Source: Minisyncoccota bacterium (GTDB lineage: Bacteria; Patescibacteriota; Minisyncoccia; Phycocordibacterales; UBA9973). Taken from it: a DNA stretch of 64,000 nucleotides. The position numbers were made by a program, and so were the translations under genes. The stretch covers positions 319,277-383,276 of the forward strand of contig JBAZKU010000001.1 in the NCBI GenBank assembly GCA_041650615.1, in the 5' to 3' direction. The notes under the pieces are model-generated. The model saw nothing but the letters and a program-made list of their open reading frames with translations, was not told where the DNA came from and ran no database searches. This document shows positions 1-64,000 of this stretch, one piece after another. How positions within the stretch are numbered: position 1 is the first letter of the stretch; the number at the start of each line of letters is the position of its first letter.

Positions 1-337
1 CGAGATCTTTTTCATCCACCGCATGGATGAGCGCATACTGCCCTATTTCTTTTAAATACATTTGAATGGAATCATGAATGGTTGATTTATTTAAATCTTT
101 ATCAGTAATATCGGCATCCAGATTCAGTAAATTACCACCTTCCAAGACATCAATTCCAGCCACGGCAAATTTTTCATAAAGCTCATCAAGGAAAAAAATA
201 TTATTCTCAATATCCGGAAAAGTTTTTAGGATTTCATCATAGGTAATAAATCCTCTTTTGCGTCCTTTTTCTACTAATTCATTTGAAAGACGGGCAAATT
301 CTTCCGCCCTTTTTTCTAATACGGTTAGTTTTTTCAC
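1..337 (-). CDS. rpoD: RNA polymerase sigma-70 factor RpoD, N-terminal part only (gene runs off window start; probable GTG start at 335-337)
   Basis: Minus-strand translation of 1-337 gives VKKLTVLEKRAEEFARLSNELVEKGRKRGFITYDEILKTFPDIENNIFFLDELYEKFAVAGIDV...DSIQMYLKEIGQYALI, matching sigma-70 regions 1.1/1.2 (cf. B. subtilis SigA GKKRGVLTYEEI... DPVRMYLKEIG). AAAGG SD-like sequence precedes the GTG. Lies downstream of dnaG (classic dnaG-rpoD arrangement). Not in ORF track because truncated. Confidence 0.8.
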   Translation of the reverse strand, partial: MKKLTVLEKRAEEFARLSNELVEKGRKRGFITYDEILKTFPDIENNIFFLDELYEKFAVAGIDVLEGGNLLNLDADITDKDLNKSTIHDSIQMYLKEIGQYALIHAVDEKDL

Positions 338-476
338 AGCCTTTGTTTTCAAGGGTTTTTTAGTTTTTCTGAATATCTTTCTTTTCCTTGTTATTTTTTT
401 TATAACTTTCTTTCGAGCTTTTTTAAACTTGGATTTTATTATTCTCTTTTTTGATTTTTTGGTTTTCATATTTTTA

Positions 477-2189
477 TTAACGACCGCAAATATTTTTAAT
501 TTCTTCTATTTTTTTTCCTATCTCATTTATTCTTTTAAAAATTTCTGCTTTCCCCTTTTTATCTTTGCAGTTCTGATATTCTATTGTTTTTTTAAAACGT
601 TCCTCCTTTAAATATTCTTCTTCAATATTCCACAGCATTTCGTTTACATCTTTTTCCAAATTTTCACTGTTTGAATAAAACTCTTCCGCCTCGTAAATTA
701 AATCTTCTTTTATATTCTTATAAATTTCTTTCACTTTGTCCAATCTTTTAAAGATTAATTCAGGGTCTATGGTTTTATTCTTCAGGCCTTCTTGCCAAAA
801 AGCTATACCCAAGAGCCTGCGTTCAATCGAGTCTTTTCTGACTTTTTTCTCAACATTTTCTATGGCATTTTTAGTTTCTTCTATTTCAGATTTTAACTCG
901 GATTTAACTTTTCTCAAATCCTCTATCAAAACATTTTCGGCTATTCCAGACTTATCGCTAATAAGCGTAATAAAATGTGATTTTTCTATAGAACTTTCAA
1001 GGGCGTCAACATACGGCAATATTTTTTCTTTTATTTCCCTTCCGGCCTTACGCATATCTTCTTTATAATTTTTTAAAACTCTATCCAAAAGAAATTCTAT
1101 TATATGTTTTGAATTGCGGATGGCCATACGCCAGGCGTCCTTTCCACTCTTGGAAATTAAATCCGCCGGATCAATTCCTTCCGGCATGGAAACAACTTTT
1201 GCATCCATTCCCAGAGAAAGAGCGATTTTGCCGGCACGTGAAGATGCGTTAAATCCCGCCTTGTCTGCGTCAAAAGCAAGAACAATATTACCTGAAAGAC
1301 GACGTAGTAATCCCAAATTTGAAACAACATTTTCTTTTGAAACCGTAGAATCTGAAAGCGCGGTTCCCGAAGTCGCAACGGTATTTCTAAATCCGGCTTG
1401 ATGGGATAAAATCAAATCCATCTGCCCTTCAACTAGAATGGAAAAATTGTTTTTACGAATTGAATCTTTTGCTTTATCTAATCCATAAAGAACAGCAGAT
1501 TTGCTGAAAATCGGAGTATCGGGGCTATTTAAATATTTCGCAGATTTTCCATCATCTTCAAATATTCTGCCGGAAAAAGCGATGACACGACCACTGGAAT
1601 CGGAAATTGGGAACATTATTCGACCGCGAAATCTGTCATAATATCCCTTTTCTGTTTTTTTGACTAGACCGGCTTTTTCCAATTCTCCATCAGTAAAACC
1701 CATTTTTTGGAGATGGGAATAAAGTTCGCGCCAATCATTTTTCGCAAATCCGATTCTGAAATCTTTTATTGTTTTATCTTCTATTCCTCTTTCTTTCAAA
1801 TATACAAGAATTTTATTTTCAGCCTTTAAATTGTTTTCAAAAAATTCAGCGGATTTTTCCATAGCCCTATATAATTTTTCTTTCTCTCCTCCTTTTTCTT
1901 TACTGTATTCGGTTAATTTTACTCCCGCCCTTTCCGCTAAGATTTTTAACGCGCCCTTAAAGTCCAATCCTTCAAATTCTTCTATAAAAGTAAAAATATC
2001 TCCTTTAGCTCCGCAACCAAAACAATAATAACTGCCCCGATCCGGAGACACGAAAAAGGACGGCGTTTTTTCGTTGTGAAATGGGCATCTGGCTTTAAGA
2101 TTCGCACCTGCCCTGTCTAACTTTATGTAGGAAGAGACTACTTCTTCAATTGAAAGCCTCTCCTTAATTTGTTGAACTGGAGAGTTCAT
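477..2189 (-). CDS. dnaG: DNA primase DnaG
   Basis: Zn-ribbon CPFHNEKTPSFFVSPDRGSYYCFGCGAKGD at N-terminus; TOPRIM region (ILVEGQMDLI...AFDADKAG) typical of DnaG. Confidence 0.9.
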   Translation of the reverse strand: MNSPVQQIKERLSIEEVVSSYIKLDRAGANLKARCPFHNEKTPSFFVSPDRGSYYCFGCGAKGDIFTFIEEFEGLDFKGALKILAERAGVKLTEYSKEKGGEKEKLYRAMEKSAEFFENNLKAENKILVYLKERGIEDKTIKDFRIGFAKNDWRELYSHLQKMGFTDGELEKAGLVKKTEKGYYDRFRGRIMFPISDSSGRVIAFSGRIFEDDGKSAKYLNSPDTPIFSKSAVLYGLDKAKDSIRKNNFSILVEGQMDLILSHQAGFRNTVATSGTALSDSTVSKENVVSNLGLLRRLSGNIVLAFDADKAGFNASSRAGKIALSLGMDAKVVSMPEGIDPADLISKSGKDAWRMAIRNSKHIIEFLLDRVLKNYKEDMRKAGREIKEKILPYVDALESSIEKSHFITLISDKSGIAENVLIEDLRKVKSELKSEIEETKNAIENVEKKVRKDSIERRLLGIAFWQEGLKNKTIDPELIFKRLDKVKEIYKNIKEDLIYEAEEFYSNSENLEKDVNEMLWNIEEEYLKEERFKKTIEYQNCKDKKGKAEIFKRINEIGKKIEEIKNICGR

Positions 2190-2195
2190 AAAATT

Positions 2196-5100
2196 TTATT
2201 CTTCCTCTGGCAAGATTACCCTACTTTTAAATCCGGTTCCTGCCGGAATTAATCGCCCAATGATAACATTTTCTTTCAATCCTCTTAGAGAATCAATTCC
2301 ACCCTTAACCGCATTTTCTATGAGCACGCGATTAGTGTTTTGGAAGGATGCGGCTGAAAGCCAGCTCTTAGTGCGAAGAGATACTTCAGTAATACCAAGC
2401 ACTATTGTTTCCGCTTTTGCTTCTTTTTGATTTATCTTGGCAACCCTGCTGTTTTCTTCAATGAATGCGGTATTTTCCACAATATCACCGACAGAAAAAT
2501 TGGTTTCGCCAGCGTCTTTTATTTTTCTTCGGGAAAACATCTGGCGAATAATTATTTCTGTGTGTTTTCTGGAAATTGAAGCGCTTTGCAATTCATAAAC
2601 TTTATTTATTTCCCTAATTATATATTCTTCAACCAATTCTTTGGTTCCAAGCTTGAATATCTCGGCAATATCCGCTGATCCATCGGTTAGAAGCTCGCCC
2701 TTTTTTACTTTTTGACCAACTTTTACTATCGGCGTCCTGCGAAATGGTATAACATATTCAATTTCTTTTGATTTGTTATTGGTATCTTTGGAGTCAGAAA
2801 GCACTTTGATTGTTTTTTCTTTTCCCTCTTTGTCTTTTATTTCAAAGACTTCCCCCTCTGTCTCAGAAATTATTGCCGGATTTTTTGGAATGCGTCTTTC
2901 AAAAATTTCCTCAATACGAGGCAAACCTGTGGTTATGTCCGTTCCTGCAACACCTCCGGCATGGAAAGTACGAAGAGTAAGCTGAGTTCCCGGCTCTCCG
3001 ATAGCTTGGGCCGCAATAATACCCACTGCTTCTCCTAAATCAACAAGGCGGTTTCGTCCGAGGTCCAACCCATAGCACATTTGACAAATACCATGAGTAG
3101 TGCGACAGGTTAAAGGAGATCGAACAAACACTTCTTCAAAACCCATTCCTTCAATATTCTGTGCTTCTTCCTTGGTAATCAAAAATCCTTTTTTATAAAT
3201 TACTTTTCCATTTTTATCTTTAAGATCTGCTGCTAAGACACGCCCGCGAATATTTTTTGAAAGTGGAATTTCAATTCCAGAAATATTTTCTCTTCTTACC
3301 ATTTTACCCTCTTTCGTGCCACAATCCTCCTCAGTAATAACCACATCTTGCGCCACATCCACCAGTCTGCGGGTCAAATATCCCGCTTTGGCGGTATTTA
3401 GGGCAGTATCTGAAGCACCCTTGCGGGCTCCATGAGTGGTAACGAAATATTCAATCGGAGAAAGTCCTTCATGATAACAAGGAATAACGGGAAACTCTAA
3501 TACCTTACCTTGGTTGTTTTGAATAAGCCCTTTCATTCCAATCATTTGACTTAAACTGGTCATATCTCCTCTTGCCTTTGAAGTAAATAAATCATAGGTA
3601 GAACCATTTTTATCAAGAGTGCTTGGTAGAACTTTTTCCAATTCTTTCTTTGCTTGAGTCCAAATTTCTATAATTTTCTGATATCTTTCTTCTTCAGAAA
3701 GAAGACCTTCGTTCCATTCTGATATTATTTTCTCTTCCAGTTTTCTACTATTTGCTACAATCTTTTCTTTTTCAACCGGAACTTTAACATTCTCCATACC
3801 CCACGTTGTGCCAGAAAATGTTGAATATTTGAAACCGAAATCTTTTATTTTATCCAAAATAGGAGGAGTATCATCCACGCCATAATGCACGATAAGTTCA
3901 TCCACAAGCGAAGATAATCTTTTTTGGGTCATTTCGTCGCTGACATAAGAAAAATCATTCGGTAAAACACTATTAAAAAGAAGCTTGCCGACAGAAGTGT
4001 CAAAAATTCCTCCGCCAAATTTTTTATATTTATGATTGTCCGTTGCTAAAACTTTTATTTTTGCTCTAAGAGATATGATCCCATATTCATAAGCGGTTAT
4101 AGCTGTATTCGGACTTGAAAAATATTTTCCTTCGCCTAGCTCGCCGTCAACAGATTTTGTCATCCAGTAAGATCCGAGCACTATATCTTTGCTGGGATGC
4201 ACTATCGGATCGCCATTTTGAGGTTTAAGCAAATTTTTGTTCGCGGCCATCAGCTCTTTGGCTTCCGATTGAGCTTCTTCTAAAAGAGGAACGTAAACTG
4301 CCATTTGGTCTCCATCAAAGTCGGCGTTAAAGGCCTGACAAACCAGCGGGTGTACTTCTATGGCATTTCCTTCAATAAGAATAGGGTTAAAAGCCTGAAT
4401 ACCCAAGCGGTGAAGTGTAGGAGCGCGGTTTAGAAGAACATATTTCCCTTTAATCACTTCTTCCAGCATTGCCCAAACTTCCGGCGTACGTTCTTCTATG
4501 AGCTTATTTGCTCCACGAATATTAAAGGCTAATTCAGCTTGTAAAATCTTAGAAATTACAAATGGCCTGAAAAGTTCCAAAGCCATATGTTTCGGCAATC
4601 CGCACTGGTTAAGTCGAAGTTCAGGTCCTACTACGATAACCGAGCGGCCTGAATAGTCTACACGTTTACCAAGTAAGTTTTGACGAAATAAGCCTTGTTT
4701 GGATTTTAAATTATCTGATAGAGATTTGAGAGGACGCTTTTGGGACTGGCTCATTGCAGCACTGTCGTTTTGTTTGGCAATAGAATTATCTATAAGCGCA
4801 TCCACTGCTTCTTGAATAATTCTTTTTTCGTTTCGCAATATTACATCCGGCGCATTTATTTCCTTTAATTTTTTCAAACGATTGTTTCTATTTATCACTC
4901 TGCGATAAAGATCATTTAAATCTGATGTCGCATGACGTCCTCCATCAAGCGCTACCATTGGACGCAGTACCGGAGGAATAACTGGAATAACGGTCAAAAA
5001 CATCCATTCTGGTCGGATTCCAGCATAAGTCATAGCGCGAATAAGAGAAAGTCTTTTTTGTAATTTTTCTTTTTCTATTATGCTTGCCTTCTCAATCATT

Positions 5101-5807
5101 TTTTCGGTGAGAACTTTCAACTTATTTAAGTCAAGATTTTTGAAAATAGAGTAAATGGCCTCAGCGCCTATATTCGCTTCAAAACAAGTGCCATATTTCA
5201 ATGAGTAATGATGGAAAGAAATTTCATTAAAAACTTTTCCCTCGTAAATTTCTAAAATTTCTTTTTTAGTGTTGGAAAACAAATCTTTTAATTTCTCGCG
5301 AGTTTCATCATCGGCTACGTTTTTTAATTTGGCTTTGTATTCTTTTTCTAAATTCTGGATAATTATTTCTCTTTCATTTTCATGAACTTTAGTAATGATG
5401 TATCCAGCAAAATAAATTACCTTTTCAAGATCAGATACTGAAATATTGAGCAAGATGCTCATTCGAGACGGCACTCCGCGCAAAAACCAAATATGGGCAA
5501 CAGGAGTGGAAAGCTCAATATGCCCCATTCTTTCTCTTCTCACTATGGAACGAGTTACTTCCACTCCGCATTTTTCGCAGATAATATCTTTATAACGAAT
5601 CCGGCGGTATTTTCCGCAATAACATTCGTAATCTTTTTCCGGTCCGAATATTTTTTCGTCGAAAAGACCTCCGCGCTCAGATCGGCCGGTACGGTAATTT
5701 ATAGTCTCAGGTTTGGTAACTTCCCCATAAGACCACTCCTTTATTTGCTCGGGTGATGCAAGCTTGAGCGAAATGTAATCAAAATCAGTTTTATTTAAAG
5801 TTTTCAT
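2196..5807 (-). CDS. rpoC: DNA-directed RNA polymerase subunit beta' (RpoC)
   Basis: 1203 aa; Zn-finger CYCGKYRRIRYKDIICEKCGVEV, catalytic NADFDGD motif, overall collinear with RpoC. Confidence 0.97.
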   Translation of the reverse strand: MKTLNKTDFDYISLKLASPEQIKEWSYGEVTKPETINYRTGRSERGGLFDEKIFGPEKDYECYCGKYRRIRYKDIICEKCGVEVTRSIVRRERMGHIELSTPVAHIWFLRGVPSRMSILLNISVSDLEKVIYFAGYIITKVHENEREIIIQNLEKEYKAKLKNVADDETREKLKDLFSNTKKEILEIYEGKVFNEISFHHYSLKYGTCFEANIGAEAIYSIFKNLDLNKLKVLTEKMIEKASIIEKEKLQKRLSLIRAMTYAGIRPEWMFLTVIPVIPPVLRPMVALDGGRHATSDLNDLYRRVINRNNRLKKLKEINAPDVILRNEKRIIQEAVDALIDNSIAKQNDSAAMSQSQKRPLKSLSDNLKSKQGLFRQNLLGKRVDYSGRSVIVVGPELRLNQCGLPKHMALELFRPFVISKILQAELAFNIRGANKLIEERTPEVWAMLEEVIKGKYVLLNRAPTLHRLGIQAFNPILIEGNAIEVHPLVCQAFNADFDGDQMAVYVPLLEEAQSEAKELMAANKNLLKPQNGDPIVHPSKDIVLGSYWMTKSVDGELGEGKYFSSPNTAITAYEYGIISLRAKIKVLATDNHKYKKFGGGIFDTSVGKLLFNSVLPNDFSYVSDEMTQKRLSSLVDELIVHYGVDDTPPILDKIKDFGFKYSTFSGTTWGMENVKVPVEKEKIVANSRKLEEKIISEWNEGLLSEEERYQKIIEIWTQAKKELEKVLPSTLDKNGSTYDLFTSKARGDMTSLSQMIGMKGLIQNNQGKVLEFPVIPCYHEGLSPIEYFVTTHGARKGASDTALNTAKAGYLTRRLVDVAQDVVITEEDCGTKEGKMVRRENISGIEIPLSKNIRGRVLAADLKDKNGKVIYKKGFLITKEEAQNIEGMGFEEVFVRSPLTCRTTHGICQMCYGLDLGRNRLVDLGEAVGIIAAQAIGEPGTQLTLRTFHAGGVAGTDITTGLPRIEEIFERRIPKNPAIISETEGEVFEIKDKEGKEKTIKVLSDSKDTNNKSKEIEYVIPFRRTPIVKVGQKVKKGELLTDGSADIAEIFKLGTKELVEEYIIREINKVYELQSASISRKHTEIIIRQMFSRRKIKDAGETNFSVGDIVENTAFIEENSRVAKINQKEAKAETIVLGITEVSLRTKSWLSAASFQNTNRVLIENAVKGGIDSLRGLKENVIIGRLIPAGTGFKSRVILPEEE

Positions 5808-8800
5808 ATTTTTTCAAATTAACATCAAGCGCAAGTCCCCTCAAATAATTGAGCAACACATTAAATGATGCTGGAGAATTTGGCGGTTTAATGACTTCAT
5901 TTTTAATAATGGAATCAAAAGTCTGAGAACGACCTAATATGTCATCAGATTTAATGGTAAGCATTTCTCGTAATGTATATGCCGCGCCATATCCTTCCAA
6001 TGCCCAAACCTCCATTTCTCCAAATCTCTGTCCTCCGCCCTGGGCTTTTCCTCCCAATGGCTGTTGGGTAATGAGAGAGTAGGGTCCAATAGAACGCATA
6101 TGAATTTTATCTTCCACCATATGATGGAGTTTCAACATATACATATAACCAACGGCAATATCTTGGTTAAAAGCTTCTCCTGTGCGCCCATCAAAAAGTT
6201 TTAATTTGCCATTATCCGGAAACCCAGCCTTTTTTAATTCTTCTCTTATTTCTTCGTGACTTGCCCCTAAAAATGGAGGGACAATAGCTTGATAGCTAAG
6301 TGTATTCGCCGCCATTCCAAGATGCATTTCTAAAATTTGTCCCAAATTCATACGAGAAGGAACTCCTAATGGAGAAAGTATTATATCAACTGGCGTGCCA
6401 TCAGCCGTATAAGGCATATCTTCTTCCGGAAGAATTCTCGAAATAACTCCCTTGTTTCCGTGTCGGCCAGAAAGTTTGTCCCCGACTGAAATATTTCTAA
6501 TTTGAGCGACTTCAATTACAATTTTCTTTATGATCCCCGCTTCAAGCGTGTGCCCTAAATCGCGGGAGAAAATTTTAACACCAATGATACGTCCGCGTTT
6601 TCCATGCTCCATGCGAAGCGATGTGTCTTTAACATCACGCGCTTTTTCAGCAAAGATGGAACGGAGTAATCGCTCTTCCGGAGTAAGTTCCGTCTCGCCT
6701 TTAGGTGTAATCTTGCCAATCAAAATATCATTTTCCCTGACTTCCGCTCCAATACGAACAATACCATCTTCGTCCAAATCTTTAAGTTTCAATTCTCCGA
6801 CATTTGGTATGTCACGAGTGGTAATCTCCGGTCCAAGTTTGGTATCACGAACCGTACAAACGAATTCCTCAACATAAACACTGGTAAATTTACTCTTTTT
6901 GACAAGACGTTCGGAAATAATTATAGCGTCTTCATAGTTTGATCCAGACCAAGATAGAAAAGCCACAAAAACATTTTGTCCGATTGAAATTTGACCATCT
7001 ACGGTGCTTGTTGTGTCAGCCAATATATCCCCCTTCTTCACTTTTTGACCGACAGAAACCGCAGGACGCTGATGAAAGGCGGAAAAATTATTATTTCTTA
7101 AAAAATTGACCAGCGTGTAGGTTTTTTCGGACTTTCCTTTAATTATTATTTTTTTTGCATCTAAATAAGAAACAACACCATCTTCCAGGGCAATAACCAT
7201 TCTGCCACAATCTCGAGAGGCCAGCGCCTCAACACCTGTCGCCACTAATGGCGCTTCGGGAAGTACGCAAGGCACTGCCTGTTTTTGCATGTTGCTTCCC
7301 ATCAAGGCACGGTTGGCATCATCATGCTCTAAGAAAGGAATCATGGAGGTTGCTATAGAAAAAGCTTGATTGGCAGCAACATCGATAAAATCAACTTGTT
7401 CGCGAGAAATTGTTCCTGCTTCCGTTTTTACTCTGGCCGCCACTCTTTCTTCTGTTATTTTTCCATTTTCATTATAAGAAATTCCCGCATGCGCAATATT
7501 ATATTTTTCTTCTTCTAGTGCATTTAAATATTGAACTTCTCCGGTAATTTTACCATTTTTTACCTTTATATACGGAGTTTCAATAATCCCAAAATCATTT
7601 ATTTTCGCATAAGTGGAAAGATGCAAAATAAGTCCGATATTCGGACCTTCCGGAGTATGAATCGGACAAACTCTTCCATAGTGAGAAGGGTGCACATCTC
7701 GAACTTCCAATCCAGCGCGCTCACGAGTGAGTCCGCCGGGACCTAAAGCGGATAATGTGCGTAAATGTTCCATTTCACAAAGCACATTTTCTTGCGCCAT
7801 AAATTGTGAAAGTTGGTTAGTAGTAAAAAATTCTTTAATACGAGCTTGCAACGGACGCTGATTGATAATATGAATCGGCATAGCGGTATCAATATCAATA
7901 ATGGACATTCTGTCCTGAATATTTCTTTTAATTTGCATCATGCCGGTACGCACTTTTTGCTGAAGCATTTCTCCGACAAACCGAACGCGCCTTTGACCCA
8001 AATGATCTATATCATCAGACTTGGCTCCCGGAGTATTATTTAACAAAATAATATTTGCAATTACTGTCATTAAATCTTCCTTGGAAATAGTTCGACGAGC
8101 AAGTTCTTCTTCTTCCAGAGACTTATCAAAACGTTTATTGAATCTATATCGTCCGACCGGAGAAAGATCATATCTTTCAGGGGTGAATAAGGAATTAATA
8201 AACTCCTTGGCATTTTCAGCTGTAGCCATATCCCCGTCTCTTAGACGCTTATATATTTCAACATATGCATCATTTAATGTTTTAGCTACATCTTTTATCA
8301 AACATGCTTCTAAAGCTTCCTTATAAATAGGATTTTTTTCAAACGCTTTTAACATCATTTCATCGGTGTCATAACCCATTACACGCAATAGCGCGGTAGC
8401 AGGAAATTTCCTTTTTTTGTCTATTCTTATGTAAATGGCCCCATCCGATTCCGATTCCACTTCAATCCAAACCCCGCGAGCCGGGATAATTTTTGCGCCG
8501 AAATATCTTTTGCCTTTGTTTTCAGATTCAGTAAAGAAAACTCCAAAACTTCTGGCAAGCTGTGGTACTATAACACGTTCTACTCCATTTATAATAAAGC
8601 TTCCATGCGGAGTCATAAGCGGAATTTCAGACATAAAAATTTCTTGCTCTTTAACAGTGCCTAAAATTTTATTCGTTAATTTTACACGAGTCTTTAAAAG
8701 CCCTTGATACGAAAGCTTATTTATTTTGGCATCATTCTCTTCGCAATTGGGTTCACTGAGAGAGAAAGATGTAAATTCAAGTTCAAACTTTTTTCCGGAG

Positions 8801-8976
8801 TAATCTATGATTGGAGAAAATTCTTTAAAGATTTCTTTAATACCCTCTTCCACGAGCCATTTGTAAGATTTGGTCTGGGCTTCTATTAGATTGGGAAATT
8901 CTATTAAAAGATTTTTATATCTTGAAAAATACTTCTTGGGATGTTTTTCTGTTTGCATGATTGATTTTCTAAACAA
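5791..8976 (-). CDS. rpoB: DNA-directed RNA polymerase subunit beta (RpoB), compact form
   Basis: 1061 aa with RpoB hallmark segments (GPGGLTRERAGLEVRDVHPSHYGRVCPIHTPEGPNIGL; C-terminal GGQRFGEMEVWALEGYGAAY). Overlaps rpoC start by 17 nt. Confidence 0.97.
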   Translation of the reverse strand: MFRKSIMQTEKHPKKYFSRYKNLLIEFPNLIEAQTKSYKWLVEEGIKEIFKEFSPIIDYSGKKFELEFTSFSLSEPNCEENDAKINKLSYQGLLKTRVKLTNKILGTVKEQEIFMSEIPLMTPHGSFIINGVERVIVPQLARSFGVFFTESENKGKRYFGAKIIPARGVWIEVESESDGAIYIRIDKKRKFPATALLRVMGYDTDEMMLKAFEKNPIYKEALEACLIKDVAKTLNDAYVEIYKRLRDGDMATAENAKEFINSLFTPERYDLSPVGRYRFNKRFDKSLEEEELARRTISKEDLMTVIANIILLNNTPGAKSDDIDHLGQRRVRFVGEMLQQKVRTGMMQIKRNIQDRMSIIDIDTAMPIHIINQRPLQARIKEFFTTNQLSQFMAQENVLCEMEHLRTLSALGPGGLTRERAGLEVRDVHPSHYGRVCPIHTPEGPNIGLILHLSTYAKINDFGIIETPYIKVKNGKITGEVQYLNALEEEKYNIAHAGISYNENGKITEERVAARVKTEAGTISREQVDFIDVAANQAFSIATSMIPFLEHDDANRALMGSNMQKQAVPCVLPEAPLVATGVEALASRDCGRMVIALEDGVVSYLDAKKIIIKGKSEKTYTLVNFLRNNNFSAFHQRPAVSVGQKVKKGDILADTTSTVDGQISIGQNVFVAFLSWSGSNYEDAIIISERLVKKSKFTSVYVEEFVCTVRDTKLGPEITTRDIPNVGELKLKDLDEDGIVRIGAEVRENDILIGKITPKGETELTPEERLLRSIFAEKARDVKDTSLRMEHGKRGRIIGVKIFSRDLGHTLEAGIIKKIVIEVAQIRNISVGDKLSGRHGNKGVISRILPEEDMPYTADGTPVDIILSPLGVPSRMNLGQILEMHLGMAANTLSYQAIVPPFLGASHEEIREELKKAGFPDNGKLKLFDGRTGEAFNQDIAVGYMYMLKLHHMVEDKIHMRSIGPYSLITQQPLGGKAQGGGQRFGEMEVWALEGYGAAYTLREMLTIKSDDILGRSQTFDSIIKNEVIKPPNSPASFNVLLNYLRGLALDVNLKKYENFK

Positions 8977-9091
8977 AACAAAAAGAGAAATGCTCTATTC
9001 GGCCTCTTAAAAAAATTATTTAGATATTGATGATTAAGCTCTATTAATACAAACGAGATTCATCCAAAACTCAATCTATCTCTTATACGCG

Positions 9092-9120
9092 AGTATACCC
9101 CCACACCTATTTTTTGTCAA
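9092..9120 (-). promoter_or_regulatory. sigma-70-like promoter upstream of rpoB (TTGACA-N17-TATACT on minus strand)
   Basis: Minus strand reads TTGACAaaaaataggtgtgggggTATACT; located ~115 nt upstream of the rpoB start codon. Confidence 0.4.
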
Positions 9121-9137
9121 CTATTTGTTGGGGATTA

Positions 9138-9167
9138 TAAAAAAACCCCTGCGCTATTTTGCAGGGG
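9138..9167 (-). terminator. Rho-independent terminator after the receiver-like gene
   Basis: Stem CCCCTGC/GCAGGGG (9146-9152 / 9161-9167) with 8-nt loop, followed on the minus strand by a run of 8 U (plus-strand A run 9138-9145). Confidence 0.55.
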
Positions 9168-9185
9168 TTATGGATAGAAACCGAA

Positions 9186-9509
9186 TTACTTCAATAATTT
9201 TTTAATGCGTTTTTCCAGATTTTTTTCCGAAAAATTTTTTTCATTTAGAAAAGGTATTTTTGAAACTCTTAATCTGAAAAACAACAAAACTTTAACGCGC
9301 GCTCTATGCAACTTTAGGGCCCACTCAAACCCATCATCTATCCTTTGCAAAGAGGCACTGCATATGACTAAATTAAAACCCGAATTGTACTTATCTTGTG
9401 CAATTTTTAAACTGGAATGATGGACAACTTTATGCCCAAGACCCTTAAGACAATTCATGACTTTTTTTACCAATTTCCTGTCGTTTTCCACATATAAAAT
9501 TCGCGACAT
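9186..9509 (-). CDS. Single-domain CheY-like receiver protein lacking the phospho-acceptor Asp (pseudo-receiver)
   Basis: 107 aa; alignment to CheY: RILYVENDRKLV (DD pocket degenerated to ND), NLVICSASL where D57 should be, conserved Lys in SKIPF (=KPF). Own promoter and terminator. Confidence 0.55.
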   Translation of the reverse strand: MSRILYVENDRKLVKKVMNCLKGLGHKVVHHSSLKIAQDKYNSGFNLVICSASLQRIDDGFEWALKLHRARVKVLLFFRLRVSKIPFLNEKNFSEKNLEKRIKKLLK

Positions 9510-9559
9510 AAATCCTCCGTATTATTGGTGACAAAAAGAACAACCCTCATTTGCAATAT

Positions 9560-9588
9560 ATTGTATCGTACTCTATTTATTTTGTCAA
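9560..9588 (-). promoter_or_regulatory. Near-consensus sigma-70 promoter (TTGACA-N17-TACAAT) for the receiver-like gene
   Basis: Plus strand tgtcaa at 9583-9588 and attgta at 9560-9565, exact 17-nt spacer; ~45 nt upstream of the start codon at 9509. Confidence 0.5.
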
Positions 9589-9660
9589 ATTATACATGGG
9601 GATTATTTCCCCCTTTTCCACACCAGTAGTAAAGCAAGGCACACTACGGGGCAGGCTCTT

Positions 9661-10323
9661 CTATTTTTTACTGGACTTTTTCCAATTTTCAATAAATTTA
9701 TGATTCCCTGATAGTAGTACTTTAGGAACTTTATAACTTTTCCTTTTATAAACTAATTTTTCCGGGCGAGTATAAACTTCGCTTGTAGACACTCGTTCTT
9801 CTTCTAGAGATTCATATTTACCTAAAACTCCGGGAATTTGACGAGAAACACAGTCTACCAAAATCATCGCCGGGATTTCCCCGCCTGTTAGCACATAATC
9901 TCCTATTGATAATTTTTTAGTCTTAAGAATTTTATCCACTCGGGCATCTATTCCTTCATATCGTCCGCAAATTAAAATAATATCCGTATATTTTTTTGAT
10001 ATTTTTTTAGCAAAGGCGGTTGTAAATTTTTCGGCGCTTGGAATGAAATTAATAATCAATATTTTTTTGTTTTTGCCCTTCGCTACACTCAGGACTTTCG
10101 CCACTGCTGAAAGCAGTGGCTCAGCTCTCATCACCATTCCTGGACCCCCGCCATAAGGTTTATCATCTACTGGCCTGTAATTATTTTTAGGTGCCTTAAT
10201 AAAATCCCGAGGATTGTAAAATTTTACCGAAACAAGCTTATTCTTTACTGCCCGCCCAATAATAGACTCATTTAAATATGAGCTGAAAATATCCGGGAAA
10301 ATTGTAATAATATGGAAACGCAT
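9661..10323 (-). CDS. trmD: tRNA (guanine37-N1)-methyltransferase TrmD
   Basis: MRFHIITIFPDIF...GGPGMVM...GRYEGIDAR...VLTGGE motifs of SPOUT TrmD. Confidence 0.93.
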   Translation of the reverse strand: MRFHIITIFPDIFSSYLNESIIGRAVKNKLVSVKFYNPRDFIKAPKNNYRPVDDKPYGGGPGMVMRAEPLLSAVAKVLSVAKGKNKKILIINFIPSAEKFTTAFAKKISKKYTDIILICGRYEGIDARVDKILKTKKLSIGDYVLTGGEIPAMILVDCVSRQIPGVLGKYESLEEERVSTSEVYTRPEKLVYKRKSYKVPKVLLSGNHKFIENWKKSSKK

Positions 10324-10341
10324 ATAGGGTTAATAATACAT

Positions 10342-10426
10342 AAAAAAGGGCGAATACAAAAGTTTTCGCAGAGAGCAACTGGATTCTTTTTTGCTCGCCA
10401 GAAAATTTTTGTATTCGCCCTTTTTT
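10342..10426. promoter_or_regulatory. Large perfect inverted repeat (20-bp arms, 45-nt structured spacer) between the KH-domain gene and trmD; terminator/attenuator-like
   Basis: AAAAAAGGGCGAATACAAAA (10342-10361) and TTTTGTATTCGCCCTTTTTT (10407-10426); on the mRNA strand the 3' arm is followed by a U-run ending 16 nt before the trmD AUG; loop has its own small stem (GCGAGCAA/TTGCTC). Confidence 0.45.
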
Positions 10427-10433
10427 AAAAAAA

Positions 10434-10757
10434 CTAAATCCCCTTTAAATCTTCCATCGCTTGGTCAACAGTCTTTGTTGAACTTGGAGTACTTGCAGGC
10501 CTTGTGCTTCCTTCCGGTTCGTTGATTTTCAAGTTTACACGGGCATTATTTTTCATACCTATGATTCGTAACAGAGTACGAATAGCTTTTGCCGTGTTCC
10601 CCATTCTTCCAATAATCTTGCCCATATCGGCAGGATTTACGGTAAGACTGATGAGTACACCCATTTCATCAACAGTACGATCGAGTTTTACATCGTTCGG
10701 ATTGTCTACTAGCGCCTTTACTACATATTCCAGAAATACTTTATCAGCGTCTTGCAT
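10434..10757 (-). CDS. KH-domain RNA-binding protein (YlqC/UPF0109 family)
   Basis: GKIIGRMGNTAKAIRTLL KH-type GxxG-like core; classic position between rpsP and trmD. Confidence 0.75.
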   Translation of the reverse strand: MQDADKVFLEYVVKALVDNPNDVKLDRTVDEMGVLISLTVNPADMGKIIGRMGNTAKAIRTLLRIIGMKNNARVNLKINEPEGSTRPASTPSSTKTVDQAMEDLKGI

Positions 10758-10845
10758 ATGTGTTCAGAAATATTTTATTTTTAAATGTTTGGCAGCGTTA
10801 CGACCTTAAGAAATTATTTTCACTGCTTGCTGTAATTATACAAAA

Positions 10846-11154
10846 TTATTTTTTAGCTTTCAACTCCTTCCTTTTCTGTGTTGGCTTTTTCTTCGGCAAT
10901 ACATTTACTTTCTTACCTTCTATAGCTTTTTGATGTACCATAAAATTATGCATTGTGTCGGAAAGTTTCGCTCCTTTAGAAACCCAATATTTTATTCTAT
11001 CAACTTCAAACTTTGTTTCCCCCGCTTTTGGATTATAAGTACCGACTATTTCCAAAAATTTTCCGCTTTTGGTGCTGTTTTTTGAATCAGTCAAAACCGC
11101 CCGGAACGATGGGTCATTCTTTCTGCCAATTCTTTGTAATCTTATTTTTAACAT
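10846..11154 (-). CDS. rpsP: 30S ribosomal protein S16
   Basis: MLKIRLQRIGRKNDPSFRAV...GTYNPKAGETKFEVDRIKYWVSKGAKLSDTM matches bS16. Confidence 0.93.
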   Translation of the reverse strand: MLKIRLQRIGRKNDPSFRAVLTDSKNSTKSGKFLEIVGTYNPKAGETKFEVDRIKYWVSKGAKLSDTMHNFMVHQKAIEGKKVNVLPKKKPTQKRKELKAKK

Positions 11155-11216
11155 ATTGCTATACTAGCATAAAAATTTTAAAAGGCAAACACGAAAAATT
11201 ATGTTATATTAAAAGA

Positions 11217-13172
11217 GTGAAAAAGGAAGCAAAAAAAATCCCCAAAAAAATTCAAGGTATTATTTCTATTTCTTCCAAAGGTACTGGATATGTAAAGGTT
11301 CTAGATGAAGAGAGTCGCCTCCTCGGTGACCTGTCGGAGAGGCAGGATGTAGAAATTGATTTTAGACATTTAAATACGGCTCTTCACGGCGATACGGTTG
11401 AAATTATATTACATTCAAAAGGAAAAGGCCGTCTAACAGCTGAAGTATCAAAAATAATTTCGCGAGCAAAGGTTGGTTTTTCTGGAGTTTTGGAAAAAGA
11501 AGACGGCATATTCTTTTTGAAACCGGACGATACAAAAATGTATACGGATATTTTAATATCCCCTATAATGTTAAATGGGGCAAAAGCCGGACAAAAAGTT
11601 TATGCGGAAATAATATCTTGGAAAGACCCACTCAAAGCACCGGAAGGTAAAGTGATAAAAATTTTGGGCAAACCGGGCGACAATAATGCTGAAATGTATG
11701 CTATAGCGCTAGAGAAAGGTTTTGATAGCGACCTGCCAAGAAAAGTGGAAGAAGAAGCACAAAAAATTAAAGCTCTTGGTGTTAAAGATGAAGACTTTGC
11801 GGGAAGACGCGATTTTAGAAAAACTCTTACTTTTACTATTGATCCGGAGAATGCAAAAGATTTTGATGATGCTATTTCATTTAAAGAAATTGAAAAAGAT
11901 AAATATGAAATAGGTATCCACATAGCCGATGTAACACATTATGTAAAAATCGGAAGTGAGCTTGATAAGGAAGCAAAAAAACGAGGAACCTCAGTATATT
12001 TGGTCGACAGAACAATATCAATGCTTCCGGAAATTCTTTCCAACGATTTATGTTCCCTCTTGCCCCATAAAGACAGACTTTCTATGAGTGCGGTTTTTGT
12101 GTTAGATAAAAACGCAAAGGTTTTAAAAGAATGGTATGGACGCACAGTGATAAATTCTAAGAAGAGATTTACTTATGAGGAAGCGGAAGAATCTATTAAA
12201 AAAAGTTCGGCGCCATTTCACAAAGAACTTTCTATTTTGAACAATTTGGCAAAAAAATTAACCAGAGAAAGATTCGCGAATGGTGCAATTTCGCTTGACC
12301 AAGAAGAAGTAAAATTTATTTTGGATAAAAGTGGAATACCGATAAAAGTAATAAAAAAGGAACGAGGTGATTCAAACAGATTGATTGAAGAATTTATGCT
12401 TTTGGCAAATAAAAAAGTCGCGGAAACAATTTCAAAAGGCATAAAAAATGAAAAGGGTGTATTTGTTTATCGTATACATGACAGCCCAAGCAAGGAAAAA
12501 ATGACCGACTTGGCATTTTTCCTAAGAAGTTTAGGACATAAGGTATCCTTGGTGGATGGAATCATTCCAACTTATGAAATAAACAATCTTTTAAAAAGCT
12601 TGTCGGGTAAAAATGAAGAAGACACAGTCCAACGCGCAGTAGTGCGTTCTATGGCAAAAGCTATTTATTCTACAAAAAATATAGGGCATTATGGTTTGGC
12701 TTTTGAATATTATGCCCATTTTACTTCCCCCATCAGACGATATCCAGACATAGTGGTACACAGACTTTTGACTGATTATTTAAAAGGATTAAAAGTAGGC
12801 AAGGAAAAATTAAGTATTTATGAGGAAATTTCCAGAAAATCATCAGAGCGAGAAAAATATGCGGCAGATGCTGAAAGAGCTTCCATTAAATATAAACAGG
12901 TTGAGTATATGTCTTTCCGTGTCGGGAAAATTTTTAGAGGAATTGTGAGTGGAATAACCGAATGGGGCATTTATGTGGAAGAAGAAGAAACAAAGTGCGA
13001 GGGACTCGTGCGTGTGCGGGATATGAAAGATGATTTTTATGTTTTTAATGAAAAAAAATTGGAATTGGTTGGGAAAAAAAGAAAGAAAAAATACCGTTTG
13101 GGTGATCGTGTTAAAATAAAAGTAAAAAATGTTGATTTGGAAAGAAAAACAATAGATTACGTATTGAATTGA
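11217..13172 (+). CDS. rnr: Ribonuclease R (RNB family 3'-5' exoribonuclease, cold-shock + RNB + S1 domains)
   Basis: RNB catalytic region (DDAISF...GIHIADVTHYV; HYGLAFEYYAHFTSPIRRYPD) and C-terminal S1-like/basic tail. Track ORF (11013..) overlaps rpsP on the opposite strand, so the start was moved to in-frame GTG at 11217 (ORF track evidently renders GTG/TTG starts as M); exact start uncertain. Confidence 0.85.
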   Translation: MKKEAKKIPKKIQGIISISSKGTGYVKVLDEESRLLGDLSERQDVEIDFRHLNTALHGDTVEIILHSKGKGRLTAEVSKIISRAKVGFSGVLEKEDGIFFLKPDDTKMYTDILISPIMLNGAKAGQKVYAEIISWKDPLKAPEGKVIKILGKPGDNNAEMYAIALEKGFDSDLPRKVEEEAQKIKALGVKDEDFAGRRDFRKTLTFTIDPENAKDFDDAISFKEIEKDKYEIGIHIADVTHYVKIGSELDKEAKKRGTSVYLVDRTISMLPEILSNDLCSLLPHKDRLSMSAVFVLDKNAKVLKEWYGRTVINSKKRFTYEEAEESIKKSSAPFHKELSILNNLAKKLTRERFANGAISLDQEEVKFILDKSGIPIKVIKKERGDSNRLIEEFMLLANKKVAETISKGIKNEKGVFVYRIHDSPSKEKMTDLAFFLRSLGHKVSLVDGIIPTYEINNLLKSLSGKNEEDTVQRAVVRSMAKAIYSTKNIGHYGLAFEYYAHFTSPIRRYPDIVVHRLLTDYLKGLKVGKEKLSIYEEISRKSSEREKYAADAERASIKYKQVEYMSFRVGKIFRGIVSGITEWGIYVEEEETKCEGLVRVRDMKDDFYVFNEKKLELVGKKRKKKYRLGDRVKIKVKNVDLERKTIDYVLN

Positions 13173-13173
13173 C

Positions 13174-15054
13174 ATGAAGGATATTATCAGACTAAAAATT
13201 AAATTCGGATTTTGGATAACATCTGCCATTATTATTGGTATATTTTTTTCTTCTCTTCTATTAAAAGGCGTTTCGTACAAACAAACAGAATCACAAAAAA
13301 GTGCTGCCATAGTGATAGAATCTTTGGCTTCAGAAGAAACAACGCCTCAATATTTTTATTTCACCAAGGATCCAAGTCAAAAACCTAAGGTCGGGGCAGG
13401 AGCATACCTAGTCGGTGACCTAGATACAGGAGAAATTATTTTGACAAAAAATGAAGATAGGCAATTCCCAATTGCCTCGGTTTCCAAGCTTATGACAGCA
13501 ACTCTTGCAACAGAATTAATGAAACCGGATGATATAGCTTCAGTTTCTAAAAAGGCGCTAAGTACTTATGGAGAAAATGGTAATTTAAAATTGGGAGAAA
13601 AAATAAAAATTTCAGATCTTATTTATCCCCTACTCTTAGAATCAAGCAATGATGCGGGAGAAGTAATAGCTGAATATTTCGGCAGAGATATTTTTATAAA
13701 AAAAATGAATCAAATGGCTCTTAAGTTGGAATTGTCTAAAACCACTTTTGAAGACCCAAGCGGACTTTCTATAAAAAATCAATCAACCGTTTTTGACATG
13801 TTTAAATTAGCGGGATACATAAATCAAAAAAACCCGGGGTTACTTAAAATTACGACAGAAAAAAGTTACTCTAATAAAAAACATATTTGGTTTAGCAATA
13901 ATCAATTTCTCCACGAAGATGGTTATTTGGGCGGGAAAAGCGGATACACAGACCCCGCTCTGCAAACAGTTGTTTCCCTTTTTTCCATTCCCTTGGGAGA
14001 ATCCGGGGCACGTAATATAGCCATTACTCTTTTGCAAAGCAAAGACCGTTACAAGGATGTGGAAAGCATTTTAAAATATTTGAATAAAAATATATATTAT
14101 GGAGGAGAAACCGACGCTAATACTGCCTGGGTAAAAGAAAGAACCGATATCCCTTTTTATGACCAAGATTTTGTCGCTCTTTCTTTTGGCGGGGATATGA
14201 TGCTTGACCGCGGAGTAGAAAGTTCCGTAAATAAAAACTTTAATGGAGATTATTCAATTCTTTTTGAAAAACTTGGAATCTTAAAAAAATCGGATATTGC
14301 TTTTGCTAATCTAGAGGGTCCGGCCTCCGACACGGGTAAAGATATGCGTAATCTATATTCGTTTAGAATGAGCCCTTCCGTTATCCCCGCCTTAAAAGGA
14401 GCGGGATTATCTATAGTTTCGGTTTCCAATAATCATGCCGGAGACTGGGGACGAGATGCCTATAGCGATACATTAGCAAATTTAAAAGAAAATGAAATTT
14501 TATACACAGGAGGAGGAATAAATGAAAGTGAAGCCGAACAACCGATTGTTATTGAAAAATATGGAATGAAAATAGGATATTTAGGGTTTTCGGATGTAGG
14601 ACCAAATTGGATGAAAGCAACAGGGAATGAAGCCGGAGTACTTCTTGCAAGCAATCCTCGCTTTGACGAAATAGTGCAAAATGCTTCCAAACAAGTTGAT
14701 TATTTAGTGGTAACGTTTCATTTTGGAGAAGAATATCAAACCGAACATAATGCCAGACAAGAATATCTGGCGCATAAAGCGATAGATGCCGGCGCGAAAA
14801 TTATAATCGGCACGCATCCACACGTAGTGGAAGATACGGAAGTTTATAAAAATGGTTTTATCGCTTATTCTTTGGGCAACCTTATTTTTGACCAGGGCTT
14901 TTCGCAAAATACCATGCAAGGCATGCTTCTGGAAATTAAATTAAACAGAGATGGAAGTATGTCTATAAAGAAAAATACCGTTAAATTAAACAAATTTTTC
15001 CAGCCAGATAAAATAATTTTAGGTAAAGAGGAAAAAGTGGTTTTTGAGAAATAA
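13174..15054 (+). CDS. Fusion: membrane-anchored S11 D-Ala-D-Ala carboxypeptidase (PBP5-like) + CapA/PgsA-family metallophosphatase domain
   Basis: N-terminal TM; SxxK (SVSKLMT), SxN (ESSNDAG), KSG (KSGYTDP) motifs of DD-carboxypeptidase; C-terminal half has CapA motifs (GGDMMLDRGV, FANLEGP, SVSNNHAGDWG, HFGEEYQ, GTHPHVVED, SLGNLIFDQ). Confidence 0.75.
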   Translation: MKDIIRLKIKFGFWITSAIIIGIFFSSLLLKGVSYKQTESQKSAAIVIESLASEETTPQYFYFTKDPSQKPKVGAGAYLVGDLDTGEIILTKNEDRQFPIASVSKLMTATLATELMKPDDIASVSKKALSTYGENGNLKLGEKIKISDLIYPLLLESSNDAGEVIAEYFGRDIFIKKMNQMALKLELSKTTFEDPSGLSIKNQSTVFDMFKLAGYINQKNPGLLKITTEKSYSNKKHIWFSNNQFLHEDGYLGGKSGYTDPALQTVVSLFSIPLGESGARNIAITLLQSKDRYKDVESILKYLNKNIYYGGETDANTAWVKERTDIPFYDQDFVALSFGGDMMLDRGVESSVNKNFNGDYSILFEKLGILKKSDIAFANLEGPASDTGKDMRNLYSFRMSPSVIPALKGAGLSIVSVSNNHAGDWGRDAYSDTLANLKENEILYTGGGINESEAEQPIVIEKYGMKIGYLGFSDVGPNWMKATGNEAGVLLASNPRFDEIVQNASKQVDYLVVTFHFGEEYQTEHNARQEYLAHKAIDAGAKIIIGTHPHVVEDTEVYKNGFIAYSLGNLIFDQGFSQNTMQGMLLEIKLNRDGSMSIKKNTVKLNKFFQPDKIILGKEEKVVFEK

Positions 15055-15060
15055 AAAAGC
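15041..15060. repeat. Left copy of 19-20-bp direct repeat TTTTTGAGAAATAAAAAAGC (right copy at 16121..16139)
   Basis: Identical except one A in the A-run; the two copies bracket a 1.06-kb segment with two minus-strand genes; left copy is the last codons + stop of the CapA-fusion gene. Confidence 0.6.
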
Positions 15061-15102
15061 CACACAACTTTAGTTATGCGACTTTCCATATAAAAAAGAA
15101 AA

Positions 15103-15522
15103 TTAACAATATCTTTCGGATCCAACACAAAGACAAAGAACTAAACAAAATATAAACACCACAACAACATCAAGAGCAACTATCACGGAAAGTACCACAC
15201 ATAACATCTTTATACCAATCATTATAATACCAGTTGCAGGCCATTGTAGGGACATAATTCCTGTAAGAATACTTACCCAACCGATAATTCCGATAATTCC
15301 AGCAATTAAGATTAGCAATTGTTCATAGGAATTATCAAATGAATTTTTTAAAAACCCCTTAATAATTAAAACAATTATTGTTAGTACCCCTGATACAGCT
15401 ATCATTCCAGAAGTATAATTTTGATTTAATTCACCAATAATGCTGATTAAACAAACAACAAGAATAACAATGAATACTGCAAAAAAACGAAAAAGGGATG
15501 TTTCCATGACATATCTCCTCAA
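15103..15522 (-). CDS. Small polytopic membrane protein, unknown function
   Basis: 139 aa, about four hydrophobic helices, no recognisable motif. Confidence 0.4.
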   Translation of the reverse strand: MRRYVMETSLFRFFAVFIVILVVCLISIIGELNQNYTSGMIAVSGVLTIIVLIIKGFLKNSFDNSYEQLLILIAGIIGIIGWVSILTGIMSLQWPATGIIMIGIKMLCVVLSVIVALDVVVVFIFCLVLCLCVGSERYC

Positions 15523-15637
15523 TTAATATTTAATTGTGAAAAACAAATTTTGTTTTAATTTTCTTATATTATATATCCATTTTACAAAAAAGTCAACAAA
15601 TTACACATATACGCCATGGCGTAAATGGGGATACGAG

Positions 15638-16018
15638 TTAAGGTTTTTTTACATAAGATTTGGCTAATTTAAATGTCTTGAAGTTATCCCCTATTTTTAT
15701 TTCTTTTAGATAATCCAAAAAATCTTTTGGCAACGGAGAAGGTCCAACCCAGACACTTTTTTGAATCATTATATAGCCGAACTTTATTAGGTGTCTTCGT
15801 AGCCAATCACGTTCTTTCTTTTGCTGTTCCGGGATATCATACATTAAAATTAAGTTCTTAGAAGAATTTTTCTTAAAAGGCGAAGAAAAAGTAATATGAT
15901 AAAAATTTCTTTTTCTGTTTTCTTTTTTTGTTCTATTTTTCCTCCCTTCTAAGAAGATTGGAATACCTAAAGAATTTACTCTTACTCCTTTATAAAATAA
16001 TTTTCTTTTCGAACTCAT
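15638..16018 (-). CDS. Cas2/VapD-superfamily small endoribonuclease-like protein with a basic N-terminal extension (orphan; no Cas1 or CRISPR array in window)
   Basis: LILMYDIPEQQKKERDWLRRHLIKFGYIMIQKSVWVG...DNFKTFKL fits the Cas2/VapD pattern (hhhhYDhx7Rx2Lx3Lx3Gx2hQxSVax; cf. Cas2 LVLVTYDV...RLRKVAKVCQNYGQRVQNSVFEC and VapD LAFDL...LRQELELLGFEWTQGSVYV). ~45-aa Lys/Arg-rich N-terminal extension. Confidence 0.45.
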   Translation of the reverse strand: MSSKRKLFYKGVRVNSLGIPIFLEGRKNRTKKENRKRNFYHITFSSPFKKNSSKNLILMYDIPEQQKKERDWLRRHLIKFGYIMIQKSVWVGPSPLPKDFLDYLKEIKIGDNFKTFKLAKSYVKKP

Positions 16019-16036
16019 ATATAAATGATATCACTA

Positions 16037-16068
16037 TATACACATATACGCTATAGCGTATATGTGTA
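16037..16068. promoter_or_regulatory. Perfect 32-bp palindrome ATACACATATACGC-TATA-GCGTATATGTGTAT in the promoter region of the Cas2/VapD-like gene (putative operator)
   Basis: 14-bp arms around TATA, 19-50 nt upstream of the start codon; a degenerate copy (ACACATATACGCcatgGCGTAaATGgGg) lies just downstream of the gene at 15602-15628. Confidence 0.5.
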
Positions 16069-16120
16069 TTATCACACTAAAGTGATTTATTTACTAAAAT
16101 AGGCAAAGAAAAGAAAATTA

Positions 16121-16139
16121 TTTTTGAGAAATAAAAAGC
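16121..16139. repeat. Right copy of the 19-bp direct repeat TTTTTGAGAAATAAAAAGC
   Basis: See 15041..15060; 35 nt beyond the smc stop codon. Confidence 0.6.
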
Positions 16140-16173
16140 TCCCTGACAAGGGTGGGGGTTGTATTTTAAAAAA

Positions 16174-18411
16174 TTATTTGGCAATTGCGGCGGCTTCGTC
16201 AAGTTTTACTGAGAGAAGTTTTGAAGCACCGTCGTTGCCGATAGTGACACCATATAGGATACCGGCGCGGGACATTGTTTCCCTGTTATGGGTAACAACG
16301 ATGAGCTGTGAATGACGAGAAAGTTTTTCTAACATATCTCCGTATTTACGAGAATTAGCTTCATCAAGTGCTGCATCTGTCTCATCTAGAACCAAAAAGG
16401 GCGGAGGGTTTACTTGGGACATGGCAAAAAGAAGAGCAATAGAGGTAAGAGACCTTTCTCCTCCCGAGAGCGCTTTGAGTTCCTTTACTTTTTTATGCGG
16501 AAGCGAAACATTGATTTCAATACCCTGTTCAGGGACAATTTCCTCCTCATCTTCCATATTTTCTTCCAAATCTCCTTCTTCTCCTTCTTTTTTCTGTTTA
16601 TTTTCAGTTATAACAGAAAGATACCCTGTTCCCCCGCCGAACATTAATGAAAAGAATTTTCCAAATTCCACGTTTATTTTTTCAACGCCTTCTTTAAACT
16701 CCATATCTATTTTCTCTTTCAAGTCGGCTATAAGTTTGCGGAGTGATTCTATGCTTGTTACCAAATCTTCCATTTCTTTCGCTAGAAAATTATCCCTTTC
16801 TGAAACTTCTTCAAATTCTTTAATCAGCTCAGACCCCCCGCCTAGGCCGACATCTTCCAGTTTCATTTTGATGCGTTCAATTTTTTTTCTTAGTTCTTCT
16901 TGCGTATTTCTATCTATTGACCCGTTTATTTCGAAATTTTTATAAGATAAGATTTCACTGCCAATAAGCACTGAACCTTCTTTTATTTCATTTTCATACG
17001 CTTCCACCTCTTTTGACAAATTTTCTTCCTTTACGGCTATAAGCCCCAGAGAAGAGGATAATTCTTGTTGTCTGACTCTAAAATTAAATTTTTCCTTCTC
17101 CCTGGAGTGTAAAATTTCGTTTTCCTGATTTATTTCCTTTTTCAATATTTCTATTTTTTCAATAATTTTCTTTTCTTCGTTTTCAATATTCTGCATTTCA
17201 GCCAAAATCTTTTGTTTTTCTATCTTTAAATTCTCTAATTCTTCGTTTGTAGAAAGTTTTTCTGTTTTATAAGAATAATGATTAAATTTATTTAAAATAT
17301 CTTTTATTCTAAAAAGAATAATTTTAATTTCCGCTGCATTTTCTTCTATTATTGCTTCTTCTATCTCGTTATTAATCTCGTTAAAAATTTCTTTTATTTC
17401 TTCTGGATTTTGGATTGCAATTTCTGGTGCTTTCTTACTTCTGCGCTCTTCCATCTCTATCATTCCTTCTATTCTTCCTAATTTACGCTCTATCTCACTT
17501 CTAATTGCGCGAATTTCACCGATTTTTTTCTCAAATATTTTTAATTCTTTTTCTTTTTCACTTTCTTCCTTTTTATTTATTTCTTCGACGCTGGAAATCT
17601 TCTCTTTAATATTTTCCAATTCCGCAGAAATTTTATTTTTTTCCAAAAATAAGCTTGATTGTTCCTTTTCCAAATAAACACTTTCCTTCTTCAAATATTC
17701 CCTATAAAGAGATAATAAGGTCGCTTGCATTTCTTTTGCTTTTTCAAATTTATCTACCTGTTTCTTAAGGAAATTCAAATGGGGGGCATTTTCCCGGCGT
17801 AAAAGCGAGACTTCCTTCATATTATTGGTTGTTTTTTCCAATTTGCGTCCGGCTTCTTTAATTTTGTATTGATAAATTTTAAGGCCGAGAGCATCTTCCA
17901 CCATTTCCCTTCTGTCTTTTGGCGACGCATTCAAAATCCTATCCGCTTCGCCTTGTGAAATAATATGATGCCCAGAAGAACCGATATTAACCGACGATAA
18001 AAGATTGTTGATATCTTTTAATCTTACTTCCGAACCGTTTAAAATATATTTATTCAATCCGTCAGAATAAACTTCGCGGGAAATTGAGATGATATCGTAA
18101 TTCAGATTAATATCTTCGCCTCCCTCATTAGAGAGCTTGAAAACCTTATCAGAATTATCAAAATATATGGTAACGGTCGCGCGCGAGCTTTTTGGCAGAT
18201 TTTTGGATCCTTTAAAAATTAAATCGGAACCTAAGCTTCCCCGCATTGATTTCATTGATTGTTCGCCCAAAACAAAACGAAGCGCTTCTACCACATTTGA
18301 CTTACCAGACCCGTTGGGGCCCACAATAGAAACAATGGGATTTTGGAATTCCAAAATTGTTTTTTTATAAAAAGATTTAAAGCCGTTTATTTCAAGATTT
18401 TTAAGTCGCAT
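16174..18411 (-). CDS. smc: Compact SMC-family chromosome segregation ATPase (745 aa)
   Basis: N-terminus MRLKNLEINGFKSFYKKTILEFQNPIVSIVGPNGSGKSNVVEALRFVLGEQS (Walker A) and C-terminus LSGGERSLTSIALLFAMSQ...LVLDETDAALDEAN (signature + Walker B) with Glu/Lys-rich coiled coil between; no obvious canonical hinge domain. Confidence 0.85.
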   Translation of the reverse strand: MRLKNLEINGFKSFYKKTILEFQNPIVSIVGPNGSGKSNVVEALRFVLGEQSMKSMRGSLGSDLIFKGSKNLPKSSRATVTIYFDNSDKVFKLSNEGGEDINLNYDIISISREVYSDGLNKYILNGSEVRLKDINNLLSSVNIGSSGHHIISQGEADRILNASPKDRREMVEDALGLKIYQYKIKEAGRKLEKTTNNMKEVSLLRRENAPHLNFLKKQVDKFEKAKEMQATLLSLYREYLKKESVYLEKEQSSLFLEKNKISAELENIKEKISSVEEINKKEESEKEKELKIFEKKIGEIRAIRSEIERKLGRIEGMIEMEERRSKKAPEIAIQNPEEIKEIFNEINNEIEEAIIEENAAEIKIILFRIKDILNKFNHYSYKTEKLSTNEELENLKIEKQKILAEMQNIENEEKKIIEKIEILKKEINQENEILHSREKEKFNFRVRQQELSSSLGLIAVKEENLSKEVEAYENEIKEGSVLIGSEILSYKNFEINGSIDRNTQEELRKKIERIKMKLEDVGLGGGSELIKEFEEVSERDNFLAKEMEDLVTSIESLRKLIADLKEKIDMEFKEGVEKINVEFGKFFSLMFGGGTGYLSVITENKQKKEGEEGDLEENMEDEEEIVPEQGIEINVSLPHKKVKELKALSGGERSLTSIALLFAMSQVNPPPFLVLDETDAALDEANSRKYGDMLEKLSRHSQLIVVTHNRETMSRAGILYGVTIGNDGASKLLSVKLDEAAAIAK

Positions 18412-18412
18412 A

Positions 18413-19108
18413 TTATTCCATCCAATTTTTTATTCTTAATGCCATTTCGGCTGCTTTCTGTTCCGCTTCCTGTTTTGACTTACCTTTGCCTTCGGCAACC
18501 AAACTGGAACCAAAAAAGATACCTACAGTAAAGTGCTTATCATGATCAGGGCCTGACTCGTGCAAAACTTTATAAGCGGGTGTAACTCCGACGAATTCTT
18601 GCACTTTTTCCTGCACTAAACTTTTTGCGTCACGCCAAAGCTTCTTAGAAACAATTTCTTCCGTATGAGGCAAAAGAGTGGCAATTACAAATTTATTTAC
18701 AACATTATATCCTTGGTCTAAATAAACCGCTCCGATATATGCTTCAAAAGTATTAGCTAAAATATATTGCCTTGCCTTGCCATTATCTTTCCCTTCGCCT
18801 TTGGATAAAAGTAAATAATCATTCATTCCGATTTTTAGGGCAACTTCGGAAATAATAATGGCGTTTACTAAAGCTGAACGAATAGCGGTTAATTCTCCTT
18901 CCGTGTAGTTCGGATATTTTTTATAAAGAAAGTCAGTGACGATAAGTTCAAGCACGGCATCACCTAAGAATTCCAAGCGTTCATTGTGTGAAAGACGAGA
19001 ACCCGGGTTTTCATTTATATAAGAACGGTGAATAAAAGCCTGCTTGAGCAGATTTTTATCCTTAAAAACTATTTTTGTATTTTTTTCAAAATCCGAAAAA
19101 TTAATCAT
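18413..19108 (-). CDS. rnc: Ribonuclease III
   Basis: RNase III signature ERLEFLGDAVLELIV, C-terminal dsRBD. Confidence 0.92.
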   Translation of the reverse strand: MINFSDFEKNTKIVFKDKNLLKQAFIHRSYINENPGSRLSHNERLEFLGDAVLELIVTDFLYKKYPNYTEGELTAIRSALVNAIIISEVALKIGMNDYLLLSKGEGKDNGKARQYILANTFEAYIGAVYLDQGYNVVNKFVIATLLPHTEEIVSKKLWRDAKSLVQEKVQEFVGVTPAYKVLHESGPDHDKHFTVGIFFGSSLVAEGKGKSKQEAEQKAAEMALRIKNWME

Positions 19109-19109
19109 T

Positions 19110-20030
19110 TTATTTTTTTGAAATTATCTCAATAGCTTTGGTAATAAGCGGAATAATATCGTTATAAATACGAAGCTCCGGCAACTCTTTAAGCTGAAAC
19201 CAGCGAGCGTTATCCAAGCCCCCGGAGGCTCCGAGCTGGAGTTTTTGGTACTTGCTTTCTGCTAAGAAATATATAACTTTCTTTAAAGTCTTACCATTTT
19301 CCGGATGGGTCGCTACGTATTCGTTTTCTCCGATTTTTTCTCTTATGGAAATATCCAGGCCGATTTCTTCTTTTATTTTTTTAATTGTACTTTCTTCCAC
19401 ATTTTCCCCATTTTCTATTCTGCCTTTGGATAGAGTCCAATAACCAAAAACATCATGCACTAGCGCAAAAAAAATATCACTTCCTTTTTTTGCATAGACC
19501 AACGCTCCTCCCAGCTTTTCAATCGGCAATTTTGTAATATCCAAAGGTTCTTCCGCTTTTTTCTTTTTACTTATTTGTTCCTTGCCAGGTTCGCCGATTT
19601 CTTTATAGACTGCGCCTAATACACCATTTACGAATTTGCCGGAGTTTTCCCCGCCGAAAGTTTTAGCTAATTCTATCGCCTCATTAATGGCTACTTTCGG
19701 AGGCACTTGACTCCTGTCACCGAAAAGAAGCTCAGTCAATCCAATTCTTAAAATATTTCTATCTACTATGGAAATTTTATCTAATGGCCAATCGGGCGCG
19801 GCCTTTTTTATTATTTCATCAACTACTTTACTTTTTTTTAATACTTCTTCGGTTAAGGAAAAGACAAAAACATCGTCCTCCAGTCCAGGAGCGAATTCTT
19901 TAAGATTCCTATTGAGAGCTTCTTTTGTTTTTTCACTATTCCAAACTTTGCCTTTTTCTTCGGCAGTCATAAAATCCCACTCAAAAAGCGTTTGAAGTAC
20001 TATTGATCTTGAAAGGTGCCTATTTGCCAT
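19110..20030 (-). CDS. nusB: Fusion protein: NusB antitermination factor (N-terminal) + Nudix hydrolase (C-terminal)
   Basis: [29 protein letters not shown] nearly identical to E. coli Nus[30 protein letters not shown]; C-terminal ~150 aa carries a Nudix box [23 protein letters not shown] (Gx5Ex7[RK]EuxEExGu). Confidence 0.8.
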
Positions 20031-20056
20031 AAATTAATGAACGATGGCGGTAGAGT

Positions 20057-20284
20057 TTATTTAGCTTCCGCCTTTTTTGCTTTTTCTTTTTTCTGTTTCT
20101 TTTCCATCTTTTTAACCAAATCCAACACTTTCATTCCGCGATAAAATCCGCAAGACGAGCAAACTGTGTGACGTTTCTTGAGATTTTTGCAATTTTCGCA
20201 CTTAACAAAATTCGTACTCATCAATGCATGATGGGAACGCCTATTTTTCGTATGCGACTTTGTATGTCTCATTCGTACTACCAT
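20057..20284 (-). CDS. rpmF: 50S ribosomal protein L32 (probable start at internal Met, MRHTKSHTK..., 20272)
   Basis: RHTKSHTKNRRSHHAL...CENCKNLKKRHTVCSSCGFYRG matches bL32 (KRRTSKSRRDKRRAH...CPNCG...HRVCPSCGYY). Confidence 0.85.
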   Translation of the reverse strand: MVVRMRHTKSHTKNRRSHHALMSTNFVKCENCKNLKKRHTVCSSCGFYRGMKVLDLVKKMEKKQKKEKAKKAEAK

Positions 20285-20365
20285 AATGTATCTTATACTA
20301 GCACATTAAAGCTAAAAAGCAAAACAGTTTTTGCGAAATAATAAAATATGATATTATGAAGATAT

Positions 20366-22159
20366 ATGGCAGAAACTGATAAATTGCATAATTTAAGGCA
20401 TTCTTTGGCTCATCTTTTGTCAGCTGCTGTCTTAGAAATGTATCCAGATACGAAAAATACTATCGGTCCTTCTATAGAGGACGGATTTTATTATGATTTT
20501 GAATTCAAAAACCCTATTTCAGATAAAGATTTGCCTAAAATAGAGAAAAAAATGAAAGAAATCTTGAAATCTTGGAAAGAGTTTCAAGGTGAAGAAAAAA
20601 CAGAAAAAGAAGCAAAGGAATATTTTAATAAGAATGAATATAAAAAAGAACTTATAGATGAAATTACTGAAAAAGGAGAAAAAATAACATTTTATACTTG
20701 TGGGACATTTACTGATTTGTGTCGTGGCGGACATTTGGAAAATCCGAGTAAAGAAATAAAACCGGATTCATTCAAACTGGACCGCGTAGCTGGAGCTTAC
20801 TGGCGCGGGAATGAAAAAAACAAAATGCTTACCCGTATTTATGGCCTTGCTTTTGAAACAAAAAAAGATTTGGAGGAATATATTAAAAAAAGAGAAGAAG
20901 CTAAAAAAAGAGACCATAGAAAACTCGGCAAAGAGTTTGATCTTTTCCATATTGATGAAATGGTTGGACTAGGACTTCCCTTGTGGCATCCAAAAGGTGC
21001 GCTACTTTGGAGAATTATTGAAGATTTTTGGTATAAAAAACATTTAGAAAACGGTTACGATTTAGTCAGAAGTCCACACATAGGAAATAAAGTACTTTGG
21101 GAAACTTCAGGTCATTGGGGTTTCTATAATAGTTCAATGTATCCCCCTTTGGAAGTTGGACAAACCCTTGAGGAAAGACAGGATAATAAAAAAGTGGAAA
21201 TTTCTGAAGAATATCTTCTAAAACCAATGAATTGTCCCTTTCATGTTCAAATTTTTAAAAACAATCCTAAATCATATAGAGAGCTCCCTTTGCGCTGGGC
21301 AGAATGCGGTACTGTTTATCGATTTGAGAAGAAAGGCGAACTTTCTGGCCTTACTCGTGTTAGAGGTTTTACTCAAGACGATGCTCATATTATTTGTCGG
21401 GCAGATCAAGTAGAGGACGAACTTAAAAAAGTTATAGATTTTATCTTATTTATGTATAAATCTTTTGGATTTGATATTGATAAAATTAAAGTATATTTAT
21501 CTGTCAGAGACCCGCAAAATGCAAAATATACTGGAACTGATGATGGTTGGAAATTTACAGAAAGCATTTTAGAAAAAGTAGCAAAAGAGAAAAAATTAAA
21601 CTATCAAAAAGATATCGGGGGAGCAGTATTTTATGGGCCGAAACTTGATTTTAAAATACAAGATGCACTCGGCAGAGAGTGGCAATGCTCAACTCTTCAG
21701 TTCGATTTCAATCTACCGGAAAGATTTGAGATGGTATTTACCAACAATGAAGGCAAGGAGGAAAAACCATACATGCTTCATCGCGCCCTGTTTGGCTCTT
21801 TTGAAAGATTCATTGGCCTTCTTGTTGAACATTATGCTGGAGCTTTTCCTTTATGGCTTTCTCCTGTGCAAGTAAAAGTTATTCCGGTGCGCGCAAATCA
21901 TAGTAAATATGCAAAAAAAGTTTTTGAATTATTAAAAGAAAACAATATTCGCGCAGAATTAGATGATGCTGATTTAAATTTAGGCACAAGAGTCCGTAAT
22001 GCAAAAAATAATAAAATCCCATATTGGATTGTTATAGGGGATAAAGAAATAGAAGCCAATAAAATAACTTTGGAATCTCGCGACAATGGACAACTTGGAC
22101 AAATGTCAGAAGAAGAACTTATTAAAAAATTATCAGAAGAAATTAAAAGTAAAAAATAG
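20366..22159 (+). CDS. thrS: Threonyl-tRNA synthetase (no N-terminal TGS domain)
   Basis: Class II aaRS motifs (FHIDEMVGLGLPLWHPKGA; GTVYRFEKKGELSGLTRVRGFTQDDAHI) and C-terminal anticodon-binding domain; starts at the editing-domain HSLAHLL region. Confidence 0.95.
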   Translation: MAETDKLHNLRHSLAHLLSAAVLEMYPDTKNTIGPSIEDGFYYDFEFKNPISDKDLPKIEKKMKEILKSWKEFQGEEKTEKEAKEYFNKNEYKKELIDEITEKGEKITFYTCGTFTDLCRGGHLENPSKEIKPDSFKLDRVAGAYWRGNEKNKMLTRIYGLAFETKKDLEEYIKKREEAKKRDHRKLGKEFDLFHIDEMVGLGLPLWHPKGALLWRIIEDFWYKKHLENGYDLVRSPHIGNKVLWETSGHWGFYNSSMYPPLEVGQTLEERQDNKKVEISEEYLLKPMNCPFHVQIFKNNPKSYRELPLRWAECGTVYRFEKKGELSGLTRVRGFTQDDAHIICRADQVEDELKKVIDFILFMYKSFGFDIDKIKVYLSVRDPQNAKYTGTDDGWKFTESILEKVAKEKKLNYQKDIGGAVFYGPKLDFKIQDALGREWQCSTLQFDFNLPERFEMVFTNNEGKEEKPYMLHRALFGSFERFIGLLVEHYAGAFPLWLSPVQVKVIPVRANHSKYAKKVFELLKENNIRAELDDADLNLGTRVRNAKNNKIPYWIVIGDKEIEANKITLESRDNGQLGQMSEEELIKKLSEEIKSKK

Positions 22160-22162
22160 TTT

Positions 22163-24235
<2,073 letters not shown>

Positions 24236-24316
24236 TTAAATCTAACTTAAAAACAAAAGCAAAACAGATTTTTGCTTAGTATATTATAGCAAAAAACAAC
24301 CCGGAAAACCAGCATT

Positions 24317-26233
24317 TTAGCGTATTTGCCAACTTGAATTTTCGCTTATTTTATGGCCTATTTTAGCCATAATTTCGTTTACCTCATCGTCTTTTAAAGT
24401 TCTTTCATAAGACTGGAAAACGAGCCTAAAAGCATATGAAGTTTTTCCATTTTTTGTGAACGAATCAAATATATACGGCTCTTGAATTAAAAGTTTTGTT
24501 CCATTATCTTTTAAAATTTTTCCCAATTTTTTAGGATCTTCTCCTTCCGGCATCCACACAGCAACGTCGCGAGAGATAAATGGATAAATAGACCAAGGTT
24601 TGAATTTCATCGGCAGAATCTTTTTTTCAGGTCCTCGGTTCCCTGGGTCCCCTACCCCAGCCAGACCATTCAAAAAAGTTTCTGCCGATTTCATGTCCTG
24701 AAAAAATTCATCAAGTGTCATTTCTTTTATTCCTTTCTTGTCGCCATAGGCAATATGCATCTCTTCCCCGCTTTTTTTGAAAATAGTTCCAATTTCAAAA
24801 ATTTTTACATCATTCATTTCAAGCAATGGCGCGTTGAGTTGATTTAATTTCAAGCTTTCTTCTAACCCATCGGCTAAATTTGTTCTCAAAAACTTTTTAT
24901 CCGAGGCGGAAGCAAGCACTTCCACTTCTCCTTTGTCTCTGAAACTATAAGTCATTACTTCTGAATATCCTTCATTTAAAAGTTTATTGCGAACCCAAAG
25001 GATTTTATAAAAATCTTCATTTATTTTTGGGGTCCATTTTATTTCAGGCCCGCCTGCATCGTTATGCGAAGCATTTCGGGCAGGTAATTCTCCCTTAATT
25101 CTGTCATAGCCTAAAATTCTAATTACTTCTTCGGATAAATCATGCGGGCCGGTGATATCAAGACGCGACAATGGCACTAAAATTTTAAACCTGCCTGCGC
25201 AGGCAGGTTCGCCATTTTCTTCTTCATATTCAAAATTTAATTTTTCCCACACATTTTCAATTTCTTTTTTTGAAAAAGAAGTGCCTAAACGTTTATTTAT
25301 ATATTCTACCGACACAAAAACAGTATTTTGTTTTGGCTTTACCGGATAAATATCCACAACTTCTTCTACATCCCCTCCTGTTAAATCAACAATTAAATTT
25401 GTCATTTCCTCCATAGTTTGCCCACAGAGGTCGGGAGTTATTTCATTCTCGTATCTTTTTACTGCATCGGTTAGAATCCCGATTTTTTGGGAAGTCTTTC
25501 TGGTAGAAATAGGATTGAAATTGGCAACTTCTATAACTATATTTTTTGTATTATTTTTTACTTCTGCTTTTATTCCTCCTTTTATTCCAGCAATAGCCAA
25601 TGGATCTTTTTCATCAGCTATTATTAAAACTGATTCATCTAAGATAACTTCTTTTTTATCAAGAGTAGTGATTTTTTCTCCTTTTTGGGCATTTCGAACT
25701 ATTATTTTTTCACTCTCCAATTTATCTAAATCAAAACAATGAATTGGCTGGCCCAAATCAAACATCACAAAATTAGCAGCATCCACAAGATTATTTATTG
25801 ATTTTTGTCCTATTACTTCCAATTTTTCTTTTAGCCAATCCGGACTTTCCCCAACTTTTACATTTCTGACAATTCGCCCCATGTAACGCAAGCATTTGTC
25901 GTCTTTTATTTCTATTTCCAGTTTCGAGTCAATGTGGCTTTTCGAATGGTCTGGCCGGGGCTGGGGCCCCGGAGATCCGAGGACCTGAGAAAAACCACTT
26001 GGCGAAGAAATTGGGAGATTAAAAATCGCCGAAATTTCTTTAGCAATTCCAAAATGCGAAAGACAGTCGTGGGCTCTGTCCGGCAAGACTTTAATTTCAA
26101 AAACAGTATCTTTTCCTACTTTTTCTATTTCCTCTACTTCAAAAGAATGAAAAACAATACCCTCGGCGATTTTCTCCGGTTTCGGCAATTTTTCTTTAAA
26201 ATAATTTTGTAGCCAATTGTAAGATATTTTCAT
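24317..26233 (-). CDS. pheT: Phenylalanyl-tRNA synthetase beta subunit (shortened form) carrying an in-frame insert
   Basis: MKISYNWLQNYFK... tRNA-binding N-terminus, B3/4 and B5 regions; ~29-aa low-complexity insertion SSPSGFSQVLGSPGPQPRPDHSKSHIDSK encoded by a GC-rich element. Confidence 0.9.
   Translation of the reverse strand: MKISYNWLQNYFKEKLPKPEKIAEGIVFHSFEVEEIEKVGKDTVFEIKVLPDRAHDCLSHFGIAKEISAIFNLPISSPSGFSQVLGSPGPQPRPDHSKSHIDSKLEIEIKDDKCLRYMGRIVRNVKVGESPDWLKEKLEVIGQKSINNLVDAANFVMFDLGQPIHCFDLDKLESEKIIVRNAQKGEKITTLDKKEVILDESVLIIADEKDPLAIAGIKGGIKAEVKNNTKNIVIEVANFNPISTRKTSQKIGILTDAVKRYENEITPDLCGQTMEEMTNLIVDLTGGDVEEVVDIYPVKPKQNTVFVSVEYINKRLGTSFSKKEIENVWEKLNFEYEEENGEPACAGRFKILVPLSRLDITGPHDLSEEVIRILGYDRIKGELPARNASHNDAGGPEIKWTPKINEDFYKILWVRNKLLNEGYSEVMTYSFRDKGEVEVLASASDKKFLRTNLADGLEESLKLNQLNAPLLEMNDVKIFEIGTIFKKSGEEMHIAYGDKKGIKEMTLDEFFQDMKSAETFLNGLAGVGDPGNRGPEKKILPMKFKPWSIYPFISRDVAVWMPEGEDPKKLGKILKDNGTKLLIQEPYIFDSFTKNGKTSYAFRLVFQSYERTLKDDEVNEIMAKIGHKISENSSWQIR
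25918..26014. mobile_element. GC-rich palindromic in-frame insertion element inside pheT (copy 1 of 2)
   Basis: Core GGTCTGGCCGGGGCTGGGGCCCCGGAGATCCGAGGACCT (25949-25987) identical, except a 1-nt indel, to a segment inside ligA; imperfect terminal inverted repeats CCAGTTTCGAGTCAATGTGGC / GCCACTTGGCGAAGAAATTGG; translated through in frame. Confidence 0.55.
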
Positions 26234-26241
26234 ATTTAAAA

Positions 26242-26952
26242 TTAAAACTGGTTAAATCTTAAATCGCCTTGATAAGCCGGGCGGATGTCCGGCATACCAT
26301 ATTTAATAACCATTAATCTTTCAAGCCCCGGACCAAAAGCAAAACCTTGATATTTTTCGGGGTCAATTCCGCAGTTTTTCAAAACATTCGGATGCACCAT
26401 CCCCGCTCCGCCCATTTCCAGCCACTTGCCGTTAAATTTCAAATCAAATTCAATGGACGGTTCGGTAAAAGGAAAAAAACTCGGACGAAATCTGAGATCT
26501 GTATCATCACCCAGTATTTTTTTATAAAAATGAGAAAGAACTCCTTTTAAATGAGCCATATTGACGTCTTCTCCGATCATTAACCCTTCAATTTGATAAA
26601 ATTGCATTTCGTGGGTCGCATCCGTCGCCTCATTGCGAAAACATTTCCCTGGAACAACAATAGCAAAAGGCGGTTTACCGCCGGACTTAATAAGATTTTC
26701 CATATAGCGAATCTGCACGGAAGAAGTATGGGTTCTTAGAACTTTTCCCTCTTCTCCTTTGATATAAAAAGTGTCTTGCATTTCACGAGCCGGATGATCT
26801 TTGGGAACATTCAGTGCATCAAAATTATGCCAAATATCTTCAAGTTCCGGGCCAGTTGCTACTTCAAAACCCAAGTCGGTAAAAATTTTTACGGCTTGAT
26901 TTATGATTATTGAAAGTGGATGTTCTCTGCCTTTGTTATTGTCTTTATCCAT
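26242..26952 (-). CDS. pheS: Phenylalanyl-tRNA synthetase alpha subunit (catalytic core only)
   Basis: Class II motifs (HPAREMQDTFYI; FRNEATDATHEMQFYQIEGL; GGAGMVHPNVL). Confidence 0.9.
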   Translation of the reverse strand: MDKDNNKGREHPLSIIINQAVKIFTDLGFEVATGPELEDIWHNFDALNVPKDHPAREMQDTFYIKGEEGKVLRTHTSSVQIRYMENLIKSGGKPPFAIVVPGKCFRNEATDATHEMQFYQIEGLMIGEDVNMAHLKGVLSHFYKKILGDDTDLRFRPSFFPFTEPSIEFDLKFNGKWLEMGGAGMVHPNVLKNCGIDPEKYQGFAFGPGLERLMVIKYGMPDIRPAYQGDLRFNQF

Positions 26953-27111
26953 TAAGAAAAATATATCATAAAAATGAGCTTTTTTCCAATATTTGCTATA
27001 CTTTATAAATGCGAAAAACTTACTGGATTTTAATCATTTTGATAATTTTCTTTGCTGTTTTGGGCCTTATTTTAGGTTGGTTAGATAATGGTCCCCAAAT
27101 GTTATCCTAGA

Positions 27112-30093
27112 TTATTTCATCATTTCCCTAAGTGAACAAAATTCACAATCTTTTTTGCTACATCGGGTATTCCAAAAAGATAAGTTTAAAATTTCATCTG
27201 CCACTTGTTTTATTTTTTCTACAAGCGTCTCAGTATCTCCTTTTGAAATTTCAAAAATTTCCTTGTGAAATTTTTCTTTTTCGTCCGGTTCAATAAAATC
27301 AATAATGCCGGATTGCATTTTTAATTTTCCATTTTCAAATCTATCCAAGAGAATTTTATAAAAAACCAACTGCCTAAAATAGTTGCCGTCGGCATTTTTG
27401 GTTTTTCCCTCTAATTCGTTTCTGGTTTTTGGTTTGCCTGTTTTGTAATCAACTACATTGACTATATTTCCGTCTATAAATTCAATCTTGTCCAAAACTC
27501 CGGTGAGCCTGATATTATCATCCAGTATAATTCCATTAATGCGAAATTCCGTCCAAATATTTTCATTCCAACTTTTATTGTATGCATCATACCATAGAGA
27601 AAGCGCCTTTTTTCCTTTTTCTAACAATTCCACAGCATCGCGCTCCCGCAGCCCCGACCTATTCAAATATCCCTCAAAACTTTCTAGGAGAAATTCTTTG
27701 CCGGTTTCTTCTTCTTTCATTCTATTGAAAAAATCATGCAGCGCCCCGTGTATTGCAGTACCGTATGATTGGGGTTTGGTCGGCGCGGAAGGAATGCGGA
27801 TAAGATTTTGGTAAAAATATTTCCACGGACATTCAAGATAGTTATTCAAGGCGGTCGGCGAGAATCCTTGTGTAACAAAAAGTTCGCGAATAAAATTTTT
27901 GTCTTTCAAACTGCTGGATTCTTCTAATTCTGTTTCAAAATTTATTTTTCTGTTTTCTTGATATTCTTTCTCATAAGTATTTGTATCGCGTATTTCTATA
28001 AATTCCGGCTTTAATTCTCCCAAGAAGGAACTTGGCAAAAGTTCTTTTCCATCTTCTCCTGTCTTGGAATAAGTGATATTAATCCCCTTTTTGGCTCGAG
28101 TTAGGGCGACATAAAATAACCTTCTTTCATCCGCATTATCATCCGCTAATTCAACTTTTTTATCAGTAAGCATATAAACTCTAGGTAAAAGTTTTAATTT
28201 ATCCAGAGAGCGTTTGTCGCCAAAGTGTCCACTATAAGCTTTTATAATATAAACATATTCAAATTCAAGCCCTTTGGCGCGATGCACCGTCATTAATCGA
28301 ACTACTCCTTTGTTTTTGTGCATTCTTTTCTTCTTTATAAAAAGATTGTGCTTTTTTACTGTTTCAATATAAATGAAAAAATCTTCCAGATTCGCATCCG
28401 GCTTTCTCAAAACCAAATTTTTTGCTTCATCAAAAAAAGAATTTATAGAATCAAATTTGCGTTCTGTCTCCGGGCTCTCCAACATTGATTTAAGGAGTTC
28501 TGACTCCCTGACTACCGTTTCAAAAATAGAAAGAAGGTCGCTGTTTTTTGATTTCTTGACCCAGTCGGAAAGTTTTCTAAAAGCGTCATTCATAGCTTCC
28601 GTATTTTGCAATTCCAAATCCTTAAAAGAATTAAGCTTGGCAAGCATATCAAAAAGCGTATATTTTTTCTTTAAACTGGCGCTTTTTATGAGTTTATAAA
28701 CATCTAAAGGTTCAACATTTAAAAGATCTATATGTAAAAATTCCGCCACTGCCCTATCATCGCCAAAATTATTTATGGCTCGAAGAATGGTCATAAGTTT
28801 TTTCACATCGGCATCCGAAAATAAATCCAAATCTGATTCAATTTGGTGTGGAATACCGACTTTTTTCATCAAATTTGAAACAGCAAAGGCGTCTTCATTA
28901 TTTCTGTAAAGCACGGCTATTTCTTCCGGTGCTATTCCGTCAGATATTTTTCTTTTAATGTCATGCGCTATAAAATATGTCTCGCTTTCCGGCGTTTCAA
29001 AAGGATAAATAAATATTTTTTCAAATTTATGTTTTGTATTGGATTTTAATGGAGAAGAATCTGGCATTAAACCGTGGGTAGAGTCCAAAATGCCTTGCGT
29101 GGAACGATAATTTTCCGAAAGAGTTATTAGTTTGGCATTTTTATAAAGGTTTTTAAAATAAAGAAAGTTTTCAAGAGAAGCTCCTTGAAATCTGAAAATT
29201 GCCTGTTTTTCGTCCCCCACTACGAAAAGATTGGGTTCCGGCGCATGATATGAAGCCAGAAGTTCTATAATTTTATTTTGTGCATTATTTGTGTCTTGAT
29301 GTTCATCAACCAAAATATATTGATGTTCTTCCTGTAAAACTTGAAGCAAGAATTTGCTTTTCCCTATTGCTTTTAATACTTCCATAATCATGTCCGAAAA
29401 ATCGTAAAACTTGTTTTTCAAAAGTTCATCTTGATAATCTTTATAAATATCAGACAGCTCTTTATTTTTTTCTATTATTTTTCCAAGTTTTTGATATTCC
29501 CCCTTCATTTTTCCTTTATATGCGCCTTTTTCATGATAAAGATCGGGGATTTTCTTAAAATTAGTTTCCTCTTCTTTTACCAGCTTTCCAAATTCTTCCG
29601 GTAATAAACCTTCCCTTTTTAAAGTAGCAACCCCCGATGAAATATCTTTGGTGTAAAGATATGGGTCACCATAGGGACGCAAAATTTTTAATGAAGTAGA
29701 ATCAATCAAAGATTCAATAATAGAAATCTGGTCCACTTCTCCTATTGGACGCGAACCGATAATTCGAGGAAATTCTTCCGGGTATTTTCTTATAATACTC
29801 TCGGCAAATGAATGAAAGGTGCTGATAATTACTTGATATGCGCGCGAACCGATAATTTCGGAAAGTTTTCGTCGCATATTTATAGAAGCGGCCTCGGTGA
29901 AAGTAAGCGCCAAAATATTTTCCGGCCTGGTATCGGTTTTTTTTAGAATATTAGCGATTCTAAGTGTGAGAATTGTGGTTTTCCCGGTTCCCGGCCCTGC
30001 CACAACCATTACCGGACCATCTATGGCATCTACGGCTTCTTTTTGGGCCTTGTTTAGCTTTTTATATTCTTCTGCAAATATTCCTTCAGTCAT
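27112..30093 (-). CDS. UvrD/PcrA-family SF1 helicase fused to a C-terminal RecB/Cas4-like PD-(D/E)xK nuclease with Cys4 (Fe-S) cluster
   Basis: Walker A AGPGTGKTT, helicase motifs (LVDEHQDTN, TVHRAKGLEF); C-terminus has IDGN...VVDYKTGKP (D..DxK), RQLVFY (QxxxY) and Cys residues ECPW + CSKKDCEFC. Confidence 0.85.
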   Translation of the reverse strand: MTEGIFAEEYKKLNKAQKEAVDAIDGPVMVVAGPGTGKTTILTLRIANILKKTDTRPENILALTFTEAASINMRRKLSEIIGSRAYQVIISTFHSFAESIIRKYPEEFPRIIGSRPIGEVDQISIIESLIDSTSLKILRPYGDPYLYTKDISSGVATLKREGLLPEEFGKLVKEEETNFKKIPDLYHEKGAYKGKMKGEYQKLGKIIEKNKELSDIYKDYQDELLKNKFYDFSDMIMEVLKAIGKSKFLLQVLQEEHQYILVDEHQDTNNAQNKIIELLASYHAPEPNLFVVGDEKQAIFRFQGASLENFLYFKNLYKNAKLITLSENYRSTQGILDSTHGLMPDSSPLKSNTKHKFEKIFIYPFETPESETYFIAHDIKRKISDGIAPEEIAVLYRNNEDAFAVSNLMKKVGIPHQIESDLDLFSDADVKKLMTILRAINNFGDDRAVAEFLHIDLLNVEPLDVYKLIKSASLKKKYTLFDMLAKLNSFKDLELQNTEAMNDAFRKLSDWVKKSKNSDLLSIFETVVRESELLKSMLESPETERKFDSINSFFDEAKNLVLRKPDANLEDFFIYIETVKKHNLFIKKKRMHKNKGVVRLMTVHRAKGLEFEYVYIIKAYSGHFGDKRSLDKLKLLPRVYMLTDKKVELADDNADERRLFYVALTRAKKGINITYSKTGEDGKELLPSSFLGELKPEFIEIRDTNTYEKEYQENRKINFETELEESSSLKDKNFIRELFVTQGFSPTALNNYLECPWKYFYQNLIRIPSAPTKPQSYGTAIHGALHDFFNRMKEEETGKEFLLESFEGYLNRSGLRERDAVELLEKGKKALSLWYDAYNKSWNENIWTEFRINGIILDDNIRLTGVLDKIEFIDGNIVNVVDYKTGKPKTRNELEGKTKNADGNYFRQLVFYKILLDRFENGKLKMQSGIIDFIEPDEKEKFHKEIFEISKGDTETLVEKIKQVADEILNLSFWNTRCSKKDCEFCSLREMMK

Positions 30094-30296
30094 AGTAATA
30101 TTATACTCTATAAAAAATAAAGACCAAAAAACAGAAATCCCCGTTAAGAATAATTTTTAGAAAGCCTTGCGCAGGAGTTTAGAAAATAAAAATGGTGTTC
30201 CATTTATTATTTTCTTGAACGACGAGCAGTTCGCTGGCGAAGCTTCGCCAGATAGATTGCTTTATAAAAATTGATTCTTCATGGAGATTTTATCTC

Positions 30297-30695
30297 TTAT
30301 TCAGTAGTTTTTCCGTCAAATTCAGGACCGTTGGCTTCTGCTTCTGCTTTTGTGGCTCGCACTATGCCGTCTTTATGATGAGCCGGAGAATAGATTGTAT
30401 AAAGTTTTAAATCTTCCGAACCGGAGGTATTAATAATGTTGTGCTGTGCCCCAGCCGGAACTACAATAACTGACCCATCGCCAAGAATATATTCATTTCC
30501 ATCTATTAAGCATTTACCCTCTCCTTTTTCAAAACGGAAAAATTGGTCATTGTCTGTATGAATTTCAGTACCAATTTCTTCATTGGGCTTGAGACTCATC
30601 AGAACCAACTGGCTATGTTTCCCGGTGTATAAAACTTTGCGAAAATTTTTATTTTCCAAAGTTTCTTTTTCTATATTTGCATTAAATCCTTTCAT
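30297..30695 (-). CDS. Cupin-domain protein
   Basis: Conserved cupin beta-barrel motifs (G-x5-H-x-D ... G-x5-P-x-G-x2-H-x3-N: HTDNDQFFRFEKGEGKCLIDG...VVPAGAQHNIIN). Confidence 0.65.
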   Translation of the reverse strand: MKGFNANIEKETLENKNFRKVLYTGKHSQLVLMSLKPNEEIGTEIHTDNDQFFRFEKGEGKCLIDGNEYILGDGSVIVVPAGAQHNIINTSGSEDLKLYTIYSPAHHKDGIVRATKAEAEANGPEFDGKTTE

Positions 30696-30990
30696 CCTGC
30701 TTAGAAGCAGGTCGCGGTCTTAATTTTTTAATAAGATACGCTCCCACTATAAATTAATATTTATAATATATTATTCCCCGGTAAAAACTGTGACCGCGGC
30801 TTCTAACGGGATTTCATATTCAACTCTCGACTTGTTATAAGTTTAGCACAAATAATTTTAATCCCTTATCTAATCAAGTGCTTAAGAGGCAAAATAACAT
30901 TAAATAATGAGAATATTAACCTAATCAAGCAAAAAATGTTTAATAGGGTTGCCACTGTATCACGACACAGTAGCTGTTTTATTCTGAACA

Positions 30991-31017
30991 AAAAAAACGG
31001 GCACCCGCCCGGTTTTT
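30991..31017. terminator. Bidirectional Rho-independent terminator (CGGGC-ACCC-GCCCG flanked by A7 and T5)
   Basis: aaaaaaaCGGGCacccGCCCGgttttt; on the minus strand lies directly after the 31034..31429 gene. Confidence 0.5.
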
Positions 31018-31033
31018 CCGATACCACGCTCCC

Positions 31034-31429
31034 CTACTTTATTGCCACCTTACTCACCAGCAATTCCAAAAGATTTTTGACTTCTTCCTGCGCCTTGGTT
31101 TCAGTTTTGCTGTCAACAAATTTCTGCCACTGGTTAAAAATTTCTTCGTCGCCTAAATTCCTGACAGCGGTTTCCAGTTTTAATCTTGTGTCAAAACTAA
31201 CCTCGCTGTCCGCCTTCAAAACTTCGCCAATGAAAAGCTTGGTAAATTCCAAAACTTTTTCATTGGTTGTTTGAGTTTGTAAAGCGGCTTGGGTTTGGCG
31301 AAGTTCCCTGATAACTGAAAAATACTTGACGCCCAAAAAAATATTGGCGGCAAGCAGAATCAGAATAATGATTAAGGTTGTTTTTGGTTTGTTCACCCTG
31401 TTAGAAATTGAAGGTGTTTGTAATTCCAT
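31034..31429 (-). CDS. Small single-pass membrane protein, unknown function
   Basis: 131 aa, N-terminal TM (LIIILILLAANIFLGV) followed by predicted helical/charged region. Confidence 0.5.
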   Translation of the reverse strand: MELQTPSISNRVNKPKTTLIIILILLAANIFLGVKYFSVIRELRQTQAALQTQTTNEKVLEFTKLFIGEVLKADSEVSFDTRLKLETAVRNLGDEEIFNQWQKFVDSKTETKAQEEVKNLLELLVSKVAIK

Positions 31430-31475
31430 ATTGTTTGTTTATTTCCTTGTTAAAATTTGTAATTTCTAACGGGGT

Positions 31476-33557
31476 TCATAGATTTTTGGACCTCACTAAT
31501 CGCTCCCTAATTTTATCACGATAAAAGTTATAGAGCAATAAAATTATAATGACAGCTAATAAAATCGTTTTCCAATCAACGATGTTCAGCCACCAATACT
31601 TGGTCTTGAGTTCAATATTGACATGGACGCCGCTGCCTTCTTTGACTTGAAATGGCTTACCGTCATAAATGAGATACCCGGGGGTTTCTGCCTTAAGATA
31701 ATAGTAGCCCTCGGGAACCAAAAACGAATAAGTGCCCCTAACATCGGTGATTTGAGGATTCTCCTGTTGATACTCTTTGGCCGGCCACATTTCATATTGT
31801 TTGGTTTCGGGATTCAGCCAGTAGAGAGACACGATGGCACCAGGGATACGGGTTTCTTTGTCGCCGTTCCGCTCATAAATATACCCTTCGGGGTCAACCA
31901 CAGTGGTCAAGCGGATTTCTTTCATTCCGAGTTCTGGGTCGTCAAAATCCATAACCGTTATGATCTCGTACTCGCCGGCAACAACAGGCACATCGATTTC
32001 TGCCGTATAGATGCCATCACCGTCTGGATCGGTATATTCAAATTCCAGCAATACTAGTTTTTCTTCAACCCTAACGGGCTGATCCTGGGTCTTGGCAAAA
32101 GCGGGGTTGGCGAAGATCACGGACGCCAGTAAAGAATTCAACGGAACGTCCACAGAGGTCGCTTGGCTAGCTCTTGCCTTAAAAACCACATATCCCTTGA
32201 CGCTCTTAACGGGTTTATCAGGCTTCATTACTAACTGCAGTGGTTTGCCGGAAACAGTGGTGATCTTCTGTTGAGGTTTCCCTTTATCAGAAATGGAAAG
32301 ATCAATGTTAAAATCAATCAGTTCGCCGCCGGTTTTGGCAAAGACAATTTCTGTCGGTAATTGCTGTTTAATCGCCGGCGATAATTCAACCACTGGAACG
32401 CCTTGGGGAAGAGCAAACTTACCGGGTTCAACTTTAGCTATCGGCAAGCCGGCGCGTTCTGTCAGCCCGGGCAAAGTCAATTTGACCGTTTTCAGCTTAG
32501 CAACATCGGTAATCTTGCTGATGCCGACTTCTTCAAGAATTTTCTCAAGTTCTGGAAACTTTTGAGCAAGATTCCTGATCTCCTTGGGCAAGGGCGCCAA
32601 AACGAATTCTCTGATTGGTTCGCTTGGTAAGAGTTGCCATTTACCCTGAAAAGCTAAAGGTGTTTCTTTAGACACTAATTCTTCAATTGGAATTTCTGGC
32701 GGTTTGGTTTCTTCCTCTAATTTTGGCTTAAATATTTCTGGGATTTTTTTGATTATTCCCGGTATCTGCTCAATAATTAATTTCTCTAATTTTGTTTTTT
32801 CCTTTATTCCCAATTTCTCATTAATAAAATCAAAATCTTCCTGACTAAATAGAGAAGGATATTTTTCCATTATTTGAAGGGCATATTGATAATTACCCAT
32901 CTCAATAAGATTTGAAACTTGACTTTGAATTCCGCCGCCTCCGCTGCCTCCGCCGGAAGAACAACTTTGACTTAAGATCGGACTACCGCCGCTACAGCCG
33001 GAAGGAGATGCAGAAATAATAGCCCTAGTTTGCTGTCCTCCCGAACAGCTACTCCAATCGGAATACGTCCAAGAAGTGCAAACTCTCGCGCTTTGCGGTT
33101 GCCAATCGGTTTTAACTTTGTAATCCCCGTCAAAAATTATCCAGCCGATATTTTCACCCAAAGCCGAGCCGGTAAATTCGCCAGAAGAATTGATAATTAC
33201 TCCTCCATTGGTCGGATTAAATTTTATCCAACCAGTATTTTCTGACCAAGTATAGCCAGACAAATTTCCTTCGCCATCATTTGTAATGTCGCCCAGATAT
33301 ACCCAGCCAATATTTTCACTCAGGGCGTAACCAGACAATCCAGAATCCGTAACATGAACATCACAATTATCACAGCCAAAATTAAACCAGCCGATATTTT
33401 CTCCCCAAGCGTATTTGTAGCCTTCATTATTTGGGTCAATGGTGCCATCGGTAGACGAGGCCAAGGTGGACTTATTAAAAAATGCAAAAAATCCACTTAT
33501 GAGAAGCATTAAAAATAAAACATAAATTAAATTTTTGGTCGGTATCTTCTTATCCAT
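31476..33557 (-). CDS. Large cell-surface protein with N-terminal signal/TM, four GENIGW-type repeats, Cys/Gly-rich linker and C-terminal TM anchor
   Basis: Repeats YAWGENIGWFNFG / YALSENIGWVYLG / YTWSENTGWIKFN / SALGENIGWIIFDG; CSGGQQ...CSGGSP...CSSGGGSGGGG; C-terminal hydrophobic WKTILLAVIIILLLYNFY. Confidence 0.6.
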   Translation of the reverse strand: MDKKIPTKNLIYVLFLMLLISGFFAFFNKSTLASSTDGTIDPNNEGYKYAWGENIGWFNFGCDNCDVHVTDSGLSGYALSENIGWVYLGDITNDGEGNLSGYTWSENTGWIKFNPTNGGVIINSSGEFTGSALGENIGWIIFDGDYKVKTDWQPQSARVCTSWTYSDWSSCSGGQQTRAIISASPSGCSGGSPILSQSCSSGGGSGGGGIQSQVSNLIEMGNYQYALQIMEKYPSLFSQEDFDFINEKLGIKEKTKLEKLIIEQIPGIIKKIPEIFKPKLEEETKPPEIPIEELVSKETPLAFQGKWQLLPSEPIREFVLAPLPKEIRNLAQKFPELEKILEEVGISKITDVAKLKTVKLTLPGLTERAGLPIAKVEPGKFALPQGVPVVELSPAIKQQLPTEIVFAKTGGELIDFNIDLSISDKGKPQQKITTVSGKPLQLVMKPDKPVKSVKGYVVFKARASQATSVDVPLNSLLASVIFANPAFAKTQDQPVRVEEKLVLLEFEYTDPDGDGIYTAEIDVPVVAGEYEIITVMDFDDPELGMKEIRLTTVVDPEGYIYERNGDKETRIPGAIVSLYWLNPETKQYEMWPAKEYQQENPQITDVRGTYSFLVPEGYYYLKAETPGYLIYDGKPFQVKEGSGVHVNIELKTKYWWLNIVDWKTILLAVIIILLLYNFYRDKIRERLVRSKNL

Positions 33558-33695
33558 AAATGCCTATGAATAATTTTATCATAGAATCATTCTGTAACAA
33601 ACCGCAATCTAGCACGCGAACACAACACCTACCAGAAGTGTTACGTGCAGAGCAAAAATAACGTGTTCGGTTACTATTCCTTTCTTTTATGAAAG

Positions 33696-35432
33696 TTACG
33701 GGCGGAAGACGACACGGAACCCGGTGCTATACGTGACATTATTGCTATTGGAGTACGAGCAAGCGTGCCAACCGGCTACCCGTGCAGTACTGTTTAAGCG
33801 CAACTCTGAAAGCCATTCATAAGTATTTACATTGGCAGTAATAACATTGTCTGTTCGACCAATTTGATTACCATAATTTCCATAAGTTATTGAATTTGTG
33901 CCGTTGCCACAAACACCGAAGAAATCGTTAAAAGTTGGCAAGCGTGTCCCTTTCCACTCTAACAACACTTTCGGGGTTAGAGGTCCGTTGTAACAAGTTT
34001 CATAATCTGTCCCGTCGCAAGTTGCGTCTGGTGCGGTATATCCAAAGGCCTCTACCGCTGCACTAGTTAAAAGATTGCGGATACCATCTTTGCAATCAGC
34101 AATCGCCAGAGCGACACTAGCATCATTTCCATAGTCACTGCGTTCTACGACTGTCCCGCTTAAAGAGGTATTAAGCGTTCCCACGCCATCACCGTCAGTA
34201 TCGCCAGAGCATCCGTAATTGCCAAGGAAAGTATTGTCGTTCGCGGTCGCATTATTCCAGAATTTTGTACCAGCTGGGTCGCGACCATTAGTCCCGCTGT
34301 CAGTTTGAACACAAATAGGATCGTCGCTAGTCCCGTCGTAATTACTATCTGCTATCCATGCCCAGCCAGCGGTTGTGCAAACAGATTGATTTAATCCAGA
34401 AATACCAGAAGGAGTATTGGGGTAGGGAGAAAGAGTCCCTGTAGAATCAACACCGAACGCTGTCCCATAACGAACATTGTTTATACTAAGGTTCGTGGCA
34501 TTAAAAGTGCCTCCGCCTGATCCGTCGCCCTCATTGCCGGCCGTAGTTAATACTTGCGCAGGATCATCATTATCACCATAAAGCCACCCCGCAACCAAAT
34601 TACCGATAATTCCAAATATATTAACATCATTTGCAATGTTCTCCGCAACCAAATCAGGGTCCCCAGTCAAAGTGCCTGCCCCCCAATAACCAGCGACGAC
34701 TTCCTGATCCGTTGAACTGGCAGTTAAATTAAAATCGCCGTTGTTAGTCATTGTGCCAGTAGCAGTGGCACCGTTAATCCATACTATTTTGCCAGATAAT
34801 ACATCCGCAACCGTTATATCGTCAGCATCTGTTATACACCATCTATTAGTTCCATCCCCGTCACCATCATAAGTATTAGAAACCAAATTCCCCGTACCAT
34901 CAAAAGTCGCGGTATTGCAAGCAAGATTAAGAGTTCCAGCGTCTAATGTCCAATCGCCCGTTAAATTAGCGGTTTTGCCATTGAATAAATCAGCTACAAC
35001 TGCTGTGCCCTCGCCTTCAGGAGTTAATGTGCCGGTTACTCCAAGATAAGTCGTGTCTTTTTTAACTTGATCAGAGGAAATCAAACCAGCCAAAGTATTG
35101 TAAATCTCTGTTAGGGTATGCCCCGTACCTGCCAATGCATCGGAGAAAGTAAAATCATGGTCTCCTTCATCGCCCGGATCAGTGTTATTAATTATAAAGT
35201 TATAAATCTCAGAAAGCGTATAAAATTTGCCGGACGGTTCACCCGCACCGCTTGGCGGAGTAATTGTGCCAGCATGAACAACTCCGTAAATTACCAAAAC
35301 AGAAATTAAAACAGTAAGCCCGCCTTTGACAGCGTTGAAAAATCGCGGGCTTTTATTCGGGCTCTTGATATTAAAATTTTTTGATTCGCTAGTGGAAACA
35401 TTATGGATTACCCATTGATCTTTTTTTCTCAT
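33696..35432 (-). CDS. Secreted/surface Gly-Thr-Asp-rich protein with N-terminal signal anchor
   Basis: 578 aa; TM LTVLISVLVIYGVV then low-complexity G/T/D/N-rich sequence with scattered Cys pairs; no recognisable catalytic motif. Confidence 0.5.
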   Translation of the reverse strand: MRKKDQWVIHNVSTSESKNFNIKSPNKSPRFFNAVKGGLTVLISVLVIYGVVHAGTITPPSGAGEPSGKFYTLSEIYNFIINNTDPGDEGDHDFTFSDALAGTGHTLTEIYNTLAGLISSDQVKKDTTYLGVTGTLTPEGEGTAVVADLFNGKTANLTGDWTLDAGTLNLACNTATFDGTGNLVSNTYDGDGDGTNRWCITDADDITVADVLSGKIVWINGATATGTMTNNGDFNLTASSTDQEVVAGYWGAGTLTGDPDLVAENIANDVNIFGIIGNLVAGWLYGDNDDPAQVLTTAGNEGDGSGGGTFNATNLSINNVRYGTAFGVDSTGTLSPYPNTPSGISGLNQSVCTTAGWAWIADSNYDGTSDDPICVQTDSGTNGRDPAGTKFWNNATANDNTFLGNYGCSGDTDGDGVGTLNTSLSGTVVERSDYGNDASVALAIADCKDGIRNLLTSAAVEAFGYTAPDATCDGTDYETCYNGPLTPKVLLEWKGTRLPTFNDFFGVCGNGTNSITYGNYGNQIGRTDNVITANVNTYEWLSELRLNSTARVAGWHACSYSNSNNVTYSTGFRVVFRP

Positions 35433-35582
35433 ATTTTTTACCCTTTAATTTTGCCACAAATTAATCGGATTAGTTTTTGAACTTGGGCTTCAAATCAAGT
35501 TGACTATTTACTCGACCTTATCGTTAATATTATAACACAATTCCAACACATCCGCATTTTCAAATCGCGAAGTTACTATCTG

Positions 35583-35667
35583 CGGAGGCGGAGAGATTCG
35601 AACTCTCGGTGGATTGCTCCACATACGCTTTCCAAGCGTACGCACTAGACCGCTATGCGACGCCTCC
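35583..35667 (-). tRNA. tRNA-Ser (anticodon GGA), type II with long variable arm
   Basis: Minus-strand read: acceptor GGAGGCG/CGCCTCC, D-stem GCA/TGC, anticodon stem TACGC/GCGTA with loop TTGGAAA (GGA), 16-nt variable arm, T-arm GAGAG-TTCGAAT-CTCTC, discriminator G; CCA not encoded. Confidence 0.85.
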
Positions 35668-35682
35668 GTATTTTAAATTATA

Positions 35683-36216
35683 CTAAACTTTTACCCCTAA
35701 AGGATAAGTACTTTCTTTAAGTGTAAAAATTTGTGAAGACGCAAGCCATTTGTTTAGGAATGGACTTAAGGTAAGCGCAAAACCGATGTTCCCTGCCAAG
35801 TGAAGCGCAGTAAAGGGAATTTGCATAATGAGAGTGTTCAACATACTCTGCCCAAACATCGGAGCAAATAAGACTCCGGTTACTAGGTCATAAATTATGG
35901 TTGCAAAAAAAGAAAACATAGCAAAATTTAAAACTGATGCTTGAAATTTTTTGAAATAGAAAAAAGAAGCCATTCCGATAAGCCCATAAGTAATGGCTGT
36001 AATCCAAGTCCAGGCCCCAAAATGAGTTAGGGTATCATATATAACAATACTCAGAAAACCGAAAAGAAAGCCAAGGATAGCCCCATATTTGCGTCCTAGG
36101 GGCATAATAGAAGCCATTATCGGTTCCACATTGGGCGCTCTTAAGGGAATTAACCTAAACAATAAGCACCCAACAAACACTATAAAAATTTTAAATTTAC
36201 TTCTCATGAACCCCAA
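35683..36216 (-). CDS. Polytopic membrane protein (possibly ECF-transporter S-component-like), unknown substrate
   Basis: 177 aa, 5-6 hydrophobic helices; weak family assignment only. Confidence 0.45.
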   Translation of the reverse strand: MGFMRSKFKIFIVFVGCLLFRLIPLRAPNVEPIMASIMPLGRKYGAILGFLFGFLSIVIYDTLTHFGAWTWITAITYGLIGMASFFYFKKFQASVLNFAMFSFFATIIYDLVTGVLFAPMFGQSMLNTLIMQIPFTALHLAGNIGFALTLSPFLNKWLASSQIFTLKESTYPLGVKV

Positions 36217-36328
36217 TTATAAACTAATAAAATAAGAAATCAATTTTTATAATGCACACATAAAATTCTGCTGAATTTTTGCTCTGCTCGGCTCGTCAGC
36301 CTGCGCAAGGCATTCTAAAAATTATTTC

Positions 36329-38950
<2,622 letters not shown>

Positions 38951-38963
<13 letters not shown>

Positions 38964-39544
38964 TTAAATAAATTTTCTGAAAAAACAATGCTATAAGATC
39001 CGGATCCCTGAGTCCATGAAACAGTTGAAGAAATCTTTATTTCATTTGCGCTTACTGTGGTTGCTTGTATCGTACGAGTAAAACCAGAATAAACACCGCT
39101 TGAATTAGTATTATAGTTTCCGTTATTTACATATAATTTGCATTGATTAATGTGTGTAGAACACAGAAAGATAGAAGCTGGGTTAGTCAAAGAAACCGAA
39201 GTGTCAAAACCGCAGCTGTTACCGGCACTACATGGAGATAATTTGGCTATAAAAGAATTCCAGGTAAGCGAAGTGGTGCCTGTGTATAAAACATAACTGT
39301 CCCGCATATTCCTAACATATTCAATGCCCTCCTGTGCCAAATACGAAGCTATTATTTTTGTTTTGGCATAGTTTGTATTGGAAATTCCACTGCCTAAAAT
39401 AGTCATTAAAGCTACAATGGATACAGAAAAAATTGAAATAGCAACAAGTGTTTCAACTAAAGTAAAACCGCCCCCCTTTGGGGTCACACCAAATTTTGGT
39501 GTGCGGGTAAACCCTTTATTGTTTTGTTTAAAATACTTTTTCAT
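38951..39544 (-). CDS. Pseudopilin (prepilin-type N-terminal cleavage/methylation domain) with palindromic insert in leader
   Basis: KGF-TRTPKFGVTPKGGGF-TLVETLVAISIF: canonical GFTLVE preceded by a 15-aa duplication-like insert encoded by a palindrome. Confidence 0.7.
39462..39514. mobile_element. In-frame palindromic insert at the G-F-T codons of pseudopilin 38951..39544 with flanking GTAAAACC/GTAAACCC direct repeats
   Basis: Palindrome CACACCAAA-T-TTTGGTGTG (39485-39503); repeats at 39462-69 and 39507-14 (mRNA sense GGGTTTAC / GGTTTTAC). Confidence 0.55.
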
Positions 39545-39550
39545 ATTATT

Positions 39551-40195
39551 TTAAAGCACAACATCTACTGTTCGTTGCGATATTGAAGTTTGTAGTGAAA
39601 AAGGCGTAACAACGTTTTTATAAGTTATGGTTCCGATTAATCTGATTATTATAAACGGTTGCCGCGTATCGCCCAACGGAGGTTCAGCCCCAACTACCGA
39701 AAAGCTGGAAACTAGGTCAATTTTGATTTCGGGAGGGGTAAGCACTGTAAAAGTTCCAGAAGCTCCGCCAGAAACAGATTTTTGAATACTGCCGTCAGAG
39801 AGTATTACATATACCCATTGGTCTCCAAGAGTAGTTTTGAAAGAAATTCCTGCTCCAGTAGCGCAACTATGGGGATTGGAAGCGGTAACATCACCATCAT
39901 CTATGCAGTGATAATCATATCCTGTTCGTAAATTTTTTGACATATCTTCCATAATAAAACTTAAATTATCTATAATGGAACGCATGTTTTGAGATTTCGC
40001 GTGAAGCAAACTGGCATTCAAGAGAGTGCCTACTCCAATCATAATAACTATCAAAAAAAGAGAAATAGCTATCATGGTTTCTATTATGGTAAACCCACAC
40101 ACTAACTTTTTTTTACTTTTAAAAGTTAGTGTGTGGGTAAACCCCCTACTTTTAGTATTAACTTTTTTAAAAAATTTTCTCATATTTTTTTTCAT
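39551..40195 (-). CDS. Pseudopilin with palindromic insert in leader
   Basis: RGF-THTLTFKSKKKLVCGF-TIIETMIAISLF: GFTIIE motif preceded by 16-aa insert. Confidence 0.7.
   Translation of the reverse strand: MKKNMRKFFKKVNTKSRGFTHTLTFKSKKKLVCGFTIIETMIAISLFLIVIMIGVGTLLNASLLHAKSQNMRSIIDNLSFIMEDMSKNLRTGYDYHCIDDGDVTASNPHSCATGAGISFKTTLGDQWVYVILSDGSIQKSVSGGASGTFTVLTPPEIKIDLVSSFSVVGAEPPLGDTRQPFIIIRLIGTITYKNVVTPFSLQTSISQRTVDVVL
40088..40144. mobile_element. In-frame palindromic insert (48 bp incl. one repeat copy) at the G-F-T codons of pseudopilin 39551..40195, flanked by 9-bp direct repeat GGTAAACCC
   Basis: Perfect 17-bp inverted repeat CCCACACACTAACTTTT / AAAAGTTAGTGTGTGGG with 10-nt spacer; direct repeats 40088-96 and 40136-44. 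Confidence 0.6.
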
Positions 40196-40231
40196 ACCTG
40201 TCCCGTACTGAGCTTCGCTCTAGTATTGGGG

Positions 40232-40855
40232 CTAATTTATCTGAATTCTTCCCGAAGGATATACTCGGATATATGCTTTTATTAATGAAGGGGAAGAAAT
40301 AGTAATTTGCATATAATCAAAACCGACCAATAGTGAACCATTGGATTTAAAAACTGCGCCGGAATCTGGTCTCTTGAAAGTGATAGATATTGGATTTGTA
40401 ATCAAATAAGGAATGGAGCTTGCATAACCTTCTATCTGCGATATGTAATTCCCTTTTGTTATACTTATACTATTTAAACATTCTCCGACACAAGCAGAAT
40501 CTTCAAAAGAATTATCATTATTGAGGTCCGTAAAATAAATAAAATTTTTATTACTGGAAGGATTAAAATAAACCCCATAGGCCGGTTTCCATGGATCTAC
40601 TGTGGGAAGTTTGCCGGATGGAAGCAACTCGCCGGACAAAGCTGATTTTTGCGCCTCAACAATCCTTAAGGCAATATCATTAGCTAACACTCTTATATCC
40701 ACTTTCTCTTCAAACTTATCATAATTAAAAAGAACAATGGAAGTCATTATGGAAAAAATACTTAGAACCACTATGAGTTCCACGTAAGTCATGCCTGCTT
40801 GCCGGCAGATAAACTTTTGTTTTTTTTTGTTTATATTTTTATATAATTGAAACAT
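40232..40855 (-). CDS. Pseudopilin (GMTYVEL prepilin motif), no insert
   Basis: QAGMTYVELIVVLSIFSIMTSIVLF N-terminal class III signal peptide-like helix. Confidence 0.65.
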   Translation of the reverse strand: MFQLYKNINKKKQKFICRQAGMTYVELIVVLSIFSIMTSIVLFNYDKFEEKVDIRVLANDIALRIVEAQKSALSGELLPSGKLPTVDPWKPAYGVYFNPSSNKNFIYFTDLNNDNSFEDSACVGECLNSISITKGNYISQIEGYASSIPYLITNPISITFKRPDSGAVFKSNGSLLVGFDYMQITISSPSLIKAYIRVYPSGRIQIN

Positions 40856-40861
40856 TTTTTA

Positions 40862-41653
40862 TTAGAAACCAGTCGGGAAAAGATGCAATTCAAAAAGAAA
40901 TGCAATCAATACACCAAGAACTAAAAATGGAGCAAATGAAATTTCACTTTTCATTCCATACTTTTTTGAAAAAACGATAAGGAGAAATCCTATTATCGCC
41001 CCCGACCAAAAAGCCATTACTGCACCTGAAAGAATTCTATTAAATCCGAGGAGCCATCCCAACCCTAAAGCTAATTTAGCATCCCCAAGACCCATCCAAG
41101 TGCCGGAAGACACAAGCCAAATAAGCGCAAAGGGCAGAGCTAATAGTATCCCCGACAAAAATTCTAAAATGGATGGAAGATGAATATAAAATCCATATTC
41201 CGTAAAGAAAAACAGTCCAATAAAAGCTACAATACCAAAAATAAGAGATAAGATGTCAGGAATTACTTTATGTTTGAAATCATAAACCGCAATAACCAAG
41301 AGAAGAGAAAACATCACGGCATAATAGGCGTAAGAAACGGAAAACACAAGCGTGTTTATGAAAAAAACATCTTGAAACTTTAAAAATAACCCCGCAAAAA
41401 TCAATCCTGATATAAGTTCCACTATCGGATATTGAATAGAGATTTTGGTTTTGCAATTTTTGCATCTTCCTCTTAGGGCAAAAAAACTAATTAGAGGAAT
41501 AAGTTCATACCAACAAAGTTTGTTTTGGCAAGTCATACATCCGCTTCTTCCACCGAAAGAGCGTGCTGTATTAAATCTGAATATGACAACATTTAAAAAA
41601 CTTCCGATAATAAGACCAAAAATAAAGAAAACAATTGTTAGAAAAAAAGTCAT
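40862..41653 (-). CDS. pilD: Prepilin peptidase PilD (A24 family aspartic peptidase/N-methyltransferase)
   Basis: N-terminal TM + Zn-binding CxxC...CxxC (CMTCQNKL...CKNCKTKI), polytopic body with conserved Asp-containing helices. Confidence 0.9.
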   Translation of the reverse strand: MTFFLTIVFFIFGLIIGSFLNVVIFRFNTARSFGGRSGCMTCQNKLCWYELIPLISFFALRGRCKNCKTKISIQYPIVELISGLIFAGLFLKFQDVFFINTLVFSVSYAYYAVMFSLLLVIAVYDFKHKVIPDILSLIFGIVAFIGLFFFTEYGFYIHLPSILEFLSGILLALPFALIWLVSSGTWMGLGDAKLALGLGWLLGFNRILSGAVMAFWSGAIIGFLLIVFSKKYGMKSEISFAPFLVLGVLIAFLFELHLFPTGF

Positions 41654-41656
41654 ATT

Positions 41657-42160
41657 TTATGGACAAGCATAGCTAGAACCCGCCAAAACAGCAGTAACCT
41701 GTTTTGAAGCCCCAGTGGAATCAACGCACCAAGCGACAATAGAACCAGAAGCAGAAGCCTTGAGCGGAACAAAGGCTGCCCAAGCACTTGCGTTATCGTG
41801 ACATTGCGCAGTATTCCATGTGCTTGCTGTAGCATCTGCGTATGTTGTAACGCTTCCGTCATAAGTATTTTCAGCGGCATTTACCATAGTGCCAATAACA
41901 TTAGAACCTGAAGTAGCACAAACTCCTTCATATGTTCCAGTAGCACTATTGAGGTAAAAAACCTCTGCTTGTGCGCGGGCATTGGCTAAATTGGATTTTA
42001 TATTCGCATCAGAACCTTTTGACCTGGCACTGTTGAGTGAAGCTAAAACCACACTTGCCAAAATACCGATTATGGCAACTACGACCAAAAGTTCAATTAA
42101 TGTAAAACCGGACACTTTACTTGAAAGCGTGTGGTTAAAACCTTTTTTAAATAAATTCAT
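41657..42160 (-). CDS. Type IV pilin paralog 2 with 11-codon palindromic insert splitting the GFTLIE motif (likely start MNLFKKGF...; track ORF extends to 42211)
   Basis: MNLFKKGF-NHTLSSKVSGF-TLIELLVVVAIIGILASVVLASLNSAR...; first 8 and following 30+ residues identical to neighbouring pilin 42283..42771 except for the insert. Confidence 0.8.
   Translation of the reverse strand: MNLFKKGFNHTLSSKVSGFTLIELLVVVAIIGILASVVLASLNSARSKGSDANIKSNLANARAQAEVFYLNSATGTYEGVCATSGSNVIGTMVNAAENTYDGSVTTYADATASTWNTAQCHDNASAWAAFVPLKASASGSIVAWCVDSTGASKQVTAVLAGSSYACP
42103..42142. mobile_element. 33-bp in-frame insert in pilin paralog 2, flanked by 7-bp direct repeat TAAAACC (mRNA sense GGTTTTA)
   Basis: Plus strand TAAAACC-GGACACTTTACTTGAAAGCGTGTGGT-TAAAACC; insert has imperfect inverted ends ACACGCTTT/AAAGTGT; the uninterrupted paralog has a single GGTTTTACA at the same place. 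Confidence 0.65.
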
Positions 42161-42229
42161 AATAAAAAACATGGTTAAACTAATAAAAAGACCTTTAAAT
42201 CTATTAATCAATTATATCAAATATAAAAA

Positions 42230-42260
42230 ACAAAAACCACCCGAAAAAGGTGGTTTTTGT
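42230..42260. terminator. Bidirectional Rho-independent terminator after the major pilin gene
   Basis: aaaaaACCACCcgaaaaaGGTGGTttttt; perfect stem flanked by A and T runs. Confidence 0.6.
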
Positions 42261-42282
42261 TAATAAAAATCAAATTAATAAA

Positions 42283-42771
42283 TTATGGACATGCATAAAC
42301 TCCAGATCCGAGAGATGTTGATTCTTTAGAGGCACCAGTAGAATCCACACACCAGCCCGAACTCGTAGTAGAACCTTTTAATGATACTATGGCTGCCCAA
42401 GCAGTCCCGCTGTCATGACACACTGCAGCAGTTGTAGCCCCTGCAGCGGGGGAAGCGTTATAAACCCAAATGGTTGAGGCAGGAGTTACAGTTGGAGTAC
42501 TAGCAGAATTAAGCTTTTGGGTAGCATTTAAGATTAAAGGATAAACACCGCCTGTAGTAGCAGACTGACATACGTTAGTATATGTCTGTCCTGAGTCATA
42601 GAACAACTCAGCCTGTGCACGAGCATTAGCCATTGCAGATTTTATAGCTGCATCTGTGCCTTTGGTTCTAGCACTGTTCAAGCTAGCTAACACAACGGAA
42701 GCCAAAATACCGATTATGGCAACTACGACCAAAAGTTCAATTAATGTAAAACCTTTTTTAAATAAATTCAT
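42283..42771 (-). CDS. Type IV major pilin (PilA-like), canonical MNLFKKGFTLIELLVVVAIIGILA
   Basis: Class III signal peptide with G-F-T-L-I-E, Cys pair near C-terminus; own promoter region and terminator (monocistronic). Confidence 0.85.
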   Translation of the reverse strand: MNLFKKGFTLIELLVVVAIIGILASVVLASLNSARTKGTDAAIKSAMANARAQAELFYDSGQTYTNVCQSATTGGVYPLILNATQKLNSASTPTVTPASTIWVYNASPAAGATTAAVCHDSGTAWAAIVSLKGSTTSSGWCVDSTGASKESTSLGSGVYACP

Positions 42772-42808
42772 AATTTTTTTTACTAATAATATTTCAGCCC
42801 TAGGCTGA

Positions 42809-42855
42809 TCCGCCTTTAGCGGAAACTAATAATTTTTTCTCCGCCTCTAGCGGAA
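42809..42855. promoter_or_regulatory. Two direct-repeat boxes TCCGCCT(T/C)TAGCGGAA, 31 bp apart, upstream of the major pilin gene
   Basis: 42809-42824 and 42840-42855; only GC-rich motifs in an AT-rich promoter region, ~40-85 nt upstream of the pilin start; candidate transcription-factor sites. Confidence 0.35.
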
Positions 42856-42969
42856 TTTTCGACTTATTCTCAATATCCTACTGTATTATAACTTTTATAA
42901 TCCCATATATGCAAAAAAGTTATCCACATATACAAAACAGGTTTTAAGAGCTAGTTACTTCCCTAATTT

Positions 42970-44178
42970 CTAACTTATTCCCCCTGCAATATTATAAATC
43001 GGCAACAAAATAGAAACTAAGAGAATCCCTACACCTAAACCTAAAACCACAATCATAACCGGTTCAATCAACCCAACCAAGGTGTCAACCGCATCATCAA
43101 CTTCTCGTTTATAAAAATCCGCCAGAGTCTTTAAAATCTCCCCCAGTGAACCTGTCTCTTCCCCAATTTTAATCATTTGTACCATAATGCCCGGAACTTG
43201 CGCTTCATGTCTCCCAAAAGCGATTGAAAAAGGCATACCTGACTTTACCCCTTCTGCCACATCCTTTAAAATTTCCATATAAACTCTACTACCAACAACT
43301 TCGGAAGTAATGTCTATTGACCGAACAATCGGAACACCTGAAGTAAGCATTGTATCCATATTATCCGCTATTCTGGAAAGGTAAAGTTTCCTATAAAGAT
43401 TACCCACTGCCGGTATAGAGAGACGCATTTTATCAAGATATATCTTGCCTTTCTCTGTGGAGGATAATCTCCACAACCATAAACCCAAAAGTACCAAGAA
43501 AATAATAACCAGGAAACCATAATTTACGAAAAAATCCGACATTCCGATAATTATCTGGGTGTAGATTGGCGCTTCTTGCCCTGAATCAAGAATAATAGCC
43601 GAAAGTTTCGGAATGACGACAACAAACATAAGTCCCATAACTACAAAAAATGTAACAATAACAAATATTGGATAAATGAGAGCATTCCTTGTTTTGGAAG
43701 TAAGCGCATATTGGCGGTTTAAATAATTTGCCAAATGGTCGAAGGTTTCATTTAACTTACCGGTTTCTTCTCCCACCTTAACCATATTAACGTAAAAATT
43801 TGAAAAAATATCCGGGTGTTTTGCCAAAGCGCCTGAAATGGAAATTCCGGCTTGGAGATCATCGCCTATTTCTGTAAGTTTTCTTGACAAGATTTTATTT
43901 TCTGTATTAGCGGCAAGCATAGTAAAGGCTTTAAGGGCGGAAACTTGCGCTTCAAATAAAGTTGAAATCTGACGGGAAAGAATAACAATTTCTTTCATCG
44001 GCACTTTTTGAGTAAAAGAAAAAGAAAAAAAAGATTTCTTTTTCCCTTCATCTTGAATGGAGATAATAATAAGCCCCCTCCTTTGAAGCCCGCTTATGGC
44101 TATGTCGCGATTTGGCGCGTCAATTTCTCCTTCTTTACTTATCCCCTTATCATCTACTGCTTTGTATTTGAATAACAT
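42970..44178 (-). CDS. pilC: Type IV pilus assembly platform protein PilC (GspF family)
   Basis: 402 aa, duplicated GspF domains with 3 TM helices. Confidence 0.88.
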   Translation of the reverse strand: MLFKYKAVDDKGISKEGEIDAPNRDIAISGLQRRGLIIISIQDEGKKKSFFSFSFTQKVPMKEIVILSRQISTLFEAQVSALKAFTMLAANTENKILSRKLTEIGDDLQAGISISGALAKHPDIFSNFYVNMVKVGEETGKLNETFDHLANYLNRQYALTSKTRNALIYPIFVIVTFFVVMGLMFVVVIPKLSAIILDSGQEAPIYTQIIIGMSDFFVNYGFLVIIFLVLLGLWLWRLSSTEKGKIYLDKMRLSIPAVGNLYRKLYLSRIADNMDTMLTSGVPIVRSIDITSEVVGSRVYMEILKDVAEGVKSGMPFSIAFGRHEAQVPGIMVQMIKIGEETGSLGEILKTLADFYKREVDDAVDTLVGLIEPVMIVVLGLGVGILLVSILLPIYNIAGGIS

Positions 44179-44185
44179 AAAAAGA

Positions 44186-45244
44186 TTATATCATGCGCTC
44201 AAGACCTTTTGGATTGAGTGAAAATTGATAAGCGCTTTCTATGGTAATTTCTCCGGCGCGAACAAGTTCTGTAAGCGAATGGTTTAAATCTATCATTCCT
44301 GATTCTGCTCCTGTTTCTATTACAACATCAATTTCTTGTGTTCGCTTTTCACGAATCAAGTTGGAAACAGCATTATTATTTAATAATAATTCACAAGCAG
44401 GAATAAGCCCACCGGTAATTCTAGGTATAAGCCTTTGGGAAAAAATACCAAGCAAGCTGGAGGCAAGTTGTAGACGAATTTGATCCTGCTGACTGCCTGG
44501 GAAAGAATCAATAATCCTATCTATTGTTTGCGAAGCATTGTTGGTGTGTAAAGTTGAAAGTACAAGATGTCCGGTTTCGGCGGCGGTTACAGCCGTTGAA
44601 ATCGTTTCAGTGGTACGCATCTCGCCCACCATTATTACATTCACATCTTCTCTAAAAACTGACCTAAGCGCAGTATGAAAATCTTTGGTGTCAATACCGA
44701 CCTCACGCTGGTCAATTATTGATTTATTGGGAGTATAGATGTATTCAATCGGATCTTCAATCGTTATAATGTGGCGCGCTTGTTCATTGTTGATTAAGTT
44801 CACCATAGCTGATAACGTAGTTGACTTACCTTGCCCGACTGGGCCAACTACCAGAAAAAATCCCTGTTTTTTGCGAGCCAATTCCGCAATAATCGGAGGC
44901 AGATGCAGCTCTGAAAGAGATTTGACTTTAGGTACCAATCGAAGGGCAACACTGATTAGACCTTTTTGGAAAAAAGCATTACCTCTAAGGCGCACCTCTC
45001 CTCGAAAATCATAAGAAAAGTCTATTTCTTTGTCTTCTGTAAATTTGCTTAATTTCGTCTTATCCAAAATTTCAGTTAAAATACCAAGTACATCTTCTTT
45101 GTTTAAAACCGAATGCTTTAAGAGAAAAATGAGTTCTCCTGCTACTCGAATAGCCGGAACTTTTCCAACCCCTAAATGCAAATCCGAACCGCCTTCGCGG
45201 ATAACGGTTAAAATAAGTTCTTCAAATTCTTTTTTGTAATCCAT
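44186..45244 (-). CDS. pilT: Twitching-motility retraction ATPase PilT
   Basis: Walker A GPVGQGKSTT, Asp/His boxes, no N-terminal GspE-N domain, 352 aa. Confidence 0.88.
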   Translation of the reverse strand: MDYKKEFEELILTVIREGGSDLHLGVGKVPAIRVAGELIFLLKHSVLNKEDVLGILTEILDKTKLSKFTEDKEIDFSYDFRGEVRLRGNAFFQKGLISVALRLVPKVKSLSELHLPPIIAELARKKQGFFLVVGPVGQGKSTTLSAMVNLINNEQARHIITIEDPIEYIYTPNKSIIDQREVGIDTKDFHTALRSVFREDVNVIMVGEMRTTETISTAVTAAETGHLVLSTLHTNNASQTIDRIIDSFPGSQQDQIRLQLASSLLGIFSQRLIPRITGGLIPACELLLNNNAVSNLIREKRTQEIDVVIETGAESGMIDLNHSLTELVRAGEITIESAYQFSLNPKGLERMI

Positions 45245-45326
45245 CCTGTTATAAATTTACATTAAATTAATAATATTCAATCTATTATACCCCGTTTTTG
45301 ATAATTTCGTTATTTCTAAAAGGATT
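45243..45326 (-). promoter_or_regulatory. Conserved ~85-nt hairpin element immediately 5' of the pilT start codon (copy 1)
   Basis: Arms ATCCTGTTATAAAT (45243-56) / ATTTCTAAAAGGAT (45313-26) with internal CCCCGTTTTTG; strongly similar to element at 48907..48985; 3' arm (mRNA sense) overlaps the AUG. Confidence 0.5.
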
Positions 45327-45426
45327 CATGGTAATTCCCTGTCTACCTCTTAATTATATTACACAACAACCTTTAATAATAGTACTTTGTGGGCAACTTA
45401 TTCAACTTCGGGGTTTAAATAATAAT

Positions 45427-47178
45427 TTACTCATTCTCACTAATGAAATTGAAAACTTCTTTATATGGAATAATGCCATTTATGGCTTTTAACATAGCAT
45501 CTTCTCTCATCAAAAGCATTCCATCTTCACGAGCCACTTTATAAATTTCAGAATCAACTGGATTTTTAAGAATCACTTTCTGCATTTCTTTACCTATTTT
45601 AAACATTTCAAAAATAGCAATACGGCCACGAGTGCCCGATGGGCATTCGGAAGATGGCACTGTATCATACATTTGATCTTTGATCTCAATTTCCTTTTTG
45701 AATTCGTCCGGCAAATCTTTTAGTTCATCTTCGATTTGCAATTTAATACTCGGATCTATGGGGACAAGTCTTCTGGAGGCCGGACAGGTCATTCTGGCCA
45801 AGCGTTGAGCAACAGACAAAATAAGAGTCGGCGCTATAAGATATGGATCAACTCCCATGTCAATTAAGCGAGGAATCGCTCCGATAGCGCTATTTGTGTG
45901 CAGTGTCGATAAAACAAGGTGCCCGGTCAGCGCCGCTTGAATAGCAAGCTGGGCTGTCTCTTTGTCGCGTATCTCTCCAACCATTATCACATCCGGATCC
46001 TGGCGAAGGATAGAGCGCAATCCGGAAGCAAAAGTATATCCAATCTCGGGCATCATTTGAGACTGATTAATGTCGGGCATATGATATTCTACCGGATCTT
46101 CTAGGGAAACGATATTGCTTTTTTCTTTATCAAGTTCATTCATCATTGAATATAGAGTCGTAGATTTTCCAGACCCCGTCGGACCGGTAATCAAAATAAG
46201 TCCATAGGGTTTATCTATTGCTTCTCTAAGCATTTTAAGATTTCTTTTAGATAATCCTAATTGATCCAATGGCTTAACTCCTTTTTCCGAGTCCAAAATA
46301 CGTATCTCCACTTTTTCGCCATAATAAGCAGGCATGGTAGAAACACGAAAATCAATTTTATGTCCATCAAGACTGGTACTGAAAGATCCGTCTTGCGGTT
46401 TTCTTTTTTCATCCAAGCGCAACTTAGCTAAAATTTTTATGCGTGCTACTATCCCGTTGTAAACATTGGACGGTAAGATGATAGCTGTGTAAAGAATACC
46501 ATCCACTCGAAAACGTACTTTAACTTTTTCTCCCGTATTTTCTATATGTATATCTGAAGCATTGCCTTCTATGGCATTACGCAATATAACAGCAACAATT
46601 TTTATAACCGGGGCATCTTCTACTATCTTTGATTCTTCGTTTGCCTTTACATTTTTAATTTCATTATTTAAAGTATTTGCTTCATTTAAACTTTTCGCAT
46701 CTAAGGTTTCATCTTGTTTTAGTTCACCAAGCGCTTCTTCCACCTGAACAGATATCCCTTTATATGTTTCCATAATACTCTTGTAGTCACTGTTTGAAAT
46801 AAGAAAAATTTTAAAAGGAATACCCAGCTTAGCTGAAATAAATTGCAAGGCATCAAGCGCTTGCGTATTTTCTCCATCCAAAATACCAACTTCCAATACT
46901 CCTTCTTTGAATTGAATCGGAGCAAAATGGTAATGTGCGGCCGCATCTTCCGGAATATATTTCAAGGCATCAAAAGATGATTCTTCTGTGCTTATTTTTT
47001 TTATTGGTATTTGCAAATACTCCCCTTTTATCGCAAGTATTTTATCTTCTGGAATACCAAATTCAATAAGAGCTTCATCAATATCTCCGGCATGCTTTTC
47101 CTGGGCAAGATTTTTAATTTCACTTATTTGGCCCTTACTGATTGCGCCCTTTTTAACTAATTCTTCTAAAAAACTCAT
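45427..47178 (-). CDS. pilB: Type IV pilus assembly ATPase PilB (GspE family)
   Basis: N-terminal GspE-N domain, Walker A GPTGSGKSTT, Walker B/His box, 583 aa. Confidence 0.9.
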   Translation of the reverse strand: MSFLEELVKKGAISKGQISEIKNLAQEKHAGDIDEALIEFGIPEDKILAIKGEYLQIPIKKISTEESSFDALKYIPEDAAAHYHFAPIQFKEGVLEVGILDGENTQALDALQFISAKLGIPFKIFLISNSDYKSIMETYKGISVQVEEALGELKQDETLDAKSLNEANTLNNEIKNVKANEESKIVEDAPVIKIVAVILRNAIEGNASDIHIENTGEKVKVRFRVDGILYTAIILPSNVYNGIVARIKILAKLRLDEKRKPQDGSFSTSLDGHKIDFRVSTMPAYYGEKVEIRILDSEKGVKPLDQLGLSKRNLKMLREAIDKPYGLILITGPTGSGKSTTLYSMMNELDKEKSNIVSLEDPVEYHMPDINQSQMMPEIGYTFASGLRSILRQDPDVIMVGEIRDKETAQLAIQAALTGHLVLSTLHTNSAIGAIPRLIDMGVDPYLIAPTLILSVAQRLARMTCPASRRLVPIDPSIKLQIEDELKDLPDEFKKEIEIKDQMYDTVPSSECPSGTRGRIAIFEMFKIGKEMQKVILKNPVDSEIYKVAREDGMLLMREDAMLKAINGIIPYKEVFNFISENE

Positions 47179-47190
47179 AATTAATTTAGT

Positions 47191-47664
47191 TTAAGGAGTT
47201 GAAGGAGTTGAAGGAGTTGAAGGAGTTGAAGGAGTTGAAGGAGTTGAAGGAGTTGAAGGAGTTGAAGGATCGGCCGGTATTGGAAACTCTGAAAGATCTG
47301 CTGAAGAACTTGTAGTCGTAGACGGCGTAAGCACATCAGAACCAATCGGGGCAAAAGGATTTAATCTTCCTTTATCTACTGGAAGAGTAAGTAAAATACT
47401 GGAATCATGTAGATTGATAAAAGATTCATCAGAAAAAATAACATCGTTTAACCCTATATTGTTAACGCTCAATAGCACAGAAAGAAAATTCTGAGCAATT
47501 AAAGAATTTTGGTCTAAAGTTTCTGTACTTGTCGATGTTATATCTCCGGAGGAGGAAATCAAATTCTGTTCTTCTGGTGACTTTTTAATGAAGAAAATAT
47601 AAATCAGAACCAAGATGACCGCAATCGTTGCAAAAATTATTGTGTTTTTTATTTTTGGGGTCAT
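47191..47664 (-). CDS. Membrane-anchored pilus-cluster protein (PilP-like position) ending in (STP)8 repeat
   Basis: N-terminal TM; C-terminus PSTPSTPSTPSTPSTPSTPSTP directly before stop. Confidence 0.5.
   Translation of the reverse strand: MTPKIKNTIIFATIAVILVLIYIFFIKKSPEEQNLISSSGDITSTSTETLDQNSLIAQNFLSVLLSVNNIGLNDVIFSDESFINLHDSSILLTLPVDKGRLNPFAPIGSDVLTPSTTTSSSADLSEFPIPADPSTPSTPSTPSTPSTPSTPSTPSTP
47195..47266. repeat. Perfect tandem repeat, 8 x 9 bp (GGAGTTGAA), encoding (Ser-Thr-Pro)n on the minus strand
   Basis: Eight identical units at the extreme 3' end of CDS 47191..47664. Confidence 0.9.
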
Positions 47665-47665
47665 T

Positions 47666-48262
47666 TTAATTTTTAAGCCAATAAGTTTTAATTGCTAAAT
47701 CGTATTTGTAAGCCTCAGGTAAAGATGGGTTAAGTCCCATACTTGCATTTGAAGAAAATTGGATTGAAGATATATCCACAATTCTTAAATTATTTTCCAA
47801 ATCTTTCAAGAAGTTAATAAAATTATTATAAGTTCCCTGAGTAGAAAATTCCAAATTCCAAATTCCATAATTTTTATTTAAGGAAACTGCTCCTCCGTTT
47901 TGCGCAACTCCTGCCATTTCTGGTGTTGTATCATTGTTACTTGTCGTATCATATTTTATATCTTTTAATGTCATCCCGTAAGGCAACGCTATTTTTTCTA
48001 TTTCAAGAATTAAACGAATATTGTCAACGTTATCGGGTAAAAGTTTCTGGAGCTTAGATAAATCTTCCGGGTCAAATGAATTATATTTTTGGGTTAATCT
48101 GTCGCGTTGCGCTTCAAGAGCCTTAGAATTATCAAGCGCTTCATCGTAAGATGCTATTTGTTCCCTTTCTAAAGAAATACTATTATAAAGCGGACTGGTA
48201 AGTATAAAAAATCCCGCTATGGCAATTCCTATTAAAATGATTGGTAAAATATATTTAAACAT
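47666..48262 (-). CDS. pilO: Type IV pilus assembly protein PilO-like
   Basis: N-terminal TM then coiled-coil and C-terminal domain; position between pilN and pilB side of cluster. Confidence 0.55.
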   Translation of the reverse strand: MFKYILPIILIGIAIAGFFILTSPLYNSISLEREQIASYDEALDNSKALEAQRDRLTQKYNSFDPEDLSKLQKLLPDNVDNIRLILEIEKIALPYGMTLKDIKYDTTSNNDTTPEMAGVAQNGGAVSLNKNYGIWNLEFSTQGTYNNFINFLKDLENNLRIVDISSIQFSSNASMGLNPSLPEAYKYDLAIKTYWLKN

Positions 48263-48264
48263 AA

Positions 48265-48906
48265 TTAATTTAGCGCACTTCCGCTGTCAAGAAGTGTGCC
48301 GGAAAAATCTTCATTTGTGGCATCAAGCACTTTCTTGTAATTAACAAAATTTTGATCGACCGAAAAATTCAGATCAAAGGTGACATTACCTTTTTCATCA
48401 AGCGATAAATTTGAAAAAACAGGATCAATTATATTTTTATTTGTCGCAAAAAGATCTGCCTGAAGCGCAACAGATAAATAGCCTACAGCAATTCCGCTCA
48501 TATCCACTGCTATTTTTTGACTTTTACTATCATCAAAACTATAACTGAACTTGGTATAACTGACGGTTTTCATTGTAATTGCCTGAAGCGCGCTAAAAAT
48601 GGGAGAAACAGAAATATGGTTATTCAAAATTTGGTTTGCTGCATTTAAACGTTTATCTAAAACTTGGAGCTGAACTATTTTTGAAAGTTCAAAACGGCCT
48701 TCTGCTAAATTAAGATCATTTTCCATCTGTGTAATATTTTTCTTTAAAATTCCGTCATAAAAATACAGGGCGCCTGTCGCAATAATTACAGTAAAAAAAA
48801 TGAAAATAGAAACAACGGTAAAAAGACTGGTGGACTGCGATCCTGCCGCTCGCTCGGCTATTATCGGTTTTTTGGGTATAAAAGATGTTTGAAAATTTTG
48901 CTCCAT
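48265..48906 (-). CDS. pilN: Type IV pilus assembly protein PilN-like
   Basis: Short cytoplasmic N-terminus, single TM (LFTVVSIFIFFTVIIATGALYF), periplasmic coiled coil; immediately downstream of pilM. Confidence 0.6.
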   Translation of the reverse strand: MEQNFQTSFIPKKPIIAERAAGSQSTSLFTVVSIFIFFTVIIATGALYFYDGILKKNITQMENDLNLAEGRFELSKIVQLQVLDKRLNAANQILNNHISVSPIFSALQAITMKTVSYTKFSYSFDDSKSQKIAVDMSGIAVGYLSVALQADLFATNKNIIDPVFSNLSLDEKGNVTFDLNFSVDQNFVNYKKVLDATNEDFSGTLLDSGSALN

Positions 48907-48985
48907 CCCGTTAGAAATTTATTCTTAATTAATAATACTTCATTTCAGTATCCCGTTTTTCAATGTTTGCGTTATTTCTAACGGG
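48907..48985 (-). promoter_or_regulatory. Conserved hairpin element immediately 5' of the pilN start codon (copy 2)
   Basis: Perfect 12-bp inverted repeat CCCGTTAGAAAT (48907-18) / ATTTCTAACGGG (48974-85) with internal CCCGTTTTTC; mRNA-sense 3' arm ends exactly at the AUG. Confidence 0.55.
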
Positions 48986-49013
48986 ATCCATTTTGTTTAT
49001 TATATTATCTCAC

Positions 49014-50141
49014 TTATTGCAATTTTCGCAATGCTAAACCTAAAGCAACTGCAAATTCCGGGCCTGTGGTTTCAAGAACTTTCCCTAAAAACTCCGGCGC
49101 GCCAACTTTGGAAAAAGGGTGTCCTATTTCTATTTCTGCCTGAAAATTACTGGATGCCACTTCTTTTAATCCTTTTAGGAGAGATCCGCCGCCTGTAAAT
49201 ACCACCTTGCTAATGGTCTTGTTGTATTTCTTTTCATATCCTAATAATACATTATTCGTTTCTGAAAAGATATAATCAATGTGAACTTTAATGGTATCAG
49301 CCAGGTTTTTTTCAATAGGATTTTCAAAAAGACCGAATTCTTTTTTCATTTCTTCGGCTTTTGGAAACGGAATCCCAAGAGTTTGAGAAATAGAAGAAGA
49401 TATGTCCGCTCCTCCGCGGTTTATAGTGTGGTGGCTTTTTACCATACCAAATTCCACTAGAGAGAGCTTAGTACTTGACGCACCGAAATCTATCAAGAGC
49501 ACTAAGGAAAGTTCGTGTTCAAAATTTGCCCGAATAGAAGAAAAAATTTCAATCTCAAAAAATCCGGCTTCCAGGCTGCAATCTGAAACGATAGAACGAT
49601 ATTTTGAAACTGCATCATTTTGAATTGCTACTACAAGCACCTCCGTTTTTTCCGGCAACATAGCGGGTAAATCTGGATTATTCGCTTCTTCAAATGAAGA
49701 TTCCTTTTTAGGCAGGATAAAATAGTCAAGGGAAACTTCCGTGATGGGTAATGGAATATATTTGCGAGCTTCTGTCGGAATGATTGATGGCACTTCGCTT
49801 TCTTTAACTTGAGATGGAAGTAAAATGGTAAAAATCAGGCTTGATTGAACTGGGATAGAAAAGGCGCAAGAAACTGTCGTTACGCCGGATTGTTTTAAGA
49901 CTTCTTTTAAAGCTTCTACTACTTTTTCAACCGGCAGATTAGTGGTGCGCCCTATTTCCATGTCGGCATAAGGACCAAGAGCGATGGCCCCATAGGTTTC
50001 AAGAACCGCTCTTCCTCCTCTTTTTTTTATTTCAACTACTTTTATAGCAGAAGAACCGATGTCAATACCAACAGCGCTATCACTCTCCCCACCCCTAAAA
50101 AGATTTAAACCTGAAAGAAAGTTTTTAATTGGATTATCCAT
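49014..50141 (-). CDS. pilM: Type IV pilus assembly ATPase-like protein PilM (actin/FtsA fold)
   Basis: GIDIGSSAIKVVEI phosphate-1 motif, ...DFGASSTK..., 375 aa. Confidence 0.85.
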   Translation of the reverse strand: MDNPIKNFLSGLNLFRGGESDSAVGIDIGSSAIKVVEIKKRGGRAVLETYGAIALGPYADMEIGRTTNLPVEKVVEALKEVLKQSGVTTVSCAFSIPVQSSLIFTILLPSQVKESEVPSIIPTEARKYIPLPITEVSLDYFILPKKESSFEEANNPDLPAMLPEKTEVLVVAIQNDAVSKYRSIVSDCSLEAGFFEIEIFSSIRANFEHELSLVLLIDFGASSTKLSLVEFGMVKSHHTINRGGADISSSISQTLGIPFPKAEEMKKEFGLFENPIEKNLADTIKVHIDYIFSETNNVLLGYEKKYNKTISKVVFTGGGSLLKGLKEVASSNFQAEIEIGHPFSKVGAPEFLGKVLETTGPEFAVALGLALRKLQ

Positions 50142-50173
50142 TTTATTGAATTACGCTTATAATTATAACATAT

Positions 50174-50833
50174 ATGCATTTCTTAAACACTATATTAGAC
50201 ATAGTTTTCCCTGTGAATTGCGTTTCGTGTGAGAAAAGGGGTTCGGATTTATGCTTAAAATGCCTTTTAGGCTCTCCAGCCGCAGAACGAGAAAGCGCTA
50301 ATTGGATATTTCCATTATTTGACTATCGTCATTTGCCCATTAAGAAATCAATTTGGCTTTTAAAATACAAGGGTAAAAAAAGACTGGCTGGTATTTTTGC
50401 GGAGATTTTATATGAAAGAATTATAGAAGAACTTTCAGAATTAAGCCTAATGGAAAATTTTCGCCAGCCGGTTTTAATTCCCATTCCCCTCTCTAAAAAA
50501 AGATACAGGGAACGCGGATATAATCAGGCAGAATTAATTTGCAGAGAATTAATAAAAATAAATAATCTGCGCCATGGCGCAGATTTAAAATTAGAGAAAA
50601 ATATTTTAATAAAAATAAAAGAAACGGAACATCAAGCAAATATTAAAGACCGGAAGGATAGATTAAAAAATCTCGCTAATTCTTTTTCGGTAAAAAATTC
50701 CGAGCGGATAAAGGGCAAAAATATAATTTTAATAGACGATGTCACCACTACCGGAGCGACATTGGTTGAAGCCAAAAAAATATTAAAACAATCCGGCGCT
50801 AAAAAAGTAATCGCTTTCACCGTGGCGCATTAA
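50174..50833 (+). CDS. comFC: ComF-family protein (ComFC-like phosphoribosyltransferase domain with N-terminal Cys4 Zn finger)
   Basis: CVSCEKRGSDLCLKCL zinc ribbon; PRTase motif IILIDDVTTTGATL. Confidence 0.8.
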   Translation: MHFLNTILDIVFPVNCVSCEKRGSDLCLKCLLGSPAAERESANWIFPLFDYRHLPIKKSIWLLKYKGKKRLAGIFAEILYERIIEELSELSLMENFRQPVLIPIPLSKKRYRERGYNQAELICRELIKINNLRHGADLKLEKNILIKIKETEHQANIKDRKDRLKNLANSFSVKNSERIKGKNIILIDDVTTTGATLVEAKKILKQSGAKKVIAFTVAH

Positions 50834-50885
50834 AAAAACGGAAGCAAGGCTCCCGTTTTTGTAACACCAAATATTACATAACTAT

Positions 50886-51233
50886 TCATTCATTCATTTT
50901 ATATATTCGGCGGGTTAACACTCCGTACTGAGAACAAAACTCAACCTCAATGCTTTTTTCCTTAAACAAAAATATGGGATCTTTTACGTCCGGAACCCCC
51001 GAATAATAAACTCCGATATTTTTTGGTCCGCAATGCATAAAAATAAACCCTCTTTCTTCATTTCCTGAAGAAAATGTTATGCTCGGATTTTGGAATTTCC
51101 TTCCTAATTCTTTAGGGGGAGAATTTAGAATTTTTATTGTAACAGTAAAATAGTTACCGTTACACAAAAATTTAATAAGGGCATCCCCTATACGGCTCGC
51201 ATTTTGTTTGTCTAGTATCATCGACTTGCTCAT
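50886..51233 (-). CDS. Hypothetical protein
   Basis: 115 aa ORF with no recognisable motif. Confidence 0.35.
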   Translation of the reverse strand: MSKSMILDKQNASRIGDALIKFLCNGNYFTVTIKILNSPPKELGRKFQNPSITFSSGNEERGFIFMHCGPKNIGVYYSGVPDVKDPIFLFKEKSIEVEFCSQYGVLTRRIYKMNE

Positions 51234-51379
51234 TTAGACCTCCTTTAGGACTTTTATATGTCAAAGAAATAATTAATTTACTAATTAGATATTCTAAAGT
51301 TATAGTATATCACCTATCATGCAAATTGTTAAATACGTATAACCTTGCGAAGAAAGTCCTTATAATATAAGATAAAATT

Positions 51380-52132
51380 ATGCGAATAGTCATTAAGGTT
51401 GGTACTCAAGTCATTGCCAGTAAAAATGGCCTCAACCAGAAAAAAATAAGCAAACTTATCAAAGAAATTTCGTCATTATTGAAACGTGGGAATGAAGTTG
51501 TGCTTGTGACTTCCGGCGCTATCGGCGCGGGACTTCCTCAGGTTCCCTTCACCAATCCACACCGAAAAAAAATTGCTGCGGCCATTGGACAGCCTATTTT
51601 AATACACGACTATGTCCATGAAGCCAAGAAATATAAAATTTCAATCGGCCAAATTCTTATTTTGAGTGATGATTTTACTAATCATGAACGTTTCAAGAAT
51701 TTCGTTTTAAATATCAAAGCGATGCTTTCTCATGGTATTTTGCCTATCATAAACGAAAATGATGTTATGAAAACAGAAGATTTGACTATTGGAGATAATG
51801 ACATTCTCAGTGCTAAAGTTGCAACTGGACTTAAGGCGGATAAACTTTTGATTTTAACCAATCAAAAAGGGCTCCACACAAGCAATCCTGATCATAATAA
51901 AAATGCCAGACTTATAAAAAAAGTTACTAAGATCAACTCAAAAATTAAAAATCATTGCTCTCCGGGCAAATCCGATCTGGGTCTGGGGGGAATGCTTTCA
52001 AAAGTTCAAGCAGCAAAATATGCGACCCATCATGGAGTAGAAACGCTAATAGGTAATGGAAATGAAAAGGATATAATTATTTCAGCTTTGGGTAAAAATT
52101 TTTCCGGTACAAGGTTTATAGCCAAAAAATAA
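51380..52132 (+). CDS. proB: Glutamate 5-kinase (ProB, kinase domain only, no PUA)
   Basis: MRIVIKVGTQVIAS...VVLVTSGAIGAG amino-acid kinase fold motifs. Confidence 0.88.
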   Translation: MRIVIKVGTQVIASKNGLNQKKISKLIKEISSLLKRGNEVVLVTSGAIGAGLPQVPFTNPHRKKIAAAIGQPILIHDYVHEAKKYKISIGQILILSDDFTNHERFKNFVLNIKAMLSHGILPIINENDVMKTEDLTIGDNDILSAKVATGLKADKLLILTNQKGLHTSNPDHNKNARLIKKVTKINSKIKNHCSPGKSDLGLGGMLSKVQAAKYATHHGVETLIGNGNEKDIIISALGKNFSGTRFIAKK

Positions 52133-52133
52133 G

Positions 52134-52886
52134 ATGAAAATCAACGTCACAATCATAGGTTTTGGCACAATGGGCAGAGCTATAGCAAAAACACTTTTGA
52201 AGGATTCTTCAATCAAAATTTTTACTATTGATATAGATAAAAAAAACACAAGTGGTATTAAAAAATCCGACTTTATAATATTGGCTGTAAAACCACAAGA
52301 CGCGCAGGAAGCAATTAAGCAATTAATAAAATACGAATTGAATGAAAAAACAATATTAATTTCAATCATGGCTGGTTTTTCCATTAAAAAACTTCTTCGC
52401 TTCTCCGGCCATAAAAAAATTGTAAGAATGATGCCGAACTTAGGCATTTCTGTCGGGGCAGGAATTGCCGTTTGGAAGAAAATAGGTTTATCTAAATCAG
52501 AAACCAAAAAGACAAAAAATTTCATAAATAAAATAACCGAAAATTTTGAAGTAAAAGATGAAAATACTATAAATAAAGTTACAGCCATTTCCGGTAGTGG
52601 TCCGGCCTACTTTTTTCTTTTGGCGGATTGTTTAATTAAAGCTTCAGAAAATCTCGGGTTTACAAAAAATGAAAGCCAAAAACTTATTGAAAAAACTTTT
52701 TTGGCATCTGCTATATTAGGGAAGGATTCTGATTATTCCGCTCTTGTAAAAAAAGTTGCTTCCAAGGGTGGCACAACAGAGGCAGCGCTAAAAATTTTCA
52801 AAAATAAAAATTTTGATAAGATCGTGTCAAAAGCCGTTCTCGCCGCTTATAAAAGAGCTAAGGAAATTTCCCTAAGTCGGACATAG
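52134..52886 (+). CDS. proC: Pyrroline-5-carboxylate reductase (ProC)
   Basis: Rossmann IGFGTMGRAIA; C-terminal dimerisation region SGSGPAYFFLLADCL...GGTTEAAL. Confidence 0.85.
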   Translation: MKINVTIIGFGTMGRAIAKTLLKDSSIKIFTIDIDKKNTSGIKKSDFIILAVKPQDAQEAIKQLIKYELNEKTILISIMAGFSIKKLLRFSGHKKIVRMMPNLGISVGAGIAVWKKIGLSKSETKKTKNFINKITENFEVKDENTINKVTAISGSGPAYFFLLADCLIKASENLGFTKNESQKLIEKTFLASAILGKDSDYSALVKKVASKGGTTEAALKIFKNKNFDKIVSKAVLAAYKRAKEISLSRT

Positions 52887-52913
52887 GGGAATTCCCCTAT
52901 GTCCGACTTAGGG
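52870..52913 (+). promoter_or_regulatory. 44-nt perfect palindrome spanning the proC stop codon and abutting the proA SD
   Basis: CCCTAAGTCGGACATAGGGGAATTCCCCTATGTCCGACTTAGGG; proC TAG at 52884-86 lies in the 5' arm, GGGGAG SD of proA overlaps the 3' arm; no U-run. Confidence 0.6.
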
Positions 52914-52924
52914 GAGAAAATAAT

Positions 52925-54181
52925 ATGAATAAAATTATATTAAAACAACTAAATAATGCAAAAAAAGTTTCAGCATCATTTGGTCTTTTGCCGCACGTTA
53001 AAAGAATTTTAATTCTAAAAAATCTAGCAAAAGAGTTGCGTAAAAATAAAAAATTGATTGTTCAAGCTAATCTGAAAGATCTAAAAAAAATTCCTCAAAA
53101 TAATCCAATGCGCGACCGTCTTCTTTTGAATAATACGCGCATTGAAGGAATGGCAAAAGAAATTGAAAGTTTGATAAAAATGCCAGACCCTGTCGGCAAA
53201 ATTTTTGACTGTCGAAATAGACTTGGACTAAAAATCTGCCGAAAAAAAATACCCATTGGTGTAATTGGAGTCATCTATGAATCACGACCAAATGTAACAA
53301 CTGATGTTGCTGGTATATGTATAAAATCCGGCAATGCGGTACTTTTGAAGGGCGGCGATGAAGCTAGAGAAAGTTATATTGCACTTCATAAAATTATAAG
53401 AAGGGCTTTAGTTTTATCAAAAGTTAGTCCTGAAATGGTTCAATTTATTGATCCCAAAATAAAAAGTTCCGTTTTGGATATAATTTCCGCCAATAATTTT
53501 GTTGATATTGTTATCCCCCGCGGAGGTTCGGGCCTTATAAATTTCGTTAGAAAAAATGCTACCGTGCCGGTAATCGAAACCGGAGCTGGCGTTTGTCACA
53601 CATATGTGGATGAAGAAACAAAACTGGATTTATCCGCTAAAATTATTTTCAATGCCAAAACTCAGCGCCCGAGCGTATGTAATGCGCTAGATACTGCCCT
53701 TATACATAGAAAAATTGCCAAAGAAATTTTGCCTAAAATAGCCAAGCTTCTAGTGAAAAAAAATGTTGAAATTTTTGCGGATACGGAAAGCTTTAAGATT
53801 TTGAAAAGTGCTTATCCAAAAAATCTTTTAAGAATAGCTACGGCATCTGATTTTGGCCGCGAATTTTTAAGCCAGAAAATGTCTATAAAAATAGTTTCGA
53901 ATATTGGTGAAGCGATAAAATTTATCAATGAGTATTCTTCAAAACATTCCGAAGCGATTCTCACCGAAAATAAAAAAAATGCCGACAAGTTTTTAAAAGA
54001 AATAGACGCGGCAGTTGTTTATGTAAATGCTTCCACTAGATTTTCGGATGGCGCCGTTTTTGGACTTGGTTCCGAAATCGGCATTTCTACCGATAAAATT
54101 CATGCTCGCGGCCCAATGGGACCAAATGAAATGACAACTTATAAATGGGTTGTTTCCGGAAAATATAACACTCGCAAATAA
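52925..54181 (+). CDS. proA: Gamma-glutamyl phosphate reductase (ProA)
   Basis: Aldehyde dehydrogenase-family motifs (VIYESRPNVTTD...CIKSGNAVLLKGG; catalytic Cys in PSVCNALDT). Confidence 0.92.
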   Translation: MNKIILKQLNNAKKVSASFGLLPHVKRILILKNLAKELRKNKKLIVQANLKDLKKIPQNNPMRDRLLLNNTRIEGMAKEIESLIKMPDPVGKIFDCRNRLGLKICRKKIPIGVIGVIYESRPNVTTDVAGICIKSGNAVLLKGGDEARESYIALHKIIRRALVLSKVSPEMVQFIDPKIKSSVLDIISANNFVDIVIPRGGSGLINFVRKNATVPVIETGAGVCHTYVDEETKLDLSAKIIFNAKTQRPSVCNALDTALIHRKIAKEILPKIAKLLVKKNVEIFADTESFKILKSAYPKNLLRIATASDFGREFLSQKMSIKIVSNIGEAIKFINEYSSKHSEAILTENKKNADKFLKEIDAAVVYVNASTRFSDGAVFGLGSEIGISTDKIHARGPMGPNEMTTYKWVVSGKYNTRK

Positions 54182-54207
54182 AAAGACTGCTTTACGGGGC
54201 AGTCTTT
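54182..54207 (+). terminator. Rho-independent terminator after proA
   Basis: AAGACTGC-tttacggg-GCAGTCTT followed by TTTT. Confidence 0.6.
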
Positions 54208-54480
54208 TAAAATTATAAAAAATTTTTAATTTACTTTTTCGTCCTCTTCACTTGGTTTAATAAAAAACAACAAGTGTAATGAATACCAAACCGGCATTGA
54301 CAACGCAGTCTTAATAACAAAACCGGCTATCGTTATTATATTGTTCGGATCCATTTTTTGTTTCCTTTCTCTGTTTTAGTTTGTGATTTTTATTTTTAAT
54401 AACAATCTTTCACCAACATACTCCTAAAAACACTATTTGTCAAGAGAGAGATATTTTATAATTTTTGTTATATTAAAGAG

Positions 54481-55668
54481 ATGAAATATTGCAAAGACTG
54501 TGAACCGGCGCAGGAGATACACTGGATAGCATATTTATCTGTAGTGATGAGTTATATAGGTGAGCCTTTTTTTGATTTAATGGAAATGCTTTTCAAAAAC
54601 ACAGCCGAAGCTATCTCTAATAAATCTTCCATCCCCTTTTTAAAAACGATGGTCTTTTTGGGATTTGCGCATTTTTCTAAACACCCAGACAGTAAAGATA
54701 CTTTACGCACAAAATGTTTTTGGGAAGAAGCGGAAAGACGCGGAATAAAAATGGTTGAATTCCATATGGGTCCGATAAGAGACGCTTTTATCGCGGAATA
54801 CAAAGGAAAAAGGATAACTTTTGACGGCTTGCCTCGTCCGGAATCATTGGAATCCGATTCGTTGAAATGGATGGATAATAAAGGAATTATGAAAATAAAA
54901 TTTTTAAAAGAAGGCTTGCCAGTAGCAAAAGGCGGAACAGCTTTCACAAAAAGAAAAGCGCTTGAAATTTTCAATAGCATTAAAAAACCTGTTATAACAA
55001 AACCAAATTTGGGTTCTCGCTCTCGTCATACTCTCATCCATATAGATACCGAAGAAAAACTTGTTTATGGATTTAAAAAAGCTAAAAAACTTTCTCCTTT
55101 AGTAGTAGTAGAAGAAGAGTTGAGAGGCTATCTTTTCCGAGCCACTTTGGTAGGAGGTAAATTAGTAGGTGTTGTAAGACGTGATCAACCGGAAGTCACT
55201 GGAGACGGAATACATACGCTTAAAGAATTAATGGAGGAAGAAAATAAAAGACCGGAACGCAATGGACCAATTTTTCATAAAATTATTATTGATCCGGATG
55301 CGGAGATAGAACTTAAGCGAGAAGGAATTGGAATGAATGATATTCCAAAGAAAGGAAGAATAGTGACTTTTTCCCAAAAAACCAGCCGTGGTATCGGCGG
55401 AACTACTACCGAAGTGACGGATATTATTCATCCAGAAAATATAAAAATGTTAGAAAAGTTAGGAGCCTATTTGAAAGACCCGCTGGTAGGGGTAGATTTT
55501 ATAATAGAAAATATAGCTGAGCCATGGTATACCGAACAGCATTGCGGAATAATTGAATGCAATAGTCTACCTTTTATAGACTTGCATCATTATCCCCTAT
55601 TTGGAAAACCAAACAACGTTGCGGGAAAACTTTGGGACTTGGTCATGCCGGAATCTAAAATAAATTAA
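54481..55668 (+). CDS. ATP-grasp domain protein (RimK/cyanophycin-synthetase-like ligase)
   Basis: PVITKPNLGSRSRHTLI (ATP-grasp B-loop-like), ...GVDFIIEN...IIECNSLP C-terminal ATP-grasp motif; precise substrate unknown. Confidence 0.6.
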   Translation: MKYCKDCEPAQEIHWIAYLSVVMSYIGEPFFDLMEMLFKNTAEAISNKSSIPFLKTMVFLGFAHFSKHPDSKDTLRTKCFWEEAERRGIKMVEFHMGPIRDAFIAEYKGKRITFDGLPRPESLESDSLKWMDNKGIMKIKFLKEGLPVAKGGTAFTKRKALEIFNSIKKPVITKPNLGSRSRHTLIHIDTEEKLVYGFKKAKKLSPLVVVEEELRGYLFRATLVGGKLVGVVRRDQPEVTGDGIHTLKELMEEENKRPERNGPIFHKIIIDPDAEIELKREGIGMNDIPKKGRIVTFSQKTSRGIGGTTTEVTDIIHPENIKMLEKLGAYLKDPLVGVDFIIENIAEPWYTEQHCGIIECNSLPFIDLHHYPLFGKPNNVAGKLWDLVMPESKIN

Positions 55669-55674
55669 TTATAA

Positions 55675-55772
55675 AAAACTAAAATAATACTTTTTTCGGC
55701 ATACGCAATATTAAATTCATGAACCATTGTCAGGTTCGAGTGCGAGCCGTGAAAAAGTATTATTTTAGTTTT
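55675..55772. repeat. Perfect 21-bp inverted repeat (AAAACTAAAATAATACTTTTT / AAAAAGTATTATTTTAGTTTT) with 56-nt structured spacer between convergent genes
   Basis: Arms at 55675-55695 and 55752-55772; right arm overlaps the stop of CDS 55765..56265; MITE-like or complex bidirectional terminator. Confidence 0.5.
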
Positions 55773-56265
55773 TTATTTTCTCTATGGTAATTTCTGATTT
55801 TGGGTCAAAAGCATCGGGGTCCATTTTGAGGTGAGAAATATATTTTTCTTGAACAACAAAATCGCCTAAGAATTTTAAAAAATCCTCTCTTTTACTTGTT
55901 TCTCCTTTTTCTTCCAAATGTTCAAGCGGATGTGCTTCCGGGGTGTATTCAAAATGTCCGCGAACTTCTCCATCTTTATAAACCCGTAAGTGATATTGAT
56001 CTTGAAAGTCTGCCAGCTTTCTCCAACTCAAAACCTGATCCTGATCTACCCAAGCAATAAAATGATTACCAAAACCCCATTCATTATAAAGATGTTCTTT
56101 TAAGCTTTCCAAGGTTTTGCCGGGGGCTAACCATCCAATATGATATTTCTGTCTCCCCTTTTTGTGCCAAATAATTCCAATCCTAAAAAGAAATTTACGA
56201 GCCGGTAAGAAAAAACTATATACAAAGTCCCAGGTTTTTTGTTTTATTTTATCAAAAAAAGTCAT
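55765..56265 (-). CDS. Hypothetical protein
   Basis: 166 aa ORF, Trp/His-rich, no recognisable motif. Confidence 0.35.
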   Translation of the reverse strand: MTFFDKIKQKTWDFVYSFFLPARKFLFRIGIIWHKKGRQKYHIGWLAPGKTLESLKEHLYNEWGFGNHFIAWVDQDQVLSWRKLADFQDQYHLRVYKDGEVRGHFEYTPEAHPLEHLEEKGETSKREDFLKFLGDFVVQEKYISHLKMDPDAFDPKSEITIEKIKN

Positions 56266-56369
56266 GAAATTATGATACCATATATTTTAAACTGACAGAA
56301 TAGATAAAAAATATATACCCTATAGTAGAATTTTTTGCAAAAAATTTCACTACGGGGTATACTGAAACA

Positions 56370-57116
56370 ATGGAAACGCAAAATGAATCAAGTAAATTAT
56401 CAATGTCAGTAGCTATTATCATAGTAGGGGGGTTAATCGCTGGAGCAATATATTTTTCTTCCTCTGCTAAACCATCGGATATAATTGCACCGAAAGGTAA
56501 TGGAATTCCAGTAACAACCTTGGCTCCCGTTGGAGAAGAAGATAGGACACTCGGTAATCCAAAAGCAAAAGTTACTCTCATAATGTATGAAGATTTTCAA
56601 TGTATTTTCTGTGGAGCAATTGCCGGTTCACAACCAAACCTAATCCAATCTTTAAAACAAAGAGATCCAAATTGGACCCCTTTTATATCTGAGGTTATTA
56701 ATAATTATGTAAAAAATGGGGATGTATTGTTTGTTTATAGGGACTGGGCATTTTTGGGACCAGAGTCAATTAGAGCGGCCGAAGCGGCAAGATGCGCCGG
56801 AGATCAAGGAAAATTTTGGGAATATCATGATTATCTTTATTCTCACCAAAATGGAGAAAATCAGGGAGACTTTTCTGATTCTAATTTAAAATCTTTCGCT
56901 GAAAATCTTGGTTTGGATATTATTGTTTTCAATCAATGTCTTGATGAAAATAAATATGCGCAAGCAGTCTCAGACTCTAGGGATGAAGGAACCGCTGCTG
57001 GGGTGAACGGAACACCAAAAGGATTTATTTTAAGAGATGACAAAATTGTCAGCACTATTGATGGAGCAGAATCATTTGCAACAGTAAAACAAAAGATTGA
57101 AACTGCTCTCAAATAG
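56370..57116 (+). CDS. DsbA-like thiol:disulfide oxidoreductase with N-terminal membrane anchor
   Basis: Thioredoxin-fold CxxC (FQCIFCGAI) and C-terminal GVNGTPKGFI typical of DsbA family. Confidence 0.7.
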   Translation: METQNESSKLSMSVAIIIVGGLIAGAIYFSSSAKPSDIIAPKGNGIPVTTLAPVGEEDRTLGNPKAKVTLIMYEDFQCIFCGAIAGSQPNLIQSLKQRDPNWTPFISEVINNYVKNGDVLFVYRDWAFLGPESIRAAEAARCAGDQGKFWEYHDYLYSHQNGENQGDFSDSNLKSFAENLGLDIIVFNQCLDENKYAQAVSDSRDEGTAAGVNGTPKGFILRDDKIVSTIDGAESFATVKQKIETALK

Positions 57117-57118
57117 TT

Positions 57119-57736
57119 ATGGACTCTATATTTAATTTGGATTTACCGATATTAATAAAAACTATTGGTTATTTGGGGGTCTTTTTTATTATCTTTGCCG
57201 AATCCGGATTGTTCTTTGGATTTTTTCTACCCGGAGACTCTTTATTATTTACCGCCGGGTTGCTCGCATCGCAGGGATATTTTGATATCATTATATTAAT
57301 TTTACTCACCACCTTAGGTGCTATCCTTGGCGACCAAATCGGGTATTTATTCGGTAAAAAGGTAGGACAAAAAATTTTCACCCACGATGAGTCTTTTTTT
57401 TTCAAGAAAAAATATATTTCCGATGCAGAAACTTTTTACCAAAAATATGGCAAAAAAACCATTGTCCTTGCCCGCTTTGTCCCTATCGTTCGCACTTTTG
57501 TTCCTATTTTAGCCGGGGTAGGAAATATGCACTACCAAACTTTCGTTTCTTATAATATTGTTGGGGGGGTATTATGGGGGTTGGGTATTCCCCTATTGGG
57601 ATATTTTTTGGGTCAAAAAATTCCAAACGCAGATGTTTATTTATTACCAATAATATTATTAATCATAATTGTTTCCATTCTACCAGGAATTTTTTCTTTT
57701 ATTTGTGGTAAAATAAAGAAATGTATGAGGCAATAA
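57119..57736 (+). CDS. DedA-family membrane protein
   Basis: LPGDSLLFTAGLLAS ... ARFVPIVRTFVPILAGV DedA signature. Confidence 0.85.
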   Translation: MDSIFNLDLPILIKTIGYLGVFFIIFAESGLFFGFFLPGDSLLFTAGLLASQGYFDIIILILLTTLGAILGDQIGYLFGKKVGQKIFTHDESFFFKKKYISDAETFYQKYGKKTIVLARFVPIVRTFVPILAGVGNMHYQTFVSYNIVGGVLWGLGIPLLGYFLGQKIPNADVYLLPIILLIIIVSILPGIFSFICGKIKKCMRQ

Positions 57737-58692
57737 AAAATTTTAATAAACAGTTTTTATTTGAACCTGAAATCAAAAATCGGGAAAATCTGATAAAAAA
57801 ATCCGGTTTTGTTGTTGTGGGAATGGGGGGATCTGCTCTTGCTGTATTATTGTTAAAAACTTGGAAACCTAAACTTGATATCATAGTTCATCGTGATTAT
57901 GGTCTGCCAGAGCTTCCGGCGAGAGAATTAAAAGATAAACTTATTATATTAAGTTCTTATTCTGGTAACACGGAAGAAACAATAGATGCTTTTAGAATAG
58001 CGAAGGAAAATGGGTTGAAAATTGCTGTAATTGCGACTGGCGGCGAATTACTCAAGTTAGCCAAAGAAAATAATGTTCCTTATATAGAATTGCCTAATAC
58101 CGGCATTCAACCTAGATCAGCTCTTGTTTTCTCTATTAAAGCATTTCTGAAATTAATCGGGGAAGAAGATACGCTCAAAGAAATTAGTAAATTAGCTGAA
58201 GATCTTAATCCGATTGATTACGAAAAGAATGGAAAATTGTTAGCCCAAAAATTGAAAAGCTATATTCCCGTTATTTATTCTTCAAATCGTAATTCGTCTC
58301 TTGTATACAATTGGAAAATAAAACTAAATGAAACTGCTAAAATCCCGGCCTTTTATAATATTTTTCCTGAATTAAATCACAATGAAATGACCGGTTTTGA
58401 TATAAAAGATCCTACAAAAGAATTAATAAATAAATTTTATTTCATTATTTTAAAAGATAAAGAAGATAATCAAAAAATTTTAAAAAGAATGGAAATGCTG
58501 GAAAAATTATATAAGGCTCGCAGTTTACAGGTGGAAACAATAGAGCTCAAGGGAAAAAACATTTGGTATAAAATCTTCTCTTCGCTTATTTTAGCTGACT
58601 GGGTAGCTTATTACACCGCTATGGAATACAAGCAAGATCCGGAACAAGTACCAATGGTTGAAGAATTTAAAAAACTCATTTCACCTCACTGA
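57721..58692 (+). CDS. SIS-domain bifunctional phosphoglucose/phosphomannose isomerase family protein
   Basis: Two SIS-like halves (VVVGMGGSALA...; SYSGNTEETIDAFRIAKENGLKIAVIATGG) matching the archaeal-type PGI/PMI family. Confidence 0.7.
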   Translation: MYEAIKNFNKQFLFEPEIKNRENLIKKSGFVVVGMGGSALAVLLLKTWKPKLDIIVHRDYGLPELPARELKDKLIILSSYSGNTEETIDAFRIAKENGLKIAVIATGGELLKLAKENNVPYIELPNTGIQPRSALVFSIKAFLKLIGEEDTLKEISKLAEDLNPIDYEKNGKLLAQKLKSYIPVIYSSNRNSSLVYNWKIKLNETAKIPAFYNIFPELNHNEMTGFDIKDPTKELINKFYFIILKDKEDNQKILKRMEMLEKLYKARSLQVETIELKGKNIWYKIFSSLILADWVAYYTAMEYKQDPEQVPMVEEFKKLISPH

Positions 58693-61383
58693 TTCATTCA
58701 TCTTCGCTTTCGTCTTGTTCCCCACTAGGCCATCAGCTACCAAACCGTTATCTTTCTGCCATTTCTTCACCACCGCAACAGTTTTAGGACCTAATTTGCC
58801 ATCAACCACTAAACCAAGATTCAAGGCTTGATTCAGGAATCTTTGCAATTCTTTCACTGCTTCACCTTTGCTGCCATTCTTTAAGGTAGAGGTACCGAAG
58901 TTGTAAGCCGAAGGTCCTGAACTTGTTGAAGGAGTAGAAGAAGTTGCACTAGCAGTTGTATTAGTCGAGATTGAAGCTGAACTTGCTGTAACCGTATTGC
59001 CTATGCAAGATTGACCGGTAGTAATGCTAAAACCGGTATTTCTATTGTCACAACCTGGAATAGTAGTAGTGGTAGAAGTGGTAACGTTCCCGGCACAAGC
59101 TTGACCGGTGGTGGTGCTGAAACCACTTGTCCTATTATCACAACCTGGAACGGTAGTTGTATTAGTTAAAGTAGTAGTGGTGATATTAGTAATTGGATTG
59201 GTAAAGACTGTAGTGACAGTAGAACTTCCTCCTCCTCCACCACCTCCTCCTCCAGCAGGAGGAACAGTGGTAGCGACAGTATTGGAAACGGTCACTGAAA
59301 GAGCGGTGGAAGTGGTACTGTTCCCAGCTGCATCTCTAGCTACAGCTGTTAAAGAATGAGCACCATTGTTTGAAGCAGTGGTATTCCAAGTGATTGAATA
59401 TGGAGAAGTAAAATCTTCCTCTCCCAGATTAGTTCCATCCAGTTTGAATTGCACTCCGATTACTCCCACATTATCAGAAGCAGTAGCAGAAATAGTTACA
59501 TTACCAGAGACCGAAGCACTGGCTGTTGGAGCGGTGATGGAAATGGTGGGGGAGGTGGTGTCGGAGACAGGAGGTGGAGCGACCACAAATTCAGACTCAT
59601 AAGCACCTATATCAGGAGAGGTTCCATTGTAAAGGAAACTTACTCCTTCTCCATCAGTCCATTGGATTGATTGATTAAGAGTTATCGTATTGCTGTCATA
59701 GTTCACATTGGTAATTCTAAGAGAAGAATCATTGCCCACTTTTATTAAATCTCCTTCAGCAATTCCAAAACCATCTGTAAAATAACTTGCATCGTTTACC
59801 GCGATAGTTGTTCCATTACCGCTACCAATAGTTGTGGCTAAGAAGGCACCAGCATCAACTGCTGGACTTCCCGACTGAAGATGATAATCGGAGGTAAATA
59901 AAGGATTTTGTTCCAGGCTGTAAGTATCCTTGCCACTGGCTGTAATATATTGGGCTAAAGATAAAGAAGAGCCTAGATATTTAATTGCAACCGGTCGGGT
60001 ATTGTAAAACAATTCATTGTCCGAGGTATAATCGGTGCATTCTACTCCAAAATCTTTTGATGAACTTGTATTGGAGAAAATATTGTTTTTAAGATGAAAT
60101 CCGGTTGAGGGACTATAATAATTCGGCTGGTTATACATCGTGGTCAAACATATACTCATATCCGGCCATGAACTGCTTGCACTACCATTATAATTACTAA
60201 GTGTATTGTGAGCCACAGCTACGTCATGAGAATTTCCATAAATACTCATTCCTTTTGAATTATATAAATTTTCAAAATTATTATTGACAACAATGTTGTT
60301 TCTTAATATCACCCTTCTGCTTATACCAACTAATATACCTGTATCATTACCTGCGGTGTAATTATTTTTTACCACAACATTTATTGAATTATCAACCCAG
60401 ATTCCCGTCTCCCCATGAAAAATTTTAGCGTTGTTTTCACTACGATTCCCTTCCACTACAGCTTTGTCTGTTATATCTTCCAACTGTATCCCTGTCGCAC
60501 CGTTATCATGTGTATAGTTATCCTTAATTAAGATACCTGAAACACCACCCGTCCGTATGCCTTGGCATGCATTATCATATATTTCATTCCCTATAACTGT
60601 TATCCTCTTCGCCCAATAAGTTTGGTCTTCGTTGCCAGTGGGAGTACCACCTGAAAAGGTACTATAATCATACGATACCTCAATACCATGGGTGAAGTCG
60701 GTGCCAGAATATGTCCCTTCCACTTGTCTATTCGAATAGATAGTATTGTTCATGATTGTAGTATCATAAACACGGGAATTGATGAATATTCCATGACTTG
60801 TATTATTGTGTGATAAAGAATTTTTTATAGTGACATAGGATACAGGGTTTCCGTTATTTCCATCAGCACTAATGCCCAAGATATTACCATACGCTTCTAT
60901 CCCATCAATAATAATGTTTGATGAACCGTTGTAGATATATATACCGTATAGTTGATTTGTAACTTTAATACCTTTGAACTGCAAATATTGCTTGTTATTC
61001 ACTTGTATGCCATTCCATGGGTCAGCCCTACCATTACCGCTGATTATTACTGATTCATTATTATAATTCTGATATGTTATATAACTTGAAGAAGTTCCGG
61101 AACCTGCAGGGTAAATCTTTCCGGAATATGTTCCTCCCCTAATATTTATAATATCTCCCGGTGAAAAGGCAGGCATTACGCTAAAACTTTTATAAGCAGA
61201 ACCGTCTGAACCTGTACATGTTCTTGAAGCAATAGAATAGGTATTGGTACAATTATCTGAAAGCTGATTATCAACGTAATAGGTTGCTGCACTTGCTCCC
61301 CTGCCAAACAAAAAACTTCCTCCCAGAAAAATAGTGATAAAAAGTAGAGTTTTCAACAAATTTATCTTTTGTTTTTTAAGCAT
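58681..61383 (-). CDS. Secreted right-handed beta-helix (pectate-lyase-like fold) protein with Ig-like region, poly-Gly linker, Cys-motif repeats and C-terminal peptidoglycan-binding domain
   Basis: Signal peptide; repeated NNxI/YxN beta-helix rungs; PPAGGGGGGGGGSS; duplicated PGCDNR(T/N)(S/T)GFSxTTGQxC(A/I)GN; C-terminal PG_binding_1-like GSKGEAVKELQRFLNQALNLGLVVDGKLGPKT. Confidence 0.65.
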   Translation of the reverse strand: MLKKQKINLLKTLLFITIFLGGSFLFGRGASAATYYVDNQLSDNCTNTYSIASRTCTGSDGSAYKSFSVMPAFSPGDIINIRGGTYSGKIYPAGSGTSSSYITYQNYNNESVIISGNGRADPWNGIQVNNKQYLQFKGIKVTNQLYGIYIYNGSSNIIIDGIEAYGNILGISADGNNGNPVSYVTIKNSLSHNNTSHGIFINSRVYDTTIMNNTIYSNRQVEGTYSGTDFTHGIEVSYDYSTFSGGTPTGNEDQTYWAKRITVIGNEIYDNACQGIRTGGVSGILIKDNYTHDNGATGIQLEDITDKAVVEGNRSENNAKIFHGETGIWVDNSINVVVKNNYTAGNDTGILVGISRRVILRNNIVVNNNFENLYNSKGMSIYGNSHDVAVAHNTLSNYNGSASSSWPDMSICLTTMYNQPNYYSPSTGFHLKNNIFSNTSSSKDFGVECTDYTSDNELFYNTRPVAIKYLGSSLSLAQYITASGKDTYSLEQNPLFTSDYHLQSGSPAVDAGAFLATTIGSGNGTTIAVNDASYFTDGFGIAEGDLIKVGNDSSLRITNVNYDSNTITLNQSIQWTDGEGVSFLYNGTSPDIGAYESEFVVAPPPVSDTTSPTISITAPTASASVSGNVTISATASDNVGVIGVQFKLDGTNLGEEDFTSPYSITWNTTASNNGAHSLTAVARDAAGNSTTSTALSVTVSNTVATTVPPAGGGGGGGGGSSTVTTVFTNPITNITTTTLTNTTTVPGCDNRTSGFSTTTGQACAGNVTTSTTTTIPGCDNRNTGFSITTGQSCIGNTVTASSASISTNTTASATSSTPSTSSGPSAYNFGTSTLKNGSKGEAVKELQRFLNQALNLGLVVDGKLGPKTVAVVKKWQKDNGLVADGLVGNKTKAKMNESVR

Positions 61384-61419
61384 AAAACTTGTCTTTTTAG
61401 TATAACATACAGTTTAAAA

Positions 61420-63249
61420 CTATTGAATAATTATCGCATACATTTTTTCTTTCGTTTTGGGACCAACAAGGCCGTCAACAGCTAAGCCATTGGCTTGTTG
61501 CCATATCTTTATAGCAGTAAGTGTCTTGGGACCCAAAATACCATCAATTACAAGATTGAGATTTAATTGAATATTCAAAAATCTTTGTAAATCTTTCACC
61601 ACCTCACCTCTACTGCCATTGCGAAGAGTGGCGGTACCGAAATTGTAAGTTATGGTAGTTATGACAGGATTTCCTAAACATGATTGACCAGTAGTAGTAC
61701 TAAATAAGGCACCGGTTGTACAACCAGAATAGTCAGGAACTACGACAGGTGGAATGTATGTTCCTCCTACGCTACCATTTGAACTGCAAACTGAAGTAGG
61801 AATGTTAGCACTTGCTTCATCGGTTACATTACCAAGAGCATCTTTTATCACTCCGTACCTGGTGTAACGCGTAGCGCAAGTTAAATCTGTTTCAGTCCAG
61901 GAAGGAGTAGCTTGATAGGTATAGGGTCCACCTGAAGTGGTAGCAAAGCCATAGGGAGTGGTATGCAGCCCTACCCCGGCATCGGTCCCAGTAGAAAGAG
62001 TCCAGGCAATGGAAGTTTGAGTAACACTGGAATAGGCCATGGTGGGAGGATTGGGGGTGGGAGGAGTGGAATCGGAAGGTGGCGGTGCCGTAAATATCCA
62101 TCCAGTGTTGTGTCCGCCGTCGATTGAATTTGCTCCCGCATAGAATGTGGCTCCACCAGTGGCATTTGAATAATCAATGTTTAAATAATCACTACTAATT
62201 GTTCCAGTTGGAGCGCTTAAGGTCCAACCAGCTGTATCTGTGCCATTTAAGGTAATCATACTTTCTGCAGTGCCTGTAGTGGTAAAAGAACTTACTGTTT
62301 GAGTGGTGTCATCAGTAAATTGGACAGTTACTCCGGGGTCTGCTTTGAAATCATTGAAGGTGTTAGAGCCTTGAACAATAACCGGACCGCTTCCCGCTCC
62401 GGCAAACCAAATATTGTTGTAAGTTTTCCCTAAATCTGCCCCTTCGCTGTCGGAAAAAAGGAATGTTTTAGAACTTGAAGTCGTATCGGTAAATTTAATC
62501 GTGGAAGTTTCGGAATTAATACTAACCGTTCCACCGTCCCATTCATCTATATACCAAGGAGCGCCATTAGGAGAGTTATCGTCATTTCCGGCTACCGTCC
62601 AAGTTCCGGAACCCATTGCAACTGTAGACAGAAAGGTTGTATCGGAAAAGAAATAAAAATCATTGGCTGTTACGTCATGGTCATTAGTATCAAAAGTGCC
62701 ATACCATTGAGAAAATGATTTCGCAACAACTAAATTGTCTTGAAGTGTCCAACTACCACTGCCAAATAAAGTTAATTCATTAATAGTGGCACCGGCAGTT
62801 GTTATTGTTTTACCTTCATTTACCGCTTCTAAACTTAAAGAAGTATTATTACCAAAAGTTATTCCGCTTTCTAGGGTTAAAGAACCGACGATACTTAGAC
62901 TAGTGGAAGTGCCACTATTTATTGAATAATTATGGCCGGAGCTAGCGGCAAAATCATTACAAACTGCCCCAGTGGTTAAAGTTATGATTCCTCCACTACC
63001 AAAACCGGAATTTGCATCAATAAAACAATCATCCGAATCTATCGGAAGATTTTCTGCAGCGGGAGCTCCTCCTGTTACAGTCGCCCAGTGTTCAGTAGCA
63101 TTAGACCAATCACCAGTTCCACCTACCCAGTATCTATCTGCCGCTTCTGCAGTATTTGCCCAGCCCGTAAGACTTACCCCGATTGTAAAAATAAACACCG
63201 AAAAAATTGGAATTAATTTTATAAATTTATTTAATGTTATCCCTTTCAT
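61420..63249 (-). CDS. Secreted surface protein, paralogous C-terminus (GFSTTTGQSC motif + peptidoglycan-binding domain); start set at internal Met (MKGITLNKF...) because the track ORF overlaps a tRNA
   Basis: Signal peptide IPIFSVFIFTIGVSLTGWANTAEA; C-terminal GSRGEVVKDLQRFLNIQLNLNLVIDGILGPKT PG-binding domain; Pro/Thr-rich and FN3-like middle. Confidence 0.6.
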   Translation of the reverse strand: MKGITLNKFIKLIPIFSVFIFTIGVSLTGWANTAEAADRYWVGGTGDWSNATEHWATVTGGAPAAENLPIDSDDCFIDANSGFGSGGIITLTTGAVCNDFAASSGHNYSINSGTSTSLSIVGSLTLESGITFGNNTSLSLEAVNEGKTITTAGATINELTLFGSGSWTLQDNLVVAKSFSQWYGTFDTNDHDVTANDFYFFSDTTFLSTVAMGSGTWTVAGNDDNSPNGAPWYIDEWDGGTVSINSETSTIKFTDTTSSSKTFLFSDSEGADLGKTYNNIWFAGAGSGPVIVQGSNTFNDFKADPGVTVQFTDDTTQTVSSFTTTGTAESMITLNGTDTAGWTLSAPTGTISSDYLNIDYSNATGGATFYAGANSIDGGHNTGWIFTAPPPSDSTPPTPNPPTMAYSSVTQTSIAWTLSTGTDAGVGLHTTPYGFATTSGGPYTYQATPSWTETDLTCATRYTRYGVIKDALGNVTDEASANIPTSVCSSNGSVGGTYIPPVVVPDYSGCTTGALFSTTTGQSCLGNPVITTITYNFGTATLRNGSRGEVVKDLQRFLNIQLNLNLVIDGILGPKTLTAIKIWQQANGLAVDGLVGPKTKEKMYAIIIQ

Positions 63250-63291
63250 TGCAATTATTATATCAAAAAAAATCAAATGAGTTAAATAAGG

Positions 63292-63380
63292 CGGAGCCGG
63301 GCGGATTCGAACCGCCGAGGGGTTTTGAAGCCCCTGCCTCTTTAGCAAAGAGGTACGTTAGACCGCTCTGACACGGCTCC
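63292..63380 (-). tRNA. tRNA-Ser (anticodon GCT), type II
   Basis: Minus-strand read GGAGCCG...anticodon stem CCTCT/AGAGG loop TTGCTAA, long variable arm CAGGGGCTTCAAAACCCCTC, T-arm GGCGG-TTCGAAT-CCGCC, acceptor CGGCTCC, discriminator G. D-stem pairing is not obvious by eye. Confidence 0.65.
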
Positions 63381-63496
63381 TTTTTATCTAAGTACTCTAG
63401 CATATTCTGCATATTTTTCCATGCGTTTTTTTATTTTTTCTGATATACTTTTTGCATAAATTTGGAGAGATGGATGAGATGAAAAAGTGAATTTAT

Positions 63497-63586
63497 GGAG
63501 AGATGGGTGAGTGGTTTAAACCAACAGTTTACTAAACTGTCGTCCCCTCAAAAGGACCGCGAGTTCGAATCTCGCTCTCTCCGCCA
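63497..63586 (+). tRNA. Type II (Ser-like) tRNA with apparent anticodon ACT (loop TTACTAA); CCA encoded
   Basis: GGAGAGA-TG-GGT-GAGTGGTTTAA-ACC-A-ACAGT-TTACTAA-ACTGT-variable arm(18 nt)-GCGAG-TTCGAAT-CTCGC-TCTCTCC-G-CCA; all stems Watson-Crick; architecture same as E. coli tRNA-Ser. Confidence 0.6.
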
Positions 63587-63605
63587 ATTTTTACATTTAG
63601 AAAAA

Positions 63606-63947
63606 TTATATCCGATCTGTCATAACCAGAGCCCCCCACAATCCCGAAGAATCACCGAGTTCCGCTTTTAATATTTTCGGCAGGGTTCTTATTTTCATAT
63701 CCAGTTTGCCAAAAGCATTTTTTATATCACCCATTTTAAAACTGGTATTTTCATTTAAGAGAGAACCTCCCAGAATAAGCACCTCGGGAGACCAAAATAA
63801 GATAGCGTTATATAATCCGGCCACCAATGTGGGAACCAACCGGGCAAATATTTCACTGCCTACTTTTTCCGGTTTTTCTCCGTATTTTTTTTCAATAGCT
63901 CTTCCAGAAACCAACTCCTCAAATGTTTTATTATTGATAACGTCCAA
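63606..63947 (-). CDS. ROK-family sugar kinase/regulator, C-terminal part (TTG codon at 63945-47; gene may extend upstream beyond it)
   Basis: C-terminal ROK/BadF-type ATPase segment (…ARLVPTLVAGLYNAILFWSPEVLILGGSL…GLWGALVM). Confidence 0.45.
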   Translation of the reverse strand: MDVINNKTFEELVSGRAIEKKYGEKPEKVGSEIFARLVPTLVAGLYNAILFWSPEVLILGGSLLNENTSFKMGDIKNAFGKLDMKIRTLPKILKAELGDSSGLWGALVMTDRI

Positions 63948-64000
63948 TATATGATGACCGGGTTCAAAACCGAAATTATTTTTGGTAATCTCTTCATTCA

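Follow-up and report, generated by a model that had tools for sequence, protein, structure and literature searches.

A conserved fusion of an S11 D-Ala-D-Ala peptidase domain with a CapA domain in Paceibacteria, with a probable role in the cell wall

A single gene of Paceibacteria (Patescibacteria/CPR) joins an S11 peptidase domain to a CapA domain of the poly-gamma-glutamate synthesis family. This S11-CapA gene is real and widely conserved in ultra-small Patescibacteria, and its product is very probably a genuine bifunctional enzyme linked to peptidoglycan. On balance, we favor a membrane-anchored enzyme that would act in two steps on the stem peptide, with chemistry like that of the epimerase MslH being the most likely for its CapA domain. 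CapA/PgsA proteins are widespread, serve as a surface-display anchor, and are required for the polyglutamate capsules of pathogens. To our knowledge, their molecular activity has never been shown, and the only characterized relative is an epimerase acting at a peptide C terminus. We found no paper describing the S11-CapA fusion by text matching, which was noisy (e.g., "capa" also matches "capacity"); its sequences are already public, and the fusion itself is undescribed in the literature searched.

Gene, reading frame, and surroundings

The window, which is the whole 64-kb stretch of DNA that was analyzed, carries the fusion gene among the following features.

11013..13172 (ORF limits), plus strand: RNase R gene, upstream, with RNB, CSD2, and S1 domains
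13174..15054, plus strand: S11-CapA fusion ORF, ATG start, 626 aa plus stop, complete
15054..15087, minus strand: terminator-like hairpin in the convergent gap past the fusion gene, a 15-pair stem and then a T run on the minus strand (pattern match only)
15103-15522, minus strand: 139-aa membrane ORF downstream of the fusion gene, with no Pfam match

The fusion ORF reads through 626 codons with no stop and no frame break. Because the TGA stop of RNase R lies only 1 nt ahead of the fusion ATG (…AAT TGA C ATG…), the two genes are likely cotranscribed; the true start of RNase R is probably further downstream than the ORF limit at 11013. An identical protein (P0001), encoded on a 598,563-bp contig, is present in NCBI, JGI, and ENA. 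NCBI labels it a "CapA family protein" of a Paceibacterota MAG, and public annotations name it a poly-gamma-glutamate synthesis protein. Its neighbors in the window (TrmD, KhpA, S16, RNase R, SMC, RNase III, and NusB) are housekeeping genes for translation, RNA, and the chromosome that provide no pathway clue to the fusion. The 139-aa membrane ORF, which also had no match in a synteny scan of 42 related loci, is likewise uninformative for fusion function. Also present in the window are a type IV pilus cluster and two secreted proteins, both very large, that contain peptidoglycan-binding domains.

The original prediction, that one gene fuses an S11 peptidase with CapA, is borne out by the two Pfam domains found in this single ORF and by their distribution. 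All of the best 120 database proteins (120/120) carry both PF00768 and PF09587, and in another 33 loci, drawn from genomes of different GTDB species, the two halves likewise share one reading frame. Since the fusion persists across so many independent assemblies and in at least 120 database clusters, we can for practical purposes exclude a frameshift or a chimeric join. A merger of two neighboring genes by sequencing or assembly error is, therefore, vanishingly improbable, and the region that joins the two halves is itself conserved and structured in the predicted model.

Membrane anchor and S11 peptidase domain

An AF2 model of the fusion protein (pLDDT, 86; pTM, 0.76) and Pfam searches delimit its N-terminal half as follows, with the three active-site motifs assigned by motif reading.

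13177..13266, plus strand: N-terminal membrane anchor, aa 2-31, an AF2 helix with a K/R-rich start and then a hydrophobic helix, MKDIIRLKIKFGFWITSAIIIGIFFSSLLL
13270..13341, plus strand: low-confidence stalk between anchor and S11, aa 33-56 (pLDDT of <50)
13378..13977, plus strand: Peptidase_S11, aa 69-268 (Pfam PF00768; E value, 4.3e-36)
13477..13488, plus strand: SxxK active-site motif, S102-V-S-K105
13642..13650, plus strand: SxN motif, S157-S-N159
13936..13944, plus strand: KxG motif, K255-S-G257, the KTG box equivalent
14041..14169, plus strand: interdomain linker, aa 290-332, with helices 292-306, 312-316, and 318-324 (pLDDT mostly 75-95)

Because of the N-terminal anchor, the S11 and CapA domains would both lie outside the cytoplasm. 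The model suggests that the stalk is probably flexible.

The S11 assignment is firm. PF00768 scores 125 bits against a cutoff of 27.6, the PDB sequence match is to Bacillus subtilis DacB (3mfd; E value, 6.8e-27), and Foldseek places the same structure first (E value, 5.8e-20; rmsd, 1.9 Å), followed by PBP5, PBP6, K15, and DD-endopeptidases. With class C low-molecular-weight PBPs, such as DacB (3mfd) and Escherichia coli PBP5 and PBP6, the domain shares the penicillin-binding fold and the SxxK, SxN, and KxG motifs. These motifs, which had been proposed for this half of the protein, occur in the expected order and are nearly invariant: among representatives clustered at 50% identity, S and K of SxxK are kept in 79 of 81 aligned domains, S and N of SxN in 81 and 82 of 83, respectively, and K and G of KxG in 77 and 76 of 78.

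The label "PBP5-type D,D-carboxypeptidase" given to this domain nevertheless overstates the match, because the PBP5 C-terminal domain is absent. Pfam detected no PBP5_C beta-sandwich in the protein, and residues 292 to 324 form helices that run directly into CapA. The TM-score to target is 0.8 for single-domain S11 enzymes (e.g., Listeria PBPD2 [5zqa], PBP7-type DD-endopeptidases, and Streptomyces K15) versus 0.6 for the two-domain PBP5 and PBP6. Unlike PBP5, the fusion protein also lacks a C-terminal amphipathic anchor and instead has an N-terminal transmembrane (TM) anchor and a C-terminal CapA domain. In the predicted model, the linker stands in for the PBP5 C-terminal domain. The S11/CapA junction near 14130 falls within this linker, in which residues R292, D295, Y302, Y308, Y309, G310, and W319 are invariant in an alignment of 54 homologs. 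The S11 domain would be a D-Ala-D-Ala peptidase, and its most likely task is to shorten the stem pentapeptide to a tetrapeptide. It may instead act as an endopeptidase or transpeptidase; sequence does not distinguish these activities from carboxypeptidase activity in S11 enzymes.

CapA domain and its relation to MslH and PgsA

The C-terminal half contains the following features.

14179..14895, plus strand: PGA_cap (CapA/PgsA), aa 336-574, calcineurin-like fold (Pfam PF09587; E value, 2e-65)
14194..14196, plus strand: D341 (GGD), equivalent of MslH Asp11; D in 104 of 106 aligned
14314..14316, plus strand: E381 (NLE), equivalent of MslH metal ligand Glu44; E in 111 of 119
14431..14445, plus strand: N420-H421-A-G-D424, equivalents of MslH metal ligand Asn87 and the His88/Asp91 catalytic dyad
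14719..14733, plus strand: H516-F-G-E-E520, with H516 the equivalent of MslH His259 and E520 nearly invariant
14815..14823, plus strand: H548-P-H550, with H550 the equivalent of MslH His295, the second catalytic base
14896..15051, plus strand: C-terminal beta-strand extension of CapA, aa 575-626, strands 582-621, high pLDDT

The domain search that had been suggested as a check thus found CapA alongside Peptidase_S11, at aa 336 to 574 and within the predicted span of residues ~330 to 626; the match covers positions 2 to 255 of the 255-position profile (221 bits against a cutoff of 27). The full CapA/PgsA motif set that had been claimed can be read in the protein, as GGD341, NLE381, N420-H421-x-x-D424, H516-F-G-E-E520, H548-P-H550, and SLGN569. 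Across ~110 to 120 CapA domains (50%-identity representatives), D341, E381, N420, H421, D424, H516, E520, and H550 are kept; for instance, N420 occurs in 114, H421 in 118, and D424 in 120 of ~120 aligned domains, and H550 occurs in 111 of 115. Because these catalytic residues are conserved, some catalysis by CapA is to be expected.

The closest solved structure to the C-terminal half is MslH (PDB 8gq9; Foldseek E value, 9e-20), a metal-dependent epimerase of Streptomyces that acts on the C-terminal Trp of a lasso peptide (PMC10406935, PMC8179263). MslH uses two His/Asp dyads, H88/D91 and H295/D11, and a single metal bound by Glu44, Asn87, His259, and His261, with no phosphoesterase role (PMC10406935). 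For CapA, the MslH authors have proposed a role in PGA synthesis as a peptide epimerase (PMC8179263). In the fusion protein, the corresponding dyads are H421/D424 and H550/D341, which are nearly invariant in the family. E381, N420, and H516 match the metal ligands E44, N87, and H259, and the position of His261 is taken by Gly518, as in PgsA (HWGQEY), with E520 two residues on. The likeness has its bounds. Identity to MslH is ~17% over the structural alignment, and the fusion protein scores 58.8 against a cutoff of 700 for the NCBIfam MslH equivalog NF038314. MslH is, moreover, a cytoplasmic protein of 440 aa with extra substrate-binding elements and an RRE partner in a RiPP cluster, whereas the fusion gene has housekeeping neighbors and no lasso-peptide (RiPP) cluster with a precursor and RRE.

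By sequence, the CapA domain is far closer to B. subtilis PgsA (CapA, YwtB; PGA_cap), which is one subunit of the poly-gamma-glutamate synthase PgsBCA(E), with 34% identity over 277 aa (E value, 1e-46) to a comparison sequence confirmed by exact lookup. The two proteins have in common the motifs GD, N-x-E, NNHxxD, H-[WF]-G-x-E, HPH, and SLGN, and the alignment of the C-terminal extension reaches ~aa 320 of PgsA. Each also carries one N-terminal TM helix that places its catalytic domain beyond the membrane, a topology predicted from the AF2 helix for the fusion and determined by PhoA fusion for the periplasm-facing PgsA (PMC7490850). PgsA differs from the fusion protein, which is joined to a D-Ala-D-Ala peptidase, sits in a housekeeping context, and has relatives with peptidoglycan-enzyme partners. 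We know of no demonstrated catalytic activity for PgsA.

The original prediction called the CapA half a metallophosphatase, a term that suits its calcineurin-like fold. This name can be taken to describe the fold only, because the motif I His of the D-x-H motif in binuclear phosphoesterases is missing (G-G-D341-M-M, or GDMM) and because the only characterized close structural relative, MslH, is an epimerase. We regard it as improbable that CapA is a phosphoesterase acting beside the S11 site on an envelope substrate that contains phosphate, for instance, precursors linked to undecaprenyl-pyrophosphate or wall polymers with phosphodiester linkages. The fold itself, the retained GNH[D/E]-like NNHxxD and GHxH-like HPH motifs, and a weak Metallophos match in one relative (P0165) would fit such an activity. 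However, the fusion protein has no PF00149 (Metallophos) match at an E value of ≤0.01, its GDMM motif agrees with the single-metal site of MslH, and the fusion partners are all directed at peptides or glycans, with none directed at phosphate.

Sister architectures at a shared locus

The partners of CapA in this clade bear on its role. In the synteny scan, RNase R lies directly upstream of the gene in 38 of the 42 related loci, and in many of them, RNase R and SMC are its immediate neighbors on the two sides, in the order RNase R -> X <- SMC. This slot is occupied by S11-CapA, as in the window, and elsewhere by YkuD-S11-CapA (L033), by CapA alone (L034, L036, and L037), by a polysaccharide deacetylase gene plus CapA-VanY (L043, L045, and L046), or by S11-CapA-CapA-VanY (L048). 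Because CapA is always present in this slot in Paceibacteria, with changing partners, it is evident that two unrelated D-Ala-D-Ala carboxypeptidase folds, S11 and VanY, pair with CapA and replace each other at one locus.

Pfam checks of 150 representatives identified 24 YkuD+S11+CapA, 13 S11+CapA, 9 CapA+VanY, 5 S11+CapA(+CapA)+VanY, and 2 CapA+deacetylase proteins, plus others. Among close CapA representatives, 48 of 103 have no recognized partner domain, and some of these are fragments. The sister architectures belong to the same CapA subfamily (~50% identity) and the same clade, and several occupy the same RNase R/SMC slot; they differ from the window version in partner domain and domain order. 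The partners are VanY (M15 D-Ala-D-Ala or L,D-carboxypeptidase), YkuD (L,D-transpeptidase), and polysaccharide deacetylase, and JGI names some of them LdcB-type L,D-carboxypeptidase. In a distant triple fusion (L047), the stop codon abuts the start of a downstream gene for an Amidase_3+PG_binding_1 protein. In the triple fusions nearest to the fusion protein, YkuD has lost its catalytic Cys, and the window version has dropped the YkuD domain entirely. Stand-alone CapA genes outside the slot (L039, L041, and L042) have cation ATPase, TauE, PrfB-FtsE-FtsX, amidase, and TIM as neighbors, with no consistent signal.

The same loci bear on whether the fusion could be a true capsule protein, whose CapA domain would make poly-gamma-glutamate with PgsB and PgsC encoded elsewhere while S11 attaches or positions the polymer on peptidoglycan. 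This idea fits the 34% identity to PgsA of B. subtilis, the presence of every family motif, the same single-TM outward topology, and the public annotation as a poly-gamma-glutamate synthesis protein. In the producers known to us, however, pgsB, pgsC, and pgsA form one operon, and tblastn searches with PgsB and PgsC gave no match in the window, which covers 64 kb of the genome (598 kb or more), or in the 42 related loci (~700 kb). A capsule operon at this locus was rejected on this basis. The PgsC half of the test is the weaker one, because its query sequence failed exact confirmation, while the PgsB query was a confirmed sequence. The pgsBCAE operon is the system used in PMC7490850. Given also that RNase R and SMC directly flank the gene in many loci and that the range of partners (VanY, YkuD, deacetylase, and amidase) concerns peptidoglycan rather than polyglutamate, we consider a capsule function very improbable.

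The suggestion that CapA has a cell-wall role in this lineage, by contrast, gains from the VanY, YkuD, and deacetylase fusions and the adjacent Amidase_3 gene. Domain association points to this role, and the case is strengthened because cell-wall partners swap at one slot that is without pgsB and pgsC nearby. A domain fusion, nevertheless, points to functional coupling and not to a reaction.

Proposed function

We propose that the fusion is one membrane-anchored protein with both catalytic domains facing the cell wall. In this model, S11 would act first on the stem peptide, and CapA, as an active single-metal calcineurin-fold enzyme, would carry out a second step on the same stem peptide and take no part in poly-gamma-glutamate synthesis. 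Three elements of this model are inferred: that the domains face outward, that the enzyme works on the peptidoglycan of its own cell, and that CapA is an epimerase. The CapA reaction may be an MslH-like, metal-assisted acid/base epimerization that inverts the C-alpha of a residue whose alpha-carboxylate is free. This residue could be the C-terminal one that carboxypeptidase action newly exposes, or it could be the gamma-linked iso-glutamate, which is chemically the unit of poly-gamma-glutamate.

That the CapA step is an epimerization should be taken as tentative, and the more specific proposal, of an extracytoplasmic stem-peptide epimerase that inverts the exposed C-terminal residue or iso-glutamate by single-metal acid/base chemistry as in MslH, is somewhat more doubtful. 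We know of no biochemical activity for any member of the fused S11-CapA family, of no physiological need for epimerizing a stem-peptide residue, and of no precedent for the epimerization of peptidoglycan after assembly. A search on glutamate or alanine racemases of Patescibacteria turned up nothing pertinent.

CapA might instead be a hydrolase in the dismantling or recycling of stem peptides that cleaves a further bond, such as that between gamma-D-Glu and the diamino acid. The order of events would then be removal of D-Ala5 by S11, removal of D-Ala4 by VanY- or LdcB-type partners, and cleavage by CapA, and the purpose would be either to feed freed amino acids to an auxotrophic, genome-reduced cell or to remodel the wall. 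This account as a whole seems unlikely to us, yet it draws on real observations: most of the partners are enzymes that trim the stem peptide step by step from its C terminus (S11 and VanY), some are LdcB-type L,D-carboxypeptidases by JGI name, an Amidase_3 gene is adjacent in the distant triple fusion, and the CapA catalytic residues are conserved. Weighing on the other side, the only characterized close relative is an epimerase, and amide-bond hydrolysis is not known for any calcineurin-fold enzyme, a view that also draws on the discussion of MslH in PMC10406935.

The target could also differ. The organism is a Paceibacterota MAG, and Patescibacteria have been characterized as depending largely on hosts (PMC11665869); an epibiotic cell might use the enzyme to weaken or harvest the peptidoglycan of its host where the two cells touch. 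The type IV pilus cluster and the two very large secreted peptidoglycan-binding proteins in the window would suit such a life. In contrast, the uncleaved N-terminal anchor and the short stalk of ~25 residues in the model would keep the enzyme at its own membrane, and the gene occupies a core syntenic housekeeping position rather than an accessory island, which makes a host-wall target quite improbable. Because this reading concerns the target and not the chemistry, it is compatible with the two-step stem-peptide enzyme that we favor.

Implications

A whole bacterial class joins CapA to, or sets it beside, enzymes that act at the C-terminal end of the stem peptide. These include two carboxypeptidase folds that interchange. 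The arrangement is a strong hint from nature that CapA chemistry is aimed at D-amino-acid peptides with free alpha-carboxylates. The fusions are soluble single-polypeptide candidates with defined candidate substrates, namely, stem peptides, and through them the cell-wall machinery of Patescibacteria, a group whose envelopes have received little study, gains a conserved part that had not been described. Should the CapA step prove ordinary or purely structural, what is left is a fusion of two known families that is specific to this lineage. If, instead, CapA is a stem-peptide epimerase, it would be the first enzyme known to change amino acid chirality in the assembled cell wall and would provide the first direct functional handle on CapA/PgsA proteins generally.

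Domain architecture of the fusion protein

The fusion gene (13174..15054, plus strand) starts with ATG and runs through 626 codons in a single uninterrupted frame. The original prediction had placed the motif sets of an S11 peptidase and of CapA in this one open reading frame (ORF), and the motif positions bear it out: S102-V-S-K105, S157-S-N159, and K255-S-G257 for S11, and GGD341, NLE381, N420-H421-A-G-D424, H516-F-G-E-E520, H548-P-H550, and SLGN for CapA. The expected domains were both found by Pfam, Peptidase_S11 at residues 69-268 (E 4.3e-36; 125 bits against a cutoff of 27.6) and PGA_cap at residues 336-574 (profile positions 2-255 of 255; E 2e-65; 221 bits against 27). NCBIfam matches all stayed below threshold: the N half matched DD-endopeptidase and DacD/DacA equivalogs, and the C half matched MslH, a lasso-peptide epimerase. 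Every sequence and fold test applied places the protein in Peptidase S11 and PGA_cap.

The AlphaFold2 model (mean pLDDT 86, pTM 0.76) contains the following elements beyond the two domains.

Residues 2-31: N-terminal helix with a K/R-rich beginning, then a hydrophobic stretch
Residues 33-56: stalk, low confidence
Residues 292-324: inter-domain linker of ordered helices
To residue 621: beta extension at the C terminus of CapA

The helix at residues 2-31 is probably an uncleaved membrane anchor. PgsA, the Bacillus subtilis CapA, has one transmembrane segment, with its bulk facing the periplasm, as evidenced by PhoA fusion (PMC7490850). The fusion protein would share this topology, with a single transmembrane segment and both domains outside; the S11 domain must sit outside the membrane because a D-Ala-D-Ala peptidase has to reach its substrate there.

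Foldseek matched the N half to B. subtilis DacB in the PDB (3mfd, rmsd 1.9 Å), and also to PBP5/PBP6, DD-endopeptidases, Listeria PBPD2, and Streptomyces K15. The TM-score to the target was ~0.8 for single-domain enzymes versus ~0.6 for two-domain PBP5/6. In the PBP5-specific test the protein differs from PBP5, whose C-terminal domain is absent from it; the label "PBP5-type" was right about the S11 peptidase and is otherwise only loosely apt. The C half matched MslH (8gq9, E 9e-20), its sole PDB relative also recovered by sequence search.

Gene neighborhood and reality of the fusion

In the window, the neighbors of the fusion gene are housekeeping genes, and no cell-wall operon surrounds it. 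The order is as follows.

Before RNase R, minus strand: TrmD, KhpA, S16
Plus strand: RNase R, its TGA ending 1 nt ahead of the fusion's ATG
13174..15054, plus strand: fusion gene
Downstream, all minus strand: 139-aa membrane ORF, PaaX/Cas2-like ORF (15638-16018), SMC (16174-18411), RNase III, NusB-NUDIX (19110-20030)
After NusB-NUDIX, plus strand: ThrRS

NusB and a NUDIX hydrolase form one 306-aa protein, an arrangement kept in nearly all related loci. The small ORF matches the central Cas2-like domain of PaaX and shows a weak match to CRISPR Cas2, although no CRISPR setting was seen nearby; depending on the locus it lies beside the fusion gene, lies kilobases off, or is absent. The SMC-family protein has only 745 aa, a short form conserved here in related loci; canonical bacterial SMC is much longer (~1,180 aa).

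NCBI, JGI, and ENA list an identical protein, P0001, which is encoded on a 598,563-bp contig and named [quoted passage not shown] PF00768 and PF09587 occur together in all 120 best database matches (63-100% identity), whose lengths are 592-658 aa except for one 520-aa fragment. Scanning GTDB at one genome per species yielded 42 loci, all from Patescibacteria MAGs except one "Burkholderiales," two "uncultured bacterium," and one "bacterium" record. The gene order is conserved, with RNase R immediately upstream in 38 of them and SMC downstream in most. The distribution of the fusion, which the original prediction had left to be checked, proved broad: 33 of the 42 loci join the two halves in a single frame, as the window does, and one more has a three-domain version. 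Moreover, 54 aligned homologues share a conserved inter-domain segment, with R292, D295, Y302, Y308, Y309, G310, and W319 invariant. A frameshift or chimeric join is therefore excluded for practical purposes by the comparative evidence of a conserved fusion with a conserved, ordered linker.

Two loci hold damaged copies in the same slot between RNase R and SMC. One (L040:5043-5931) has its S11 part spread over two frames and only ~43 CapA residues, and in the other (L038:924-2558) a stop or frameshift breaks CapA. The damage reflects either decay to a pseudogene or a mistake in assembly.

Partner swapping and wider architectures

The slot is occupied in several ways. S11-CapA fills it in the window and 33 loci, and a 792-aa YkuD-S11-CapA protein does so in L033. 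L034, L036, and L037 hold only a membrane-anchored CapA, which is 63-73% identical to the C half of the window protein; in L043, L045, and L046 a polysaccharide-deacetylase gene precedes one for a CapA-VanY fusion; and L048 holds a 1189-aa S11-CapA-CapA-VanY protein. CapA is the constant element of the slot, and what varies is its partner. Its D-Ala-D-Ala carboxypeptidase partner has either a serine (S11) or a zinc (VanY/M15) fold, and this replacement of S11 by a non-homologous carboxypeptidase at the same locus is strong evidence that CapA function is coupled to the removal of C-terminal D-Ala from stem peptides.

Domain architectures among the best 150 representatives only
CapA alone: 48 (some are fragments)
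YkuD+S11+CapA: 24
S11+CapA: 13
CapA+VanY: 9
Memo+CapA: 4
S11+CapA+CapA+VanY: 3
S11+CapA+VanY: 2
CapA+CapA: 2
CapA+polysaccharide deacetylase: 2
Single cases include: S11+VanY+CapA, S11+CapA+deacetylase, Memo+CapA+YkuD, CapA+beta-propeller

CapA is recurrently and interchangeably paired with peptidoglycan enzymes, chiefly ones that act at the stem peptide's C-terminal end. CapA-VanY proteins form a large family (both domains in 120 of 120 best matches), its named members being Nomurabacteria or Paceibacterota. YkuD-S11-CapA proteins also form a large family, with named matches from Parcubacteria, Ryanbacteria, Patescibacteria, and Paceibacterota; these taxon names rest on about a quarter of database entries. 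In L047, a distant member, the next gene, its start abutting the stop, encodes Amidase_3+PG_binding_1.

The match lists contain no named relative outside Patescibacteria bar one "Burkholderiales" MAG. Its contig (L010; JAMPXW010000001.1, 276,871 bp) carries the full Paceibacterial gene order (TrmD-KhpA-S16, RNase R-fusion, PaaX-like-SMC-RNase III-NusB/NUDIX-ThrRS), so the MAG was very probably misbinned or mislabeled. Paceibacteria synteny also occurs in many TPA MAGs titled "uncultured Candidatus Saccharibacteria."

The L,D-transpeptidase catalytic motif of YkuD, SGGCIRL, is intact in more distant YkuD-S11(-CapA) relatives; the closest relatives of the window protein, which itself lacks a YkuD domain, have another residue in place of the Cys (GAIRL, GGIRL, GWVRL). 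The sets contrasted were L033:9326-11701, P0122, P0123, and P0208 versus P0132, P0134, P0150, P0153, P0155, P0157, P0195, P0241, and P0247. This looks like stepwise decay followed by domain loss. A Memo-like domain (PF01875) lies N-terminal to CapA in P0215, P0235, P0248, P0250, and P0247, and one Memo-CapA representative also has a C-terminal YkuD with its catalytic Cys intact.

Catalytic residues

Conservation was scored in the best 150 representatives of a library clustered at 50% identity (47,821 matches at E<=1e-3; 2,159 at E<=1e-30). S102, K105, S157, N159, K255, and G257 are retained in 76-82 of ~80 aligned S11 domains, and D341, E381, N420, H421, D424, H516, E520, and H550 in 104-120 of ~106-120 aligned CapA domains. 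In MslH, mutagenesis and crystallography showed the dyads His88/Asp91 and His295/Asp11 and the Ca(II) ligands Glu44, Asn87, and His259 to be essential (PMC10406935). The conserved CapA residues align with these dyads and ligands; a fourth ligand, His261, is replaced by Gly in both the fusion protein and PgsA, and a Glu that hardly ever varies follows two positions later. Judged from these residues, both catalytic centers are intact. The protein keeps the catalytic residues of MslH but misses its equivalog threshold and RiPP context.

At phosphoesterase motif I (DxH) the CapA half reads GDMM and so lacks the histidine, and Pfam found no Metallophos match in the protein. Both observations suggest an MslH-like single-metal site rather than a binuclear phosphoesterase center. 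That CapA is a phosphoesterase is improbable, and we rank it below an MslH-like epimerization.

Other features of the window

A type IV pilus gene cluster, with several small ORFs interspersed, occupies 40862-50141 (minus strand).

40862-41653, minus strand: prepilin peptidase
42970-44178, minus strand: PilC-like T2SSF
44186-45244, minus strand: PilT-like ATPase
45427-47178, minus strand: PilB-like ATPase
49014-50141, minus strand: PilM

Two adjacent large proteins (58681-61383 and 61420-63348, both minus strand) end in PG_binding_1. The 900-aa protein has a right-handed beta-helix and a Big_7 domain, and the 642-aa protein has no further recognized domain; both are candidate wall-associated or host-directed surface proteins. 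ORFs 31476-33557 (693 aa) and 33696-35432 (578 aa), both minus strand, have no Pfam match at E<=1e-5 and sit in the window's most G+C-rich part (0.42-0.43 versus ~0.35).

Proposed function and significance

We propose that the S11 domain would take off the terminal D-Ala of the stem peptide and that the CapA domain would next act on the peptide so trimmed. The S11 domain could instead act as a DD-endopeptidase or transpeptidase, such enzymes being among the best NCBIfam and fold matches of this half.

A free alpha-carboxylate beside C-alpha is present in every residue of poly-gamma-glutamate and, in the stem peptide, in the gamma-linked iso-glutamate and the C-terminal residue. MslH, which epimerizes the C-terminal Trp of a Streptomyces lasso peptide, is the only experimentally grounded chemical precedent in the CapA family. 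It activates the carboxylate of the C-terminal residue through a bound metal and inverts C-alpha by means of two His/Asp dyads placed on opposite faces (PMC10406935). Given this precedent and the free alpha-carboxylates at those stem-peptide positions, we tentatively rank first, as a possibility, that the CapA step is an MslH-like epimerization at iso-glutamate or the C-terminal residue. A hydrolytic step in stem-peptide dismantling, which would be unprecedented, is unlikely and ranks below it.

A genuine capsule role for CapA also ranks below epimerization and seems very unlikely. PgsA (CAPA_BACSU) is 34% identical to the C half over 277 residues (E 1e-46), but the fusion gene differs in context from the poly-gamma-glutamate synthase complex: neither pgsB nor pgsC was found in the window or the 42 loci, using a verified PgsB sequence and an unverified PgsC sequence as queries. 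As the target we favor the cell's own wall rather than the host's, because of the short stalk and the core-genome position.

The fusion sequences are public, automatically named "CapA family protein," "poly-gamma-glutamate synthesis protein," or "D-alanyl-D-alanine carboxypeptidase," and we found no paper in the literature on an S11-CapA fusion or a peptidoglycan role for CapA. The fusion gene is made of ordinary parts; it is the partner swapping at its locus that makes CapA function testable, with obvious substrates. This is a lineage-wide domain architecture, and it reassigns the likely substrate of the poorly understood CapA family.

Follow-up and report, generated by a model that had tools for sequence, protein, structure and literature searches.

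Which described system comes closest to a small Cas2-like gene set between two palindromes? PaaX is a repressor that binds palindromic operators; its ~305-aa chain (PDB 8a39) is covered by PF07848, PF20803 and PF08223, with PF20803 describing a Cas2-like domain placed behind a winged helix. CRISPR Cas2 (type II-A structures such as 5zyf, 8pk1 and 5xvn) has a ferredoxin-like fold, and a Cas2-like fold is also found in VapD/VapXD (HP0315, PDB 3ui3). In RAYT/REP systems, and likewise for IS200/IS605 TnpA, a small gene lies between similar palindromes, and palindromes of the same core stand alone at gene 3′ ends; RAYT genes are passed on vertically and, for the most part, are present once or in few copies. 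With HrcA/CIRCE and LexA, finally, a perfect inverted repeat covers the regulator's own promoter and a few copies occur elsewhere. The locus described here has a 126-aa protein with the PF20803 domain and a fold of the Cas2 type. Its small gene, largely vertically inherited and mostly present once or in few copies, lies between similar palindromes, one of them a perfect inverted repeat across the gene's own putative promoter; in metagenomes, palindromes of the same core also stand alone at gene 3′ ends. It departs from PaaX in size, in having no Pfam match to the N-terminal winged helix or to PaaX_C, in the lack of paa genes near the unit and in carrying palindromes on both sides of the gene; from CRISPR Cas2 in an extra conserved N-terminal region and in its housekeeping-gene surroundings; and from VapD, also small and stand-alone, in being highly conserved, syntenic, flanked by cognate palindromes and free of a VapX-like partner. 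Its fold is unrelated to those of HrcA and LexA, its other palindrome copies are not in promoter positions, and as a discrete unit the gene and its two sites recur across contexts.

The window, that is, the whole stretch of 64,000 nt analysed, comes from a tiny uncultivated bacterium (Paceibacteria). On its plus strand, positions 13174–15054 encode a fusion of PBP5 (Peptidase_S11, PF00768, 4.3e-36) and CapA (PGA_cap, PF09587, 2e-65), with orthologues of 68–81% identity in five of the compared loci (L006–L010). Convergent with this gene is smc (16174–18411, minus strand, 745 aa; assigned by Pfam and orthologues), which is the upstream neighbour of the Cas2-like unit and runs in the same direction. 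Between the two, on the minus strand, lie the gene for the 126-aa Cas2-fold protein (15638–16018) and a 134-aa ORF (15103–15507) with 4–5 hydrophobic segments by hydropathy count, in keeping with the 4-TM membrane protein claimed earlier. The latter has a sigma-70-type promoter, TTGACT-17-TATAAT (15596 to 15568, minus strand, 11/12 consensus matches), and is followed by a terminator-like hairpin (15054–15087, minus strand) whose T run overlaps the left copy of a direct repeat. No homologue of the 4-TM protein was found in the 42 genome loci, nor among 5.8e9 proteins except itself, and it matched nothing in Pfam, NCBIfam or PADLOC. The ORF at this place differs in nearly every locus and is often a small membrane protein; the 4-TM gene is a strict ORFan, a variable "cargo" downstream of a conserved unit.

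The Cas2/VapD-type assignment of the 126-aa protein held up, with Pfam, an AF2 model (pLDDT 77.5) and Foldseek agreeing on a Cas2/VapD/PaaX-type fold. PaaX_M (PF20803) is its best family (8.8e-15; score 55 bits, cutoff 24), ahead of CRISPR_Cas2 (2.6e-6), and the top 28 Foldseek matches in the PDB are all Cas2, VapD or PaaX, including PaaX 8a39 and, at rank 24, VapD 3ui3. Matches to the PADLOC Cas2 models are weak, and full-length PaaX (TIGR02277) scores 21.8 bits against a cutoff of 264.55. The protein does pass the cutoff of TIGR01573 (32.6 bits, over residues 56–92 only), which is probably why public records label family members "CRISPR-associated endonuclease Cas2". It starts with an N-terminal β-hairpin (residues 7–14), continues with a linker rich in K/R, and has its Cas2 domain, of ferredoxin-like fold, at residues ~54–118. 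A YDIP...Q.SVW motif, with the Asp that ends strand 1, aligns to Cas2, whose Asp is kept as D61; E69, D71, an ERDW motif and Tyr residues are invariant in the family alignment as well. The invariance of ERDW and of D61, which sits at the Cas2 catalytic position, would also be compatible with an enzyme.

The N-terminal stretch was initially annotated as a basic extension. Basic it is, residues 1–55 holding 16 K/R against 2 D/E, but it is the remnant of a winged-helix domain rather than an extension. Long relatives (~165 aa) have a winged-helix-like N domain followed by the Cas2-like, PaaX-middle domain, the domain order of PaaX itself, and might be called "mini-PaaX" proteins; most of 1802 cluster representatives measure 155–200 aa. 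Compared with these, the short form is missing helix 1 as well as the recognition helix and the wing. Judged by these alignments, the 126-aa protein belongs, in shortened form, to a large family of ~165-aa "mini-PaaX" proteins of Patescibacteria. With recognition helix and wing lost, any DNA binding must rest on the K/R-rich linker, the β-hairpin or the Cas2-like domain. Nor is the gene an orphan, as had been supposed: the family is very conserved, with 1653 hits, of which the best 120 listed are still 66–86% identical, with 1–2 copies per genome among the retrieved loci, and the gene changes at about the slow pace of the housekeeping genes next to it. In agreement with the initial annotation, the gene does not belong to a CRISPR locus: no Cas1 Pfam match lies within ±10 kb and no array-like repeats were found in the 64 kb.

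What recurs between genomes, by locus comparison, is a unit of ~480 bp: palindrome, promoter, 126-aa gene, palindrome. It was found in 42 genome loci, beside housekeeping genes, in at least 10 contexts, one of which is the rpsG–fusA gap inside the str operon. Where copies sit in unrelated contexts, their homology spans the outer edge of the upstream (U) palindrome to the outer edge of the downstream (D) palindrome, then ends. With a single gene in the unit and downstream ORFs that bear no relation to each other from locus to locus, the absence of a VapX-like partner is confirmed. Five genomes carry two copies; in one of them the sister copies (L025 and L030) are 91% identical and have unrelated flanks, the sole near-identical pair with different flanks among 69 units. 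Otherwise, the position of the unit is stable across species, inheritance looks largely vertical, and nothing was found in viral contigs. The possibility of an integron cassette was rejected: the genes have their own promoters and no integrase is among the neighbours.

Both palindromes that had been proposed are present, and no shuffle matched either of them. The U palindrome is perfect (16+16, 16038–16069, ATACACATATACGC-TATA-GCGTATATGTGTAT) and would form a DNA hairpin of −13.3 kcal/mol (z = −6.9). Its centre lies 35 nt before the ATG (16018–16016), across the −35/spacer region of the Cas2-like gene's promoter, whose core as read from the sequence (16019–16033, minus strand) comprises a TG at 16033–16032, a −10 element TATCAT at 16030–16025 and a 6-nt spacer to the ATG. 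The degenerate D palindrome (15602–15633) is centred 21–22 nt after the stop and reads, in gene orientation, CCCCATTTACGC-CATG-GCGTATATGTGT, with the core TACGCCATGGCGTA at 15610–15623; its hairpin is weak (−4.6 kcal/mol). A promoter stands on the 3′ side of the D site, that of the 4-TM gene, whose −35 hexamer begins 5 nt beyond the palindrome. The placement expected of an operator recurs in 27 of 30 loci, where the U centre is 34–36 nt ahead of an in-frame start and the palindrome abuts the −10; the same loci have TAnnnT (mostly TATAAT) 6–7 nt before the start. With the transcription start site taken from this promoter layout, the mRNA of the Cas2-like gene would be leaderless. A D site follows the stop in 33 of 42 loci, and D sites have conserved asymmetries. 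The variable outer arms are common to U and D of one locus (e.g. L012, L016, L040), which points to recognition by the cognate protein. At non-canonical arm positions on the sense strand, G-U is not favoured over A-C (4 vs 9 at U sites, 11 vs 15 at D sites), which favours a DNA-level over an RNA constraint.

Together with the fold, this suggests an autoregulated palindrome-binding protein as the most likely reading, to which we assign a probability of about one half. The protein would form dimers through the Cas2-like domain, in the manner of Cas2 and PaaX, and bind the 30–32-bp palindrome (core TACGC-YATR-GCGTA) on either side of its own gene. Bound at the U site, it would cover the −35/spacer and repress its own transcription; at the D site, between stop and next promoter, it could serve as an insulator of the unit or modulate the gene next to it. 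The sequence architecture with its conservation, the fold, the limits of the unit and an empty site (see below) are observed; the DNA binding, the dimerisation, the autorepression and the leaderless transcription we infer.

Sites away from the gene complicate this picture. Across the 42 genome loci as well as the window, exact-core palindromes occur solely beside the Cas2-like gene, with one 2-mismatch variant at 50561–50582 as the lone near-match elsewhere; ~0.5 Mb of flanks contained none other than the gene-linked ones. This tight linkage of palindrome and gene speaks for the autoregulatory reading. In metagenomes, by contrast, about two thirds of exact-core palindromes have no family gene alongside. 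Such solo palindromes show promoter geometry in 3 of 85 cases; they stand at gene 3′ ends or in frame within RNase H and ComF-like genes, and a simple operator regulon fails to explain them. D and solo sites follow stop codons directly, the stop lying 16–19 nt from the centre. Across 81 solo sites the arms covary, with 255 double-sided changes against 129 in shuffles (0/500 as high), and symmetry extends ~14 nt outward from the centre even though the sequence of the arms is free to vary. Such a pattern would be expected more of a hairpin or cruciform than of a half-site that a highly conserved protein recognises. Solo palindrome and gene were seen together within the same genome on a few contigs only, and there the arms differ.

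A reading that accommodates these sites is a REP/RAYT-like or IS-like one, in which the Cas2-fold protein, as a nuclease or strand-transferase, would act on the palindromes in the form of DNA hairpins or cruciforms. It would have carried the whole unit, and solo palindromes as well, to new places, and most copies would by now be old and fixed. We consider it possible but unlikely. The discrete unit with edges exactly at the palindromes, its many contexts, the two-copy genomes and the sisters with unrelated flanks would all be expected of it, as would an empty site and target duplications at some loci (see below), the solo sites at gene ends and in frame, the covarying arms and the invariant D61, E69, D71 and Tyr residues. 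Against this stand the rarity of near-identical units with different flanks, the stable position across species, a gene that diverges like its neighbours, the low palindrome density in the flanks, the silence of viral contigs, and duplications of 16–56 nt that enclose variable cargo and are set apart from the palindromes. Neither an HUH motif nor a match to a transposase or integrase family was found in the protein; a Y1 HUH transposase as in IS200/IS605 or RAYT was rejected, given no PF01797 match and no conserved His-x-His in the family alignment. In contrast to REP elements, moreover, the conserved part of the palindrome is its centre and not a GTAG foot, and the upstream palindrome is locked to a promoter. 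The wider proposal, that the Cas2-fold family is the cognate partner of undescribed Patescibacteria palindromic elements, which it would recognise as DNA hairpins or cruciforms and would have spread along with its own palindrome-bounded gene, as a non-HUH REP/RAYT analogue, we regard as improbable. Constraint may instead act on RNA, the palindromes being 3′-end hairpins of mRNAs (terminators or stabilisers) that the protein binds or cleaves, those of its own mRNA included. Cas2 and VapD homologues are reported RNases (titles of PDB entries 3exc and 3ui3), the arms covary, D and solo sites come right after stops, and some solo sites are flanked by an A run and a T run, resembling bidirectional terminators. 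Most sites, however, have no T run, the D site of the window folds poorly, G-U pairs are not enriched, no Rfam match was found, and the U site lies upstream of its own −10 at a fixed 34–36 nt from the start, a spacing no terminator needs; we judge an RNA-level role to be quite improbable.

How, then, did the unit come to lie between CapA and smc? The initial annotation described a 1.06-kb cassette bounded by a 19-bp direct repeat, TTTTTGAGAAATAAAAA(A)GC. The repeat is there (15041–15059 and 16121–16139, with an exact core of 17 nt common to both), and translation bears out that its left copy forms the last codons of the CapA-fusion gene. It is more than a bare 19-mer: aligned without gaps, it extends over 38 nt (31/38, 82%; 15020–15057 against 16100–16137, both read on the plus strand), which correspond to the last 11 codons plus stop of the CapA fusion. 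The left copy encodes ...LGKEEKVVFEK and a stop; the right one, with 7 differences that are mostly G-to-A, is a decayed in-frame copy (KIGKEKKIIFEK and a stop). The terminator-like hairpin immediately 3′ of it (16140–16158, plus strand), beside the smc stop, looks like the original CapA terminator. The best flanking repeat scores 17, against a mean of 9.8 and a maximum of 15 in shuffles, although the 19-mer alone (≤3 mismatches) is weakly significant (at least 2 hits in 6/100 shuffles). An empty site, for which the initial reading had proposed to look, exists: in one related genome (L011) the smc and CapA stops are 2 nt apart, with a single CapA tail, which supports reading the segment as an insertion relative to at least that genome. 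The unit would have arrived together with an unrelated ORFan membrane gene, in an insertion of ~1.08 kb that now separates the CapA fusion from the convergent smc and that duplicated the final 38 nt of the CapA gene; the right-hand copy would have decayed later.

As a recurring entity, by contrast, the repeat-bounded two-gene cassette is contradicted. The 4-TM gene has no homologues, and four orthologous loci (L006, L007, L008 and L010) have the Cas2-like gene at smc/CapA without flanking repeats, which comes near to the finding that the initial reading had itself named as a refutation; the gap from smc to the Cas2-like gene is ~65 nt longer in the window than in these four. Flanking duplications were also seen around the unit in L009, where a longer, 56-nt duplicate of the same CapA tail brackets it, and at other sites in L036 and L038. 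At the smc/CapA loci compared, no recombinase was found with the repeats, and the cargo differs between loci. Could it be that the repeats mark no mobile cassette and arose as a by-product when a chronically variable gap underwent a local duplication or rearrangement that had nothing to do with the Cas2-like gene? The gap does vary overall (L138 has a pilin-like gene there and no unit; in L011 it is 2 nt), the repeats do not abut the palindromes, four loci do without them, and an AT-rich 17-nt core is only moderately unlikely by chance. Yet the duplicate copies the CapA tail in frame, with a terminator-like hairpin behind it, the L009 duplicate is independent, and similar repeats flank the unit elsewhere; this explanation, too, seems to us quite improbable. 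Most improbable by far is a toxin module on an inserted cassette with an autoregulatory operator, whether the protein were an RNase toxin like VapD or paired with the 4-TM protein as an abortive-infection effector. The Cas2/VapD-like fold, the weak PADLOC matches, the frequent small membrane proteins among the variable downstream genes and an RHH plus RelE-like pair in one rpsG-fusA gap (L106) might be cited in its favour; PaaX_M, however, is a better match than Cas2 or VapD, and the toxin-like RNase once envisaged found no support, given a single-gene unit with no conserved partner or antitoxin, very high conservation, largely vertical inheritance and a pace of evolution as slow as that of housekeeping neighbours.

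For Patescibacteria, these findings mean that the proteins described here, annotated as Cas2 in public records, form a large, highly conserved family without CRISPR context, whose relabelling affects CRISPR censuses of the Candidate Phyla Radiation. With a 126-aa protein, two 30-bp sites and a predicted leaderless promoter within 480 bp, the unit is an unusually compact and sharply defined protein/site pair and thus directly testable in vitro. If the protein does read its palindrome without a winged helix, this would be a new mode of nucleic-acid recognition for the Cas2-like fold. If it acts on hairpins instead, this would tie Cas2 relatives to palindromic repeats outside CRISPR and bear on how Cas2 was recruited to adaptation; as a REP/RAYT analogue, it would be a free-living Cas2 relative working on palindromic repeats without Cas1. 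In either case, the unit marks variable spots, such as the smc/CapA and rpsG/fusA gaps, in otherwise rigid, reduced genomes.

What kind of protein is encoded between the CapA fusion gene and smc? The 126-aa ORF at 15638–16018(-) belongs to the superfamily of Cas2, VapD and the PaaX middle domain, by sequence and by fold. It matches PaaX_M (8.8e-15) and CRISPR_Cas2 (2.6e-6), and passes the TIGR01573 cas2 cutoff with residues 56–92 only. Its AlphaFold model (pLDDT 77.5) consists of an N-terminal β-hairpin, a disordered K/R-rich linker and a β-α-β-β-α-β domain; the best 28 PDB fold matches were all Cas2, VapD or PaaX (E-values ~0.01, probabilities 0.84–1.0). The domain and fold matches thus bear out the Cas2/VapD-like identity proposed in the initial annotation. 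We find 1653 database relatives, the best 120 of which are still 66–86% identical along their whole length, including the N-terminus, and a full HMM scan returned 1802 cluster representatives, mostly of 155–200 aa. In these longer proteins, the Cas2-like domain is preceded by an N domain resembling a winged helix. Aligned with them, the short form lacks helix 1 as well as the recognition helix plus wing, and its N-terminus retains only a YKGxxVNxxGxP motif and the basic linker. What had been described as a basic N-terminal extension is therefore basic, in its linker, but is a degenerate winged helix rather than an extension.

The defining tests of context or architecture failed for CRISPR Cas2, PaaX proper, VapD toxin–antitoxin pairs and Y1 transposases. 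There is no CRISPR array in the window and no Cas1 within ±10 kb, as had been claimed, which argues against a CRISPR remnant; a phage origin was discarded because viral contigs held no relatives. The window DNA is AT-rich and derives from a Paceibacteria/Nomurabacteria-type bacterium of the Candidate Phyla Radiation. In the titles and abstracts searched, no paper combined Cas2-like and PaaX, none on Candidate Phyla Radiation palindromic repeats described the present palindromes, and none was found on the family, the palindrome–gene–palindrome unit or its solo palindromes.

The gene is framed by a perfect 32-bp palindrome upstream (U site, 16038–16069) and a degenerate copy downstream (D site, 15602–15633); both are real, and neither ever arises in shuffles. 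Between copies in unrelated contexts, homology begins ~15 nt outside the U palindrome centre and stops ~10–20 nt outside the D palindrome centre, limits that are seen in the related loci L025 and L030 (sister copies within one genome, 91% identical over 479 bp) and in five other pairs. A core-bearing palindrome lies upstream of the gene in 29 of 42 related genome loci and just past its stop codon in 33 of 42, with no exact-core palindrome away from the gene in these 42 loci and the window. Sites hardly differ in their core, TACGC-YATR-GCGTA, but do so in their outer arms (CCCCC, ACACA, TACATAT, GCCATAT and others), which are nonetheless common to the U and D sites of one locus; the differences between U and D sites are themselves conserved across species. 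Recent transposition was dismissed, since near-identical units in different flanks are confined to L025/L030. In the window, L006 and L007 the D site looks hybrid, with a CCCC/CCCTC-type left arm and an ATGTGT-type right arm; the U sites have ACACAT-type sequence in both arms in the window and CCCCC-type arms in L006 and L007. Reciprocal recombination at the palindrome centre does not account for such D sites, since it would have made reciprocal hybrids of the U sites, which they are not.

The unit occurs in many genomic contexts. In the window and L005–L010, the gene follows smc and is followed by a variable ORF and the convergent CapA fusion gene (the L005 contig stops short of the CapA side). 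About 13 loci have it between rpsL-rpsG and a variable ORF ahead of fusA, four have it after FtsW-FolD, and at least seven more contexts exist among the 42 genome loci, which include five genomes with two copies. Gene position mostly follows phylogeny, with exceptions; L011 carries an smc-clade copy at another site. The ORF directly 3′ of the gene is unlike in nearly every locus. In the window it is a 134-aa ORF (15103–15507(-)) that looks like a real gene, with a near-consensus promoter (TTGACT-17-TATAAT, 15596→15568) and a terminator-like hairpin; its 4–5 hydrophobic segments agree with the four-TM membrane protein initially described. A search of 5.8 billion proteins returned only the protein itself, and the 42 genome loci contain no homologue of it. 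A conserved two-gene operon with this protein was rejected because it is an ORFan and downstream ORFs are unrelated between loci. In the rpsG-fusA gap of L106 (1090–1700), the Cas2-like gene is replaced by an RHH antitoxin and a RelE-like toxin, with a half-degenerate palindrome after the pair; the gap also retains a conserved promoter with a G-run spacer, TTGAC-N17-TACACT, that is present in L022, L023, L027, L030, L036 and L159.

How did the unit come to lie between smc and the CapA fusion gene? The direct repeats initially reported are present as 19-mers at 15041–15059 and 16121–16139 that have an exact 17-nt core in common; the ungapped match reaches 38 nt at 82% (15020–15057 versus 16100–16137), and the best repeat bracketing the segment scores 17, against a mean of 9.8 and a maximum of 15 in shuffles. 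As stated in the initial annotation, the left copy makes up the end of the Peptidase_S11 and PGA_cap fusion gene. The right copy repeats this CapA tail in frame with conservative changes (IGKEKKIIFEK* as compared to LGKEEKVVFEK*). Its seven differences, mostly G-to-A, all fall within a G-rich 21-nt part, and the copy is followed by a plus-strand terminator-like hairpin just ahead of the smc stop. Because of its frame, its conservative changes and this hairpin, the right copy appears to be the former 3′ end of CapA, stranded by an insertion. Reading the repeat as an att core plus arms is not needed, as the differences fit AT-biased decay of a non-coding duplicate. An empty site exists in L011, where the smc and CapA stop codons lie 2 nt apart (9546–9553) and the gap is empty, making the ~1.08-kb segment of the window an insertion relative to the L011 arrangement.

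The repeat-bounded cassette is not what is conserved: L006, L007, L008 and L010 carry the gene at the smc/CapA site without such repeats. In L009, the CapA tail and its terminator have been duplicated independently (56 nt, 96% identical), and the duplication brackets the unit and a cargo ORF unlike that of the window; weaker flanking repeats occur at the str site in L036 and L038. Overall, the flanking repeats range from 16 to 56 nt and do not abut the palindromes. The gap also varies where it lacks the unit, as in L138 (5176–5769), where it contains a type IV pilin-like gene (KGFTLIELLVVVAIIGLL...). We thus read the repeats as traces that insertions have left in a variable gap, not as the ends of a conserved cassette. 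In L138 and L011, a Cas2-like unit lies ahead of the string of genes (rpmF-)nusB-rnc-smc. Exact insertion junctions could not be derived from the thrS-rpmF-nusB site by comparing L011 with the window, as the genomes have diverged too far (~72%) and extra DNA flanks the unit. By eye, a 75-aa ORF between thrS and nusB (20031–20365(-); MVVRMRHTKSHTKNRRSHHAL...) resembles ribosomal protein L32. The sequence of its promoter region is conserved between the window and L011, and in the latter the Cas2-like unit has been inserted directly ahead of the gene.

Several neighbouring features deserve mention. The D-Ala-D-Ala carboxypeptidase (Peptidase_S11) joined to a CapA/PGA_cap domain is a 626-aa protein (13174–15054(+)), a fusion kept across the clade (L006–L009). 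The smc gene (16174–18411(-)) encodes only 745 aa, with relatives of 695–768 aa; typical bacterial SMC proteins are much longer, at roughly 1,150–1,200 aa. At 47188–47269, the 9-nt unit AGTTGAAGG is repeated in ~9 tandem copies with 98% matches, and weaker relatives of it lie near 58906–58960.

The spacing between U site and gene is tightly constrained. In 27/30 loci the U palindrome centre lies 34–36 nt ahead of an in-frame start codon, and a TAnnnT hexamer, mostly TATAAT and often preceded by TG, lies 6–7 nt ahead of the inferred start; in the window, these elements are TG (16033–16032), TATCAT (16030–16025) and ATG (16018–16016). With start sites predicted in this way, the layout is that of a putative leaderless promoter with the palindrome over its –35/spacer region. 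A promoter is also found 5–40 nt past the D site.

Palindromes of the same core also occur alone. Metagenomes scanned for the exact 20-nt core yielded at least 119 stretches; among the 119 listed, the family gene was beside the palindrome in 36, further off in 6 and absent in 77. Some solo sites occupy short gaps, their centre 16–19 nt from a stop codon; others lie inside ORFs, in frame in RNase H (L057; peptide THLRHGVNV) and in a ComF-like gene (L053). The window has a 22-bp perfect palindrome at 50561–50582 (AATCTGCGCCATGGCGCAGATT), a variant of the core that is in frame in a ComF-like (Pribosyltran) ORF (50174–50833(+)), at a position equivalent to the canonical palindrome of L053. Two readings of solo palindromes were rejected: that they are operators of leaderless genes (promoter geometry in 3/85 versus 20/1660 in the control), and that they mark places from which a unit has been lost, as the empty site of L011 has no palindrome. 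At six of ~80 solo-palindrome loci, the palindrome neighbours a ~570-aa Cys-rich protein without Pfam match (L070 at 4395 and 6369, L103 at 7035, L136 at 3488, also L091, L139 and L140). It lies between tandem Cys-rich paralogues in L070, L103, L136 and L139, two palindromes bracketing one paralogue in L070, while in L091 and L140 the neighbour is a convergent, unrelated gene. Same-core pairs 56–112 nt apart occur in L052, L065, L067, L075, L096 and L125, with differing arms in the pairs for which these were listed; L125 has two palindromes in tandem upstream of a family gene.

What might the protein do at these sites? The arms of solo palindromes covary, with 79% of cells paired (67.5% in shuffles), 255 double-sided changes versus 129 (0/500 shuffles as high) and pairing maintained to ~14 nt from the centre. 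Such hairpin-like behaviour would suit a role as an RNA hairpin, yet sense-strand G-U mismatches are not favoured over A-C, so that the constraint does not look RNA-specific, and Rfam gave only chance-level matches and no known RNA family; we regard this role as improbable. The main rival, an unlikely but better candidate, would have the protein act on hairpin DNA in a REP/RAYT-like relationship. In its favour are a discrete unit found in multiple contexts, an empty site and solo palindromes; against it, the protein lacks a transposase motif, copy number is low and recent copies are absent except for L025/L030. A toxin role, as the kinship with VapD might suggest, appears very unlikely, the tests for VapD toxin–antitoxin pairs having failed.

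The best-supported reading, to which we assign a probability of roughly 0.5, is that of a palindrome-binding autorepressor. It draws on the winged-helix ancestry, the locked promoter geometry, the arms common to U and D sites and the tight linkage of gene and site; counted against it are a recognition helix that has been lost, arms that covary as in a hairpin, and solo sites in non-promoter positions. As an autorepressor, the Cas2-fold protein would act as a dimer that binds the palindrome; binding at the U site would repress the protein's own leaderless promoter, and the D site would likewise be occupied.

What the first reader, a model, noticed from the sequence alone, without database searches (positions are those of the whole stretch)
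19110..20030. NusB fused to a Nudix hydrolase domain
The N-terminal half is near-identical to NusB in its signature region ([14 protein letters not shown]...KFVNGVL). The C-terminal ~150 aa carries a Nudix box. NusB is normally a standalone ~140-aa protein. The fusion could couple antitermination or rRNA transcription to nucleotide or RNA 5'-cap (NAD/ppGpp-type) hydrolysis. It lies in a conserved smc-rnc-nusB neighbourhood.
Basis: partly seen in the sequence, partly recalled or inferred. Interest (0 to 1): 0.5.

Follow-up and report, generated by a model that had tools for sequence, protein, structure and literature searches.

The report
NusB fused to a Nudix domain
This is a real gene, conserved across several lineages of the ultra-small Patescibacteria (CPR), that joins the rRNA antitermination factor NusB to an Ap4A-hydrolase/RppH-like Nudix domain and sits next to RNase III; in this genome the Nudix catalytic motif has lost two key residues yet the domain is still under strong selection.

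Summary
Window 19110-20030 (-) is one uninterrupted 306-aa ORF: NusB (residues 1-146; Pfam 117 bits, TIGR01951 above cutoff), a Lys-rich flexible linker (147-169), and a Nudix-fold domain (170-306; Pfam 47.6 bits; AF2 model superposes on Aquifex Ap4A hydrolase, TM 0.90).

It is not an assembly artefact. Hundreds of independent assemblies encode the same fusion, including 80 of the 80 best species genomes. Named lineages include Nomura-, Kaiser-, Komeilibacteria, Microgenomates and CPR2. The order rpmF - nusB·nudix - rnc (- smc) is almost always kept. Databases call it just "NusB", and I found no paper on it.

The "Nudix box" claim needs correcting. Here the box reads G-x5-E-x7-KK-I-K-EE-I-G-L, so the Arg and the first catalytic Glu of REUXEE are both Lys. 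K218 sits at the position of E. coli RppH E53, whose E53A mutant is inactive. About 62% of 401 retrieved fusions keep a canonical box, and losses are scattered over many lineages. The Nudix half is nevertheless under purifying selection as strong as the NusB half.

Most likely reading: a functional NusB that tethers a Nudix module to the nascent rRNA leader. The module is probably catalytic in most relatives and probably binding-only or weakly active here. Moderately interesting; a new variant of known kinds.

The parts
19110..20030 (-). Complete nusB-nudix fusion CDS (306 aa plus stop codon)
   Evidence: ORF list and sequence. An identical protein, P0001, occurs in NCBI/JGI/ENA assemblies on a 598,563-bp contig.
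19593..20030 (-). NusB domain, residues 1-146 (seven helices)
   Evidence: Pfam NusB 117 bits and TIGR01951 118.6 bits, above cutoff. PDB NusB hits have E down to 3e-19. AF2 gives helices 4-145 at high pLDDT. The boxA U8-stacking Phe (Aa/Ec F122) equals F133, invariant family-wide. Aa E81 equals D90, and Ec D118 equals N129.
19524..19592 (-). Lys-rich linker, residues 147-169 ([25 protein letters not shown])
   Evidence: pLDDT is below 50 for residues 148-161 and pTM is 0.56, so the domain orientation is undefined. The sequence is nevertheless well conserved in the close clade, e.g. the GEPGK and KKKK runs. dN/dS is about 0.22.
19113..19523 (-). Nudix-fold domain, residues 170-306
   Evidence: Pfam NUDIX 47.6 bits. 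The AF2 model shows an alpha/beta/alpha fold. The best Foldseek match is 3i7u, Aquifex Ap4A hydrolase (TM 0.90, rmsd 1.9 A), followed by Thermus Ndx1, other Ap4A hydrolases and BdRppH. dN/dS is about 0.10.
19356..19424 (-). Degenerate Nudix box, residues 203-225: [23 protein letters not shown]
   Evidence: Aligned to the canonical boxes of Ap4A hydrolases and of fusion homologues. It lies on the model's loop-helix-loop, with helix 211-223.
19377..19382 (-). K217-K218 codons (AAA AAA) replacing the Arg-Glu of REUXEE
   Evidence: Codons read directly. Relatives often have AGA GAA, so each change is a single G-to-A transition. K218 is motif position 16, the position of EcRppH E53 (motif 38-60; E53A is inactive, PMC6061791).
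20057..20284 (-). rpmF (ribosomal protein L32), immediately upstream on the same strand
   Evidence: Pfam Ribosomal_L32p. Immediately upstream in 77 of 80 species genomes and in CPR2, Microgenomates and Komeilibacteria.
18413..19108 (-). rnc (RNase III), starting 1 nt after the fusion gene's stop codon
   Evidence: Pfam Ribonuclease_3 plus dsrm. Immediately downstream in 78 of 80 species genomes. It overlaps or abuts the fusion gene in CPR2 and Komeilibacteria and lies 171 bp downstream in Microgenomates.
16174..18411 (-). Short SMC-like ATPase (745 aa), the last gene of the conserved run
   Evidence: Pfam SMC_N spans residues 3-730. Found downstream in 69 of 80 genomes.

Best explanation
The gene encodes a bona fide NusB whose C-terminus carries, through a flexible Lys-rich linker, a Nudix-fold domain of the Ap(n)A-hydrolase/RppH type. 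It is the standard NusB of a large part of the Patescibacteria (CPR) and is probably co-transcribed with L32 and RNase III. SHOWN: the two-domain architecture, its breadth and age, the conserved synteny, retention of the NusB boxA/NusE-pocket residues, the Nudix fold, the loss of R and E in this protein's box, and strong purifying selection on both halves. INFERRED: the NusB half binds the boxA element of nascent rRNA leaders together with S10, as in other bacteria, and so holds the Nudix module next to the 5' region of the pre-rRNA and the transcribing polymerase. In the majority of lineages the box is canonical, and there the module most likely hydrolyses a pyrophosphate linkage at or near the RNA 5' end (5'-triphosphate or Np4-type cap) or Ap(n)A-type dinucleotides. 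That would feed into leader processing, which RNase III, encoded by the next gene, carries out. In this genome's subclade the motif is KKIKEE. The Lys at the position of RppH E53 should abolish or greatly weaken metal-dependent catalysis. Here the domain therefore most likely acts as a phosphate, nucleotide or RNA-5'-end binding or scaffolding module of the antitermination and processing complex, in the way CF Im25 and SuhB use enzyme folds, rather than as an efficient hydrolase.
For: Architecture. It is not an artefact: all 120 best hits (77-100% identity) and 120 further profile hits carry PF01029 plus PF00293 at about 300 aa, from NCBI, JGI, ENA and Logan assemblies. There are about 52 full-length fusion clusters at 50% identity, reaching down to about 33% identity. 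All 80 best species genomes encode residues 1 to about 305. The fusion also occurs in Microgenomates, CPR2, Komeilibacteria and Kaiserbacteria. Synteny: L32 upstream in 77 of 80 and rnc downstream in 78 of 80, with the same order in three distant lineages. NusB competence: TIGR01951 equivalog above cutoff; F133 equals the U8-stacking F122 and is invariant across the 51-sequence diverse alignment; D90 equals Aa E81; N129 equals the affinity-raising nusB101 change D118N. Nudix type: the closest sequences and folds are Ap4A/Ap6A hydrolases, then RppH and Dcp2, and 'NEYVA...KKVIYFLAE' aligns to the same enzymes. Box state: KK in this protein. In the close clade 136 of 233 are canonical RE..EE and 33 begin with KK; pooled, 248 of 401 keep all three Glu; the degenerate state is scattered, with at least about 64 Fitch changes on a crude tree. 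Selection is retained after the loss: the Nudix/NusB divergence ratio is 1.05 in the KK subclade against 1.31 in the RE clade, and dN/dS is 0.086 for NusB and 0.100 for Nudix, including the KK-KK pair window vs L001 at 0.077. No compensating acidic residue appears; instead there are E-to-K changes at 260 and 263 and E-to-G at 267. Consequence of the Glu loss: RppH E53A is inactive in vitro and in vivo (PMC6061791). Precedents for non-catalytic enzyme folds in RNA machines: CF Im25 binds but does not hydrolyse Ap4A (PMC2425470), and SuhB is a subunit of the rRNA antitermination complex (PMC6614801).
Against: There are no biochemical data for any member. The window has no rRNA operon and no boxA-like match above chance, so boxA targeting in this organism is assumed rather than shown. 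The model gives no defined contact between the two domains (pTM 0.56, disordered linker), so 'tethering' is all that can be said. E209, E221 and E222 remain and R-to-K is conservative, so some Nudix enzymes with atypical boxes might still be active and residual or altered catalysis cannot be excluded. dS is saturated (above 1), so the dN/dS values are rough. The KK subclade is probably one or a few evolutionary events, so its co-varying basic substitutions are weak evidence. Operon co-transcription is inferred only from the 1-nt and 26-nt gaps; the promoter and terminator scans were at chance.
Confidence: 0.5

Rival explanations
1. Active tethered RNA 5'-end enzyme. In this protein too, the Nudix domain is a working pyrophosphohydrolase or decapping enzyme (RppH-like, Np4A- or NAD-cap removal) delivered by NusB to nascent rRNA. 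Lys217/Lys218 are tolerated, or they substitute for a metal ion.
For: The fold and closest relatives are Ap(n)A hydrolases and RppH. E209, E221 and E222 are retained. The domain is under strong purifying selection. Most orthologues are canonical. The adjacent rnc gene fits an RNA-processing role. RppH is known to remove both triphosphates and Np4 caps (abstracts of PMC8833179 and PMC7044304).
Against: K218 replaces the Glu equivalent to RppH E53, whose Ala mutant is inactive. By my own residue count this is also the position mutated in the human Ap4A hydrolase E58A crystal form listed. No compensating acidic residue co-varies with the change. Many other lineages have lost two or three of the Glu residues, which shows the family can dispense with the canonical catalytic set. 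The NCBIfam RppH model scores only 27.8 bits against a cutoff of 118.
Confidence: 0.25
2. Fusion of convenience. The Nudix domain is an ordinary housekeeping nucleotide-pool enzyme (Ap4A or NTP clean-up) that became fused to NusB during genome streamlining, with no mechanistic link to antitermination. In the window's clade it is a slowly decaying or repurposed remnant.
For: CPR genomes are small and gene-dense (1-nt intergenic gaps). The linker is predicted to be disordered, with no fixed interdomain contact. The catalytic motif is dispensable in many lineages.
Against: The fusion is retained across lineages down to about 33% identity, with no clear case of re-separation; the 'Nudix-only' hits look like truncated gene calls. 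The Nudix half shows no relaxation of constraint after motif loss (ratio 1.05; dN/dS about 0.1), which does not fit a decaying remnant. Parts of the linker are conserved in sequence.
Confidence: 0.15
3. Assembly or annotation artefact: two adjacent genes (nusB and a nudix gene) wrongly joined by a sequencing error at the junction.
For: None found.
Against: The ORF is continuous. An identical or near-identical full-length protein occurs in many independent assemblies from four data sources. The linker is conserved at the protein level and evolves under purifying selection.
Confidence: 0.01

Closest known systems
NusB (TIGR01951 / PF01029), the boxA-binding antitermination factor that pairs with NusE/S10
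   Same: The N-terminal 146 residues score as an equivalog. The signature helices and the boxA-U8 pocket Phe (F133 = F122) are conserved, and the fold is all-helical.
   Different: It carries a 160-residue C-terminal extension (linker plus Nudix domain). It has native Asn at the nusB101 position (N129) and Asp instead of Glu at the Aa E81 position.
Asymmetric Ap4A/Ap6A hydrolases of the Nudix superfamily (Aquifex aq_158 3i7u, Thermus Ndx1, human NUDT2) and the related RNA pyrophosphohydrolase RppH
   Same: These are the best sequence and structure matches for residues 170-306 (TM 0.90 to 3i7u; 24-26% identity). Shared features are the 'W-T-x-x-K-G' strand before the box and 'NEYVA...V.YFLAE' after it.
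   Different: The box has KK instead of RE. The domain is fused to NusB rather than free-standing. The conserved Tyr is 13 rather than about 17 residues after the box. The RppH equivalog model is far below its cutoff.
CF Im25 (NUDT21), the Nudix-fold subunit of the mammalian pre-mRNA 3'-processing factor
   Same: A Nudix fold embedded in an RNA-processing machine, with catalytic glutamates missing from the box. It binds Ap4A and ATP without hydrolysing them (PMC2425470). This is a functional analogy for the KK-type proteins.
   Different: CF Im25 is eukaryotic, lacks two box glutamates (replaced by Leu and Ile), forms a dimer, and is not fused to a transcription factor. No homology beyond the superfamily level is claimed.
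SuhB in the E. coli rRNA antitermination complex (rrnTAC)
   Same: An enzyme (phosphatase) fold that serves as an accessory subunit, working with NusB/E on the rRNA leader and helping NusB/E integrate into the complex (PMC6614801). This is a possible functional analogue of a NusB-tethered Nudix domain.
   Different: SuhB has an unrelated fold (inositol monophosphatase), is a separate polypeptide, and binds NusA AR2. Whether these CPR organisms have SuhB was not tested.
RsmB/Sun 16S rRNA methyltransferase (N-terminal NusB-like domain plus catalytic domain)
   Same: A precedent for a NusB-fold domain fused N-terminally to an RNA-directed enzyme. The RsmB models hit residues 35-163 weakly.
   Different: In RsmB the partner is a SAM methyltransferase and the NusB-like domain is not the cell's NusB. 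Here the NusB half scores as the true NusB equivalog.
NrtR-type regulators (Nudix domain as ligand sensor fused to a DNA-binding domain)
   Same: A Nudix domain used in transcription control. The NrtR Nudix domain (3gz8) is among the structural hits.
   Different: NrtR pairs the Nudix domain with a winged-helix DNA-binding domain and senses ADP-ribose (my own knowledge). It has no NusB and no RNA context.

Membership tests
NusB (TIGR01951 / PF01029) | Profile match above the curated threshold | tested here: met
   PF01029 117.2 bits against 23.1; TIGR01951 118.6 bits against 88.35.
NusB (TIGR01951 / PF01029) | All-helical NusB fold | tested here: met
   The AF2 model has seven helices over residues 4-145 at high pLDDT. 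phmmer hits solved NusB structures with E down to 3e-19. The Foldseek top-50 list was filled by Nudix hits, so NusB fold matches were not displayed.
NusB (TIGR01951 / PF01029) | BoxA-U8 pocket residues (Aa/Ec F122 stacking; Aa E81) | tested here: met
   F133 aligns to F122 and is invariant in the diverse 51-sequence alignment. D90 aligns to E81 as a conservative change and is at least 90% conserved.
NusB (TIGR01951 / PF01029) | Heterodimer with NusE/S10 and binding of rRNA-leader boxA | not testable with these tools
   The window has no S10 gene and no rRNA leader. A boxA consensus search gave 3 hits against 11.5 expected. F16 aligns to Aquifex Y16, which I take to be the equivalent of Ec Y18.
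Nudix hydrolase superfamily (PF00293) | Profile match above threshold and the alpha/beta/alpha Nudix fold | tested here: met
   PF00293 47.6 bits against 21.1. TM 0.90 and rmsd 1.9 A to 3i7u.
Nudix hydrolase superfamily (PF00293) | Nudix box GX5EX7REUXEEXGU with the catalytic Glu residues | tested here: not met
   G203, E209, I219, E221, E222, G224 and L225 are present, but R is K217 and E is K218. 248 of 401 homologous fusions keep all three REUXEE glutamates.
Nudix hydrolase superfamily (PF00293) | Mg/Mn-dependent pyrophosphohydrolase activity | not testable with these tools
   This needs an enzyme assay. RppH E53A, mutated at the position equivalent to K218, is inactive (PMC6061791).
Ap(n)A hydrolase subgroup of Nudix | Stacking Tyr/Phe about 17 residues downstream of the box (as stated in PMC2425470) | tested here: inconclusive
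   The family-conserved Y238 lies 13 residues after L225. It aligns with a Tyr of the Aquifex Ap4A hydrolase. The spacing differs from the rule quoted.
RNA pyrophosphohydrolase RppH (NCBIfam NF001936 and related) | Equivalog profile above cutoff | tested here: not met
   The best RppH model scores 27.8 bits against a cutoff of 118 and covers only residues 183-226.
Non-catalytic Nudix-fold modules (CF Im25-like) | Loss of box glutamates combined with ligand binding without hydrolysis | tested here: inconclusive
   One of the four box Glu residues plus the Arg is lost here, against two Glu in CF Im25. Binding and turnover cannot be tested here. Retained purifying selection is compatible with this reading but does not prove it.

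The most novel reading that the evidence does not exclude
In Patescibacteria the rRNA antitermination complex has a built-in 5'-end or dinucleotide module. The NusB-tethered Nudix domain reads, and in canonical-box lineages removes, the 5'-triphosphate or Np4A-type cap of the nascent pre-rRNA, or senses Ap4A-type alarmones. This would couple rRNA elongation and RNase III-dependent leader processing to 5'-end chemistry or to stress-nucleotide levels. In lineages like this one it has become a non-catalytic sensor or scaffold, functionally taking the place that SuhB holds in E. coli.
Probability: 0.2. Interest if true: 0.75.

Novelty: new variant of a known kind. Interest (0 to 1): 0.5.

Why it matters
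NusB is a core, well-studied transcription factor that is a small single-domain protein in model bacteria. Here, a large and poorly understood radiation of bacteria has it permanently joined to a Nudix module and linked to RNase III. That points to a direct physical connection between rRNA antitermination and RNA 5'-end or dinucleotide-polyphosphate chemistry, which has not been described in the literature I could search. The family is also a natural experiment. Closely related proteins differ only in whether the catalytic Arg-Glu is present, so catalytic and non-catalytic roles of a Nudix domain can be separated with simple assays and back-mutations. On the practical side, thousands of database entries named only 'NusB' hide a second domain.

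Tried and rejected
(1) A regex scan for the Nudix box was too crude, so I replaced it with alignment-based column extraction.

(2) My first impression from the 50%-identity representatives was that most of the family is degenerate (10 of 52 canonical). That sample was biased: it takes one sequence per divergent cluster, ranked by similarity to a KK query. A search seeded with a canonical member gave 100 of 118 canonical, and the pooled figure is 62%.

(3) Split-gene ancestors: the short 'Nudix-only' representatives start inside the linker or the first strand and look like truncated gene calls, so they are not evidence for free-standing neighbours.

(4) Taxonomy through cluster look-ups gave almost no names. 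I took the names from homolog searches and genome titles instead. Many genome titles read 'uncultured Candidatus Saccharibacteria', which I treated as a generic submitter label.

(5) The boxA consensus search in the window gave 3 hits against 11.5 expected. There is no rRNA in the window. The promoter and terminator scans were at chance.

(6) The AFDB Foldseek library was unavailable.

(7) The UPGMA root state for the box was disregarded, because UPGMA places fast-evolving degenerate lineages at the base.

(8) The compensatory-residue hypothesis, that a new acidic residue rescues catalysis in the KK clade, was not supported.

(9) Four literature searches for any description of the fusion found none.
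Full report
1. THE OBSERVATION.

Window 19110-20030 on the minus strand is a single ATG-to-stop ORF of 306 aa with no interruption at the proposed junction. Pfam finds NusB at residues 7-143 (117.2 bits, E 8.5e-34) and NUDIX at residues 195-289 (47.6 bits, E 2.2e-12). Both are well above their gathering cutoffs. NCBIfam's nusB equivalog TIGR01951 scores 118.6 bits against a cutoff of 88.35. Against solved structures, the N-terminal half matches the NusB proteins of Thermotoga, Aquifex, E. coli and Mycobacterium (E down to 3e-19). The C-terminal half matches Nudix enzymes, led by Aquifex Ap4A hydrolase 3i7u.

2. IT IS NOT AN ARTEFACT, AND IT IS NOT RARE.

The identical protein is present in NCBI, JGI, ENA and Logan assemblies on a 598,563-bp contig. 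The 120 best database hits (77-100% identity), from many independent assemblies, all carry both Pfam domains at about 300 aa. A profile search added more than 100 further full-length fusions at 59-79% identity.

An exhaustive search of 1.84 billion cluster representatives found 146 clusters at E <= 1e-30. About 52 of these are full-length fusions, reaching down to about 33% identity.

In the species-representative genome collection, the 80 best of at least 590 hits all encode residues 1 to about 305. Their record titles include Nomura-, Kaiser-, Vogel-, Lloyd-, Adler- and Taylorbacteria and Parcubacteria/Paceibacterota. A search seeded with a distant member shows the same fusion in Candidatus Microgenomates, candidate division CPR2 and Komeilibacteria.

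Every source names these proteins simply 'NusB'. Four full-text searches found no paper that mentions the fusion. Related proteins of 140-160 aa that are NusB only also exist. Their organisms could not be named.

3. CONTEXT.

The gene sits in a tight minus-strand run:
- rpmF (L32, 20057-20284), then a 26-nt gap;
- nusB·nudix, then a 1-nt gap;
- rnc (RNase III, 18413-19108), then a 1-nt gap;
- a short SMC-like ATPase (16174-18411).

In the 80 species genomes, L32 lies immediately upstream in 77 and RNase III immediately downstream on the same strand in 78. SMC follows in 69. The same order is found in CPR2 (yceD-rpmF-fusion-rnc-smc), in Microgenomates and in Komeilibacteria. In CPR2 and Komeilibacteria the fusion gene overlaps the start of rnc.

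Promoter and terminator scans were at chance level. Co-transcription is therefore inferred from spacing only. The window holds no second NusB or Nudix paralogue, no rRNA gene and no boxA-like match above chance.

4. ANATOMY.

The AlphaFold2 model (mean pLDDT 84) has two confidently folded domains. Seven helices span residues 4-145, and an alpha/beta/alpha sandwich spans residues 170-305. They are joined by a low-confidence linker (residues 148-161, pLDDT below 50). The pTM is 0.56, so the relative orientation of the domains is undefined.

The linker is Lys-rich (SKKKK). It is well conserved in the close clade and evolves somewhat faster than the domains (dN/dS about 0.22).

Foldseek places the C-terminal domain next to these structures:
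- Aquifex Ap4A hydrolase (TM 0.90, rmsd 1.9 A, 26% identity);
- Thermus Ndx1 Ap6A hydrolase (TM 0.84);
- the C. elegans, human and Chlamydia Ap4A hydrolases;
- the mycobacterial MutT1/Rv2985 diadenosine polyphosphatase;
- BdRppH.

5. THE NusB HALF LOOKS FULLY COMPETENT.

I used the Aquifex NusB-NusE-BoxA structure paper (PMC3177189) together with tool alignments to the Aquifex and E. coli chains.
- The Phe that stacks on BoxA U8 (F122) is F133 here. It is one of only three invariant columns in the 51-sequence diverse alignment.
- Aquifex E81, which reads U8 and bridges to NusE H15, is D90 here and is at least 90% conserved. Thermotoga NusB also has Asp at this position.
- E. coli D118, where the nusB101 D118N change enhances boxA affinity, is natively Asn (N129) here.
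- F16 aligns to Aquifex Y16, which I take to be the equivalent of the nusB5 residue Y18 in E. coli.

6. THE NUDIX BOX IS NOT CANONICAL HERE.

The motif reads G203-RIENG-E209-NVEESTI-K217-K218-I219-K-E221-E222-I-G224-L225. The consensus is GX5EX7REUXEEXGU. The Arg and the first Glu of REUXEE are therefore both Lys (codons AAA AAA).

K218 is motif position 16. In E. coli RppH (motif residues 38-60) that position is E53, and RppH-E53A is catalytically inactive in vitro and fails to complement in vivo (PMC6061791). By my own residue count it is also the position mutated in the human Ap4A hydrolase E58A crystal form listed.

Across the family the picture is mixed.
- In the close clade (233 proteins at 59% identity or more), 136 are canonical RE..EE. 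The commonest variants are KKIKEE (26, the window's subclade at 78-100% identity, plus a few related forms), RKIKEE (18) and KRIKEE (17).
- Among one-per-cluster representatives ranked by similarity to the query, only 10 of 52 keep all three Glu and 7 keep none.
- In a sample seeded with a canonical distant member, 100 of 118 keep all three.
- Pooled, 248 of 401 (62%) keep all three and 267 of 401 have 'RE'.

All of these samples are biased in known directions. The degenerate state is scattered. Fitch parsimony needs at least about 64 changes on a crude UPGMA tree, and that count is inflated by tree error.

I take the canonical box to be ancestral, because it is the signature of the superfamily. 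Repeated exact re-invention of it is implausible, so the pattern means many independent losses. In relatives 'RE' is often AGA GAA. Each Lys is then one G-to-A transition away, which is an easy change in a 36.6% GC genome. Extreme cases exist in which Pfam no longer recognises the Nudix half at all (P0444 and P0464).

7. THE DOMAIN IS STILL UNDER SELECTION.

If the Nudix half were decaying after the loss, it should diverge faster than the NusB half. It does not. With the box columns excluded, the ratio of Nudix to NusB p-distance is 1.05 within the KK subclade and 1.31 within the canonical clade. At matched NusB distance the KK Nudix halves are, if anything, more similar to each other (0.141 against 0.178, and 0.162 against 0.207).

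Codon-level dN/dS is about 0.086 for NusB and 0.100 for Nudix. For the KK-KK pair of the window and L001 it is 0.077. dS is above 1, so these values are rough.

No other column gains an acidic residue in step with the KK change. The best co-varying columns are E-to-K at 260 and 263 and E-to-G at 267, so the domain becomes more basic. This is probably a single evolutionary event and is weak evidence.

8. HOW IT MOST LIKELY WORKS.

Shown: the architecture, its conservation, the synteny, the NusB determinants, the Nudix fold type, the motif state and the selective constraint.

Inferred from established NusB biology: NusB/S10 bind boxA in the rRNA leader, and boxC forms part of an RNase III site (PMC6614801). 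By that logic the NusB half anchors the protein on the nascent pre-rRNA leader. The flexible basic linker then keeps the Nudix module near the RNA 5' region and the polymerase.

In canonical-box lineages the module is most likely an RppH/Ap(n)A-hydrolase-type pyrophosphohydrolase. It would act on the 5'-triphosphate or an Np4-type cap, or on dinucleoside polyphosphates. RppH is known to do both (abstracts). This would fit with leader processing by the co-encoded RNase III.

In this genome the KK box argues against efficient metal-dependent catalysis, yet the domain is conserved. The best reading is a phosphate, nucleotide or 5'-end binding or scaffolding role. Two precedents exist:
- CF Im25, a Nudix fold that lacks two box glutamates and binds Ap4A (Kd 2.4 uM) without hydrolysing it, inside an RNA-processing complex (PMC2425470);
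- SuhB, a phosphatase fold that serves as an architectural subunit of the rRNA antitermination complex and helps NusB/E load (PMC6614801).

I put about 0.5 on this composite explanation, about 0.25 on 'still an active tethered enzyme here', about 0.15 on 'fusion of convenience with no coupling', and about 0.01 on artefact.

9. COMPARISON WITH KNOWN FAMILIES.

It is a member of the NusB family, since every testable defining feature is met. It belongs to the Nudix fold superfamily by profile and by fold, but it fails the sequence definition of the Nudix box at two positions, one of them a catalytic Glu. It should therefore not be filed as a Nudix hydrolase without an assay. It is not an RppH equivalog (27.8 bits against a cutoff of 118). 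Its nearest enzymes are Ap(n)A hydrolases. The diagnostic downstream Tyr is present (Y238, family-conserved) but lies 13 rather than about 17 residues after the box, so that test is inconclusive. RsmB is a known precedent for a NusB-like domain fused to an RNA enzyme, but there the NusB-like domain is not the cell's NusB.

10. NOVELTY AND VERDICT.

Both domains are well known, and the fused sequences have been in public databases since the first CPR genomes. The architecture itself appears to be undescribed and uncharacterised, as do its spread across several CPR lineages, its fixed link to L32 and RNase III, and the recurrent loss of the catalytic motif under continued selection. I rate it a new variant of a known kind, with interest 0.5. 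It is not startling, but it yields a concrete and cheaply testable hypothesis that links rRNA antitermination to RNA 5'-end or dinucleotide chemistry in a major uncultured radiation.

Noticed in passing
window 16174-18411 (-): The SMC-like ATPase downstream of rnc is only 745 aa. Pfam SMC_N spans residues 3-730 with no hinge-domain hit. The gene at the same position is 1033 aa in CPR2 (L081) and 818 aa in Komeilibacteria (L083).
   Followed up: partly
window 13174-15054 (+): A 626-aa protein combines a D-Ala-D-Ala carboxypeptidase domain (Peptidase_S11, residues 69-268) with a PGA_cap capsule-synthesis domain (residues 336-574). This is another domain fusion.
   Followed up: no
window 15638-16018 (-): A small 126-aa protein hits PaaX_M (the Cas2-like domain) and CRISPR_Cas2. 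No CRISPR array or other cas genes were looked for.
   Followed up: no
window 63290-63586: ARAGORN calls three tRNA-Ser genes in the window. One has the unusual anticodon ACT (63497-63586, +). Another (63290-63380, -) was not reported by Rfam at the gathering threshold and overlaps the end of ORF 61420-63348.
   Followed up: no
window 26242-26952 (-): The PheRS alpha subunit is only 236 aa, consisting of the catalytic core domain alone (Pfam tRNA-synt_2d covers residues 4-234).
   Followed up: no
P0250, P0259, P0261 (related NusB proteins, not in the window): Some NusB relatives carry a C-terminal extension of 130-200 aa, rich in Lys, Glu and Asn and of low complexity, where the Nudix domain would be. 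These may be extremely degenerate or replaced Nudix modules.
   Followed up: no
P0444, P0464 (fusion homologues; box TEMTKI / TELSKL): These are full-length homologues of the fusion whose C-terminal half no longer registers as Pfam NUDIX. Database architecture counts therefore underestimate the family.
   Followed up: partly
window 19236-19253 (-), residues 260-265: In the KK subclade, extra acidic-to-basic or neutral changes (E-to-K at 260 and 263, E-to-G at 267) co-vary with the loss of the box Arg-Glu, making the Nudix domain more basic.
   Followed up: partly
window 11013-13172 (+): An RNase R/II-type exoribonuclease (RNB plus CSD plus S1 domains, 719 aa) lies about 6 kb from the nusB-nudix-rnc cluster. 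This is a second RNA-processing gene in the neighbourhood, and its linkage was not examined.
   Followed up: no
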